Assembly: GCA_900088475.1 (NCBI GenBank)
Contig: FLMG01000261.1
Coordinates: 62,001-126,000 of the forward strand
Direction: 5' to 3'
Length of the DNA stretch: 64,000 bases
From: Hyphochytrium catenoides
Taxonomy: Eukaryota > Protista > Hyphochytriomycota
Shown in pieces: positions 1-64,000 of the stretch (its first letter is position 1; every line of letters starts with the position of its first letter). A program made the translations under genes and the position numbers. The notes under the pieces were generated by a model. The model saw only the letters and a program-made list of their open reading frames with translations, was not told the origin of the DNA and ran no database searches.

Positions 1-571
1 TCATCGCCTGTGCCGTTTCAGTGCGCACGGTGAAGGCCTTTGGCACTCAGCCAGGGGATAACCCCGCTGGTGAGTACAACTTTTAGGGATAACCGTCGGC
101 TACCAAAGGAAACCTTCACTAGTTGATGAAGCTTTCAATAATGTGGAAGCAATCATTCTCCGTTAGCTTCCTTCTGTATCGCACGGCCGATTGAATTATT
201 CTCAATCCTAGTTTTCACCGAAAGCTTTGTGTTAAACTATTCTCAATAGTATCTCTCATTCTCACCAGAGGTTGCCAATAAAGCAGACATTATCTCCAAT
301 AGGTAAGCCTCGTTAAGCCTGGTACCTTATCACACTGTAGTAGTACATGTACTGTACAGTTGTAGTGCTGATTGCTTCTGATCCATTTTTGAGCAGCATT
401 CATTTCGGTAGCTTCTGATCATTTTCGGAGCTCGTTGGATCCGAGTCGCTCTGCATATAAGACATAAGAGAACAATCTCTCAGATCTCACTTTATCTTCT
501 CTCTGAGATCAGCTGATCGAGCTGGACAGCACCTTCAATCTTCATCAGCGCCGAAGAGGACAAGTGAGTGA
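1..571 (+). CDS. Probable 3' exons of an upstream unknown gene (partial)
   Basis: Open frame IACAVSVRTVKAFGTQPGDNPA ends at a g|gtgagt donor (~70). A phase-compatible exon 269-302 (cag|...|gtaagc) reads EVANKADIISNR, and a possible last exon ends at TGA 569-571. No recognisable homology. Confidence 0.3.
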
Positions 572-756
572 GTTGTCCAGCCATAGAGAATCGTAGTCAA
601 AGGCAGGTCCCGAGGTTGATACGTACAGTACTTCGATGGAGTGAATAGGCTGTGTGTGTCTGACTGTAGCCTGGCGGATTTGGGATGTCTGTGGAGAAGG
701 ACGAAGCAGACGTACTCAAACGCCACTCCTAACGGAAGAGAGAGTTGGAAGGCACG

Positions 757-3700
757 ATGGCTTCTTCAATGCAGCAAAAAGCGCTGAAGCTGGCTAAGGT
801 GGCGATAGAAACGAAGGATTATGAAGAAGCGCTCAAACAATGCCAGTTGGTAGGGCATCCTATACACACGTTTGGGTGAAACATTAATGACATCCACATC
901 CAGGCCCTTCAGTTCGATGCCAGGAACTTTCATGGCCAGATTTTCAGGGGCGTGGCCAATCTACATTTACGAAAGGTAAAGCACGGACTCGCTATCTGTT
1001 CTATGCACGGCAATAAGATAGTCCTACACAGTTCGAAGATAGCGAAACAGCCTTTCGAATGGCGGCAGAGCTGCAACCGGATAGCCCGCTAGCATGGAAG
1101 GTATGTTACTCTGGAGTCGTCACCGTGATTTCTGCTAGAATCCTCTTGCCCTCATTCGCTCTGACCAAACCAGGGTCTATACGAGTTGGCTACTGCGTCA
1201 GAGAATCTGCAGCTGCAGGTAGAGGCAGCTCTGCGAATGGCTAAGATAACAGCAAGGTACCTACCAGCCATAGGGCACATAGAAAGGGTGCGCATCGAGT
1301 ATGCTTTTGGCGCTAAGTGGGGTTGATCAGCAAGGGCAATCTAAGCAAGTCCCAGACGTTCCGGGTGGCTCTTGCTCAGATATATGCAAGGCTTAACAAA
1401 AGGGAGGAGGTAAATTTGACCGACCCTATCTTTTTATTCTGGTCCCAACAACATGATGGACTGTCTCTCAATGTAGGCCCTTGAGGTATGGGAGGACGTT
1501 CTAAAGACGGGCCTAGAACATCTCCAACAAGATGACGCCGAAATCAGTGAACTGCAGATTCGCATTGAGATTAGCACTCTATTGGTATGGCCGTATGCTG
1601 CATCACGGTTAGTTTCCATCCTCAAACCTGTCGAAATTGTCGCACCTTTTCCAGTTGGAAACTCGACAGGACGAGTCCGAGGCCTTCTGCTCAGCTTTTG
1701 AGGCTTTAGTCGAAAGTGCTTCAACTTCTCCTTCATGCTCCCCTTCACCTGAGTCGCAGCCAAGAGTTGAAAAGTTAGTGAACCATTACATAGCCCTGAA
1801 GCTAGCAGCGGCAGAGAAGGCGTCCAAGAAGAGAGATAAAGTCGCCCACATGCTTCAGCTTCATAGTGTTTCTAGAAATATCACCAAATGGCAGTTTCAG
1901 CTCCAGCTGCCGCTGGAGATGGTTCTATCATCCTATGAGGACGACGGTACCGGTAATCACCCTCAGCTTTTACCTTCAACGCTACTTGCTCCCCCATTAG
2001 GCACTCTTTCGTATTCATACGGACAATCGTCATGATGCTAAGGGCTACCTCGATATAAATCACTGCCAATGGGTGTGACTTTTTGCGCATAGATGTCACA
2101 GACGAAGAGGCATTGACGTTGGCTCAAAGGTTGATAGAAAACTTTCCCTGCTCTCCTTTGGGCAAAATATACAAAGCCAGGGACTTGTTCAACAGTGGGG
2201 ATTTGGCGGAGGTAGGTGAACCTGGATGAATATTAAGGGGTGGTATGAGGCTAGAGGGAGTGTATCGTTTCATCTCCGGACTCTTTCATGTCTCGCTCTT
2301 GAAGATTTTCTCATGCTTGTTCTTTTTTATCAGACCAACAAGTTACTGGCAGGAGCTCTAAGAGCTAATAGTTCCATCGCGCTTGGTTGGATAACCATAG
2401 CCCAGCTGCACCTCCTTGCTGGGACCGAAGTGTTTGACCCGGCGGGAGCAATTCGCTATTTGACCAAGGCAGACGAAGTGCTAAGTGAGAGGGAAAAGAA
2501 GTACGGTCTACCTCCGCGGTCAGCTAGGTAAAGCCAGTGGGCTTTGGCCACCGAAACTGCTCACCTTACTTGTAACATTTCGTCCTCGTGATGGCCTTCT
2601 TAAATCCCTCTGTCTGAGGTTTATTTGGGTGTCTATCTTTTATCCTATCGTAGGGGAACACGAGAGCACATTATTTCGTGTAAAGGAGAAGCATACATGC
2701 TCCTGGAAAAGTATGACGAGGCTCGGAGGGAGTATGCAAAGCTCCTTTCAACAAGACAGAACGAGGCGGCAATTCAAGCTATCTGCGCTTCTTACGTCAA
2801 AGAGTCAAATGTCGACGGAGCCAAGGAGTTCCTTCTGGAGTGCAGGTTCGGAACCGTACAAGTCTGCATGAAATTGTGCAGTTAATGAACTTCTCCTGCC
2901 CCATTTTGACACCTAGAGAAAAGGAGCCTGCTTCGATTTATGTAAGAGCAAAGCTCGGCTGGGTAGAAATAGAAAGAGGAGATTATTCGGCCGCTGTGGA
3001 GTATTTACAGGACACAATCACGTCCAGGCCAGAAGTGGCTGAGTATCACTTTCTCCTTGGCAAGGCTTACTGGCTTCGCGGCGGAGAGAAGCGTCAACGA
3101 AAAGAATACTGCTTTTCCAGCCTTTTGTCTGCCGCTAAGCTTGATCCTTACATGGCGGATACGTATGCCCTCTTGGGGTGTTGGTACCGAGAGGTGCAGA
3201 AGGATGAGACAAGGGCAAGTAAATGCCTGATGAAGGCCTTGTCTATAGATCCCACTTGCGAAGTGGCCGGGAAAGCACAATTTCAATATTTAAGGCATCA
3301 AAAACAAGATGTGTTGGCAATGACTCTGCTGGAGAGAGCGATCGGTGCCGGCAAGAAGGCGCTATGGGCATGGAGTTTATTGGGCCAAATGCAGCTCTCT
3401 CAACGTCAATATACAGCTTCAGTTCTGAGCTTTCAAAATGCTCTAAGGGGAGACCCTAGCGATTCTGTATCATGGGGAGGCCTAGGAATAGCATACGCCC
3501 TCCTAGGAAAGCATCTCGCATCGCACAAGGCCCTAAGGAGGTAAGGAAAGGCTAGATAATGGGAAAGAGAAAAACTCGAAACCAAGGTTCAACTGGTATC
3601 TAGCGTCCACCTTAATCAACATCTCCTTCATAGACTGGAACTCCACTGCACGTAGTTCTTGCTGACTCTCGGTACGTCTTTTTAGATCCGTGGACCTGAG

Positions 3701-6700
3701 CGATAGTGATGTCGTCATCCTCTATGAACTTGGAGTCGTGGAGGTGAAACTAGGACTGGTGGAGGACGCAATTGCACACCTCAACAGATCGGCGGACCTA
3801 GGTCTGAAAGGTGTGCTCCAGCTTAAGGCTATAGCTGAGGCTTTCCTGGCAAAAGCGAAACATGAGACGGAGTCCGGGTTCCACGGCAGGGCAATGGCGA
3901 GTCTTCGCCAAGGTTGGTCTTACTCCTGCCCGTCACTAGTTGTGGGGTTTCCACTTTTACTCTTTCTCACTTTTGATTCCCTACTCCCATGAAGAAGCGA
4001 ACACTCGGACTACATGTCGCAAAAGCGTAACTGTCCCTTCCTGCCGTCTAAGCATTAACTTGCGTAGCTACACTGCAACGTTTCCTTTACCCTCGACGAT
4101 TGCACCATACCCATACGCTGCGTCTGCGTAGGTTCCGAGTTCGCGTCCAGATGCACAAGAATCTGCCCTCACGATTCTTCGTTGTGGAAGCTATTAGGGG
4201 ATCTTCATACCTTTTCCTTTCTTGTCCCTGTGGCAGGGAACGATGTGAAAGGCGCTGAATACGGAACGCTAGGCCTGGACGACGGGAGCAAGCTAAGATT
4301 TCTTGCTGCTGGGGCAGCCGCTTATGCACAGCTAACAAGGTTGGAGAGTGCGGGATCGGAGGTTATGTATGATCTTGGAGTGAACTACTTTTATCAAGCT
4401 CAAGTCTTAAGGACAATGATGGGTGCTTCATCTGGGCTTCTGGAAAGAAGTAAGGCGGAATCAGCGGTGAGGGACGTCCTGGATCAGGCACGAGGTTGCT
4501 TTGTGAAAGCTCTTGATATTGATCCCTGTCATGCCCTAAGCTGGAATGCTCTGGCACTGTGTGCTACCGACCCACTAGTAAAGCAGCACTGCCTTGTGCG
4601 ATCTCTAGAGTTGCAGCATAATAGCAGTGCATGGTCCAACCTAGGCATGATGTATCTGCAGCTAGGCAAAACGGGTATGTTGCCTGTGTCTCTTAGATGG
4701 CTTGTGTAGGCTAAGCACTCTATCGTTTCATCTAGTTTGGTGGTGAAGTTCAACTCTATGTCCCTTAGATTTAAGCATGTGTGAGGACACCATTCACTTC
4801 CATGTCCGTGTCCATTGCTTTACATGCCTCATTTTGAGTAGGCCATTGCCAGTTACTTTAGCCTCTAATTGACCTTCCTACCTCTTCCGTCTTGCTTCTG
4901 ATCCCTACCATTTCCCATGCGTGGCAACACCCGTGTAGCACTTGCGCAAGATGCCTTTCTTGCTCTTCAGACTGTGGATCCTTCCAACCCCTTGCTGTGG
5001 ATTGGCCATGCGATCATGTCAGAAATGCTAGGAGAAGACACGGAGAAGGTGATTGCAGGATTTTCATGTGCCTTGGATGTACATAGTCATCCGGAAAGCC
5101 AACTGGGCCTTGCCTACAACCACCTCTCAGAAGGAGGTACGCCCACTTCCTGCCGTCATTGTAGATACCTTTCTCATATCTATCTTTGTACCGCTGAGCC
5201 CTTCCGTTAACTTTTTCTCTTTCCCACCTAATCACAACGAGTTCCGATGTGTGGCAGCTGGTTTGTGACCCTACACCTCGAAAAGCTCTCTAACATAGGG
5301 ATTCTCATCTCCTGCTCAAAGATCCCCCGTGCTAACTCTCCTCTCCTCCTTCAGAATGCCCTGTTATGCTATCATTTTACCTAAGAAGCTACCTGGAGGG
5401 CGACGAGAATAATCCTTTGGCTTATAATATGTGCGGAGCCGTGCTCCAGATGATTGGTCAACACTCGGCTGCCGTGAAAGCGTTTGAAAGGGCTCTTGAG
5501 CTTCTTAACCAGCAGCATGGCCATACGTCTACGGCGCCTACGTCGGAGGCAAAAGGAGCGATTGAGATAAACAAAGCTTGGAGTTTGGCTATCCTTGGCC
5601 GCCATTCGGAGGCAGAACAATTTTTATCAACTTGTGATGCAGAGGATCCGGCTGTAGCGCTCCTTTCAGCAATGGTTTGAACCACTTGTTTCTTGATTAT
5701 CCTTTCAGCAATGGTCTGAACCACTTGTTTGTTGATTACTCACCCACCGCGCATGCCAGCATTTTCCGTTCTGCTACTCAGTTAATTCCTCTTGCTATCC
5801 AAATGATGACTTCTGCCATTATATGTCCCAAAAGCCTATGGTATCTAAACAGTGACATCTCTAGCTTGAGCACACCAAACGGCGTCCAAAGAGGTCCATT
5901 CAGACTTTAGCGAATATTCTGGATAATAAACAAGGCATGCTTGGGGACGACCGCCTGCGAGAGGCTATCCAGCTTCAGCTCCTTAGAGCACTCTCGGCGT
6001 CTACGCGAGCTTCAGATGATGAAATGGATACGGGACCAGGGAATGAAGGCGTCATATTGAGGTTGCTACAAGGACGATCCCCAACCCCTATCGTTATTAG
6101 AGCCTGTGGACTAGTGGCGGCGATGGCGCAATGGCCGTCGAGCTTAGAAGTTGCAGTTGAAGGGCTAGGCGTCCTTGGAGGACTGTGGAGTCGCGAAGCA
6201 TCCTTCCTACAGTTAATCAGCGTGATCAAGAAAGGTAAGAATCAATCGCCGTGCATGTATACTTCTGCTCTCCCTTTCTCTCAATAAAAGGTGTCACAAC
6301 GAATGATGGCTGAGTGTGGAGTCCATCAATTTTTAAACTTGGCCACCATTCTTTAGAAAAGGAGTTTCGGGTCTATGGTCACGGTTTGGACAATATATTA
6401 TAATCAGGCGGCCAGTGACGGGGCAAGTCGGCAATTCCTAGTTAGGCATTTCCTACTGTAGGAGGGGCATCTGGTCACTCACATGGCATGACCCTTGTAC
6501 TTAGCAATCTAGTAACCTTGCTTCCTCCGTTGCCTTGAAATAGGGGTCGGAGCGCAGGAGGCCGAGCGTGCTGCTCTGAAACATCTGCATCGTTACCCGG
6601 AGGACGTAAGGGCATGGACGATCAGCTCGACCTTACTAATGGCGAAGGTCCAGTGGGGCTCCACAACTCTTGCTTCAAAAGCTGCCATTGAAGGATATCG

Positions 6701-7574
6701 AACGCTGGATGTCACATCCGATGATTCGTATAACCTGCGAAGAGTGTTGCGCAGTCTATCACAGTCCGCTGCGTCTGACTTGGATGACAAAGCAGTGGTT
6801 GCTGCCCAAAAGCACGTATTTCTCTACCCAGATGACCCCCATGGTTATGTGCTTCTTGCCAGTGCCCTGGCTGCGCGGTCGAGCATACGAAGATATGGCC
6901 CAGATTCCCTAAGGTCGGAGATGCTGCTGTCTTATAGCCGGACTTTGTGTGGAGATTTTGGACCTGCCGAGCTATCATTACTTGCGGAAGGAGTACTAAA
7001 GTCCAATGGCCCACTTCAGAGCTTCAATGACATAGTCAAGGAGCTCCAAGAAACCTCCACGCCTCTATTAGGCTCCCTCCTAGCGGCACGTCATCTGAAA
7101 CAATGTGGTCGGTTTGACTCGATGTGGGCAGAGTATCGAGCAGCTCTGAAGGCTTCTCCAACCTCCCACGACGAAGCGCAAATATGGCTAGAAGTGGCAA
7201 CGACTTTGCGACAGCTCGGGCTCTTCAACCAGGCAGAGATAGCTGTGAAAGGGGCACTTAGTCTCAGCAATCTAATGGAAAGCGAGACAATAGCGAGCCA
7301 AGATCATACAGCACTCCTTAACTTAGGTCTAGTCTTGTATCAGAATGGGGGTTTTGGCAAAGCAAAAGAGGCACTAACAGCTGTGGAGCATTTGGCTAGT
7401 CTATATCCCGACTCCGTTGAAGTCTCCGTTTTACAGGCAGCCCTTCTCGTGAGACTTCGCAAGGTGAACAAGGCACAACATCTCATTGAGACTCTGAAGG
7501 AAAAGTATAAGAGTCAGGATGCAGCACACCTAGTTGAACGGGTAGAGAGTTTAGTCCTTTCTTCGTCCCAATGA
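757..7574 (+). CDS. SKI3: SKI complex TPR subunit SKI3/TTC37 (multi-exon)
   Basis: Spliced N-terminus MASSMQQKALKLAKVAIETKDYEEALKQCQL|ALQFDARNFHGQIFRGVA...AFRMAAELQPDSPLAWK|GLYEL parallels the TTC37 N-terminus ([21 protein letters not shown]...AAELEPDQLLAWQGL). Many TPR repeats follow (LSAAKLDPYMADTYALLGCWY; FQNALRGDPSDSVSWGGLGIAY; KQHCLVRSLELQHNSSAWSNLGMMYL). Last exon ORF ends TGA 7574. Confidence 0.88.
5661..5738 (+). repeat. 39-bp tandem duplication spanning a SKI3 exon/intron junction
   Basis: tcctttcagcaatggtttgaaccacttgtttcttgatta followed by tcctttcagcaatggtctgaaccacttgtttgttgatta (2 mismatches). Confidence 0.9.
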
Positions 7575-7734
7575 GCTGTCTACCAGAAGCTGCTACAACG
7601 ATGGTGCTAACGATTAGCATATATTTATCTGCGCAAAGAGGTCCCAATCCTTTGGTACTCTGCAACGTAGACGATTCTGAATTTCCTCCAATTCATCACC
7701 TCCACATCTTCCATAAGGTCGTTCAAACGGCAGG

Positions 7735-10200
7735 CTACATGTCTTGAACGGACCAAAGATACGCTTCCTCCTTTTGAGCTGTCTTCTTGGTTTGATGGGC
7801 AATGACACGCTGCTCCCAATTGTTTCCTCTCACGATGCCATCCCACCGATGACCTGGTAGAATGCCGAACCTTTAACATGATGGCGACAGTATATGGAGA
7901 TGTTAGAGAACCAGGGCAACCTTGAGACGTCCGGCAGAAGCAGATTATACGCCACTGACCTGTTGGGGGGTGGAGGAGGGCCCTTGTAGACGGGTTTGAG
8001 AGGCTTTCCCTGTCTTTTGGCAGCATTCTATGGTGAACTCAGGATTAGACACTTGCCAGTTGGCCGTGGAAGGTAATAAGGAAGAAAGAGGAATACGTCG
8101 AGAGGTAGTACCTTTTTAACATACTCCGCCATGGGATCATCGGCAAGGATTCGGTTTCGAAGCTCATTATCCACCCTTTCATCATTGATGTAGCGGGCAA
8201 AAGGCTGCAAGTACACGACGACGCGCACTTTAGACGAGCAAACCGAGGAATTAAAGAGCAATAGGTAGCCTCCGCAGGTGTAGGTCACGTGCTATACAGA
8301 TGAGCAGGTTGCAATACCTGTTCCTTCAGCTCCTCTAGCTCTTTGTGTTTGTCCACTACCTCGCGCTTTTGCACCTTCCCACTGTCAGAAGCAGCCACAC
8401 AAAGAAACCCGAGGGGGGAAACGGAAGACAACAATGTAGACTTCATCTTAGAGTGTCTACTTAGCGGGTTGAGAAAGAACCAACGGCTTTCTTACGTTCC
8501 CCATTCATACTCCTCCTGAGCTTCTTTCTTTGCTTTTCCCTCCAAAATGTCTCGTTGGCGCATCATTTCCGTCAGCATATCCAGCTTTCTGCCTGCAGTG
8601 TGGAGCCACATCAGCGAAGGCCTCGTACTTGCCAATACTCTCTTTACTCTGTCACTAGCACTAACGCTACTTCTTCATTGTCAAAATGATCCTCTTACCT
8701 CTGGCATCCCTGTAGACTGTCTCTGTGTCTTTTCCGAGCTGATCTTCGGCCAAATTCGCTAGCTTCCGTTTTTCTTCTGCAAGCTTCTCCCTTTGCTGGG
8801 CACTGAAAGAAGAGCCCGTATGTAATCCAGCGGTAAATCCCGCACCCGTCTTTTCTTGTCTTTGATTCGTCTTGTTTCTCTCCTCATTTTCACCTCCGTC
8901 TACTTTGCTGGTTCTCGCATTAGGATTTGGGCGACCCGGAGACGCGCTTGCGAGGCGAGATGGTGAAGTTCCGCTGTCTAATCTCTTTCTTCGGATGGAC
9001 GTTTTCCCCACACCTCCTCCTCTTCTGGGAGGAGACGCATCGCTATCAAGTCTGGCTCTTCTTGGCGGTGAAGGATCACCTTTCCTCCTTCTTGGAGGAG
9101 ATGCATCGCTATTCTGCCTCGTCCGCCTTTGTGGAGAGGCATCCCTGTCTCCTTTGTTTGGCAAAAGATCCAAGCTTTCATTAGCTGGCCTGCGTCGGCT
9201 AGAAGAAGATCCTACTTGGCGACCTTGCCGCGGCGGCGAAGCATCACTATCAAGTCTCCGCCTTCGTGAACTGGATCGGAGCTTAGAATTACTTCTCCCG
9301 TCCGTGGCAGAATAATCAGTGGTGGTGTTTCCTACAAAGAGAGCGGCTCCTCGGGTCTCTCTATTCTTCCTTGGAGAGGATGTGTCACTGTCTAACCTCC
9401 TCCTCCTCGGTGGCGAGCTATCGGCTGCTGACATACCCTGCCTTGGAGGAGAGGTATCACTATCTAGTCTTCTCCTCCGGGGTGGTGATGGGTCACTGTC
9501 TAGTCTTCTTCTCCGCGGAGGTGATGGGTCACTGTCTAGCCTTTTCCTTCGCGGGGGTGACACGTCCTGATCTCTGTCTTCTCTGAGAATGAGGTATAAG
9601 ACGTAGACAGTAGTCAAAGAAAAGCATTACTTCCAATGTCGAGTACACAATTACAAGTATCGGGGATACTGACATTTTCCGGTCGCCCCCTGCAATGTAG
9701 AGGGTAGGGTTAGATGGGCAATGAGAGCAAGATGCTGAAGGACACCATACCTTTCTTCTTGTGGAGCTCCTCGGCTACTTCTTCCCAGCTTCCCAGTGCT
9801 TTCCCTACTGCCCTTTCGCTCCTTTCTGGTTCTTCGAGCCGAACAATGGTGGGCCTGTCCTCTGCAAGTGTTGCCTTAGCTCTTTACCTTTAAGACATTT
9901 CAAGACATGGTGAGAAGCCCAACAACCTTCATCCTCTGAGTTCTTCCAATCATTAGCTTCGCTAGATCTGGCTCGAGGTTGAAGCTCGGCTAAGTGCACA
10001 TCACTATCATGTATACGCAAGCCCTGATGTGTGCTGCTGCTCCCTTTTTTACGGATCTTCTTCCTTTTCTTGTCCCCGGAGGATCCTGGTCAAATTCTAT
10101 GTCAGAAATCTCCATTTAGATGGTGCTTGAGATAGAGGAGGGAGGCCACACTACCGGGAGCGGACATATATTTCTGGAGGTACTCTAGTTTGGAGGTCAT
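7735..10200 (-). CDS. BUD13: RES complex pre-mRNA splicing factor BUD13/CWC26 (multi-exon)
   Basis: Starts MTSKLEYLQKYMS. Contains many D-x-S-P-P-R-R-R repeats and a C-terminal Bud13 domain (GKDTETVYRDARG|RKLDM...PFARYINDERVDNELRNRILADDPMAEY...YKGPPPPPNR|FGILPGHRWDGIVRGNNWE...EEAYLWSVQDM*). Stop TAG at 7735-7737. Confidence 0.93.
8960..9570 (-). repeat. Coding repeat array in BUD13 (~12-aa SPPRRRRLDSD units, 36-nt period near 9470-9560)
   Basis: ORF 8667..9617 shows repeated (P/T/A)SPPRRRRLDSD units, a known BUD13 feature. Confidence 0.85.
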
Positions 10201-10893
10201 CCCGCTTTTGGGGTGCAGACTGTGCAGACAATGCCGCCAGAACGAGCTGCTAAAATAAACTCTTTCCTGTCAAGCCATAAGTGTCCTATCAGCTGTTGGT
10301 TGCTTATCACTGGACGCCTCAAGCAGCACACTATCACCACCTAAAGTGAAACGTAGCACTCGCCCATTATTGAGAAAGCTCCGTCCAAACAGTGCTCTGA
10401 TCTCCAGATGTTCAGGAAGAATAGGCATAGATAGACCTTTGACCTTGGGAAGAGTAGAGAGCAGAGCTGGGAACTGCAATGCCTCAGGATTGCGTCATTT
10501 TTAGAACTAAGAAGCATTATCTTCCCTATTGTTACACACTCCTCACATTTAGGACTGAAACAATCCCCTCAGTGGAAGTCTATGATAGCTAACATATGCG
10601 TCATAATTAGGACGTGACGGGTTCATCTCTATCCCTATTTCCAACCACTATACTACCGCTAACGGTACTGTAGTAAGCTCTGATTGTCCCGTTCTCATCG
10701 TTCGGCGATTTGGCTTCGATGGTGGATGCAGACGAATGTACCATGCTTTTGAGCTTCAAGGTTGCTCTTGGCAAAGAGTCTCATACACTTCTCATACGCA
10801 ATAGTCCGCACGGCCCCTCGGCACCGATTGATACCGATTGAAGAGCATCCTGCTCGGCTTGCCCAGTTCTTGTTAGAGCAAGTGTTCAGAAGG
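10201..10893. promoter_or_regulatory. Probable bidirectional promoter BUD13 / NDUFAF6
   Basis: ~690 bp between divergent start codons (positional inference only). Confidence 0.5.
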
Positions 10894-12346
10894 ATGCGTC
10901 ATGTTAGAGAGATGATGGGTAGGGGGATAAATCTTAGTTCTCGCTGGCGGAGGCCAATTACGCGCGGCTTCAGCACACATCAAGACTCACAGGGGCGCGT
11001 GCTGGTAAAGGCTAGCGAAGCAGATCATGCGCATTGCAAGGACTACGTCAGGTCAGTACTGGCGGGTTTTATGATGAGTTCTGCGCATGTGTTTGTTTCT
11101 AATCAAATGCAAACAGAAATAACGACATCGAGCAGTTCTTGGCTGGCTTACTCCTTCCTAGACACATACAACGACCATTTTTTGCCATTGTAAGTGGGAC
11201 CATGTCTCCAGCTCTGCCCTTCTCGACTAGGAGCTAATATTCCTGTACACTTCGTCAAACTGCCGCCAAGCGAGCGTTCAACTTGGAAACTTCCAAACTG
11301 AAGGAGGCTGTTAACTACAATGCTTCCACCGGCACATTGCGAATGCAGTGGTGGAGAGACGTCATCGACCAGGTCTATAAGGTACGCACTGGGACGTTAA
11401 TGCGGGCCGTACCCTCGTACTTACAGTCCTAACAGTGCTGCTTGTTCTTTGAAGGGAACACCTCCAAGAGGACACCCGATCATAGTACCGCTTGCGGAGA
11501 CCATTCGCGAGTTTGGGTTAACTAGGAGGCACTTTGAGAGAATTTTAGATGCGAGGGTAAGCGGGGCTGTCTTTATTGGAAAAGTTATGGCTTCTGATGG
11601 CTGGCTGGTGGCAGTTCAAAGACCTTGAAACAATGCAGCCGGAAACGTTATCTGATGTGGAAGACTATGCGGAGTCTACGGCCTCCAGTCTTCTCTACAT
11701 AGCTCTAGAGTTGCTGAAGGTATCGGATGACGATACATTCATGGCCGCAAGGTAAGCCGCCGCAGACCTCCTCTAAAGCAGTTGTTTGCATCATGGTTTG
11801 CTCTCTGCTGAAGTTATATGGGTCGAGCGATTGGTATTGCAACGCGATTACGGTCTACGCCCTTTACAGCTGCCAGAGGTGAGACGGTCTTTCCAAAGGA
11901 CCTGATGGCCAAGGTAGGATATGTAAGGTTTAGTCCCACAGCAGCTGGTGTTGACTCTCGGCTTTCCTAAGCATCAAAAGCGAACAACAGATGTCCGCCA
12001 ATGCTTGCAGGACCCATCCAAGGGGGAGGAGCTTGTCGATGTAGCTTTTGACATGGCCTGTGTGGCCAACGCATACGTTGAGGATAGCCGGGCCCTAAAG
12101 GGCAAAGTAGACAATAGAGCCATATCGATCCTTCGATCAGGGGTAAGGCATGATTAACTTGTTTTACAAGCCATTCTATTCTCTGCTAACGGACGTTCTG
12201 GCTTTGGAGTGCAGGTAGGTGCCGCTGTGTACCTGAAACTCCTTGAGAAGTACGGCTTCAACCCCTTCGATGCCCGTCTATTCAACCGATCGCACCTCCC
12301 CGTTCAACTGGAGTTGACAAAAAGGTGGCTCTTGGGGAGTTACTAA
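10894..12346 (+). CDS. NDUFAF6: Mitochondrial complex I assembly factor NDUFAF6 (squalene/phytoene synthase fold), 8 exons
   Basis: Arg-rich transit-like N-terminus, then HCKDYVR|NNDIEQFLAGLLLP...FFAI|RAFNLETSKLKE...LRMQWWRDVIDQVYK|GTPPRGHP...LTRRHFERILDAR|...DVEDYAESTASSLLY...YLKLLEKYGFNPFD. Stop TAA 12344-12346. Confidence 0.9.
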
Positions 12347-13947
12347 ACCAAGGGAAAAACACGCGGTTGGACAAGCTACTTCTTTAGAAGAGGCTGCTGT
12401 AATGGTCCTTTCCAGAAAAGCACCTTTGACCTGCTTTCAAGACCTAATGAGCTTACACGCTCGAAATGGCTTGCAATCGCCCTCTATGACCAACAACGCT
12501 CGTCCCATCAGACATACTTCTGGAAACTTGATGACCTGGCACTCTCTGAAGAAGCTATAAGTCTAGATGAGACTTCGACTAGGTGACTGATAAGACAAGA
12601 TGGGCAGTCCGGAGAGAGGAGGTTGCACTCTCCTGGCTTATGTCGTAGAGTAGGTCAACTGGTCGTAAGGGTACTTATGCCAGCATCGAGTTAGGCCCTA
12701 ATTTGCCCTATCTAATGAAGGGCTGCCCCCAGAGCATCGTCCATCACGGGACCGGCGTACTGTGTCCACCTCTTGTAAGCCCATGTATGCTGGATGGAAT
12801 CGACGCACAGTAGCTCCTCGGTGTCGTATATTGGTTAGCACTATCATTCTACCATGGCCTGGAGCTGACTGAGATGAAAAAAGAGGAGGATCCTGCCAAG
12901 CACAAACCTTCCTTGTCAATACAATCAATTCCCCGTCTACAGTAGGGTTTCGCTGTAGCTGTTGCCCTTATTACGTGTAAAGCATTCCTGTTATCAGCGC
13001 AACGCTGCAGGGACAGGCATGCACTTGACTTGCCTCTTGCCGGCTTCAGGCTGAGGATGAATCTCTTCTCCGTTGTCTTGCCTACTGTACGAGTACAAGG
13101 GCTCATAGTCGGCAGCTTCATATATCTTGGAACTCCAACAAATAGCTCCAACAATGTGAACCAAGAAGGGGATAAAGGAGTGCAGATGAACACCGCGACA
13201 AGGAACCACAGACCCCATCATCTCTCTCCCCTTCTCACCAAGTCCCTTCTTCATCACTAATGAGGAACACATCAGAGGACATGCTCCACGTAAGATACAT
13301 CTCAAAGACCTTACACGACTCTTGGAGCTCAACTACCGGTAACCGCTAGCCTGGAAGGGGGGTTGCCGTTTCATCCCCCAAAAGGACTTGAAGATGCTAG
13401 GAGGGGGCACGGGGCGTACTACTACGCTTGATGACACCTAATATTATATATAAGGGCTGATAAGGTTCTCTGGATGGGAGATATTACTACGTCCAAAGGC
13501 AGGGAGGGCAGGCTTCCAACCTTTCGATGATTCGATGGAACGATCGCGCTGAAGAGAGAGTGAGAGTGCTCTGCAGGTGAAGCGTCATACTGCCTTCAAG
13601 AGATCTCTGCTGTCGCCTCGGTTCAAATGAGCAAACGCTGCTTTGTAGTTGCGTCGTTGGCACCGGTAATAGCTGGTAGTCTGGCAGACTTTTGTATGAG
13701 GGAGTAACATGTACTGTTGCTGCTCATTAGGGCTCCCCATTCCAATAACCTTGGCAAGAGCTCTATCGAATCTCAGAACAGAAAGCTGAGGTTCTAGGTA
13801 GACAAGAGATTCTGATACAACTCTTGCTTTCTTAGAGCGCCTAGGCAATGGGTGGCCTTAATGCGAAGGCAAGAAGGTAATCAGATAGGCCGTCTTTTCG
13901 AGAAGCCTCTAGAGGAAGTGCTTTCGGACGCGCTACCTCTTCTGGAC

Positions 13948-16900
13948 ATGGGTACGGGGCCTATCCTCATATTATCGCCATCAGTGGGATGGCTGTTGCT
14001 GCTTCTTATCGGCTTGANNNNNNNNNNNNNNNNNNNNNNNNNNNNNNNNNNNNNNNNNNNNNNNNNNNNNNNNNNNATCTGCAAAGTACTGACTTCACCT
14101 CTTGTTCTTATAGTGGTTTCTGGGAGTTCCGCAGATCCGACTTGTCCCATTGATGTGCCTTTGCCTCCGACCTGGGGCTTGGTCGCTCCTCTCTCCTCCG
14201 GTTCCGTCTTCGTGGAGTTTGAAACACCCCCAAACACCCAGGCGGAGGGCAACCAGGGCTCTCCCATCACTGGCTTCAAGATCGATGTCACGTCGAGAGT
14301 ACCTTCTCAACAGCTCCTGAAGATATCCTCCCTTGCGGGACCGCTCGTCGCGGGATCTTTCCAAATAAGCTTCCGTAATCAAGAGACCAGGTGCCTCGCC
14401 TATAACGCATCTGCCTGGGAGATTGAGGTAGCTTTGGAGGAGCTCGAAGCTATCGATGATGTAACAGTCACTACGGTCAGTCGTGGTCTCAATGACCTAA
14501 GTTATGCTATCACCTTTGATGGGCCCAACCTAGTCAACGGTGACCAACCTCTTGCGACTGCACTAGTCTGTTCACCCTTTTTACCCACTGGAGCAGAAGG
14601 ACGAGTGGATGTCTCACCCTTAACGACAGGTATTCCGGGTTTTGTCCCTCAAGTAGTGACGTTGGAGACTGTCTCTGCACTAGGTGAGCCTCTAGATGGG
14701 TCGATGGTACTTTCCATTGACTTTCGGGGCCATTTAGTCCAATCTACCGGCATCACTGCAACCATCATGGCCGGCTCCTCCATCGCTATTACATCAGCCT
14801 CCTTAGTGGGTAAAGTAAATAGAGGGGACAGGGTCAGAATTGGGGATCATGACTTCACGGTTCATGCAACCAATCCATTTACTGCTACACAGCTCCCGCT
14901 TGACACATATCATCCCAATGGTGTGGTGACTGCGCTAGTCAATGTAGAAGATTCTGTTTTGGGTAACGTGGCCGTCACAGCGGCTTCATCAACGGTGCAG
15001 ACAGCAGGCGATTGGAGGTCAAAGGTAAAGGTGAATGAGTACTTGAGCATCGGTGGCCATGAAGTGAAGGTGGTCGCTATTGACGCCACGAGTCTCACTT
15101 TAGCAAGTCCTTGGGCACATGGATCAACGAATCGTATCACGGCCTATGCCCGAAAGGCTGTCACAGTACCTTATGATGTCTCAGAACATGCTTTAGCTGC
15201 TGCTCTTTCCACCCTACCGGGAGCGGGTCAGGTGCAAGTATCACGGTTTGGACCCTCGCGTCTGGGCTCGTATGCGTACACGTTAACCTTTCTTTCGCGA
15301 ACAGCTTCCTATCGGTGTCCGTTATCACCGTGCCTGAAGGCTTCCCTCATTGGCAGCACCTGTTCAGGATGCGATACGAAGGTCACTGTAGTGCAAGAAG
15401 TTCTTCTTCCCTCCTTCGCTGAAGGCATGTATATCACGACAGAGATTGAGGGAGGTATTCCAGAGATTCAAAGAGTATCCCTGTTCTATTCTGTTCAAGA
15501 AGTAGTAGCTGGAGGGAGCTTTGACGTAGAGTTTGGTCCACCCACGTCTCCAACTCAGAGGGTCACTGTCCCATGGAAGTCTGATGCGCAAGACTTGAGA
15601 ACATTACTCATGAGGCTACCAGCTATTGGGCGGTTGGAGGTCAGCAACGTCAACGACAGCCAATTCGGGATCCGGCAGTGGGATGTGACATTCACATCTC
15701 TTCACGAGGATGTCCCTCTACTACGGGTGGATGGCTCTGGGCTTCCCGCTGGATCAACTATCAAAGTTCGAGAGCTAACGAAGGGCCGCCCCACCCCTGC
15801 GCAGACTGTAATAGGAGGACTCAAAGCTGGAGTGGAGTATGCAGTGAGAGTGTCATCAGTTAATCAAAATGGCCGAGGGCCAAGTACTGAGAGCATGCAA
15901 AGTTTGGGCTCTGGTCTTCAACCATTCATCTTCAGGACAGCCGAAGCTCCAGAGGCGCCAACGCTGGAGTCGATTGTGCCAGTGTCGGAGTCTGAGGTGA
16001 TGTTAAAGTACCAGCCTCCTATCCGGGACGGCGGAAACGCCATTACGAAATATAAAATTGAGTGGACTGCGGGAGACTCCTTGTCGCCTTTTGGCTCTCC
16101 TGAAGTTCAAGCGGTTACATTGTTTTCGAATCAGGAGAATGATACTGCTGGTACTTTCCGGCTCCGATTCGGAGGCGCATTTACTCAACGTCTTCCATTT
16201 GATGGGTCAGCGGCCGCCATTACCGAGGCCCTTTCCCTACTTAGTTCAAATCCACAGAAAGTTGAAAGCTCCAGACGTCCAGTTGTGGCGTCATATCTTT
16301 TGGCGCCGACGGTGACAACTTCCTCTTTAAGCGTTCCAGCACTATCTGAATGGCAATCATCCATACTGACTTCATCCACTGTCGTCCGGACTGGCGATTG
16401 TATGTTTAGAATCGTAACTGCATCCAAGACTGGTGATACCAGTTTGATGGGTACCAGGATTGGCCCAGCGTGTACTCCTTCCTTAAACCTTATTGTGGAG
16501 AGTGCTCACAACTCTGACTTTAGTGGTTTAGGTTATGAATGGCAAGTAACCTTCTCCCACAAGCTGGCTGGAAGCCCATTGCTGGGCGCTGATGTGGAAA
16601 ATGTTCGCTCTGTATCGGGCCTGTCAACAGTGGCACATTCCGTCGTCAGACTGAAACCTCCAACCACACCGCCCGGCTACGAATACTTTACTCAGACTGC
16701 CGAAGTTGAAAAGTGTGACTCCTACCTCTTAGGACCCTCAGCTCACCGACAACGTATAGTCCTGACGTCTCAGGGGACCGTCACGGCTGGTGAATATCGC
16801 ATAGCAGTGGGCTCTGCAATTACAGACTGCATCCCTTACAATGCTGCCGCTGCAGATGTGGAACAGGAGCTACGCACACTAGCTGATTTTCAGTCATTTG

Positions 16901-19900
16901 CAGTTCAGGTGGAAGCAGTTTCAACTTTTAGGCCCATTGACCTGACTGGGTTACCACCCCACTTTACCACAACTTATAATGGCCTAAGTTTGTTAACCAC
17001 AAGCGGAGCACTGCCAGCTTCAATCACTGCTGACTCAGTGATCCGGGTGGCCGCTGATCCTGCTGACTCAACCACAGATTCCTGCGATTTTAGGGTGACA
17101 GCTGTAGGTTCCCTTTTAGCTCCAGCTAGTCTCACAGTCATGGCACTATCTCCGTGTTCATCCTTTTCTGGAGAGACCCGTGCCTTTCTCTTACAAGAGT
17201 TTCCCTACAGCTATGATATTACATTGACGGGTGACGAAACATCCACAGGGTCATGGCCCATTATCACCATCCCTCCAGCAGCATTTGGTGCCGGGACATG
17301 CCAACCTTTTGCCGGGGGCAGCCATCCTCGGGCGGAAGTGATCTCGTTAGAACAACGCCAAGGCTGTTCCCCTGGTTCACCAAGTATTCAGACCATTATC
17401 GTAGATGGTGAATCTCATCTTAGCGGATACTTCACTATATCCTATCGGGGGACAGAGTCCTCCCCCATATATGTTGATGCTACAGATGGCGCCGAGATGC
17501 AGAGGATTGTCTCGTCGCTACTCGCCGACCATGATATCGTTGTCAGAGATGCCAGCTACCTCCAGCAAGGTACCTTCGGCCACGCTTGGAGGATCACTTT
17601 TGATGAGAAAAGTAGCCCTGACAAGCTAACAGTGAATGGTCTGCGGCTAAGAGGGAAGGACTCATTTGTGGAAGTAGTAGATGTTGTCACAATCAGAACA
17701 AGCGCAATGAAGCGGGACATGAGTGGCACCATAAGGCTGCATATCCACAATGAAGTGACGGGTCCAATTGCGGTGGAGGCGACCCAGTCGAAGGTTGTGG
17801 AAGAGTTGGAGAAGTTGTCGTCTATCCAATCGGCAAGATTCTTAGGCTCACAGGTTCAAAGCAGGGCCCATCCTGGATCTAAGCCTCTACAGCTGATAGT
17901 AGATACCGAAACAACGAACTCGCCCGTTCTCGTCAATATTCGACACCAAGATGGCCGCGTGGCCAACCCGTTACACTTAGTCGCCGCAGGAGATGCGGTG
18001 GAAATTGGCTTATCTTTCAGCTCCGTCATCGAGAGTCTTACAGCCTCAAGTATTACCTTGAAGCACAGCGTTGTGGCGATTCTCACGGACTCGATTGCAG
18101 AAATAGGGACACAGGTCTTGTCCATGCAGCTTCTTCCGGGTCTGCTAAGCACTGGTCCTGATGCCAGAGTTATGACGGCAACCACTGGAAATGAAGTTGT
18201 CATCCAAGCAGGTCATCGTTTGACAGTTGGAGATAGGATACAAATCGCAGGAGCGGATTATACGGTGACAAACCTCCCTTCTGCCACGACGGTCCAGTTA
18301 GACAATAGCTATGCTGGGCCAATAGTAACAGGGGGTGACCCCGCGACCTTTGCACAGAGGCTTGATATGTACCTGGTCACGGCAGATCTGACTACAGTGC
18401 TGGAGAATGGAGACCCCGTCTGGCTACGCTCTGAGGGTGGGAGGTTGGTCCGCTACAGTGTTCGAAGTATCACAGCTTCCGCTCTGCGGACCAACGAGAT
18501 CTCAAGAGAAAAGGTTATGGGCTGGAGAGCTTATAGGGATGCAAAGGGCTACGAGCATTCGGTCATCGTTCAGCCGTATAGGGGGTTGTTAGAGACATTC
18601 CGCGCATCCCCAGATATGAGCTTTCGCGGTACCGGTGCTACTTTGAGTTTTAAACGGCCGGCAGGAGCTCCTCCTTTCACAGCTATAATTGGAAATCCTG
18701 CTGCTGTGCAGGCTCTAACGCTGGTCTCAAACTCCGTTGTGGACGTCAACACGTATAGATACAGGATAACTCTAGGATCCAAGACGTCAGGAGATCTCCG
18801 GTGGGATGCTACCGCCTTGGATCTCCAAAATGCTCTCGGAGGACTGGGGTTAAGATGCGCTGCGACCAGATTCGGAGATATGTCCGAGCGTTGGGACTTC
18901 GGGTACAGCTACCGAATAACTTTCTATAGCAGCTATTCACAGTCCAACCTACCTGTTATGGTTCCCGTGCCCGTTACGGTCACTCCTGGGACATACATTC
19001 AAGCGACCATAGTCAGACCGTCTGGTTCCTTGGCAGAGTTTTTTGGAAACTTTTTCGCTTTGCGGCCGGAGACGACCTACAATTTCCGTGTCAGGGCCTT
19101 CAATCGCCGCGGATGGAGTGCCCCTAGCAATGTCGTAACAATTCGAACGGCGACCAAGGTGAGCCGGAGTTCATGGTTTCATTCTCATAGGACTGTTGAC
19201 ATGACCGCCAACCAGTAACCCACCTTCCTCTCTTCTGACCGTCAGGGTACAGTACCTTCGCCTCCACGCTCGGTTTCTTTGCTTCCTGTCCCAAATGCAC
19301 GATCATTAGACTTGCACTTTGATAGCCCAGCCTGGAGCGGTGGCCTTCCTATCACGATTTATCGAGTCCAATGGAGCACATCCCCAGACTTTAACCGAAA
19401 TGCCCTAGACGGAGGTGAAGAGATCTTGGACGTGGTCAAGGACGTCCAAATGATCAGTGTTGATTTTCGGAGGTAAAGAACGACACAACCATGTGTTTCA
19501 CTTTCCTTTTTTTGAAGGCGACTTTCACGCGTATAGCTCTTTCCTTTAACCTTTCATATTGCTATGCAGCGGTGACGACTTGAAGCAGCGGGGTGGGACT
19601 TTTTCTGTGACCTGGGGAGGGAGAACCGCCTATGACATACCCTGGAATGTTATGCCAAGACAGCTAGAGGATGCATTAGCTTCCATTCTTCGTACTATTG
19701 CCCGATTTCCCAATCCAGTAGAGGTATCGAGGGCAGTCTATCGGCAAGGATACCGCTGGAAAATAACCTTCCAAGGAATTGATGGTGATCTAGCACCACT
19801 GAAGGTCAATGGGGATGGGTTGCTTGGAGATGGACCTTCACTAGCAGTCACAAAGGTCCGGGCTGGCCAAGCCGACATCCTTATTGGTTCCTTCACTAAC

Positions 19901-22900
19901 GAGGTCCAGGTGGTTTACACTACAAGCGAATCCCCGATAGGAGGTACCTTCCGTTTATCACTGGCGGGAGAAATGACAGGTCCTCTCGGTGTTTTGGCCT
20001 CCGCTTTGGAGGTCAAGAGAGCTCTGGAACTACTGAAGTTCACAAATACCGTCTACGTAACGAGGGAGATCACAGACACTAGTAACAAACTTTGTTTGTG
20101 GAGGATTACCTTTGCCAATGCTATGGGTAGCCTTGCCGGTTCCGGAAGGCTGGCTCCTCTAGTGGTAGCGACTTCGTCGTTGACTGGTAATCAAGCTGCG
20201 ATACGCGTTAGTGATATGGTGTATGGCAGTTCACCTCGTACTTTGATGATAAAGCAGCTGATAGCTGGGCGGCCTTATTATTGCAAGGTGTCCGCCTTTA
20301 ACTCTGAAGGCTTTGGTGAACCATCATCGGTAGTGTCTGCTGTGCCTATTTCTCAGCCAAGTTCGCCCGCAGCAGTAGCCCTCTCCGTTACCTCTGCAAC
20401 TTCTCTTACGGTCAACTGGGCACCCCCGTCTATGGATGGTGGGCTTCCTGTTCAGGAGTACAGGGTGGAATGGTACACAGGGACATTTCTTAACGAGCAG
20501 CAAACGATCACTATAGGTGCTGATGCTTCGTTGCACGAGGTCCAAGCTGTTCGCTCCGCCGCCGATCGCCCAGGGCTGCAGGGTTATTTCACGTTATCTT
20601 TCAAAGGAGAAACTACGGACAGGATCTCTTGGAACGCTCCTGCTGTTGGAACCGGGTCGGTGCAAGCTGCCCTACACAAGCTTTCAACCGTCGGAACCGT
20701 TGCGGTGCAACGGTCTGTCTCGGCCAAGCTAATATCCAATTTCCTCGTAGGGGTTGCCCAAGGATCTGATTCTGTGAGCTTGGAGTCGTCACCAGGGACA
20801 CAGACGCTGGGTGATGTGCTTCAGCCCAACGACTTGATTTGGATCAGTGACAAACAGTTCGAAGTAGCCTCAATAGGTCCTGGTGGTCTAGCAGTGACAG
20901 TGGTCCCGGCCTACGACCTTGATACTCCATCTTCGCCCCAGTTGATATATAAAGAAGCATATGGGTATTCGTGGACGATAACCTTCTTGCGAGGTCACGT
21001 CGGAGACCAGCCTTTGATGGTTGCAGCTCCAGCGGATAACTGGGCTGGGGTCAACCCCACTCTGGACGTCATCGGTCTGCAGGACGGCGCAAACGCTCTT
21101 TATGGTTTCTATTCGCTTAAAATGGACACAGCCGACGCTAGCGAACGTACTCCACTAGTACCTTGGAATGCCTCTTCAGATGACGTGAGGCTCGCGGTGA
21201 GCGCTCTCTCCGCTGTCTCCGACCTAAATGTTACCAGGAACATCAATGGCCAAGGCTATGATTGGCATTTAACCTTTACACAAGAAGTTGTGGATGACTT
21301 GAAAGTCTTATCTTCTGATACACAACTTCTCAGTGGTCCGAGTGCCAGAGTCCTTGTTTCAAGAACAGTTCCAGGGACAATGCCTTCTAACTACGGAATT
21401 GCCAGTGTTCCACGAAGTGCAGGGTCTACCTCTTACACTATCACAAATCTGACACCAGGTCTCAGCTATTTTGTAAAGGTGTCTGCCGTTAGTTCAGCAG
21501 GAAAGAGCAAGCCAGCGATCCCGAATCCTCCCTTTGCGGTTCCGCGTACAGTGCCCCAGCCTCCAGCTGACGTATTAGCTCTCGCTCTGTCCAATAGAGC
21601 TCTAAAGGTGTCGTGGAACTATCCCGCTAGCGATGGCGGAAGTAGGGTCCAAAGGTACCTTGTGCAATGGGACTCGCATGACGACTTTCGAAATGCCAGA
21701 CGAGGTTCTCAGTCGGCGGCGGTTCTCGAAAGCGTCTTTCCTCCTGGACAAAGGAGGTTTCTGAACATTCCGGTGCCCTATGAGTCTGTTATGTTCATCC
21801 GAGTAACTGCGGTGAATGACCTGGGCCCATCCCCGCCCCAACTTGCAACTCCAAAGCCCGTACGAGCCCGACAGCAGCTCCCTGGGTCTCCGCTCAATGT
21901 TAAAGTACAGCCAACTTCTGCAGCTAGCCTGCTTGTCTCATGGGACCCCCCTAGTTCGGACTTGCCGTTTTATGGCGGAGATGGGTAAGGATACATTGCT
22001 GCATTGGCCCCTGCTTCTTTGTACATTGTCTACATGACTCAATGACTATCCTTCTTCCACAGGGGTTCAGACATCTTGAAGTACGTCATCGAGGTCGATG
22101 ACTTTCCTGACTTTACAAACAACGTACAGCGATTCACAATTGAAGCATCAACCAACAACGTATTTCCGGTTGGCAGAAGAGATCCTATGACTGGTGTCCA
22201 AAGCTCGATATTGGATCCCACTAAGACCTACTACGTCAGGTAAATAGAGTTTAGAAGGGCCTTGAACTTCCTATTTGTCCGATTCTAAAATGTCCTCTTC
22301 CCTAACGTCATTGTAGAGTCTCAGCCGTGACTAGTGTTGGGGTTGGCACTCCTGGATATACCGCCAGTGGAGTCGCCCCTGCTATTGGTCTGCCGTCCGC
22401 ACCACGAATGAGATCAGCACGTCCAGCATCGGTCCTTTCTGCCACTTCCATCCTGGCTGAATGGGATGTACCTGAGAGTGATGGCGGCCACTCTATCGAC
22501 GGCTTCAACGTCCAGTGGGATGTTGATGGTAGCTTCAATAGCAGCGGACTTGTTCAAGAAACATTTGTTCCAGCAGTAAAGGAGGCACAAACCGTCGCTA
22601 TCCTGGCAGATGCCGAAATACCTGAACAATGGATTACTCTCACCACTGCGGTAGTGAACGAAAGACAGACAGTGCGGACAACTGCGGTTGGAGTCGATGA
22701 GGTTCAGACTATCCAGACCGTGGGTCCTGCAGCTGTTGATGAGATCCAGACATTCACAACTAGCGCACCGGATGTTGATGAAATCCAGGAATTACGTATC
22801 TCTGCCCCACATCGTGCCGAGATTCAGCACATAAGGACTTCAGCCACCGAAGTCACAGAGGTGCAGACAATCCATTTGGCGGTTTTAGCCCAGCCAGAGG

Positions 22901-25900
22901 TTCAAGAAATCAAGGTATTCTATCCTTCTGCAGCCAACCGCGGGGCTATAGGAGGGACCTTTACTCTACGGCATAACACGCAGACTTGCGCTTTTTGTAC
23001 CTCGCGGCTGGATTCATCCGCACTGAATATAGATCCGTCGCTGCCTGGTTCTTTGCAAACGGAGCTGAACAACCTGCACGGTCCTTCAGCTGTAACTGTG
23101 GTAGAGACAGAAGTAGCTAGCGGGCCAGGCTGGGAACTGACGTACACGATAACCTTCAGCGGAAACGCCCTTTCTGGCGATGTGCCTCAGCTCGAGCTGG
23201 CCGCCAGCTCCACCTACACCACCGGAACCCCAACAATTGCGGCGGCATTCACCTTTGCAACGACTCAAGATGGCAACGAGCCTTCCGGCACATTTAAGTT
23301 GCGCAACCCTTGCGAAGCGTATTCGGATCCGACCGGAACTCCTCCATATCAGACTTCAGTGTGTGAGCCTCTAGTACTTTGCAGCAACTGTGTGCAAGCC
23401 TTCGATGGTAGTACCTTGACTCTGTCAATGGCCCTGGGTTCCATAAGTGAGGGGAGTCTGGTGATGGTCAATAATTGTCAGCNNNNNNNNNNNNNNNNNN
23501 NNNNNNNNNNNNNNNNNNNNNNNNNNNNNNNNNNNNNNNNNNNNNNNNNNNNNNNNNNNNGGGTAGTTGATTGGCCAATAGTGTCTGCCAGTCGCATTCA
23601 AAGCATGCTCGGGCAGCTTCTTAACCTTGACGGGGTCACTGTTACCAATCGAAACGTTCTGCGGAATTCGGATGGGTGGATTGGTCTGACAGCTGATGTT
23701 ACCTTTTTGCAGAGTCATGGAACACTACCTTTGCTTCAGTGCGACATGTCAACCGTCAGCTCTACCTCCAACGGAGCTCCTTGTACTTCCCCAAGCTGCA
23801 CATGCGACGTCGTAAGGACTAGAATTGGCAGCCTTCTTCAGGGTGATTTCAGCATTAGCATCGAGAGACAGTTTGGTCCCTTGACGTTTTCTGATCCCCT
23901 TACTTTCCCTTGGGATGTGGATAGCGCAAAACTCGCTTCTGTGTTGAGCAGCTATACAGCCTCTACCGCTCCATCTGAAAAACCTTTTGGAACCGTATCC
24001 GTAAGTCGACAGGCCTATATTCCCAGTGGGAACTCAAAATGGTCTGGAGGTTATCTGTGGGCTATTACGTTTCTAGATCGAGGTAAGTTCCGAGATAGCC
24101 TGTGGGAGACCGCTTGATCCTTACTCTCTGCATCGTAGGCTGGGACGTCCCCAAAATGGTTGTCAATGGAGCTAGTTTGAGCTGTACAGCAGCGGCATGC
24201 ACCTCAACTATAGCTGTAGAGGATATGACTTCCCCATTTGCGGTTGATCCTACCACCGCCTCTGTCGACGGTAATGAGATACGCGGATCCTTCTCTTTGA
24301 CATTTCGAGGACAGACAAGAGCATTCATGCTTGGTACGGATACAACGGCAGACCCTGAAACTGCCTACATCACATCCCTGGCAGATGGCAACTTTAAGAC
24401 TGCATTGACCGGCTTGGGAGGATTAGGACCTGGGAATATAGTCACTCGATCCGCTGCAGATTCTGCCAGAGGTTATACCTGGACCATCACCTTCTCGGAT
24501 TCTGCCAACGGCGGATTACTTCCGTTGCTTCAGATTGATTGTTCGGGTCTCACTGGGATAGGTGTTGCTTGCTCGGCGCTACAAACTCGGAAAGGGAACA
24601 CTCTTGCGGGATCCTTCACGCTTACGTTTGACGGCTACACAACACCAGCACTGAACGCTAAGTCCACTGAGCTCGAGGTCCAGGCGGCACTAAGTGCTCT
24701 TCCCTCCATTGCTCCGTCACGCGTGGCGGTAACACGATCTGCACCCTCAGAGGTCTCTGGCTTTACTTGGAGTGTTACTTTTACGTCCAGTAAATGGGTG
24801 AATCCGACAGTCGACCATTCAACCCTGCAACCTGGCAACTGGGTTGGCTCTGCCGCCAGCTGGTACGCGACGTGGCCATCGGGTTACTCAAAGGCTTGGG
24901 GAAAGAATGTAGGTAGTTTATGGGCCAATGCTAGACGATTGGGTTGCGACTCCAGTGGACTTACCGGTTCCAACACTATAAGTACAGCGATATCGTGTAC
25001 CGCAGATGTTGCGAGGGCAGGTGTTGGACCATTACTTGGAACTTTCCAGCTTAGCCTAGATACGACTGGACATCCTGTAATTGGCACGAAGGGAAGCTAC
25101 GCTACTGTCATGATTCCGCACAACGTTCATGCTTCAAGTACAGACAGTGGATCAGACGGCTCGTCGCTTCAGGAGATTCTTGAGGCTATGCCCAATGTAG
25201 GGAAGGTGGCGGTACGACGCAGTGCTGTTGACCCGGCGAACGGCGGCTACACGTGGACGGTGACATTCCTCTACGACAAAGAGGGCGTTTGCCAACAAAG
25301 AGACACCGCGACCAATCTATGTAATGCGCCCGGTGATGTCCCGGAGCTTCAGGTGACAGGAGCCTCTACCATCTTACCAAGTATATGCCCTGACCCAGCC
25401 CAGTGCATCAATGGCGTAGTTCTTCGAGGTACCTTCTCTACATTCAAGGTCAGCGGAGATCCAGACATTTTGAAGGGTTGCGAAGCTTGTGTAGTGACCT
25501 GTGAAAATGACGACTGTATTACAACCAACACTCTTGCCGTGTCGGGGTATGACGCCACTGTGGAACTGTCGCGATTTCTTTCTGGAGGTACACATATCTC
25601 TGTGGGAGGTGGGACACCATGCAACTTCGAAGTAGCTGAGGTCTCTTCAGCAGTCACCAACAGCCATATTCTGGTGAAAGCAGGGCATGGGTGCAGTACA
25701 GTTGGCGCTGGCGGGCCTCTGAGAATAGTACTACAGTGGAACGCAACACCGCGTCAAGTGCAGCAAGCTCTCGAATCTTCCTCTGACCTATCTAAGGAGA
25801 CAGGGTTATGGAAGGCGTCGGGACGTGTTGTAAATGTAACGAGGACTGTATTAGGCAAGTATGGCGATATGATATGGAACGTACGCTTTGTATCAAATCC

Positions 25901-28900
25901 TCAGATGACTCCACCTGGAGCGGGCGATGTCCCGCTTATCCTTGCCCAGACCACGGACTTTACTGCTTGCCCGGCATACATCTGCATCTCTGTTACGGAG
26001 ACGAAAAAGGGCTCCAGACCCCTGTCAGGAAACTTTAGGGTTGATTATGTCTCCCCAACAGGGCCCAGGATAATGGCTTACGACGAAGCAGCACAGCGGA
26101 TGAAAAGAAAGCTGGAGGAGATGGCAACTATTGGAACAGTAGACGTGGTTCGAAGCACATTTCCTACGTGTGCGCTGCCTTCTTGCTCCGGTGGTTGGGG
26201 TGACTTGCCGGTGTTGAAGGATGGCACCCGCGGAGGCTATGTCTGGAAAGTCAGATTCCTCAGCAACCCGGGATCTGTGGCCGGAAAAACCTTTCCTCCT
26301 GGAACCGGAAGAGTAGCACAGATACAGGTGGACGCCGCCGGAACATTATACGGCAATATTGCACAGATTTCGACGGTTCCTGTATTGCTTGGCTCAGTGC
26401 CACTTGGAGGAACCTTTACCATAGGGCTCGGTGAAAATCAAACAATTCCGTTACAATTCAACGCCCCTTACACTTCTTTAGAGCAGGCCCTAGAAGATTT
26501 ACCTTCAGTGGGAGATGTAAGTACGAGAAACGATCACATCTAGCCCACTATCAATAGCTCAACCGCTGACCTCCATACTTTCCCTTATATCACATATTTC
26601 TTTGTTCAGGTACAAGTTTCCAAAGCTCTTGCCTTTTATGAACCCATTCCGGGTGTGACAGCAGATGTTTCAAGAGATGCTGAGGGCCTTCAGGTGACAG
26701 GAGACTATCTCAAAAGTCTTGCACCCGGAGACGTCTTTCGTCTAGGCGGCCAATCCTGCAACTCAGGCTCTGCATGTGACCTACCTGGAGGCAATGGGGA
26801 AGTGTTACTTGGCCATGTGGGAATGGAGTCCAGCTCGCCCCTTGTAGATATGGATGGATATGTGGGATACCAAACTCAAATATCTCCTGGTGAAGAGCTT
26901 ACCATACAAGGCGACACCTATGGCGTTCGGAAGACAGGTGTCCATGTACAAACGCTTACTGTGGAGATGGATACTTCCGTGGTGTTAGATAACAGCGGCT
27001 TCTTCAGAATCTCCCTTACACACAACCATCAAACCAGCGACACCGGTTGCTTTCCTCCTGATGTCACTGCATCTGACATGGCGGCTGGCCTTAACAGCTT
27101 GCCAAATATCGTGGGTTCTATAACGGGTACTGACATAGTCGTGTCCCGCTCCAGCCTTCAGCAATTTAGTCCAACCAGCAGTGGATATGTCTTCTCTATT
27201 TATTTTGAAGGGGCGTCAGTGCAGGGTAAAGTTCGTCTACTGGAGGTTTGCAGCACTAGTACTTGCTGTCCCAGTCAACATAGTTCGTACTTCGGCGGCG
27301 TTGACGTCATTGTAGACGAGGTTATCACCGGTGGGAGAACCGAAGTTCAGACCATTAGCTTGGCTACCGATGCAGGGTTCGTTGAAGATACCAGCGGCTA
27401 TTATAGGTTATCCCTAGGGAGCGCTGGACCATCTTCTTGTATCCGCTGGGGGGCAGATCCAAACGAAATTGAGGACGCTGTTGCGGCCCTCTTAAGCGCC
27501 CCAGGTAAGACGATTGCCTCCGCAGGCAACTAGACATTGGCTCATGCATCACTTTCTGCCTTTAGAGAATTTGCCAGGCAGAGATGTAATGGTCAAGAGA
27601 CAAGGCTATGGTAAGTCGATCCAAGAGGTCCAACGATTGTCCGTCTTAGCCACCAGTGCTGTAACCAAGCATCCGAGCATTGGGCTCTTCAGACTACGGT
27701 GGGTCAACGGTGGCCTGACCTTCGATACCTCAAACTGCATTCCCTTCGGTGCTTCAGCATCGATAGTGGAAAATGAACTCAGTGCTATGCTTGGCTCGCA
27801 AGACATTCACGTGACACGTGAGGGCGATGGCTCTCCTTCTTCAGGATACGGCTACGAGTATTATGTAACATTCTCTGGTCCTGTGGGAGGCGGAACCTCC
27901 ACAGTTCTGGGTGACGTCCATCCGCTGGAGTTCATTGATGTAGGTACCCATGGATGTCAACCGCTGTCAACAGGTTCGCCAGTCCTCTCCATTAAAACTG
28001 TTAGGGAGGGCAAGCCAAGCTACCTCTATAAAGTGTATTTCACTGGGCTGCTCCACGGTGATCTACCTCAACTTGCACTCACAACGGGGGGATGCTCTGG
28101 CTGGACCCACGTAGGAGGCGCTAGTCGTTCTGCCGTCACTGACACCTTACAGGATGGCGGCAGTGCTCATATCCAAGAGATAATTGTCAAGATGACGCTT
28201 GAGGTCGATCCCATTGTGGCTTCCTACCGCTTGGCCTTTAACGGCGAACAAACGGCTTGCCTCTCTTGGGATGCATCCGCAGCAGACATTGCGTCCGAGC
28301 TCACACAGCTATCTTCTATCGGAGCGAATGGGGTTACGGTGACTAGGTCGAGAGATTATAATCGGGCCGTACATGGCTATGTCTACTCGGTTTCTTTCGT
28401 AGGCGAAGATCTGTCCGGTAAAATTGCTTTACGTTTCGTGCTTTGCATATCTCTAACCTTCATATAGGTAGTATCCCTGACATACAATTGGGTGGCACCT
28501 CCTGCCCGTCGCCGCTTGATAGTTCATCTTCTGTGAACATTCAGACTGTCAGAGATGGAATCAATCCAATCAGTGAGCTCCTCTTAAGCAGGAGGTACCA
28601 AGGAGAGCAGGCGGCTTCTGTTCCTTTGTAAGTTACCCTGCTGTCGTTTCTGTGAGGAGAAATGATGGTCACCCTCACGAAATGACAGGTACAAGTTTGC
28701 GCCAGTCTTTACACTTCTCAGCGAGAAATTTGAGGTGCAGCGCCTTATTGTCAAGGACAGTGCGCCCATTACTGCCGGGGCAACATATGACTTAACTGGC
28801 TCTGGTACTGTCGTAGCTTGGAACACTTTAGAAGAAGATTTGGAAAAGATCATTGCGCTGGCCCGAAGTTACGAACCAGGTACCTTTTACTTGGCTTGGG

Positions 28901-31900
28901 CTAAGTCGTTGCTTCTGTCTCTAAACAATACTTGTTGATGTAGGCCAGATTGTGGTGTCTAGGAGAACTGATTCTACGTTAGCTCCTAACGGATACGTCT
29001 ACTCCATTTACTATGTGGGTGTGAACGGGGATGTTCCGGACCTATTGCCATCAATGCCCAGCGGTTTCACTGATCTCTCTCCCGTAAGTGCCCTAAGTCT
29101 TCGCCAGGGAGTAGCATCGACTGGACTGCTGTCTCGCCAGAACCAACTATTGCCCTTGGGATTAGCAAAAGATCCCACTGTTAAAGCGAATCAACGTCGC
29201 GCTGGATCAAACCTTAAGCTCTACAAGCCCAGAGGTACGTAAGCCAGGCACGTCTACTCGTTTTGGCTTGGTCTAATGAGGTGCTACTATCTAGGCTACT
29301 TGTACGTCGTGAAATTTGTCTCCAACCTCGGCGATGTAGCCCGTTTGACAGCGAATGCATCCTTGCTCCGGGGTTCGAACGCTAGTGCGTGGGTGACAGA
29401 TGATTATGTCAAGGGGAACCTACCATTCTCGGCGGTGATTGGCAGCTTAACTACGGGACTACGATATTTCATTCGAACAGCTGCTGTTACCGCCCTAGGA
29501 GTTGGACAATTTTCTTCTCCGGTGTCTGCGATTCCAGCTTCTGCACCCTTGGCACCTATGAGTTTAGAAGTCGGGGTTCCGAAGTATCAGGCGGAGATTC
29601 AAATGCTGAAAACAGCTGCTTCACACGTTCCTGAGGTCCAGGTTGTAAGAACGTCGGCCGATCCTATTGGTGCCGTCCAAGCGGTCCAAACGACTGCGGA
29701 AGGTTGTGGCGAGCGCGATTGTATCGACGGTAATATCGCCATTAGATGGCCGGAGATCCAAGTACTCACCGTCGAAGCCCCAGGTCAGTGCGAACCAATC
29801 CCCTACCAGAGCAATGTCATGTACCTAATCAGACTCTGCTCCAGCTCCTGTTCTCTCAGGCTCCTACCAGCTTGTCGTGGAGATCTTCAACATACCTGGA
29901 ATGCCATCAACGTCACAGACCACTGACCCTATTGCTTGGGACGCCTCAGCTTCCACTCTAGAGGCAGAACTCGCTCAGACTGCCGGTTTACCGCAAGGCG
30001 ACATCCATGTCATTCGGTCAGGTGATGGCGACGCAAGGTACGGCGTACAAATTTATGTTGATGGATCTAGTGCTAATCACTTTTGTATTTTAGCTCAAAC
30101 TATGGGTACTCATATACGATTCAATTCGTTGGTGCGTCTCTAACTGGCAATGTGCCAGAGCTGGCTGTTGCAAATCCCTCTTTCACGATTGTGGGTGGCT
30201 TAACCTCGCCGAACTACGTCACGGTGACAACAGTGAATGAGAATCAAGCTTTAGGGACAGATACAAGCATCCAAGAAGTACGTATATCATCACCCGATTC
30301 CCCTATTAGCCGGGGAGGTTATAGCCTGGCCTTTACCTTGGGAGGCGTTCCGCAAAGCACCCAATGTATTAATTTCGACGCCCCTGCTGACCGAGAAGGC
30401 TCTAATGGTGATGGAACCTCCGTTCAAGAAAGTCTTGAGGCGCTGCCTAATGTGGATCATGTAGTCGTCAAGAGAGAAAAGAATACGATGACGGCTCCAA
30501 ACGGCTTCATATATCGCATATTCTTCTCAGGCAATGGTGTGAGAGGGGCCGTCCCCCCTCTATTGGTGTCGATTTGTGCGCCCTTCGAAACCCTGGTATA
30601 CAACAACTACGTGTCAATCACCGACTATGTTGTTGATGTGATGGTACTTCAAGCAGGAGGCCTTAGCGCTGTCAACAGCTTGACAGCGCCAACTATCCAA
30701 ACAGCCGTGAACCTTCTTTCACCAATAGTAAAAGCACCTGCCGTTGTAAGCGAGTCCGCTAAGGACTTGCAGGGAGGAACCACTTGGACCATAGCTTTCG
30801 CCTCCACCGATGGAGCCGTTCCGGAAATGGTTTGTAGCACAGATAGTGCATTCAAGCTTGTTTCCTCTACGGCCGAGTGCGTTGTTGGAACCATCATTGG
30901 CGGCAATGAGATTGGTGGCGACTTCGTGATCGAATCAGTACCTGTAACGGCGTCAGCAACTGCAATGCAAATGAAGGATGCCTTAGAGAGTGTTTCGTGG
31001 ATTAGCAAGGTGGCTGTTTCTCGCACAGGACCAGATGGTCAGAAAGGTAGGCCGTTTGCGCATATTATTCTAAGAGATTGACCTTTAACCCAGTGCTAGG
31101 CTTCTCTTGGACCGTGACCTTTCTGGGTAATCGGGGGAAGGTCCCGTTGTTAAGAGCGGTCAACACCCTGACCGGGACCAATACTAAGGTGGATGTTGTA
31201 AGAAAAGTAGCAAATAACTTCGTTCAAGGCAGCTTCACGCTTTCCTACGGGGGTTACACGACATCTTCAATCGAACATGATGCTGAGCCAGATGCTTTCG
31301 CGTCGGAAAGCAGCGGCAAGAGTGTGCAAGAGGCCCTTCAGGCTTTGCCTTCAATAGGTTCGATCCTAGTCACCAGGTATGCAGTAAGGGTGCTACGTCA
31401 TTAATGTCAACCCAGGGCTAACGGATGTTGATTAGATCGGGACCGGACAGTGAAGGTGGCTATGAATGGCTAATAACCTTCAGAGATAGCAGAAAGAACG
31501 GAGGTGACCTGCCCCTTCTTGCCGTCAACGATGTCAACCTCAAAGGTGTTGGCGCTGGAGTGCTTGTGCAAGAGATTGTCAAGGGCTCCTTGCCAAACAG
31601 CCATGAGCTATGGCTGACCTTCAACTCTTCAAGCTCCCAAGGCAACCACGTCTTTTCCTACCAGACCGAATGGGATACTTCCACAGCCTTCTCAGGACCG
31701 AAGTATGATTCAGCAACTCTTAACCGGACGTCCGCCCTGAGGAAGTCGCTATCCGTCGTTACTTCCAGTTATTCTCTCGCTCCGCTTGAGAATGCAGCAG
31801 TGAGTGCCATGTGACCTCTTTCTTCGTCTGTCATATTATGTTTTGAACTGACCTCTACACATTATGCAGTTCCAATGGCCCGAGATCGTAAGAATTTACA

Positions 31901-34900
31901 CTCCTACAGGCGGCCCAGGCAGCTTCACTGTGACTTTTCTGGGTTACCCCAGTCACTCTATTGATCTGGGAGTCACGACGTACTCTAGTTTGGAATTATT
32001 TCTCAATGGCGTGTTCCCAGTCCAAACCTTTTTTGGCAACAGTGTTACGATCAGGCCAGAATCCCCGGCATCGACGCTTGTTGGAACTGATGCTTACTTT
32101 GACATCATCTTCAGTGGAATTCCAAGCATTTCTTCTCGAGTGGTGATTTCAGACCCGTCTTTGGCCACGATGTCAGTCCTGCAAACAGGCTCAACACTTT
32201 ATGGAAAACATCTTGCTGCCTTTACTTGTGTTGGGACAGGAGGGACAGTCCGATTCGACCTAGATGGTCTTCAAACAATTGAAGCACCATATGACACAGC
32301 TATCGATGATGTGTCTACATTGATAGTCAATGAGCTTGATCTTGATAGTAACGCCGTCATTTTCGCCGCCGATGATCCTAGCGCGACAGAAATCTGTGCA
32401 CCCACTGGTCCCCCTCCAAAGATCTTTATTCTGTTTAACTACTTGTATGGGCGTCTTAACCCCGTCATATCCGGAGCTGGGGGAGCATCAGTAAGTTTAC
32501 GCCATTTGTGCTATGTAACAGAGGCTCACCTGATGAATGTCCTTAGGTTACTCAGGATACATCATCTGGTGGGAGTGCCATAGATGGTATTATTTGGAGG
32601 CGCCCAACGATCTCGGGCACATTCTCCCTGGGATATGGAGACTTGACTACCCAGGAGCTCAATGCAGATGCCAGTGAGGAGGACGTTCGCTTTGCTATCG
32701 AGCAGCTGGTAAGAACATCATCATCACTTCTTTGTACCAGTTAGGTCCTAAGTAACCGGGTCTGTGTAGATGCCAGGAAACCTTACGGTGGCAGTAACTC
32801 GTGATTATTCCAAAATTCCTCTTGCTGGACGGGTCAGCGTGACGACGGGGTTGTCCTTTGTCCAATGCAGTGGAAGTGACTGTGACTTTGGTGGTGCTGC
32901 CTACGGCGTCCCAGGAGACCTGGTGCATATAGGCGGGACATGGTACACAGTGCTACCAGACACATCTTCTGGTGCTTTGCCCAAAGATCGGTTGTATCTT
33001 GGGGACCTCGACGGTGGCCCCACTATGTACTTAGGACCAACTGCTAGCAACGTCCAGGTCTATGGATGGGCTAAGGGGTACGAGTGGCACGTCACCTTCG
33101 TCCGATCTCCACCTCACATGTCTTTCGCCACTTTGAACCTGAGACCGGCTTTCTTGTTGCCCGTGGACGCAAAAGTGGCGATCCACCCACAAAACTGCTG
33201 GCGCTGTTACTTTATTCCATCGGGGAGCATGAGGGGTGAGAGTTTGGTGATGGGAACAACCTATTTCATTCGATTGTCTGCAACAAACGCTTTGGGCACA
33301 TCTCCCTTTAGTACGGCGACCGGTACACCCAATGGTATTCCTGAAGCCCCCACGGTTCGCTTGATTGTCAGAGGAGGATCAGGGGTTGATGTTATGATAT
33401 CACCCCCTTCTTATCAGAGCGATGTGGCATCATCTTCGATTAATGGTGATATCCAGCGTTACATCATCCAGTGGGACACCTCTTCGTCCTTCCAGCACGG
33501 CAATCCCTTGTGTGAGGATTGCGTTACTGACGTGGAAACGGACAGAATAAAGGTTAAAGCAGACCTTACTGCGTACCTCAACCCTGGTAATAAGATTTCG
33601 GTTGGGACATTTGGATGTCCGATGGAGGTTACGACAGTTTCAGCGACCACTGTGGAAGTGGTTCACCCGCATGGATGCACGCTACTTAGCGATCAGACGC
33701 TGCCTGTACTAATCTTTCGAATAGCTCCAGGCGTGCTACAGGGAGACTCAATCAAGGGTAAGTTCACCTCCTCGTCAATAGCAAAGAAACAAGAGTTATG
33801 GACCACCTTAAATCACTTACTTACCTTACATCACGTTCTGTTACCTTCTAGGCACTCCACCTTACCGCTTTTCGATAGCTGGGTTAGTGACGGGACAGAC
33901 GTATTTCGTACGAGTAGCTGCCAGAAACTCAATACCACCGGAAAGAATAGCGTTCGACGGCTACCCGTCAGACAATACACGCTGGAGTGGCCCTCATCAA
34001 GTCACGCCGCAGAATATCGCCCCATCAGCACCACGGTCGCTCGTGCTAACTGCGTACAGCCGGACAACTATCCAGCTGCAGTTCTATCCACCATTGTATG
34101 ACGGCGGCCTCCCAGTTAGCTCGTACAAAGTTGAAGTTGACGTCACTCCTCAGTTCGAGTCTAGCTACAGAACTACGGTTACCTTAGCCACAGCCTCGCT
34201 TAGCACTCTTTATGACCAAGGGCCTCTTGTGCACCTTCTGACGGGCCTAGAAACAGGCAAAGCATACTACATCCGAGTGGCGGCTATCAGCGGCGCCGGG
34301 ACTAGTCCATTTACTGAGGCAGCCAATGCTCTCTTACTAGTAGGTCTCGCAGAACCTCCACGTTCACTGGATATTGCCAACGGCCTAGACCAGCCAAACT
34401 CTGTGGCGGCTGCATGGTCACCCTCAGCTGGTACTGGCGGTGCACAGGTCCAGAGCTATTGGGTAAGAGCTCTCTTTTCTACTATAGGCTCCCTATTCTA
34501 ACCGTCAAGTTTTTCTGAATGCTAGATTGAGTGGTGGACGTTAGATTCCCAGGCTGAAATACAGACGGTCCAACTTGTGTGGACGGGGATCACGCCCAGC
34601 AGCTCTGACAAGTTCCGGCTGGCGTTTGGGGGCTACTTTTCAACCAATTTGCCCTATGACTCCTCAGCAGCTTCATTCCGGCGAGCGCTTATGAACCTCG
34701 GAGCTGCCAGCGGATTTTCTGTGCGACCTTCTGACCTATGGACGGTGTTCCTTAACCTATAGTTGACCATGGCTTTTCTTTATGCTTTTGTCTCCTATGT
34801 TTAGGCTGTCGTGGGGAACATCGACGTGGTTCGCAACGCTTTGCCGTCAGGAAAAGGATACGAATGGACTGTAACGTTCTTAGAGTCTGAGGGTCTCAAC

Positions 34901-37649
34901 GCTGGCTCACTACCCCTAATCCAATACGACATTTCATGTAGGTGTGTGTTTGTCCTACTTTTAGGCGCGAGTCAGTAACGGTGTGTTTGCAGCCATAGCA
35001 ACCGCCGGAGTGAGAATGGCCGTCTACCCACTGACAAAGGGAACTAGGCGTGGCCAGCCCAATGAACCAGGAGTTGCTGAGGTTCAACTCGTAATGGTGT
35101 CGGCCAGCTCAGGTCTTGGTGGTCATTTCCGTTTGTCTTTCAAGGGCAATTGGACACCCTATTTGCATCACGCAGTGGACGCTCCCGAATTGGCGGAGGT
35201 CTTGTCTTTGACTTGTGGTAGTAAGTAGTGCAGTGCTCGTTTTATACTCTTTAGCTGCAGTAAGGCTAAAGGCCATGCAACCAGGTCCCATTTCCGTGAC
35301 AAGACATTCGTCTGGCAGCTTCCAAGGATATTACTGGCTGATTACTTTTGAAAATCTTGTTGGAGACCTTCCAGCTCTACGGGGCGATGGAAGTTACCTC
35401 ACGGGGGTCGACCCTCGGGTTCAAATCAAAGATGGCGACAACCTTGTATCCAGCCAGGGCAACGTATGTTTACCTGGAGAAGGGGTTCCGGGCGATCTGT
35501 GTCCGGGCCCAGAGTGGGTACATTTTACTGGAAGCTCCTTGGGAGAGCTTGCAAGGTTGACACGACCAGGAGAGGTCCCCGTAGGATATGGTAGTCTGCG
35601 AACCTCTGACGCGACCACCCTTAGTGAGAATGTCGCGCATCTGAGTTCTGGTAAGGAATTCTACTTCTCGGTATCAACAGTCAACAGCAAGGGCACTGGC
35701 CCCCGTAGATATTCTGTGCCAGCCAGCCTCCACATTCCGATTAGACCACCAGGCTTTCCGGTAAATGTTTCCTTGGCACTTGTTCCGATGACAACCAATC
35801 AACTGGCAGTGGACTACAAGCCACCCTCTTCGGATGGCGGTGACCCAATATCCCGCTATCGGGTTGAGTGGGACGTGACCCCAGACTTTGCCAACCCAGG
35901 ATATGAGGAGTTCTCATGCCCCAATAATCCCGTTAACGCGATATGGAGCATCACCTACAAGACTGATCCTCTGTACACGGACTTCACGTTGAATGTAAGA
36001 AAACGCTTCCTTTCGTATGGCACCTGTTAAAGGCCTGAATTGCACTAAAGGTTTCTCTTCAGGTCGCCATTGGGGGCTTCTTAACCACAACACTTCCTAT
36101 TCACTTCGACGCCCCAGCTATGAAATCCGAAGAGACTCCCGGCAACACGGCAACGTCAAGGGTCTTCTGTGTCGATTGTCCTACGTGCGGCGACCCTTGT
36201 AATGCTGGCACAATTGAATCTTTCTCGGGGTCTCTTCAAGCCAAACTCGAACATATACCGGGCGTAGGAAAGGTGACCGTCCGAAGATCTAACGTTGTTT
36301 CTCTACCAGGCTTACGCTGGGTGGTAACCTTTTTAAACCCCGAATCAGACCTCATTAGTCTCTCAACCAACTTCCCGAGCGGGAACCTTCCAGAAGTTGC
36401 ACAAGTTACTCAGGGAAGGCGCTTCACGTCCTGCGTTGGGCCACAAGTTTTTCCTTCAACACGCTCCCTTGTGATGGGGTTAATGTATTATGTTAGAGTG
36501 GCGGCTTACAATTCAGCTGGTTATGGTCCGATGGCGGCGGCGGAGTCCGCTCAGAAACCAATGGCTGTCCCTGGCCCTCCTACCGGTGTCACACTGTCTG
36601 CAGTTTCTGGCAGCGCTCTCAGTGTGGTGTTTAGCCCACCTCTAAGCGATGGCGGAGATACGATTACTGATTACCTCATACAATACTCTCCAGATGCCAA
36701 CTTTCCGTCTGGCAATACCAGTTCAGATCGTGTTTTGCTTCTTCTTGGAGGTGCACCTTATGTACGTCTTATATCTGGGTTGACGAAAGGTCTCCGATAC
36801 TATTTTAGGGTTGCCGCAAGAAATGCAAGAGGCCTTGGCGTGTGGCAAACATCATCGCCAGCGGCTCTTGCTCCGACCACCGCCCCCAGCGCTCCAACGA
36901 ACGTCGTCTTGGGAGTAACTGGACCCTCCCTTCTGACCGTCTCTTTTCGCCCTCCGGTGGATGACGGAGGTGCGGCGATAACTGACTATCAGATTGTGTG
37001 GGATTTGTTCCCATCCTTCGGCAGCCTATATCCCCTGCCTGATAAGGGTAGTAGCATTGTACCGGCGGGCGAAGAGTCCTATACAATTCCTTCTTTGACT
37101 ATGAACAAGAAGTACTACGTGGGTGTCACCGCCTCGAATTTGGCTGGAGGTGGTCTGCTTCAGGTATCAGCTCCGAGCAGTGCAACGCCTTCACTTCAGG
37201 TCCCTGGGAAACCTTGGGGGTTGTCGGCTTTGCCAACAGCTAATCCTGGAGAACTCCTCATCCGTTGGCAACCACCAAGAATTCCAGCCCATGGGATTCC
37301 TTGTTCCGGTACTCTATCTGCACCGGGAAATTGCCCCCAGGTAGATGGGAGAGACGGCGCCCTAGGTGGCGCTCCTCTCCTTCATTACCACATTATCTGG
37401 AACGAGAAGCCAACGTTTAACGGTCAAGGTGGACGAGTGCAGGTACATGGTGAGTCGACCCAGCACACCCTAACTGGTGTGCTCCAATCCGGAATCCAAT
37501 ACTACATACGGGTAGCTGCTATTAACTCGGCAGGGGTTGGACCCTACTGCTCACGCCAGGACTATTTAGGCTACCTCTGTCCCGATAACCTTTTCGAAAA
37601 AGGTGGCAGGATCGTTAGTGGATCTTACGTCAGCGCTACTGCACTTTAA
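13948..37649 (+). CDS. Giant (~7,200 aa) predicted secreted multidomain protein: ~15 fibronectin type III domains plus numerous inserted 'EVQ' alpha/beta repeats (titin-like annotation class)
   Basis: Continuous chain of + strand ORFs joined by ~25 short GT-AG introns. FN3 signatures recur (P-x-x-P...W-x-x-P-x-x-DGG-x-x-I-x-x-Y-x-V-E-W and L-x-x-G-x-x-Y-x-V-R-V-x-A-x-N-x-x-G). A second repeat also recurs (EVQ...GTF-x-L-x-F-x-G...A-x-x-V-x-x-AL-x-x-L...V-x-R...GY-x-W-x-VTF...G-D-x-P-x-L). Putative signal peptide MGTGPILILSPSVGWLLLLLIGL from ATG 13948. Stop TAA 37647-37649. Length is an estimate. Confidence 0.85.
14018..14076. other. Assembly gap (59 N)
   Basis: Run of n; probably hides the first intron donor of the giant gene. 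Confidence 0.99.
23483..23560. other. Assembly gap (78 N) inside a coding exon of the giant gene
   Basis: Run of n; the reading frame is the same on both sides. Confidence 0.99.
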
Positions 37650-37762
37650 GAAAGAGCTTGCATGGGAAGTTCAGCTCGCACTGACTCTTAACTAGGTATA
37701 ATTTAAGGCTTCACATCAAACTTGGTAAAATGAGTTGATCAGTGTTATTTGTAGTAGTGCAT

Positions 37763-40700
37763 CTAAGTGGGCGGTTTGGTATCCAAAGCTTTTGTTGGCA
37801 TGACGGAAGCCTGAGAGGCGGTTTGTTTGCTATTGCCTTTGTCGGACTCAACGGGCCCTGCTGCGCTTTTAGCGCTACCTCCTAACTCAGGGGTTACGTC
37901 GCTGGCGCTAATAGGCTTACTTTCAGGCTTCTTTTCGGCAAAGATATCTTGGTGCGGGGACGATGCGGCACTGAGAGACCTCGTAAAAACTTTCGCCCGA
38001 TCAAGATCCTGTATCACCTCCTGATCAGCTCTGGCGCTGGATTAAGTGGAGTCTAAAGAAATTTACCTGTAAGATCTTTGTCTCCAGTTCAGAGGCCGTA
38101 AGCACTATGTTTCTTTTGGACTTAAGCTTGCTTGGGTTGTACGCCACGAAAATTTGCAGCAGGAATGAGTTCTGCTCATCATACTCCAGCTAAAGGGCAA
38201 CGTCGGAAGTGGTTAGCAGTGCCGAGGCAACCTCATGCCAATCTTGTCTACCTGTATTATGGGGCGAGTAGCGCCCCATTCCCGTGCATCAGGCTCTTGC
38301 CAGACTACTCTGCAAATCCTGTTGCTGCCGTCAAAGATATGGCTCTCTTCCTGAATAAGAGTAATGGGATTTAGATCTGGTGCTTGCCCTATTGCTTGCT
38401 CCCTCTGTCGTCAAAATGACCCACCAAGAGTATTTTTCTCTTTTGTAAGGCGGACAGAGCCGCGATATCGATGGGGGTGAACCTCTTAACTTGGACGGTA
38501 ACTTGCCCATACAGCGCCTCCCTGATAAGGCGGATGGCACTAAGTAACACGTAGCCAACCAATCCCCAAAATACCTGCAGATAGGAAATGCCCTCAAGTC
38601 AGAGCTGCTTCTCATTTGTTCGTAACGAATGCATCCTACTCACCATGTTCAGAATAAACCAGACCCCCGGCCCATTGACCAGGACTCCCTCTACGAAAGA
38701 TTTCATCCAAGATGTGTTCACAACCGTCCAGTCTCCGGTTATCCTGTCTAAAATCTCAAAAGAAAGAGTGGCACTAAGGATGAACTGAAGTACTTCGAGA
38801 AGCCGATTACTTCGCTCTTGGGATTCAATCAAGCCCGACACGTTCCTAAGAACGGGAGTGTGAAACGAAGGTCATACGATCATCAGAATCTCACCCACGC
38901 ACTTGCTGCCGAGCCTCGTCTCACCTTGTGTTCTCCTGTACTCTTTCAGCTACCTTCTGGCTTCGGATCTCTCCAACTTTCGTTTGTATATCGCGCAGCA
39001 TTTCTAACTCACGCCGAGCACCACCTATTATTTTAAAGAGGTCCTTCGTCCTTCGAGCTATTTTTTCTTGAAGGGACTAAGATCAGAAAGTGGACATGAG
39101 CTTGTGTTAATACCTACTAGGTACGACGACGGACTTCCCCGGCTGCACACAGTGGGTTTACCTTCAGCTGTAACCTTTCGAAAAGTGCTCTTCCAGCCTG
39201 TTCTGCGGGCTCTGATGGGAGAGTAAAGTTTTCCTGAGATTCATCCAGATAGCCCAGAACCTCTTCTAGCATTGTCGTTTGCTTGTCGAGGACAATGAGC
39301 TCTTGCCGTATCCTTTCCCAAAGTGAAGGATCGGTGTGAAAGTTTTCCAAATCTTTGCGGAGCTGTGTGCCATAAATTACACGATCCCGGTTAGCATCAC
39401 TGAAAAGGTGACTTCTGTCCTCGGGGCTCGTACCTGCTTCATGTCGTCTAGCAGTATAAACACACGGTTGTAGTAATTTCGGAGGAAGCTATCTAGAGCG
39501 ACAAACTGCATATAGGCACAAAGTAGGGGTTCATGATGACGCGCGTTGGGCCCAGCTATCAATAGCCCATCTGCTCCAAAAACCAAGGTGTCATGCTCAC
39601 TAATGTCATAGGACGCGCGGGTGTCCCCAATGACCTGTCAGTGGAAGTGTGGAAGTTAGCTACTGATAGAGCTGATCATGAACAGAGTTGTCACCACTTA
39701 CCTGGCGAAGCTCGTTCTCATACTCTCCTTTGTCCATATACTCTTCAGCAGTCAGATGAGGATTGATCTCATTTGCAATTATCAGATTCATTTTGTTTCG
39801 CTTCAGAGCTTCACCGGAGAATATAAGCTCTAGCAGTTCTCTCTGGTGCGGAGAGATGATGCTATCGATGATACGAGATGAGTCCGTCTGAACGTCCACC
39901 AGCAGTCTTGAAAGATGATCGAGGGACATGTTATCTTTGATCCTGTCCATTATGGCCTCAATCTACATTAACGTTGACAGACATGTGAGAAGTTGATAGC
40001 CCAAGCCCCTGAAACAGCCTAGAAGGAAGGCCTTTATGGGAGCTACGCACCTGCATTCCATAAAAGCAAGTACCCAAGCTGTTAATGTGGCAACCGAAGG
40101 TTTCTACTTGGACCACGCCTGGGGACTCAGGGAAGTGTATGTCAGCCTCAATGTTGATATGCTCAGTTATTGAGTAGTCCAGAATGTGTATCTGGGTCAT
40201 TCCCGGGTCAATCTGTACGTGAGTAGCTGGCGGTTCATAGGTAATCTTGGCAGTAAAGAAGCCCCCCTACGGTACCATGCAGAAGGCGCGGCGGTAAAGT
40301 GTATCACGTTAGCTACAATTGACCCCATGCGATATAAGAACCGAGCTCGCAGGGACATCGGCACTCACCTGCACTCTGTCAGCGGAACCCAAGTTCTCAT
40401 TCAACTGGACCACTCGGTTAGGGCCGAAGGGGATGTACTCCCCCACGATGATTGAAACAGAGTTCAAAGTGATAACCTCATCTAACTCATCTCTTAGACT
40501 GCCCTGCGTACTTCCACACTCATGGGATCGGTGAGCATTACTTAGAGTTGGTCTGCCACCGTCACGGAGATGCTGCGGTATGTAGGCCGAGGAGACATAG
40601 GATACCGATTCAACATCCGTAATTGTTGAGATGCGCTGATAGCCAGTTTTCGGGTCGCCTAACCAGTAGCTTTCGCCATCCCATTCTATTTGCAGAAGAT

Positions 40701-41615
40701 TGCGCGTCCCAGGAGCGAACACCTAAGGAGAACAAATGTTGTTATGATTCTCTGTGTGACCGCAGTGTCTAGTCTCAAACCTAAAAGTCAGATAGGTCCA
40801 AGGCAACTTACAAGTTCTTGAACGGGTGCCTTGTCCTCTTTCCCGATTTTGGAGAGCAGGGCAAGTCCTTTCTCGGATATTTGGTAACAAGTCAGTGGGG
40901 TGTGAGACTTAGATGAGATCTTGAGCCCATTGAGCAGCTCTTCTTCACGAAGAAAGTCGATGTCCGTTTTCCCTTCCTGGGTTAAGTTTATAAAGCGACG
41001 ATGAAAGCCTATGAGCTCAGAGGCTGGCGCATAGTCGTAGTCGAAGACCTGCAGGGAGGGTAAATCAAATGCGAAGAAAAGACGAGGAAAGTCAGAACGA
41101 ATCAATCTAGTAGGTCATCTCTTGTTTGTTGGCGAGACGAGTAGACCTGAGCGGTGATACCCTCGTACAGCAAGACGAGCAGTGCGCTCTTTCGAAGCCA
41201 TTCTTCCTTCTCATCGGCCGTGAAAGCGGGCTTCGAGTATAGAGACACCAGGTAAAGGAGCCGGTTCTGATTATCGGTAAGACCCTGCTCAAGCCGTGAT
41301 AATATTAACGCGTCAACGAATATCAATGCTGAAAACGCTACAAAGAGAACTCGTACTGTATCGCCGTCATCTTCATTTGCTCCAGAATTGTCCTCGTCTT
41401 CTTCTGGTTCCTCCTCTTCTCTCTGGTCATCTTGGTCGTCAACGGCCTTTGCCACCTCTTTCTTGGTCTATGCAGCAGCAAGGAGGATAAGCACCACGGA
41501 ATGAGACATGATGAGACAGTAGTCTTAAAACGTAAAGAGATCAGTTTATAGCTGAGCCTCAGCAGATATCCTACAAGGGCCTTTTCCTGTCCTTTCGGCT
41601 TACCTCCTTTGGCAT
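37763..41615 (-). CDS. Uncharacterised ~800-aa membrane protein: winged-helix-like N-terminus, alpha/beta core, long coiled coil and two C-terminal TM helices (CorA-like layout), multi-exon
   Basis: Spliced: MPKE|TKKEVAKAV(acidic)|GLTDNQNRLLYLVSLYS...LLYEGITAQ|VFDYDYAPAS...DIDFLREEELLNGLKISSKSHTPLTCYQISEKGLALL...|...SLQEKIARRTKDL...ELEMLRDIQ...|SNRLLEVLQFILSATLSFEILDRITGDW...GVWFILNM|VFWGLVGYVLLSAIRLI...|LEYDEQNSFLLQIFVAYN. Canonical splice sites link the - strand ORFs. The fold call is inference. Confidence 0.8.
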
Positions 41616-41634
41616 AATTTTTAAATTTGAAGTG

Positions 41635-41676
41635 CTAGGTCCTACCTCAGCGTCCCTAGGTCCTACCTCAGCGTCT
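41635..41676 (+). repeat. 21-bp tandem duplication just upstream of the wHTH/CorA-like gene start
   Basis: ctaggtcctacctcagcgtcc / ctaggtcctacctcagcgtct. Confidence 0.9.
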
Positions 41677-43083
41677 CAACAAACAATGAGGAAATATCTG
41701 ATATCAGGGCCCCTAACAAGCGAAGTCTCACCAACTATTAAACTTTCTTCAGTTTAGCCGATAAGACACGGACTAACCACTCGGGAGGTGTGCGTTCAAG
41801 CCCGTCTGCGATTGTAGTGTAGCTCCTACTTGGCGGCGGCGGCGTCAGTCCGAATGGCTTCCAACCACGTTTTTCTTCCTTTGTGGCTATCAATCCCTTC
41901 GTTCTCTCTGCTACCAAGGCTGGAGGAGTTAGCAAGCACCAATGGAAGAAGGCTCATCGCTGGACCGCCACAGGCTCACTGCTCTAGGGAACTGCACTAC
42001 AAAGAGTATTGGGTGGCACGGCATCGTCATCTCAATGTAACGGCCCTTCCTAGGTCTGTCATCCCCCTGGTCAAAGAACCGCTAACCGCTATACGGGACG
42101 GTTGATGGGCTTTGTTCATGATCCATTATTCATGAAGTGGTAATCCATAACCTAACGACTGATCTTCATACATATCTACTACTTGACGTAGTAGAGTCTC
42201 CCGTGAGGTCGCCTTCTCTTCTTACTTGCTCTTTCCGTGGAGTTGGTGGGCTGTATGGAGGGATGACTATCTAAAAGTAGTGATGACTCCATCTAGGAAT
42301 AAAATAGGATGGAACAGCGCAGAAGAAAATGAAGGTCTAGCAGCTGTTGTTGATAGTCAGCTCAAATTTGTGGCAAAAGGTCACAAAGTCAAGGAAGGGT
42401 AGCCACACGTGCAGACTAAAAGATACTGCAGAGAAATAGAAGATCACCACGTACCGTGTTGCTTGTCGGAGCTTTAAGCAAGATGCTTTTCATCTTCAAC
42501 AAAAAATAAACTACCCTTCGTCGATGACGGAAATCAGCAGCTATGGAGACATATATAATGCTGGTGGCTACATGAAAGGAACGAACTCAATCATTATATT
42601 TTGATGAAGACCGTGCACAGCAATATTTTACATCTGGAAGATAGATAATGCGAGCTGTTCTTCTAAACTAGGCAGGTGTAGAGAATAGTTGAGCTAGTCG
42701 CCCTCCACTTATCAGAAGGAATCTTTTCAAATTTCTTGTTTTTATTATAAGAGTACAACGTAGAGGCTGCGGATCCTTTTTAACCATAGAGCATGTAAAC
42801 GCTTTTCTCCCTTTGCCAACCACTCTTGTGTTCCTTGCATTCCTCCTGCTAGATCATCTCCATAGGTGGAAGGTGCGCGTCCTTATTCTTACTGGTTCTT
42901 GTAGTAGTAGTTTGCTTCCTTCTATTGCACCCACCTCCTGAGCCTGCGCTGCTCTTCTAAGCAGCTATAACATGAATCTCTTTCGCATCTCGTCTGATGC
43001 TTCAAGCTGGAAGAATACACTAGCTAGTGTTCTCTTGGGTAGTAGCATCAGAGTGGCGTGAAGCTCTTTGGCGCCGTTGAGTA

Positions 43084-43157
43084 ATAAGATGGAGATCTAG
43101 TGAAGCAGATGATAAGATGGAGGCCTAGTGAAGCAGATGATAGAGTAGAGGTGTAGT
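43084..43157 (+). repeat. 28-bp intergenic tandem repeat (2 copies plus a degenerate third)
   Basis: ataagatggagatctagtgaagcagatg / ataagatggaggcctagtgaagcagatg / atagagtagaggtgtagt. Confidence 0.85.
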
Positions 43158-43642
43158 CCACGCTGTGATGCATTCACACAGCCACCATTTGCTTGGCACC
43201 CCGGTTTCTAGTCGATCTCAGCGGAGGACGGTTAAGCGGAACTAAAAGGATGAACGCACTGCCTACGTTGCCAATTCTTCCCTTTGCATGCCTCCTTATG
43301 CGAACGAGTTAGGATGTCTTTGAAAGCGAAAGAGCTGGTATGGTAGTGGTCGGACTCTCCAGCAACCTCAACATTCAGAGATCAAGAAGGACCATCAAAG
43401 CCATTGAGGGGCCCCTTCCGCTACTTCCACCCGCCTACCATACTTCATGAGACTAAATAGGCCTAAGGCCTGCCCCACCGTGCGACCTCAAAGCTTAGTC
43501 CATCCATGAACGCGTATCCGTTGGACAGCTTGTTAAGTGTCCCCTTAATGAGCACCGAGAGACTGCCTTTATTTATCATAAAAGACAGGACCGAAATAAG
43601 AGACCGACAACTTCCCTCCATTTATGCACCTTGGCGTCATAT

Positions 43643-44456
43643 TTAGAGCTTTCCGCGGTTTCCAGTCTTCTTCTGGCCGCGCTGGGGAAGATTCTTTTGA
43701 ACCGACTTAGTTGCCTTTGTGTCAACCTTCGATCTGGCTGCAGCCTGTGCCTTCTTGGCAGCCTTGATCTCCCTATAACGGTGTTTGTGAGCCCTTCTTA
43801 TCAGAGAGGAATTCGCTACTAGGTCGAATCGTGCTTACTTCAGAGCAGCTTCCCGAGCAGCGGCGCGAGCCTCAGGCTTCTGGTTACGTCTGGACTTGAT
43901 CTGATAACGATAGTGTTGAGAACCACACCTCTGTGTAAAAGTTTCACTTGTGCTACATACCTCATCCACAGATGCACCAACAATGGCCTTTTGGCTCTTC
44001 ACGGTTCTGCGGTTCTTACGCCTGTGAACCTCCTCAACCTGGAGCCAAAGACCACTTGAATACCACCATTCTTAAGCTAGATCATTGTCAACGCTTATAC
44101 CTTGCCCTTCTTGTTCATACGGCGCCATGCCTGGGTCCAGGTAAGCTTTGCAGGCTTGATCCTCTGTAGATACAGGGACTTAGCCTTGCTATTGATGAGG
44201 ATGACTACCTGGCCATCCCTGCGAGCAAGGCGGATGCCATGCCCAGGATAGATACGGAACTCCGTAAAGGCGCAACCTTCAGTCCTGCGGAGCGCAAGTT
44301 AGGACAACTCAATGCATCCCCAAGCAGGCATTTGATCTTCCACTGAAGTATTAGAGCTATAGGAGTACGAGCTGCAGGCTAAGCCAACTTCTAACAATAC
44401 GGGTCGCATCAAGCTATGCTTCATTCCATGTACAGCCATACTTACTTGATAACCAT
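43643..44456 (-). CDS. RPL24: 60S ribosomal protein eL24 (5 exons)
   Basis: Spliced MVIK|TEGCAFTEFRIYPGHGIRLARRDGQVVILINSKAKSLYLQRIKPAKLTWTQAWRRMNKKGK|VEEVHRRKNRRTVKSQKAIVGASVDE|IKSRRNQKPEARAAAREAALK|EIKAAKKA...GKL*. Confidence 0.96.
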
Positions 44457-45179
44457 GGTGCTTAGTCTTGGAGGGTACAAATGCCAATGGCTAAATCTGC
44501 AGTCTCTGCTGGCTGGTTCGCGAGCTCTGTCAGAGAACAAAGTTTGCGTGACCAATGAAGTCTGGCGCTTAGCGCCGCCTACCGCAATAATATGCGGCAT
44601 CAACAAGAAGTATCGGAAAGGACAAACAGCGTACCGCGGACGTAGTAATGCTGTGGCTTCCAATGGTGGGGAAGGGATTGCTCTTACTTCCTTGTCGTTA
44701 CCAGACCCCATCTATTTCTGATATCAAAAAAGATATATTAGGAATAGCAAGTAATATTCGTGCCTTCTTATGAATAACGTCTTGTTGATACCTATCCAGT
44801 TACTGTACTTTGTCGAGATTTGATCTTGCCCGTGAAGATCCAGTGTTGTGTCATACACTCATAGTCTCTGTCAAGGTTTGTGAAGATCTACTGGTGAACA
44901 ACAACGCGCTTGGTACGAGTAGATATTTGGAGTTTTGCTGAGTATTTTGAGCTGCGTAATAAGCTTCAAGATCTTCTATAAGACCTTAAATTAACAGCTT
45001 CTCCGTTCTCTTGCTCACAGCTCAAGAACTCCCTTCTGCTACCTCCTCTGAGGCTGCCTTTCCAGTATCTGCCCCTCCTATCGACGACACGGAATGCAAC
45101 TCCCACTCCTGACCGGCGACTGCGCGCACTTTCCTTCTTGGCGGGCTCTCTAAGCAAGCTCCTCAGACGCCAGCTTGCA
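44457..45179. promoter_or_regulatory. Probable bidirectional promoter RPL24 / DCTN6
   Basis: ~720 bp between divergent start codons (positional inference only). Confidence 0.5.
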
Positions 45180-45701
45180 ATGTCAGTTAAGATATCTCCA
45201 ACAGCCACCGTCTGCAAGGAGGCGGAGTTACTTGGATTTGTCTCTGTTGGCCCAAAGACAATCATCCATCCGAAGTGCGTTATCCATGCCAAGAACGGTC
45301 CGATCGTTATCGGAACCGAGAATGTTTTTGAAGAAAGAGTCGTGATAGTCAATGAGCGTCCGGAGCCAATGGTTATTGGCAATGGTAATCTCTTTGAGGT
45401 TGATGCTCGGGTCGTGTCTACCACCGTGGGAGATGGTAACTGTGTTGAGCCTAAAGCATCCATTAAGGACAGTACCATCACCAACGGCTGCGTTGTTGGT
45501 GCGACCGTGGAGCTTGATGCTGGAACCATCGTGGAAGAAAATGTAGCGATTGTAGCTACGAGCAACGGCCAACTGCTAAAGCATGAGAAGTCTGACTTCG
45601 CCCAAGAAATTCACATATCTATTATGAAGCACTACGTGGACATTATGGGAGATAGAGATAGCAGGCGTTTTCTAGGGTTATTTCACACGCTGCAGACATA
45701 A
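45180..45701 (+). CDS. DCTN6: Dynactin subunit 6 (p27), left-handed beta-helix, intronless
   Basis: MSVKISPTATVCKEAELLGFVSVGPKTIIHPKCVIHAKNGPIVIGTENVFEERVVIVN...MVIGNGNLFEVDARV...VGDGNCVEPKA...ITNGCVVGA carries p27-type hexapeptide repeats. First ATG at 45180. Confidence 0.92.
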   Translation: MSVKISPTATVCKEAELLGFVSVGPKTIIHPKCVIHAKNGPIVIGTENVFEERVVIVNERPEPMVIGNGNLFEVDARVVSTTVGDGNCVEPKASIKDSTITNGCVVGATVELDAGTIVEENVAIVATSNGQLLKHEKSDFAQEIHISIMKHYVDIMGDRDSRRFLGLFHTLQT

Positions 45702-47622
45702 GGCTACGCTGCTGCTAAAGCACACCAACCTTTGCGCCCAGCACATTGTGCGATCTCCCGATGTACGTGACAGAGCCTCGCTGCCATTTAGATATATCTA
45801 CTGTCGTCCATCCCGTGACAAGATAGAGAGAAGCAGTAAGCTACTATGCTACGTGGGCTCTCACCAATCACCAAACTGCTGCTTCAACTTGGCGCCTTTG
45901 CACCGTGGACTTCGTGCTGGTCTTCGTTGACGGATGCTGGACTATCCTGACCCGCAGCCAGCGTACAATGCCGAGGAGGACTGATACCCCCAGTCCAAAG
46001 TAGGTCTATCGCGTGACCGTAGTCGCAACAACTTTAAGCAGCAGATACGAACCGAATCCTAGAGTCAAGTTATCGGCTTAGTGTTTCTCTCAAGTCCGGA
46101 AGAGCTTTGTCTTCGGAAATTCAAAGGCTTGAATAATAGAGGTTGGAAGTGATGATCGACGACAGCGCAGTGAGAGCATCGGGCTGGCAAAGGCAGCAAC
46201 AAACACCAGATATAGCATCGGCTGCAGTTGTTGCTCTAAGCTGTATCCTTTAGCCGGAAGAGGGAGTCGACCTCCCTTGTAGGAAATGACAGCGCTAAAA
46301 GCTTATACATGCTGCCCGTAATATAACAGCGTACCAGGCGCCCACTGCTCGTTTGAGGTTTCCTTGTTCTAGCAGGCTCGACTCTTCCTTCAGCTCCCCA
46401 AATTTTGCAATCATCTCAGTGGTAACCCTGCTACCGTCATATATTTGTCGTCGCCTCTTGCCGCCTATCATCGCTCAACCACTATGGACGGAGAGTAAAC
46501 GTAGGCATCTGGGATCAACAAGTGGACGGCCACCTCCCTCACCCATCCCACATTGTATACAGCAACCATCTCCTACTTGAGAAGCTCAATCTTCACTGTA
46601 AGGTCCTTTTACCGCTGATCAACCAAGGATTAGGAATGTGTGCTTCACGATTCCTTCAGGGCAGCTCTTGTTGAAGGCTCGGCCTTCTACGCTCATGGGT
46701 ACAACGTATTATCATGGGGGTTACGCCTGCTCTAACAGTAGCCAAGGTCCAATGAAAAGACAGCCACTTGGGTTGTACCCCTTACACTCTTAAGCCAGCC
46801 TTCTTCAACCACCCTTATGTATGGATCCTATTCGAGCAATGTTCGCAAAGTACTCAATAAGAGGGGATCGTCGAAGGATTAAAAATCAACGCGACGAACT
46901 TTCTTATTTTGGCTTTGTTCGGCCATTTGAAAGTAGCCAGTGTAGAAGAGCGATCATCAGTGTCGCAACATGTTATGCTAGGGTGGTGGTTCTCGCCAAT
47001 GCTTTATATTGTTTCACTGTCGTCCATCGGCTGCTTTCGTTGTCCGTCATTTGTGCTCGCCTTCAAAGCATAACCATCATCTGCTTCCGTACTGCACCAT
47101 ACTGGCTAGGTTCCCGAGACCGGCTAGACATGTTGTGATATTCCGGTGCCTTACTAGCTGTGATATGTAATAGCACTCCCCGTTAGCTTTTTGTTGGCTT
47201 CGGGCACTGTCTCTTCTTCACAATAAAAGAGGACACCAATCGTCGATCGTATTCTTCTCCTCGCGTAGGCGTTTGGTAGGAGGTCATTTCTCCATAATCT
47301 TGTGCTACCTCGGCACAACGAACGGCGAGAAACATTGTGCTAAGAAGAGAAGATATTAACTCCTGGTGATGAGCAGGAAGATTATCGGGCAATCAGCTAG
47401 AAGGGATCAGCCGCAACAGCGCCCTAAGCATATGATGACGGTATTATGGAGGTGGTGGTAGCGACGACTACAAGTCTTTCGAAGCACTCGAAGCCCATGG
47501 TCACAGCCGCGAGAACGAGGGTTTGCATCGTCCTAAGGCCACCGCCGGTCGTCCATCGCGCCCGACGGCATATCGGTGACTTCACCACTAGTCCGCTAAG
47601 TGACGCCTCAAATATTCCCAAT

Positions 47623-49833
47623 TCAGCGTTTCTTTCCGTCTTTCTTGATGGGCCCAGAGGAGGGAATTCCTTCGAACGGGGTATACTGTGAGGATGGTCC
47701 TCCAACATGTACTTTTGTCCTCTTGTTACCCATCCGAGAGGCAACCACTGCCCGCTCGTCGGTGTTTCCAATAGTTCCTGTCCCTTGCGGCACCTTTGTG
47801 AGAGAAACACGGCACCGTGGACATCGTACCACACCCAACCCAAAGGAAGGTTTCCACTGGCGGCCATTGCCTTGAATTGCGCTAGGACTCTTGTCCGAGG
47901 TTGCCTTTGCAATTTTTGATCCTTTTGAGCTAAGATCTAGGCCCAAACAAATTGCAGACGCTTGACCAGTTTCCTTCTTTTGCCTAGCACGACTATGTTT
48001 CTTTCTGAGGTAGTAGGCGTATAGCGACTGAACTAGAATGACTAGAATGGAGGTGTACACTGCAGTAACAGTGTAGAGTACTATGTCCCCTCTGAAGAAC
48101 ATGCACGGTCCATCAGGGCCACAAGCTGGGAATATCAACCACCAAAGGGACCACTTGGCAGACGTTGAGCTCTGAAAGATGTAGAGCAGGTCCCAGTTGA
48201 AGAGCTGGTTACTTTGAGTGGATGTCGCACCTATGATGAAAGAGATGTAACCAATTATCCCTACGTCCCGTATTGCCAACTGGTCGTCGCTCACATGACG
48301 TAGTCGTCGTAGTAAACTTCGAATTCCATAGAAGACGAAATGAACGATGGCCTCATGGTAAACCACGATGCTGAATGCTTGCCATGCAGCTTTCGCTGTA
48401 GTCACCACTGAGATTAGGATTTCACCATAGGCTGAACCCAGAATCTGCCTTAGAATGGCAAGTGCTAAGTAAGCTGAGTTATTGTTGGCACAAACAATTC
48501 CAAGCGAAGAAGCAGTCAAAACGTCCTCCATGTCCTTCCTGGACCATGACCAGAAGGAAGGGGGCCATACGACGAAGGAGGCGTTGTTGTTGTCAGGCTG
48601 CTTGAGGCGCTCGTCTTCCACTCCTGGTACGCACTTTTCTGCGGTTTCTTCTTCTTCCTTGTCTCGAACAGATGGACTCGCATCGGGTAGTAATAAGGCG
48701 CTTCTAGGCGATGGCGATGATGGCAAGTTTCCTCGTCTTTGATGATGAGCAGCTACGTTGCATTCAGTTTGGAAATGGAGAAAGCAGGCTCGGCCTACTC
48801 TTACGGCTTCGCACCAATAGACCACACGCATCAAAATGGAAAGCAAAATCCAGGCTAACGCGGAAATTTTGATCCTTTCCCACACCGTAGTAAGACGTGT
48901 CGATAGCCACTGCAAATCTTCTCTTTCCAGATCCCGCTTCCCAACTCGCAGACAAAGAATATATCCTAAGGCCTGTGAGCTGTCTTCTTCCTGATGACTT
49001 ATTGGAAAGAAACAAACACTCCTAACTCCTGGGACTAGCGGTTGTCCGTAATAGGCAAAAGCATTCTGGCAGATTGTTGACAGCATACCACTCGAGTTGG
49101 GGTAGGCAAGTGGCTCCTTACACCCCTGAGACGTGCTAGACATGATGCTCCTGTGATCGTACAGGGGCAGACTTCTGTTGCAGATGAGCAGTTCTAGAAG
49201 GCGGCCTTGGCTAAGTGATCCCCCATCCGGCGTCGTCGTCTGCATCATTCTTATAGGTGATGATGGCCTGCTCGTGGCAGAAGAAAAGGTTGTACTCTCG
49301 CCAGGGATGGCTCTAGCTATTGAAAGCAGCGTCTGAATAAAGATGTACCTGAAGAAAATGGTGCCTGGTTGTGGCCCGCAGAAGTTGGAAGGATGATGAC
49401 CGAGAGTGCCTCCCATTATCGTGATGACACTGGACGACTCGTCATCTAAAACAACATTTGGCAGATCGGAATCCCCCATTGATGCTACCATGTTGCTGTT
49501 AGGCTCGCCCGTATCTGATCTTGCCCTGATCATTTGCTCAGCCATGTCTAGCGACTCGAAAGAGAGGTCCATACGAGCGAGGGAAACCACAAAGACAGTG
49601 AGCTCTATAACTGCCCACAGTACTCCGAATAGAGAGAGACGCGGCATCGAAAACACCAGCGTGCTACGGAAGTGCAGTGTGTGCCGCAGAAGGAGCATAC
49701 TAGTCCAATATTTTCCTGACATATTTGTGTTTTCGGTGGCAACGCTAGCAGCTCCATCACTTCCTAAATCGTTGATTGGCAATGAAGCTCTCCTGGACGT
49801 AGCTTGGCCACCCCTCATTGTGAGACGTTGCAC
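47623..49833 (-). CDS. Unknown Cys-rich multi-pass membrane protein, paralog A (intronless ORF, ~730 aa; true start uncertain)
   Basis: 736-aa ORF with several hydrophobic segments. It shares motifs with 53726..56101 (WAxIEL, DxSFExLD, GIxCANN, YGEILxSVVTTAxAAWQA, QLFNWDL, LWWLxFPACGPDGPC, CPxC). Confidence 0.8.
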   Translation of the reverse strand: MQRLTMRGGQATSRRASLPINDLGSDGAASVATENTNMSGKYWTSMLLLRHTLHFRSTLVFSMPRLSLFGVLWAVIELTVFVVSLARMDLSFESLDMAEQMIRARSDTGEPNSNMVASMGDSDLPNVVLDDESSSVITIMGGTLGHHPSNFCGPQPGTIFFRYIFIQTLLSIARAIPGESTTFSSATSRPSSPIRMMQTTTPDGGSLSQGRLLELLICNRSLPLYDHRSIMSSTSQGCKEPLAYPNSSGMLSTICQNAFAYYGQPLVPGVRSVCFFPISHQEEDSSQALGYILCLRVGKRDLEREDLQWLSTRLTTVWERIKISALAWILLSILMRVVYWCEAVRVGRACFLHFQTECNVAAHHQRRGNLPSSPSPRSALLLPDASPSVRDKEEEETAEKCVPGVEDERLKQPDNNNASFVVWPPSFWSWSRKDMEDVLTASSLGIVCANNNSAYLALAILRQILGSAYGEILISVVTTAKAAWQAFSIVVYHEAIVHFVFYGIRSLLRRLRHVSDDQLAIRDVGIIGYISFIIGATSTQSNQLFNWDLLYIFQSSTSAKWSLWWLIFPACGPDGPCMFFRGDIVLYTVTAVYTSILVILVQSLYAYYLRKKHSRARQKKETGQASAICLGLDLSSKGSKIAKATSDKSPSAIQGNGRQWKPSFGLGVVRCPRCRVSLTKVPQGTGTIGNTDERAVVASRMGNKRTKVHVGGPSSQYTPFEGIPSSGPIKKDGKKR

Positions 49834-51147
49834 CTTATGATTGTCTACGGACAGCAGACTTTTCCTGCTCTATCTATTCCGAAGACAGATGTCAGACTTC
49901 AGTCGTTGGTCTGAGAGAAACTTCACTCTCAACGTTCTGCTTTGGCTGCCCCCGAGGCAGAGGCCCATATTCTTCCTCCGAGAATTGTTGTTAGCTGCAC
50001 ACCTAAATAAGGGAGGAGGCAACCATGAGAAACATAACAAAGACTGAAACTTCATGAGACTCTCGTCTTAGCCAGCAGCTAGCCGCCGTAGAAGACCTTC
50101 GCATCATCGAACTTTCTGGCAGTTATATTCACTTCGAGAACTACGCACAGATTGGGACTGCAAGAAGGCAAGAAGATGAAGCGACATTCTATCGTAGACC
50201 ATCATCCATCTCATGCTGGTACCCAACTCCCTACTTTTGCTTCGTCTTCTTGCACGCGTCGCTAATGATAGGCCAGACGACAACCACCTATGGTACACTG
50301 GTTGAGTGAGAGGGCCCTTACATGTTCCTCCAGAAGATGAGATGGCTTGTCTCAAGGTGTGGATATTCCAGGTAACGTAACGGACAATCACCTCTTGTTT
50401 TCGCAAATAAGCTGTAGCTGTCTATTTCTTTGTATTTGTTGCTCTATTATATATCCTTTACGAAGTTGTACTTGCGGATATAAACTCATCAAGCCCTACC
50501 TCTCTTCGCAATTTCGTTCCACAGTTCAAAGTTGAGGTGGAACATTTCCGTCTTGAGATCGATTGCTGTTCAGCGGCAGCTTGCCTTCCTTGTTGCCGGG
50601 ATATTCAAATATATTCATGAAGCTCAACAAAGCTCAAGAAGAGTGAGAAGATGAACGTCCTCAAGGAAAGAAGCTGTTGAAGTCAGCTAGTGATAGAATG
50701 ATAGTCCTTATAGCGAAGGGGGTAGGAGGGGGAGCCTTTAGTGACTTAAGGGTGTTCAGGCTGGATCAGTCCCTGCCTCCTATCCATAACATTCTTTCCC
50801 GGTTTGGACGCTGTCGCGAGGCTGTTCTTGTATGTTGTGGACTCACAAGTTGTTTGCGATAAAAAAGGATGCACTGGCGCCCAACAGTTCCCTTGGTCTA
50901 CCGCCTATCTGTGATATCTGTCCAGAGGCCTACTTCTCTCCCAGTCACGACGCTCTTGCTTAGTTGGAACCCTTCCAACCAGTTGGTCGATTGGTTGATT
51001 ATACCAGGCCAGTCTGGTCGCCAAAAGGAGGGCTGCGTGTATAACCGCAGCAACACTACATTTGAACACCCTCTGTTTCTTCATCGAGTGCGCGCTGCCG
51101 CCATCGACTCGCCAGATTATCTTCAACGCTCTTATACTCTCCCTGCT

Positions 51148-51951
51148 TCAGAAAAATAGGTATGGTTCTGCGCGTTTTTTGGGGTCAGGTTGGGCTCTAG
51201 TCAGTAACAGACAGTGGCAATCGGGGCAGCCAACTTTCCCCAGAAAGTGAGGCCATTCAGCTCCCGGAACGGAGGGTGATGGAGAGGTAGCATGCCCAGG
51301 ATCGGGATACGCACGGAGCTTAAGGCTGCCAACAGTAACGTGGTGTACCCGGGCGACAGTCGTTTCCTTTCTCTTGTACGAACGCAAGATCTGAAGCAAC
51401 ACCGCCAAAGTGGAAATATACAACGCTGCGACAGTATGTATGAGAACATCAGCTCTGTAGAACATAATACATGGGCCATCGCTGCCACACTCAGTAACAG
51501 CAAGAGTATTTTAGCTATCGCGTGCGTTTATCATCTGAACATTGACATCCAAGTCGTGGAAGCTGTAGTCGGTCACCGCCAAAGCGTATAAGAAGATAGC
51601 GACATCAATGACGGCCCATATAGTCCCAATCATGGAAACGGTAGACAGAGACAGGAACGTCCTACTGTTTACCTGCGTCCGATGACGAGTAACCAACAAC
51701 CTGAGCCCTGATCGGACCGTGTGCGCCGGAAATGAAGGCTTGATATTGCTACAGAGAACCTCCAACGATGACCTGCTGCCAGGCTGTGAGTTTGGGACAA
51801 CCGTTGATCCACGATCAGGTGTCGAACCGTCGACAGAACCATCCTTGCCGTTTTTAACCCTCCTGCCAACCTCCTCCAAGACTCCGAGCCTTGTTGACAT
51901 CCTCTGCTTAATTAGCTCTCCTCTGATTAGCTGACCGAAAAGCTCCTTCAT
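51148..51951 (-). pseudogene. Internally deleted paralog B of the same membrane family, with an in-frame TAA
   Basis: One frame reads ...GTIWAVIDVAIFLYALAVTDYSFHDLDVNVQMINARDS*NTLAVTECGSDGPCIMFYRADVLIHTVAALY...FLGKVGCPDCHCLL. The family's N- and C-terminal motifs are joined with ~460 codons missing. TAA at 51511-51513. Confidence 0.75.
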
Positions 51952-53725
51952 CGTGTTGTCTGGTTACTAAGAGAACCAGGACATCCAGATAGTTCCCACC
52001 TTACCTTAACAACAATGACGTCGGAAGTCACACCTAATTATCATCAGTGGTAGAACAGGGTTTGCATGAAGAGGTAGTCTTCATCGGTCATCTTCGGAGG
52101 ACAATACTACTAGACCGTGGACATTCCTGGGAAGTATGTATTGGCTCAAAAAAAGACTCCTCCTCTCGCCAACAAAAGGGAGCTGAAGTTTGTAAGTATC
52201 ATTCTAAAGATCTCGGATGATGGTAGAGACGAAGGCCCTTCTTTAACAACAGCGCCAAGCGGGCTCATCCTCTCTAGTCCAAGGACGCAGACAACAAATT
52301 GTAAGGCCCGCTCCTGAGAAATAGCAGTCCACAGTGTTGCCGGAGGAAGCGCAGCCTAAGAGGAAACATGCTATCGTCTCGTATAGTAAACTTTCACCCT
52401 TGGTCTTTCTCTGGAGATGATGCAGCAGTACCCTCGCCGACGAAGAATGGCCAGAGAGCCACCACCTACTACTTCTTGTTGCCCCTCATGAAGCTTTGCT
52501 GAAGGAGGAGGGGGCACAGAAAGAAGTGGAGACTGCAGTATAGGACGAACAGATCACTGCATCCTGTAACCGCCCAACTCCGGAACAATACAAACCAGAA
52601 GACTGCTCTTCTGTCCTCAGCTTTACTTAGCTGATCCTCTCTTTGCCAGGTATTTCGTCCTCCGTCCCTCCCGGTGTCGTAGGTGGTGGTGTGCATTTGC
52701 CTTTTGCTGCTCCTTCACAAGATAAAAAGGAAGTTCACCCTTTCCCCGGGAGCGATGATTTGGTCAAAGGTGATGGAGGTGACCGATCTGGCGTGGAGCT
52801 GACCGTAGTACTTTCTCGTACTACCAAAGGCGGTGGAGATCCTTATTTTAGTTCTGGTAAGAGACAAGGCTTCTTATGTTGTCTCGGGTCGTACTACTCT
52901 TCTTTGGGACACGCACGGCCATCATCTACGGCATGGCTATTTTTTGGGGGCATTCATTTGTTGGGCACATGCAGCCGGGTGCTGCCAGTTCAAACAGCCA
53001 TCAGAATGGCGTTTGTTGCCTCAGCCACGACCTACCTCATTATTTATTACATCTTTTTGCCTAGTAGAGTATCATAATCGCCTGCCAGCCTGGACTCTCT
53101 TTTTACATATGCAGTGGCGGTATTACCGTTTAACCGAGGGAATTGTCTTCTGTCGCCATCACTGCCTGTGCCTTATGCTAGTTGGGCCGGGAGGAGAAAG
53201 GACGACCGCCCACCGCTATACTCATGGGTAAAGGGAATGCGAGGTAACAGTGCTCTTCCCCTTGTTCACTTGTCTTTACTTTCTTCCTCCATCAAGCAAG
53301 CTATCCTGTAGCGTCTAATAGTGTGGGGTCATCATGGCAAGCACCCGTTGTTGACGAGTCCCGATTCACCATCTATTGCGTTCGAGAGCTCTGAAGAAGT
53401 CTAGTCTTATGGTGGCCATCAGCGCATGTTTTGACTCCCGCGAAGCCGTCGAAGAACGGTGACAAAGTACTGCTCGTTCTCCGTTTCAAAGTATTGTTTA
53501 AACTGTCTTCGTACTTCTTGTTTGATCATGCACGCTTTGCAATAATCTGGTATGGATCCTTGGGAGAAAAAGCGTGCAAGCAATGAGATATTTCTTCTGG
53601 ATAACACATCAAAGTACTTGGCATTGTTGTCTCACACACTTCGGAAAAAGGAGTTTGCATTCACATGACTCTCGATTTAGCCTAGTGGCCTTAGTACCGT
53701 GAAGTTCGGGCCTCTTTACGGCTCG

Positions 53726-56101
53726 CTAACAGACACTGGGTGAGGGAATGATAAAGCGGTATGGGCTAATCTCTACCCGTTCCTTGGAAGTCGTTCTGAG
53801 AGAGACAAGATGGTTTTCCTCCTGACACCACGGCACCATTACGCAAGAGCCGCAAGCGGGTTGTCCGGTACAGTTGATCGTGTCCCCCGTTGCCGCGCCC
53901 CCAGTAGTGTCCTTTGTTAAAGGATGTACGATAGACCTTCTACTAGCACCGAAGCAGCAAGGTTCCACGACGGACTTTTCGCTTGTCTCTGTCTCACTTG
54001 AGGGTAATGGTGCGACAGCATCTGCATCCAAAAGAACTTCTTGCTTGACTAGCAGAGACTTGCATTGTGGGCACCCCACAGTGCCCAAGAAATGAACGGC
54101 TCCATTAATAGCCACACGAATATCGTTTATAGAAAAGCCCATCCAAGACAGCTTCCGATACCTTCTTTCTTCCTCAAAGCCACTACTCTTCTCGGAGGAA
54201 ATTACAAGATCAAGCGCTCTCTGCTGACTCCACACAGCTACCACGGACTGGAGGAGCATTGCTAGCAGTGCAGTCCAGGTTGCCGTGAGAGTGTGTAGAA
54301 CAATGTCAGCCCTGAAGGCCACACATGGCCCATCAGGACCGCAAGCAGGAAACACGAGCCACCAGAGGGTACGTTTGATCCACGTCGCGGTACGGAAGAG
54401 GCAAAATAGGTCCCAATTGAAAAGCTGAATGCTTTGAGCTGCCATGGTGACAAGGATAAAGGACATGTACCCAAGAACCCCGACATCTGTTGTTAGCTTG
54501 TTTGTCGATATCCACGCTCCCTGACTAATATGCAACGTGGAGCAGTGCAGTATCACTTGTGAAGCGAGTTGAATGACTGCTTCGTGGTAAGTGACCATAC
54601 TTAGGGCTTGCCAGGCAGCTGGGGCGGTCGTAACAACTGAGAGTAGTATCTCTCCATAGACGGCACCCATTACCTGTCTCATGACAGCTAAGCTCAGGTA
54701 CAACTTGTCGTTGTTGGCGCAAGCAATTCCGATTGAAGCTGCAGTGAGGAAAGACTGAAGACCCTCCGAGGTTGTTATATTTGACTTCATGTTGGTAGGT
54801 TCTTCATCTCGGGCTTCCCAAGCTTGACCTGGCGGCATTATGCGCTGAGGTTCCTTACGCCTGGGGGGCCTTGACAAGGATTGTTTACTATGATGCTGCG
54901 AAGACATGCCACCGGCAGTTCGGGTCTTACTACTACCTTCTCCGTTGTTGTTGCTCTTTCCCTCCCTACTTCCCTCCTTTTGCTTCTGTTGTCTCAGAGT
55001 CACGGTCGTTAGCGAGGGACATTCACTCCGTAAGTGCATTAGAGACGTTTGAGTGACTCTCACAACTGAGTGCCAATAGGCCAGTCTCATCGCTATAGAA
55101 AGCACTACCCAGGCAACCGCTGAGAGTTTTATTCTACTCCAGACCGGCTGTAGCCTTCTGATGAGCCACTGCGTATCGTTTCTAGCCAGGCCATTGTTAC
55201 CAAAGCGAAAACAAGGCACGGACCCACCTCTCGACGGTTCTTGACGGTGCAATAAGAAGAGGCAGATGCTCTTTACCCCCATCGAATACATCTGCAGATG
55301 ATAACGGTCCATGTTCTCACACAGATCCAGCAGCAGAGGGGTGGAGTTAAGATATAGCTGAGGAGCCCTACAAGGCTGCGAGATATTGGAGAGAAGATAC
55401 CGCTGATCTACCAGAATGTGGCTCTTGTCGCAGAGTAGCAATTTTATCACCTCTCTATCCAATGAAAGAGGAAAAGTATCTCGCCCGGCTCTCTCTTCCC
55501 TCCCATCTTCCAATTTCTGACTTTCTTGCTCATCATTAGCCTGTTCAGTCAGAGTGGATGCTGCCAACATAGCCTGTGCGCCAATGTACATTAGCAACTG
55601 AGAGCCAGTTGGCGGTCCGCAGTAGTCAGAGAGAGACTCTAGAGAGCCCCCCGAGATGCTGATGACACTCTCGTCGCTCCATTTTACACCTCCAGTGGAG
55701 TCGTTGGGGGCCAGTGGAGTGCCAAAGAGGTCGCTCTCCCTTGCTCGGAGCATCAGATCTATAGTGTCTAACGTCTCAAACGAGAAGTCCGTCCCGCTTA
55801 GAGATAACATGAATATGGCAAGCTCTATAGTGGCCCATACTGCGCCAAGGAGAGAGAAGCGTGGGAGAGATAATACTGTAGGATAGATGTGGAGCTTGTG
55901 GCGTGAAGAAAGAAGCCTCTTCCAGGAATGAGACCGGAATCCTTCTGGAAGACTTCTCAACAGAATAGAGCGTGAGTCCTGCCCTTTGCTTCTTCCCTTA
56001 ACTCCAATCATTTCTTCTGCCCCATATGTCGCTCCACCTGCCCTTTGGAGTTCTTGAATAGGGGTTACGCTGCCATGCCTCACTGCCCGGCGGCCAGTCA
56101 C
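53726..56101 (-). CDS. Unknown Cys-rich multi-pass membrane protein, paralog C (intronless ORF, ~790 aa; true start uncertain)
   Basis: 791-aa ORF colinear with paralog A over all conserved blocks. The frame stays open up to ~56190 with no ATG, so the start is either an internal Met or an upstream exon. Confidence 0.8.
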   Translation of the reverse strand: MTGRRAVRHGSVTPIQELQRAGGATYGAEEMIGVKGRSKGQDSRSILLRSLPEGFRSHSWKRLLSSRHKLHIYPTVLSLPRFSLLGAVWATIELAIFMLSLSGTDFSFETLDTIDLMLRARESDLFGTPLAPNDSTGGVKWSDESVISISGGSLESLSDYCGPPTGSQLLMYIGAQAMLAASTLTEQANDEQESQKLEDGREERAGRDTFPLSLDREVIKLLLCDKSHILVDQRYLLSNISQPCRAPQLYLNSTPLLLDLCENMDRYHLQMYSMGVKSICLFLLHRQEPSRGGSVPCFRFGNNGLARNDTQWLIRRLQPVWSRIKLSAVAWVVLSIAMRLAYWHSVVRVTQTSLMHLRSECPSLTTVTLRQQKQKEGSREGKSNNNGEGSSKTRTAGGMSSQHHSKQSLSRPPRRKEPQRIMPPGQAWEARDEEPTNMKSNITTSEGLQSFLTAASIGIACANNDKLYLSLAVMRQVMGAVYGEILLSVVTTAPAAWQALSMVTYHEAVIQLASQVILHCSTLHISQGAWISTNKLTTDVGVLGYMSFILVTMAAQSIQLFNWDLFCLFRTATWIKRTLWWLVFPACGPDGPCVAFRADIVLHTLTATWTALLAMLLQSVVAVWSQQRALDLVISSEKSSGFEEERRYRKLSWMGFSINDIRVAINGAVHFLGTVGCPQCKSLLVKQEVLLDADAVAPLPSSETETSEKSVVEPCCFGASRRSIVHPLTKDTTGGAATGDTINCTGQPACGSCVMVPWCQEENHLVSLRTTSKERVEISPYRFIIPSPSVC

Positions 56102-56599
56102 TGGTTGAGCCCCACTCAGCTGGGAGAATGTCTTATTGTTGTGGACGTCTGAAGCAGCAACGTTTGGGGTGGTGGGAGCAGAAGAACACCCTTACTAGTC
56201 GTTCACGGTGCGATGGCTACCACCAGCCTAGAGCTGGCTACTTTGGACCCGGGCTGATGATTATGAAAGAGCAAATGACTGAGTCGGCCTTTTAGCTTCC
56301 TCAAAACAATTGCTTGAGCCGCCACCTTCGCGTTCAGGAGCCCCCTCACAGCTTGTGGTGCCGAAAGCGCTGCTTATGAACGGTTGAACAGTCTACACCT
56401 TCACTTTGGGTAGTAGCAACAAACAATGACTAAATAAGTGAACTCATCACAGACTTCACAGCAGAAGAAGTTCTCCACGTTGATAAAGTGGTTAATAGGG
56501 AAGGGTCATCATTACAAGCTCGTCCTGAAGCCGTTGTTTCCTTACAATCGATTGTAGGCGGATAAATGAGGGTCTTATCCGTCCGCGGTTACCAAGAAG

Positions 56600-56890
56600 A
56601 TGTCCCTTCTTCTTCTACTACTACCACCATCACCTTTTTCCTTTCCTCCTCCTCACTCATTATCCTTCGTTGGTTTCCTTCCTCTGCTGCTGCGTCAAGG
56701 CGGCGCTAGCTCACCTTATCTTTGGTGCCCCACTCCTTCCACTCCCACACCACCAAGACGTCTTTTCTCATCCTTCCTGTTCAGGTCCTCCTCTACCCTC
56801 CTTCTCCTACCTCCCTTTTCACTTCTTCTTCCTTCTTCTTGAACGGATCTTGTCTCGAAAGCAGGAAAAACGACTCCCTTCTCTCTTGGC
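56600..56890 (+). repeat. Pyrimidine-rich (CT/CTT) low-complexity tract
   Basis: Runs such as cttcttcttctactactacc, ctttcctcctcctcac and cttcttcttccttcttctt. Confidence 0.7.
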
Positions 56891-57957
56891 CTCATCGCAC
56901 TAGGCCCGTCTAGTATCGTCGTTGTACTCTCTTCACCCTATCATCCCACTCGTCTCCTGCTGGTAGTACAATGTCATAAGATCTTGGCATCAACAGAAAT
57001 GTAACGGCTCATGGGCTAGCCCACTTCAGCCTAGCGTCGTCCTTTCTGAACAGCCCTGTTACTACGACAACAGCTTTTGCCAATGAGAATTGACAGAAAG
57101 TGAAAGGTGTGTCAAGAGATGTGGGACCCCGAAGCTTGTGAGTCTTGCTATTGCATCTGTTAATTTACCCTCTTTGCCTTGTCAATAAAGAGAGAACGGT
57201 GTGAATTAAGAACAGTGTCATCTGGGAAGATGCCGAAGCACGAACGGATTCTTCCCTGAGTGCAAGTACCATCATTCTCAAGCCTTGTCATCACTTTTAC
57301 CCTCCTTTGGCTTGTCCTTTTGGCCAGCTCAGCAGCGGATGATCGAGTGCACTTCGCAGCGCCAGTTCGATGCTTCCATAAAGCGACTCGCTATCCTCCT
57401 CCTTTAAACCCTCTCCTACCACCCTCTAGTAGATCTTTATTTTACCTTTGGCTGGCTGCTTGCTGGTCTCTCTTCTTTTGTCGATAGTGATTGTTGTCTG
57501 CCTCATCCTCATCCTCCTCAACAGATTCTCACCTGTTGGCATCACGGTAGCAAATACTTCCACGAGAAGAGAGAAACGCTGGACTCTCCGTTTGAAGCTT
57601 GACTGAACAAGTGCCTGGATGCATAATAAACACGGAAGAAGGACCAAGGGGAGTTTTGAATTGAAAAGGACTGTCGAGCCCACCACCACTTTGTCTTCTT
57701 CTGGCTGCACCTCGGATGCGAACCCCAGTGTCAGGGTCTACAACGGAAGGTAGTGGGCTGTGTAAGACGATCTTCTTATTACTTCATCATTGGCCGAGAA
57801 CCCCTTCCGTTCAACAACTTCATTGTTAGTTTACATCCAACCTCTTCTTCTCGCTTTGAAGGAGGAGTCCCACCACCCTAACAGCGCATGAATAATGGCT
57901 GTTTTGCCTCTTCTCAGCAGCGCCAATACCAAGTGAAACGTCTCCCGACATCAAATA

Positions 57958-60900
57958 ATGACTGAACTTTCAATCGATGGTGGAGGGCAGAATGGATTGC
58001 TGTCCTCAGTTCGCTTGGTGCGTCGAGACTTTTTTCGGACTTGTCTTACTACCTCCACACTCGGCACGATGGTTATTCGTCGCGAGGAATCTTCTCTCTC
58101 GTGGGCTCCAGCATCCATTGCGGTCCTACACCTCCGCTTTGCACTATCGTGTTCTCATCACCGGGCCTGCAGTTGAGTTTGTATTGATCACTCTCGCTCT
58201 CCTCTAACGCCTTTCCTCGTTGGTGCATACTTGCTCCTTGAGAATATATATTATGCCTCGTAGAGGCTAAGCTGATCTATTATAGGTCAAAGATATCGTC
58301 CACGATAAAATGATTGCCCTTGAGGAGGTCTGCTGGAAAATTATCGATACTCCTCAGGTACCCACCTTCACCTTCTGCAAGCTCAAGAGTATCAGGGACT
58401 GTTGTGAGGGGCGAAAGAAAATAATAAGCAAAGTCGCCTGGTTCTCCCTGTCCGATGACGGCGGGGAAGAAGGGCCATAGGGAACGGACCTTGGCTGAAA
58501 GGGAGTTTTTAGGAGGAAGCGAACATCCTTAACCGAGCAGCAATTTATCGACGCCTCCCCTTCCTCTTTCTCTTTTTCCTCCCTGCTGAGAGCAGTACCA
58601 ACGGCTGCGAAAAATCCATCAGAATGGCCCTTGCATGCTGGTCTTTCCCAACGCCACTCATACTCGATTCGAGCACTCAATCGGAACTGCCTACCTTGCT
58701 GAGAGGTTAGCAAGAAAGCTACAGAAGCACCAGCCGTACCTTGGCATCACCAAGGAAGATATCCTCTGTGTTAAGGTAATGTCTCTACCTCTTTTCTCTT
58801 GTTAACGCATTCGTGGAAGTGGTTTTGCGATGGCCGATGATCGCCTAAACTCTCACAGCAGTCTCTTTCATGTTTTTGTCTTGTAGATTGCTGGTCTTTG
58901 TCATGATCTCGGCCATGGGCCCTTCTCGCATCTTTATGATGGAGCTTTCATTCCTGCTGCCCGCCCAGGGTGCCCTTGGAAGCATGAGGAGGTAAGTCGT
59001 TTGCATTGGTGTCCTTAGCTGATCTTTCTTTTTACTGCCATATTCTAGTAGAGTCCAGTACCGCGGCCTGCCTCTGAGAGATTATCTTCATCAGAAGCCC
59101 CTGATTGTCTCTGATTTAAGGCTGGCTGTGGTCATGGCTGCATTGAGTAAGCTCCGATTATTTGGTAGGCGTCAGTGCAGATGCTCGATCACTTGCTGGA
59201 GTCAAACTCTATTGATCTGGCACCATATGGCCTCGAAGAGAGAGACCTTCTCTTTATCAAAGAAATGATTCTCGGCCAAGGTCTTGGACATAGGGGAGAG
59301 TTCTTGGGACGACCGCTATCGGAGGGAAAGGAGTTTCTCTATGACATTATCAACAACTCGTGGTCAGTAACTTTCTTTCTGCACTTCACAAACTTGGTTC
59401 AACGCATTTTCCTTCAGAGTTGGCGCACTTAGTCTTCTTCCTTCAGAGTTCCCGAGCAGTGGCCAATCGAACCTAGATCGTAGCCCCCAGTCTCCTGCAT
59501 GCTCTGCTTATGTGCGATGTATTTATACCCATTCTCTTTGTTGCTCAGGAGCGGCCTAGATGTCGATAAGATGGACTATCTTTTGCGGGACCAACTGATG
59601 GTGGGGATCAATACGAATTCTGACTATAGTATACTTCTGAAGCAAGCGAGAGTGGCTGGAGAACGAAAAGAGGGAGCAAGAGGGAGATTACACATCTGCT
59701 TCCCCGACAAGCTGGTCGGGAACGTTGTCAGCCTTTTTAACGCCCGATACACCATGCACCATCGTGCATACACGCACAAAGTAAGAAGCAGCAGTTGGTA
59801 TTCCTCTTTCCTTTTATTCCAGTTCTACTCACCAAAGTTCACTGCGTCCCTCTCCATCTTCTTCCTGCCCACCTGCAATGATAAACCTTCCCAGAGTGCA
59901 AAGGCTGCAGAACAAATGATAGTAGACGCTTTACTTGCTGCCGATGAACATGTTAGGGTAAGACACTTCCTTTGCAAAGTTCTGATAGCTTTTAGGGTAA
60001 GAGAGTGACACTTCTCTGCAGTTTAAGGGATGTGACGGCACCCGGCTTAAAATCTCGGAAGCCCACTTGGACATGGTAAGGGCTTCATCATGTAGCAGCT
60101 ATGTTGTGGCTAACCGATTGCCTCCCTCTATTTCTCTTAACTGTCAATACTCTCTCCATGTGGGGCTCTGCCGTCTAAACGACCTATGTGGTTGATATCC
60201 TACACATCTGCAGGTTGCGTACACACGTCTAAACGACTCCGTGTTGGTAAGATGCTCATTGCAGCGGAAGGCTTGGGTATAGCGCTCTCTCAATGCATCA
60301 ATGCCGTTTTTATTTGACTTTCTCCTCTTCCTCTTGCGTTCTCTCCAATCCCTTTTCCTGGTGTAGGATCTCATCGAAAGTTCAGAACTTAAGGAGGTCG
60401 AAAGGGCACAGCAAATCCTAGAAAGAATCCACAAGCGAGAGTTGTACAAGTGCGTAGGGAGAACGTGTCTAGGAGATTTCGCACTGCACACGTGTAAGAA
60501 ATTGGCACCCTCGCCATGCGCCATCTGCACTGGAAGGCTAGATGGGAATGGCCAACCGATTCTCAAGGTAACTTATAACTCAGTCTTGAGAGAGGTGAAG
60601 GACCTATTTTTGAGACGAGAGCTTTGAGATATAACGAGAAACGAGAGAGGCATACATTTGGCGTAGCTGGAGCCAGGCTAAAGAGGCAAGGAAATTGCCA
60701 AGAGATAGTAGGGAGGTCTAGAGTCAGGCAGGTGTGGAGGAGGGGGTGGAGTAAGGGTAGACGCTCACAGACAGGCTGCGTGCACTGAGTACTGCTTATG
60801 TTCAGTCTCCGGACGAGCTGGCTAAAGGCATCATAGCCCACAGCTCAGAAGGGCTTAAGGTCGACAATGTCATCGTGGACGTACTGAAACTGCATCATGG

Positions 60901-61484
60901 AAAACAATCTAAAAATCCAGTTGAACAGGTAAAAGAGACCCTTATCACTTCCTCCCGTAGCCGCAACATATCTGTCCCCTATTATTTGGGTCCTTCACTG
61001 GGTTGCTTGGCTCGGTTTTCACAGGCTTCCTTTTTCTATGCTTCCACGCTTAGGTTTCCCTGTTCGCTCTCTATTCTCTCTTTGTATTCCCGGCTGGCTA
61101 TACAGGTTAGGTTTTTCAGCAAGAACTCCACCTTCGGGGACGGATGCTTTAAGTTGACTGAAGCTCAATACAAGGGGGTCTGTCCATCTTCGTGGATGGA
61201 GACCTCGATTAGGCTCTTTGTTAGGCAAAGGGACCATGTAGGTTGCCTCCAAACGCTGCATGACTGTCTCATCCGCTCTGCCTCTGTCTCTTGGANNNNN
61301 NNNNNNNNNNNNNNNNNNNNNNNNNNNNNNNNNNNNNNNNNNNNNNNNNNNNNNNAACTTCTCGTAACCGCTGTTCCACATGTCCACCACGTCACTGCCT
61401 CCCAAATAGTTTGGTATGGCACTCTCAGCCTTCGAGCGGTGGTGTTGCGAGGCAGACCTTCCTCCACCAACTTACAGCAGATGA
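57958..61484 (+). CDS. SAMHD1: SAMHD1-like HD-domain dNTP triphosphohydrolase lacking a SAM domain (~12 exons)
   Basis: Spliced MTELSID...SVRL|VKDIVHDK...IIDTPQ|[11 protein letters not shown]...[15 protein letters not shown]...|[17 protein letters not shown]...WKHEE|...[10 protein letters not shown]|[14 protein letters not shown]...[12 protein letters not shown]|...KRELYK...|NPVEQ|VRFFSK...[10 protein letters not shown]|[12 protein letters not shown]...*. The H...HD...D metal ligands are all present. Stop TGA 61482-61484. Confidence 0.92.
61296..61355. other. Assembly gap (60 N) in the last SAMHD1 intron
   Basis: Run of n between donor 61238 and acceptor 61409. Confidence 0.97.
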
Positions 61485-62500
61485 TTGCTTAAGCCCCATA
61501 GCCGGGTGCAACAGCGTTCCTAGTTGAAGATGTAAGAGGAGAGATGGCCAGCAGCCACCAAAGCATTAGGAAGATAGAAACTCTCTCGTAGCACGAAAAA
61601 AAGTTCAAGAGGAGACCTATAGACAATCCGTGCCCCTGCTGATGGTGAATGTCTTCGTAGAGCTTCACATCAAGGCGTGGAAAGAGAACCGAAGAGGAGC
61701 GAGACCGAAAGGCAGCTCAGGCCGTCAATGCTGAGCCAGAGAAGGAGAGAGCCAGAAGGCATCATCAGAGGCACAGCCAGCCCAAAGGCAAACCTTGAGC
61801 GGTGTCATCCGGGCAGTTCGCAAGAAAACAGTAGTCCAAAAACCAATAAATCCGAACCTATGCCTCCCAAACTCATTCCATATAGTTTTGATATTTCCCT
61901 GTATTTACCTGATCCTAAACCGCTTCGGTGTACAAGTACCTATTCCTTTGCGTGAGGTCACCCTTATATAATCCGATCTCGTGAGAATTGACTATAGACA
62001 GATATCTTCATCCTTCGCCGCCGCCCCGTTCGCACGACCTGACTGGAGGTGATGTGTCTGTCGTTTTGATGTAAGAAGGGCTGGCATATCTCCTTCACCA
62101 TCACGCTCTGTCTCACTTTTCCTCTGTTTGTAACTATTGCCTCCGTTTTCCGTTTATTGATGGACATCTCTTGCATCGTCTGTCTCGCGATGTTCTTTAT
62201 TCTCTCTCGTGGACGGACACACCTTCTCTGTCCTTTGTGCAGGTGACTTGGCCTCCATCACCACTCTCTGCTTCTCTAGCTGCTGCTGCTCCTGCGGGAG
62301 AGTGAAGAGACTGTTCTGTTCTCGAGAGTCTCTTTGCTTCCCGCGCTGCATCGCAGTTAGTCGAGAGATCGGCCTTCGGCAAGGGCGGCAACTATTGAAA
62401 GAAGATACGCAACCTCAAGGAAGGACAGACAAAGCTTTTGACCAGTTGAAGACCCAGGAAGGAGGAGGAGGGGACTGAGAGCCACGAGGACGGGGTCAGT

Positions 62501-64000
62501 ATGTCACCGATGCCGTTGCCGACAACTCCGGTAGAGGCCGTTCCAATCTTAGATGTCCTGCCAGGGCGTACCATAGAGGGAATCAGACAGAAGAAGACGG
62601 CGATGACTCAGGATGATAAGCGAGCAGCAGGGCAAAGTACAGAGGGAGAACTTAGACAAGGCCCGATCAGAGACCTGCAAGAACAGCAAAGAGCTCCTGT
62701 AACGCGTCACGAGCAAAGAGCAGAAGCAGAGATAGTAACAGGGGAGAAGGACAGGAAAATGGAGGAAGAGAGAGGAAGAGCCGATGCAGACGTCACACAA
62801 CCGTTAAGGGAGCCCAGTCCAGACATGCAGATGGCCACCGATACCTTTGAACTTAACCAGAGCCTCTCCGACTTTAGGGACTCTGACGAGGACGTACAGA
62901 GGAGAAGGAGAAGAGGGAGGCGAGGAAGCTCGCAGGATAGACACAACGAGGGAGCGACTAGCGCCGATGGACGGATGCCGAAGAAGCTCGATCTGTATAA
63001 GAGGACGCTTAGGAGAGGACCAACTCATGGGGATGAGAATGTGGACATCGAGGCTGTGAATGACACCCTGACAATGTTGGAAAAGGAAGCGAGAGAGGGC
63101 AAAAGGAGGAGTCTACATAGGGGAGAGAAGGAGGGTAGAGGGAGAGAGATCTCAGAGGGCTCAGGAGATTCTAGTGCTGCCTGGACGTTGACTAGCATGG
63201 CAACTTTTCCTCTGTGGGCACCAGTTTATGTTGGAGTGGCCAGCGTGCGGTAAGTCTGTCTCTTGAGCAGTCCCATCTGCTCATTCTGCCTTAGGTGTTT
63301 CTCTATCTTTTACACCCTCTGGCCCTCTTTGTAGCTGGATGAACAGCAAGGTTTCTGAAGGTGTTGTCGACCCTGCAAAGAAGTCTGTCCGGAGTCGTGT
63401 TCGTCGCTCTCTTTTCTCTCCGGCAGTCATTGGAGAGGCGGTCATCGACTGGCTTAAAGACCTAACTCCACAAAGGACGAGAGACATCTCTCGCATATTC
63501 TCCAACGTATTTGCTAACTCAGTGTCGCTCCTTCTCACCGAGCAGTCAAGACAACTCATGGATGTCAATCTTGTAAGTGGAAATGGTGAAGAGGAGAGTG
63601 CTTACCCAAACCAACAGTAATGGCAAGTGGTCTCTTTGGGAAAGAGGCTGGGAGGAGAGACGGTGGTGGCGGAAAGGGCTTCCAGTTGATAAAATATTGG
63701 GTACAATCCACTTTTAGAAACTCTCGATTGACCTAGCCCGTCGCATCCGCACCCCAACTATGCCGCATTCACTCTTTTCCTTGTGGTGTAACACTTTGCG
63801 CTTTATGACCATCTCTCGTTGCAGCAAGTAAGCGATGCCTTTGTCTCCATGATCTCATCTGAGCCAGCGGTACGTACTCTGGTCGCTGGAGGTGCCACGG
63901 CTGTGAAGGTTGCGGAGGCTTTGAATACGGTGGAAGCCAGGCAAGCGATAAGGCAGAGTTCTGAGCTTCTATCAAATGCGGTTGATGTTCTGGCGAGTCC
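62501..64000 (+). CDS. Hypothetical protein, multi-exon, 3'-truncated by the window edge (5' end uncertain)
   Basis: Charged low-complexity exon 62501-63249 splices in frame (cg|gtaagt...tag|c) to 63335-63572 (WMNSKVSEG...LMDVNL|gtaagt). Then come QVSDAFVSMISSEPA| and VAEALNTVEARQAIRQSSELLSNAVDVLAS, open at the end. Confidence 0.7.

What the first reader, a model, noticed from the sequence alone, without database searches (positions are those of the whole stretch)
22576..29430. Russian-doll protein: nine lone 'EVQ' lead strands followed by nine strand-less domain bodies
Seen: elsewhere in the giant protein each repeat starts with a short E-V/I-Q-x-V/I strand followed at once by a body (GTF-x-L...helix AL-x-x-L...V-x-R...W-x-VTF...G-D-x-P-x-L). 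At 22576-22920 nine such ~12-aa strands occur back to back: VKEAQTV, IPEQWIT, VNERQTV, VDEVQTI, VDEIQTF, VDEIQEL, RAEIQHI, VTEVQTI, QPEVQEI (the second is the most degenerate). They are followed by nine bodies with no strand of their own, starting GGTFTL, SGTFKL, QGDFSI, RGSFSL, AGSFTL, LGTFQL, RGTFST, SGNFRV and GGTFTI. The ninth body is itself interrupted and closes at GYLYVVKFVSNLGDV (~29300). Inference: each domain is inserted inside the previous one (strand 9 with body 1, up to strand 1 with body 9). The chain would run out as a thin strand and return building domains around it, forming a closed, telescoped rod that may be mechanically clamped. I know of no described protein with nesting this deep, but could not search.
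Basis: partly seen in the sequence, partly recalled or inferred. Interest (0 to 1): 0.88.

Follow-up and report, generated by a model that had tools for sequence, protein, structure and literature searches.

The report
Nine-deep nested domains in one FN3
One fibronectin-type domain of a giant secreted stramenopile protein carries nine copies of a small phage-like domain inserted one inside the next, each closed by a single lead strand; this is deeper than the six levels a 2026 survey gives as its deepest case.

Summary
Nine 'E-V/I-Q' strands stand 13 residues apart at 22576-22920, followed by nine domain bodies without a first strand. The ninth body is split and closes at 29295-29353. The whole block sits inside one split FN3 domain (halves at 22390-22575 and 29375-29545). 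The assembly gap is bridged by a public contig with 150 letters, so it is continuous and in frame.

The nesting reading is supported by predicted structures, not solved ones:
- In an AlphaFold2 model of an ortholog with strands 2-9 and bodies 1-8, all strands are ordered.
- Single-domain PDB targets align to model ranges running from strand 9, 8, 7, 6, 5 to the end of body 1, 2, 3, 4, 5.
- In the window's own truncated construct, strands 9 and 8 are confident, strand 7 is intermediate, and strands 1-6 are disordered.
- Strand and body counts stay coupled in relatives (2/2, 4/4, 9/9, about 13/13).

The domain is unnamed in Pfam but homologous (E 4.6e-32) to the repeat of mycobacteriophage Bxb1 tail-tip protein gp23, whose HMMER segment order and VIA-align chain spans indicate three-deep nesting in the solved chain; it also matches stramenopile mastigoneme proteins.

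The mechanical-clamp idea is untested. The scan noted the same architecture before on another piece of this genome (s1-336106).

The parts
22390..22575 (+). N-terminal half of the host FN3 domain
   Evidence: Pfam fn3 profile positions 10-41, 16.3 bits, E 0.012; below the 25-bit cut-off alone, complementary to the C-half
22576..22920 (+). Array of nine lead strands (first beta-strand of nine nested domains), period about 13 residues
   Evidence: E and Q of most strands invariant or at least 90% conserved in 30 homologs; same-index strands 46% identical between homologs against 29% for different index
22951..23274 (+). Body 1 (innermost; forms a contiguous domain with strand 9)
   Evidence: domain profile hit; window model residues 105-234 align to Bxb1 gp23 with Z 10.6, rmsd 2.0
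23284..23829 (+). Body 2, with a small beta-barrel insert that holds the assembly gap
   Evidence: single-domain PDB targets align to window model ranges 91..416 to 92..420, that is strand 8 plus body 2
23483..23560 (.). Assembly gap: 78 N written, 150 letters in a bridging contig
   Evidence: joint 23482 to 23561, 150 letters between; orthologs have about 45-50 residues there
23839..24281 (+). Body 3 (intron 24083-24138)
   Evidence: partner of strand 7 in the ortholog model (ranges 66..523, 67..523, 69..521)
24282..24599 (+). Body 4
   Evidence: ortholog model range 52..616, that is strand 6 plus body 4
24606..25028 (+). Body 5
   Evidence: ortholog model ranges 40..755 and 42..757, that is strand 5 plus body 5
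25035..25424 (+). Body 6
   Evidence: pairing with strand 4 inferred, not seen in the listed alignments
25425..26012 (+). Body 7, with a second small beta-barrel insert
   Evidence: the insert in the ortholog model (residues 922-1008) matches beta-barrel domains; pairing with strand 3 inferred
26025..26393 (+). Body 8
   Evidence: pairing with strand 2 inferred
26406..26636 (+). Body 9, first part: strand 2, helix and strand 3 (intron 26517-26609, GTAAGT...CAG)
   Evidence: profile positions 2-53; intron read from the DNA
26637..29233 (+). Insert within body 9: five further domains with their own lead strands (26943-27248; 27339-28080, itself interrupted by 27622-27933; 28168 to about 28420; 28729-29047)
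   Evidence: the same layout is found in orthologs
29295..29353 (+). Body 9, closing part (strands 4-5, GYLYVVKF..GDV)
   Evidence: profile positions 59-85; conserved in orthologs, for example P0002 4926-4953
29375..29545 (+). C-terminal half of the host FN3 domain
   Evidence: Pfam fn3 profile positions 43-83, 14.2 bits, E 0.053

Best explanation
The region encodes one FN3 domain whose C-C' region carries a ten-level recursive domain insertion: the FN3 host plus nine nested copies of a 95-110-residue alpha/beta domain. The domain has six strands and one helix: A (E-V-Q-x-V), B (G-x-F-x-L-x-F), helix, C (V-x-V-x-R), D (Y-x-W-x-V-T-F), E (G-D-x-P-x-L), F. Each copy is inserted in the A-B hairpin of the next outer copy. 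The chain therefore first lays down nine A strands, outermost to innermost. It then returns through nine bodies, innermost to outermost, and each body takes the A strand of its own level as its first strand. The two ends of the block meet again in the FN3 fold. Inferred, not shown: the nine domains form a hairpin-like side arm on the FN3 backbone of a roughly 7,300-residue secreted protein; folding must run inside-out, because only strand 9 plus body 1 is contiguous; the polar lead strands wait unfolded until their bodies are made; and the role is structural (a stiff extracellular projection), as for the same domain on phage virions and in flagellar hairs.
For: Anatomy. Split FN3 with complementary halves; a two-level copy of the same design lies in one exon at about 20360-21560, with halves at E 6.8e-6 and 1.4e-7. 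AlphaFold2 on ortholog P0004 (strands 2-9 plus bodies 1-8, mean pLDDT 80.3): all eight lead strands are 8-10-residue DSSP strands with block pLDDT 72-91. AlphaFold2 on the window's own exon (strands 1-9 plus bodies 1-3, body 3 lacking its last two strands): strand 9 about 94, strand 8 84-95, strand 7 about 62, strands 1-6 46-58 and mostly coil. VIA-align ranges: compact 70-100-residue PDB domains align at rmsd 1.6-3.9 A to ortholog model spans 94..219, 79..423, 67..523, 52..616 and 40..757. The starts step back by about 13 residues per level and the ends fall on the ends of bodies 1-5. In the window model the spans are 105..234 and 91..416/420. Counts: nine strands and nine bodies in eight orthologs; 13 strands and 13-14 bodies in P0003; ten and ten in P0054 after one degenerate strand is admitted; 46 and 46 tokens in P0019; in this gene 2/2, 9/9 and 4/4. 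Homology: the domain profile hits Bxb1 gp23 (9d93) at E 4.6e-32. There E-V-Q opens each copy, and three first halves are followed by the last parts in reverse order. The gp23 chain spans of 239 and 344 residues, with only about 100 aligned, agree with nesting.
Against: No coordinates or contact map were available, so pairings are read from the first and last aligned residues of structural alignments, not from contacts. Levels 6-8 (strands 4, 3, 2) did not appear among the 50 rows shown, and level 9 (strand 1 with body 9) was not modelled. Both models are predictions from shallow alignments (23 and 30 rows; pTM 0.45 and 0.64). The two constructs are different proteins (33-45% identical), so the drop in strand confidence is not a same-sequence control. 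A monomer prediction cannot tell an intramolecular nest from a reciprocal swap between two chains. Some strand counts in relatives needed degenerate strands to be admitted after the fact. Nothing is known of expression, localisation or function.
Confidence: 0.8

Rival explanations
1. Intermolecular strand exchange: the nine lead strands (with the FN3 N-half) of one chain complete the nine bodies (with the FN3 C-half) of another chain. This would give swapped dimers or polymers, in the manner of donor-strand complementation in pili.
For: The bodies lack their own first strand. The count rule holds equally for a swap. The family builds filaments elsewhere: mastigoneme proteins and phage tail parts.
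Against: The innermost level is contiguous and the linkers are only 2-8 residues, which favours the hairpin closing on itself. The monomer models are confident with the intramolecular nest. In gp23 the segment order and chain spans point to nesting within one chain.
Confidence: 0.1
2. The nine strands form a structure of their own (a beta-meander or flexible polar linker) and the bodies are a variant that folds without a first strand.
For: The strands are short, regular and polar. In isolation a 13-residue period could give a meander.
Against: With only three bodies present, strands 1-6 are low-confidence coil and do not pack on each other. With eight bodies all are ordered. Structural alignments place strands 5-9 in the domains of bodies 5-1. 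In the gp23 sequence of the solved entry, the profile match of each copy opens with E-V-Q. Strand number tracks body number.
Confidence: 0.05
3. Assembly or gene-model artefact: the strand array or the order of the pieces is produced by mis-assembly around the gap or by wrong splicing.
For: There is a gap inside the finding. My gene model is a rough Viterbi parse with at least two wrong introns.
Against: Strands 1-9 and bodies 1-3 lie in one open frame. A public contig bridges the gap in frame. The same order of parts is found in full-length proteins of Albugo, Aphanomyces, an MMETSP transcript and others.
Confidence: 0.02

Closest known systems
Mycobacteriophage Bxb1 tail tip cage protein gp23 (PDB 9d93); related single copies at the C-termini of the Bxb1 capsid and tail-tube proteins (9d9w, 9d9x, 9d94)
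   Same: It is the same domain family: profile E 4.6e-32; Z 10.6-14.3, rmsd 1.6-2.0 A; the first strand is E-V-Q. It also appears nested: three first halves (270-324, 331-388, 391-467) are followed by last parts (513-544, 563-591) in reverse order.
   Different: It is a bacteriophage virion protein. The nest is three levels deep, not nine. The insertion site is between strands C and D, so half a domain precedes the insert, not a single strand. There is no FN3 host. I could not read the paper, so I do not know how its authors describe it.
Recursive domain insertion in the Si3 region of the cyanobacterial RNA polymerase beta' subunit (six levels; PMC13114784)
   Same: One domain type is inserted repeatedly into copies of itself, giving an A1-B1-C-B2-A2 layout. 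A survey of 2.7 million classified domains names it as its deepest example.
   Different: The fold is unrelated (sandwich-barrel hybrid motif). It is a cytoplasmic enzyme. It has six levels, against ten here (FN3 plus nine) and about 13-14 in relatives.
Flagellin, the flagellar cap FliD and hook-type proteins
   Same: They share the hairpin topology: the chain runs out through the N-terminal parts of successive domains and returns through their C-terminal parts. FliD D2-D3 aligns to strand 8 plus the inner domain plus body 2 (Z 5.2-5.8). Flagellin and FliD are the top Foldseek hits.
   Different: There is no sequence relation. They have two to four levels (my own knowledge, not tested here). 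Their inner levels are helical bundles that build a filament core.
Tubular mastigoneme proteins of stramenopiles (PDB 9ufe: 'Tubular mastigoneme protein', OCM5)
   Same: They carry one copy of the same domain (E 2.9e-6 and 1.6e-4) in extracellular structural proteins of the same eukaryotic group.
   Different: They are 366-368-residue chains with a single profile match and no nest in the matches listed. Nothing links the giant protein to flagellar hairs.
Donor-strand complementation in chaperone-usher pili
   Same: A domain lacking one strand is completed by a strand encoded elsewhere.
   Different: There the strand comes from another subunit and drives polymerisation. Here the models put strand and body in one chain.

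Membership tests
Recursive (nested) domain insertion architecture | The sequence of a host domain is interrupted by one or more complete domains | tested here: met
   Profile parse: nine first strands, nine bodies, body 9 in two parts, FN3 in two complementary halves
Recursive (nested) domain insertion architecture | The separated segments of each level form one compact domain in space | tested here: met
   Predicted models only. Single-domain PDB targets align to spans from strand (10-k) to the end of body k, for k = 1-5 in the ortholog and k = 1-2 in the window's protein. Levels 6-9 were not seen or not modelled.
Recursive (nested) domain insertion architecture | An inserted domain itself hosts a further insertion (depth above 1) | tested here: met
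   Nine levels plus the FN3 host here; 2/2 and 4/4 clusters in the same gene; about 13 in P0003
Bxb1 gp23-type alpha/beta domain (no Pfam name) | Significant profile match over the domain | tested here: met
   hmmsearch with a 20-copy profile: 9d93 gp23 at E 4.6e-32 with three strong stretches. A single copy finds nothing. Pfam has no hit.
Bxb1 gp23-type alpha/beta domain (no Pfam name) | Same fold | tested here: met
   VIA-align Z 10.6 (window model) and 12.0-14.3 (ortholog model), rmsd 1.6-2.0 A over about 101 residues
Fibronectin type III (host domain) | Pfam fn3 match above the gathering score | tested here: inconclusive
   N-half 16.3 bits (positions 10-41) and C-half 14.2 bits (positions 43-83). 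Each is below 25 bits, but they are complementary and sum to about 30 bits. The two-level cluster upstream passes with both halves (26.6 and 32 bits).
Donor-strand complementation (chaperone-usher type) | The missing strand is supplied by another polypeptide | not testable with these tools
   Monomer predictions place strand and body in one chain. An intermolecular swap cannot be excluded by computation here.
Flagellin / FliD family | Sequence homology and helical D0/D1 core | tested here: not met
   No Pfam flagellin or FliD match. There are only weak fold matches to the outer domains (Z 5-6). The likeness is in topology only.

The most novel reading that the evidence does not exclude
This is the deepest recursive domain nest yet seen in any protein: ten levels here and about 13-14 in relatives. 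It is conserved across stramenopile homologs (Albugo, Aphanomyces and others). It is built so that each level is closed by a single position-specific 'address' strand. That would force an ordered inside-out folding of a hairpin rod some tens of nanometres long, in which strands made first must wait for up to about 2,100 further residues.
Probability: 0.6. Interest if true: 0.8.

Novelty: new variant of a known kind. Interest (0 to 1): 0.74.

Why it matters
Domain insertion is usually one level deep. A 2026 survey of 2.7 million domains gives six levels as its deepest example (PMC13114784). Here a natural protein appears to reach ten levels, and its relatives more, with only one eight-residue strand contributed ahead of each insert. 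If the predicted topology is real, it offers three things. It is a model for ordered, long-range, inside-out folding in the secretory pathway. It shows a domain whose termini and three permissive loops make it unusually insertable. It gives a design principle for stiff, branch-like protein rods whose two ends emerge at the same point. It also links an unnamed domain of actinophage virions with stramenopile extracellular and flagellar-hair proteins.

Tried and rejected
- Pfam scan of all large exons found only fn3 and nothing for the repeat.
- phmmer of one domain copy against PDB sequences gave only noise; the profile was needed.
- PHROGs gave only weak tail-sheath and major-tail hits at E about 1e-4.
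- Foldseek on the 1200-residue model gave poor TM scores, useful only as a hint of hairpin topology.
- I looked for model coordinates to compute contacts; none are exposed. I used pLDDT and DSSP contrasts and alignment spans instead.
- The Bxb1 structure paper (PMC12124961) is not held. The paper behind the 9ufe mastigoneme entry was not found.
- Literature searches for nested or 'Russian doll' domains in diatoms or oomycetes found no description of this protein.
- My Viterbi gene model is approximate. The intron it placed at 26508-26543 is wrong; the true one is 26517-26609. Its 502-base intron after 34462 probably hides two small exons that carry domain hits.
- Early idea rejected: that the stretch before each G-x-F is a surrogate first strand. 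Contiguous tandem copies show both the F strand and the A strand in a row.
- A formal shuffle test of the parenthesis-like token strings was not run.
Full report
**What is there.** The window carries a giant plus-strand gene running from about 13873 to 37643. My rough model has 23 exons and about 7,300 residues. The introns are short GT-AG introns. They stand 12-14 residues apart. Seven of the nine score 17-26 bits on a strand matrix built from 264 family instances. The first (KEAQTV) and the second (PEQWIT) are degenerate. In an alignment of 30 homologs, the E and the Q of most of the nine strands are invariant or at least 90% conserved. This is not a chance pattern.

**The assembly gap.**
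- The run of 78 N at 23483-23560 is flanked on both sides by frame-1 coding sequence.
- A 2301-letter Logan contig of a DNA run of the same organism lies on 23100-23482 and 23561-23950, with 150 letters between them.
- That is 50 codons instead of the 26 written, so the frame is kept.
- Orthologs have about 45-50 residues at this place.
- The gap falls in a small beta-barrel insert of body 2.
- The run may be the data the assembly was made from, so this shows continuity, not independent replication.

**The domain.** An iterated profile built on the gene's own repeats gives an 87-position consensus and 43 hits along the gene. Pfam has no model for it; only fn3 is recognised. The full unit reads: A (E-V-Q-x-V), B (G-x-F-x-L-x-F), a helix, C (V-x-V-x-R), D (Y-x-W-x-V-T-F), E (G-D-x-P-x-L-x-V), 'L-T-G', and F (x-V-x-V-x-E-x-x-K-G). 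Where two contiguous copies follow each other (19550 exon), F of the first and A of the second stand in a row. So the stretch before each G-x-F of the nine bodies is the F strand of the previous body, not a surrogate A strand. This reading rests on sequence comparison and on DSSP strands at those places in the model.

**The parse.** In order along the chain:
- FN3 N-half (fn3 profile positions 10-41).
- Nine A strands.
- Bodies 1-8, of which bodies 2 and 7 carry beta-barrel inserts.
- Body 9 up to its strand C (intron 26517-26609).
- Five further domains, each with its own A strand. One of them is itself interrupted by another.
- The D-E part of body 9 at 29295-29353.
- FN3 C-half (profile positions 43-83).

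That makes 14 A strands and 14 bodies, balanced like parentheses, inside one FN3. The same gene holds two more such clusters. One has two strands and two bodies inside a split FN3, in a single exon at about 20360-21560; both its FN3 halves pass the Pfam cut-off. The other has four strands and four bodies at 29585-31800, with one self-contained domain in between.

**Relatives.** An exhaustive HMMER search with the strands plus body 1 found 103 proteins. They include full-length ones of 6,600-7,600 residues with the array at the same position. Named members are from Albugo laibachii ('similar to titin') and Aphanomyces astaci; others come from MMETSP and metagenomes. One ortholog starts with a hydrophobic, signal-peptide-like stretch, read by eye, and I saw no obvious C-terminal hydrophobic anchor. 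I therefore read the protein as probably secreted. The counts are:
- Eight orthologs keep nine strands, nine bodies and the same inserts.
- P0003 has 13 strands followed by 13-14 bodies.
- P0054 has ten and ten once a degenerate strand (TTQSLRIY) is admitted.
- P0019 has 46 strand tokens and 46 body tokens.

Strands of the same index are 46% identical between homologs, against 29% for different indices, so each strand keeps features of its own.

**Structure predictions.** I used both available jobs.
- *Job 1, ortholog P0004:2713-3912.* It holds strands 2-9 and bodies 1-8, with a 23-row alignment that includes the window's exons. Mean pLDDT is 80.3. All eight lead strands are 8-10-residue DSSP strands with block pLDDT 72-91, joined by linkers of 2-8 residues.
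- *Job 2, the window's own exon 22576-24084.* It holds strands 1-9 and bodies 1-3, body 3 lacking its last two strands, with a 30-row alignment. Mean pLDDT is 74.8. Strand 9 scores about 94, strand 8 scores 84-95, strand 7 about 62 with a short strand, and strands 1-6 score 46-58 and are mostly coil.

So a strand is ordered only when the body predicted as its partner by the anti-diagonal rule is present. The strands do not pack on each other when left alone.

**Pairings.** Coordinates are not exposed, so I read pairings from structural alignments of compact PDB domains.
- *Ortholog model.* The spans are 94..219 and 86..218 (strand 9 plus body 1); 79..423 and 80..423 (strand 8 plus body 2; gp23 Z 14.3, rmsd 1.6 A, 101 residues); 66..523, 67..523 and 69..521 (strand 7 plus body 3; Z up to 12.0); 52..616 (strand 6 plus body 4); 40..755 and 42..757 (strand 5 plus body 5; Z 9.3-9.4).
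- *Targets.* They are contiguous stretches or compact domains of about 70-120 residues, so the first and last aligned model residues must lie in one compact domain.
- *Register.* The starts step back by about 13 residues per level and fall on strands 9, 8, 7, 6, 5. The ends fall on the ends of bodies 1-5.
- *Window model.* The same holds for levels 1 and 2: 105..234, and 91..416 to 92..420. FliD D2-D3 aligns to 89..419.
- *Not covered.* Levels 6-8 did not appear in the rows shown, and level 9 was not modelled.

**Homology to solved structures.** A profile of 20 copies hits the Bxb1 'tail tip cage' protein gp23 (9d93) at E 4.6e-32, a 'Tubular mastigoneme protein' and OCM5 (9ufe) at 2.9e-6 and 1.6e-4, and the Bxb1 major capsid protein at 4.9e-4. 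In gp23 the E-V-Q motif opens each copy. Three first halves (270-324, 331-388, 391-467) are followed by last parts (513-544, 563-591). The structural alignments span chain ranges 328..566 and 266..609 with only about 100 residues aligned. From this I infer that the same family is nested three deep in a solved chain, but with the insertion between strands C and D, the site also used in body 9 here. That E-V-Q opens each copy in the gp23 sequence argues that the lead strand is an integral first strand of the fold and not an accessory.

**What is known.** A 2026 survey of 2.7 million classified domains reports six-level nests in cyanobacterial RNA polymerase as its most complex case (PMC13114784). 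Flagellin and FliD share the out-and-back topology. I found no description of this protein or of a nest this deep. The Bxb1 paper was not readable and no paper for the 9ufe entry turned up. The scan had already noted the same architecture on another piece of this genome (s1-336106). Its follow-up reached the same reading. That is not independent evidence.

**Mechanism.**
- *Shown by sequence:* the order of the parts, the balanced counts, the split FN3 and the homology.
- *Shown only in predictions:* each lead strand completes the body of its level.
- *Inferred:* (a) With linkers of 2-8 residues on the outward leg and F directly followed by B on the return leg, the nine domains must abut in a row, forming a hairpin-like arm whose two ends meet in the FN3. 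At roughly 13 residues per level on a nearly extended leg, my estimate of its length is a few tens of nanometres. (b) Folding must go inside-out. (c) The arm is a side branch and would not lie in the line of tension of the FN3 chain until the FN3 opens. (d) The role is structural.

**Rivals.** A reciprocal swap between two chains cannot be excluded by monomer predictions (about 0.1). A self-standing strand sheet is disfavoured by job 2 and by the alignment spans (about 0.05). An artefact is disfavoured by the bridging contig and by colinear orthologs (about 0.02).

Noticed in passing
window 20360-21560: A clean two-level copy of the same design lies in a single exon with no gap. The FN3 N-half is followed by two lead strands (NEQQTITIG, HEVQAVRSA), two bodies (the first with a beta-barrel insert) and the FN3 C-half. 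Both FN3 halves pass the Pfam cut-off. It is the best small construct for an experimental test.
   Followed up: partly
window 29585-31800: A second cluster has four lead strands (the third is weak: AVQAVQ), four strand-less bodies (one degenerate) and one self-contained domain in between. Orthologs show four strands.
   Followed up: partly
window 23310-23600 and about 25450-25700: Bodies 2 and 7 carry an inserted small beta-barrel between strand B and the helix. In the ortholog model these inserts (residues 250-330 and 922-1008) resemble phage tail and tailspike barrels, the riboflavin synthase barrel and the Uba1 FCCH domain (Z 6-9.6). Together with the A-B and C-D sites, the domain thus tolerates insertions at three places.
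   Followed up: partly
PDB 9d93, 9d94, 9d9w, 9d9x and 9ufe against the window's domain: The same unnamed domain decorates the capsid, tail tube and tail tip of an actinobacteriophage. It also occurs in stramenopile flagellar-hair proteins and in giant oomycete/diatom-type extracellular proteins. This is an odd distribution and may point to transfer between a phage or bacterium and a eukaryote.
   Followed up: no
window 34463-34964: My gene model skips 502 bases here. The frame-2 stretches 34526-34759 and 34805-34921 carry good hits to the domain profile, so two small exons are probably missing from the model.
   Followed up: no
window 14018-14076 and 61296-61355: There are two more assembly gaps in the window. 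The first lies near the 5' end of the giant gene, so its start is uncertain.
   Followed up: no
P0019 (7591 aa, JGI/IMG metagenome protein): This relative has a run of 13 lead strands and further runs nested within the returning bodies, with 46 strand and 46 body tokens in all. Its nest may be more complex than the one in the window.
   Followed up: no
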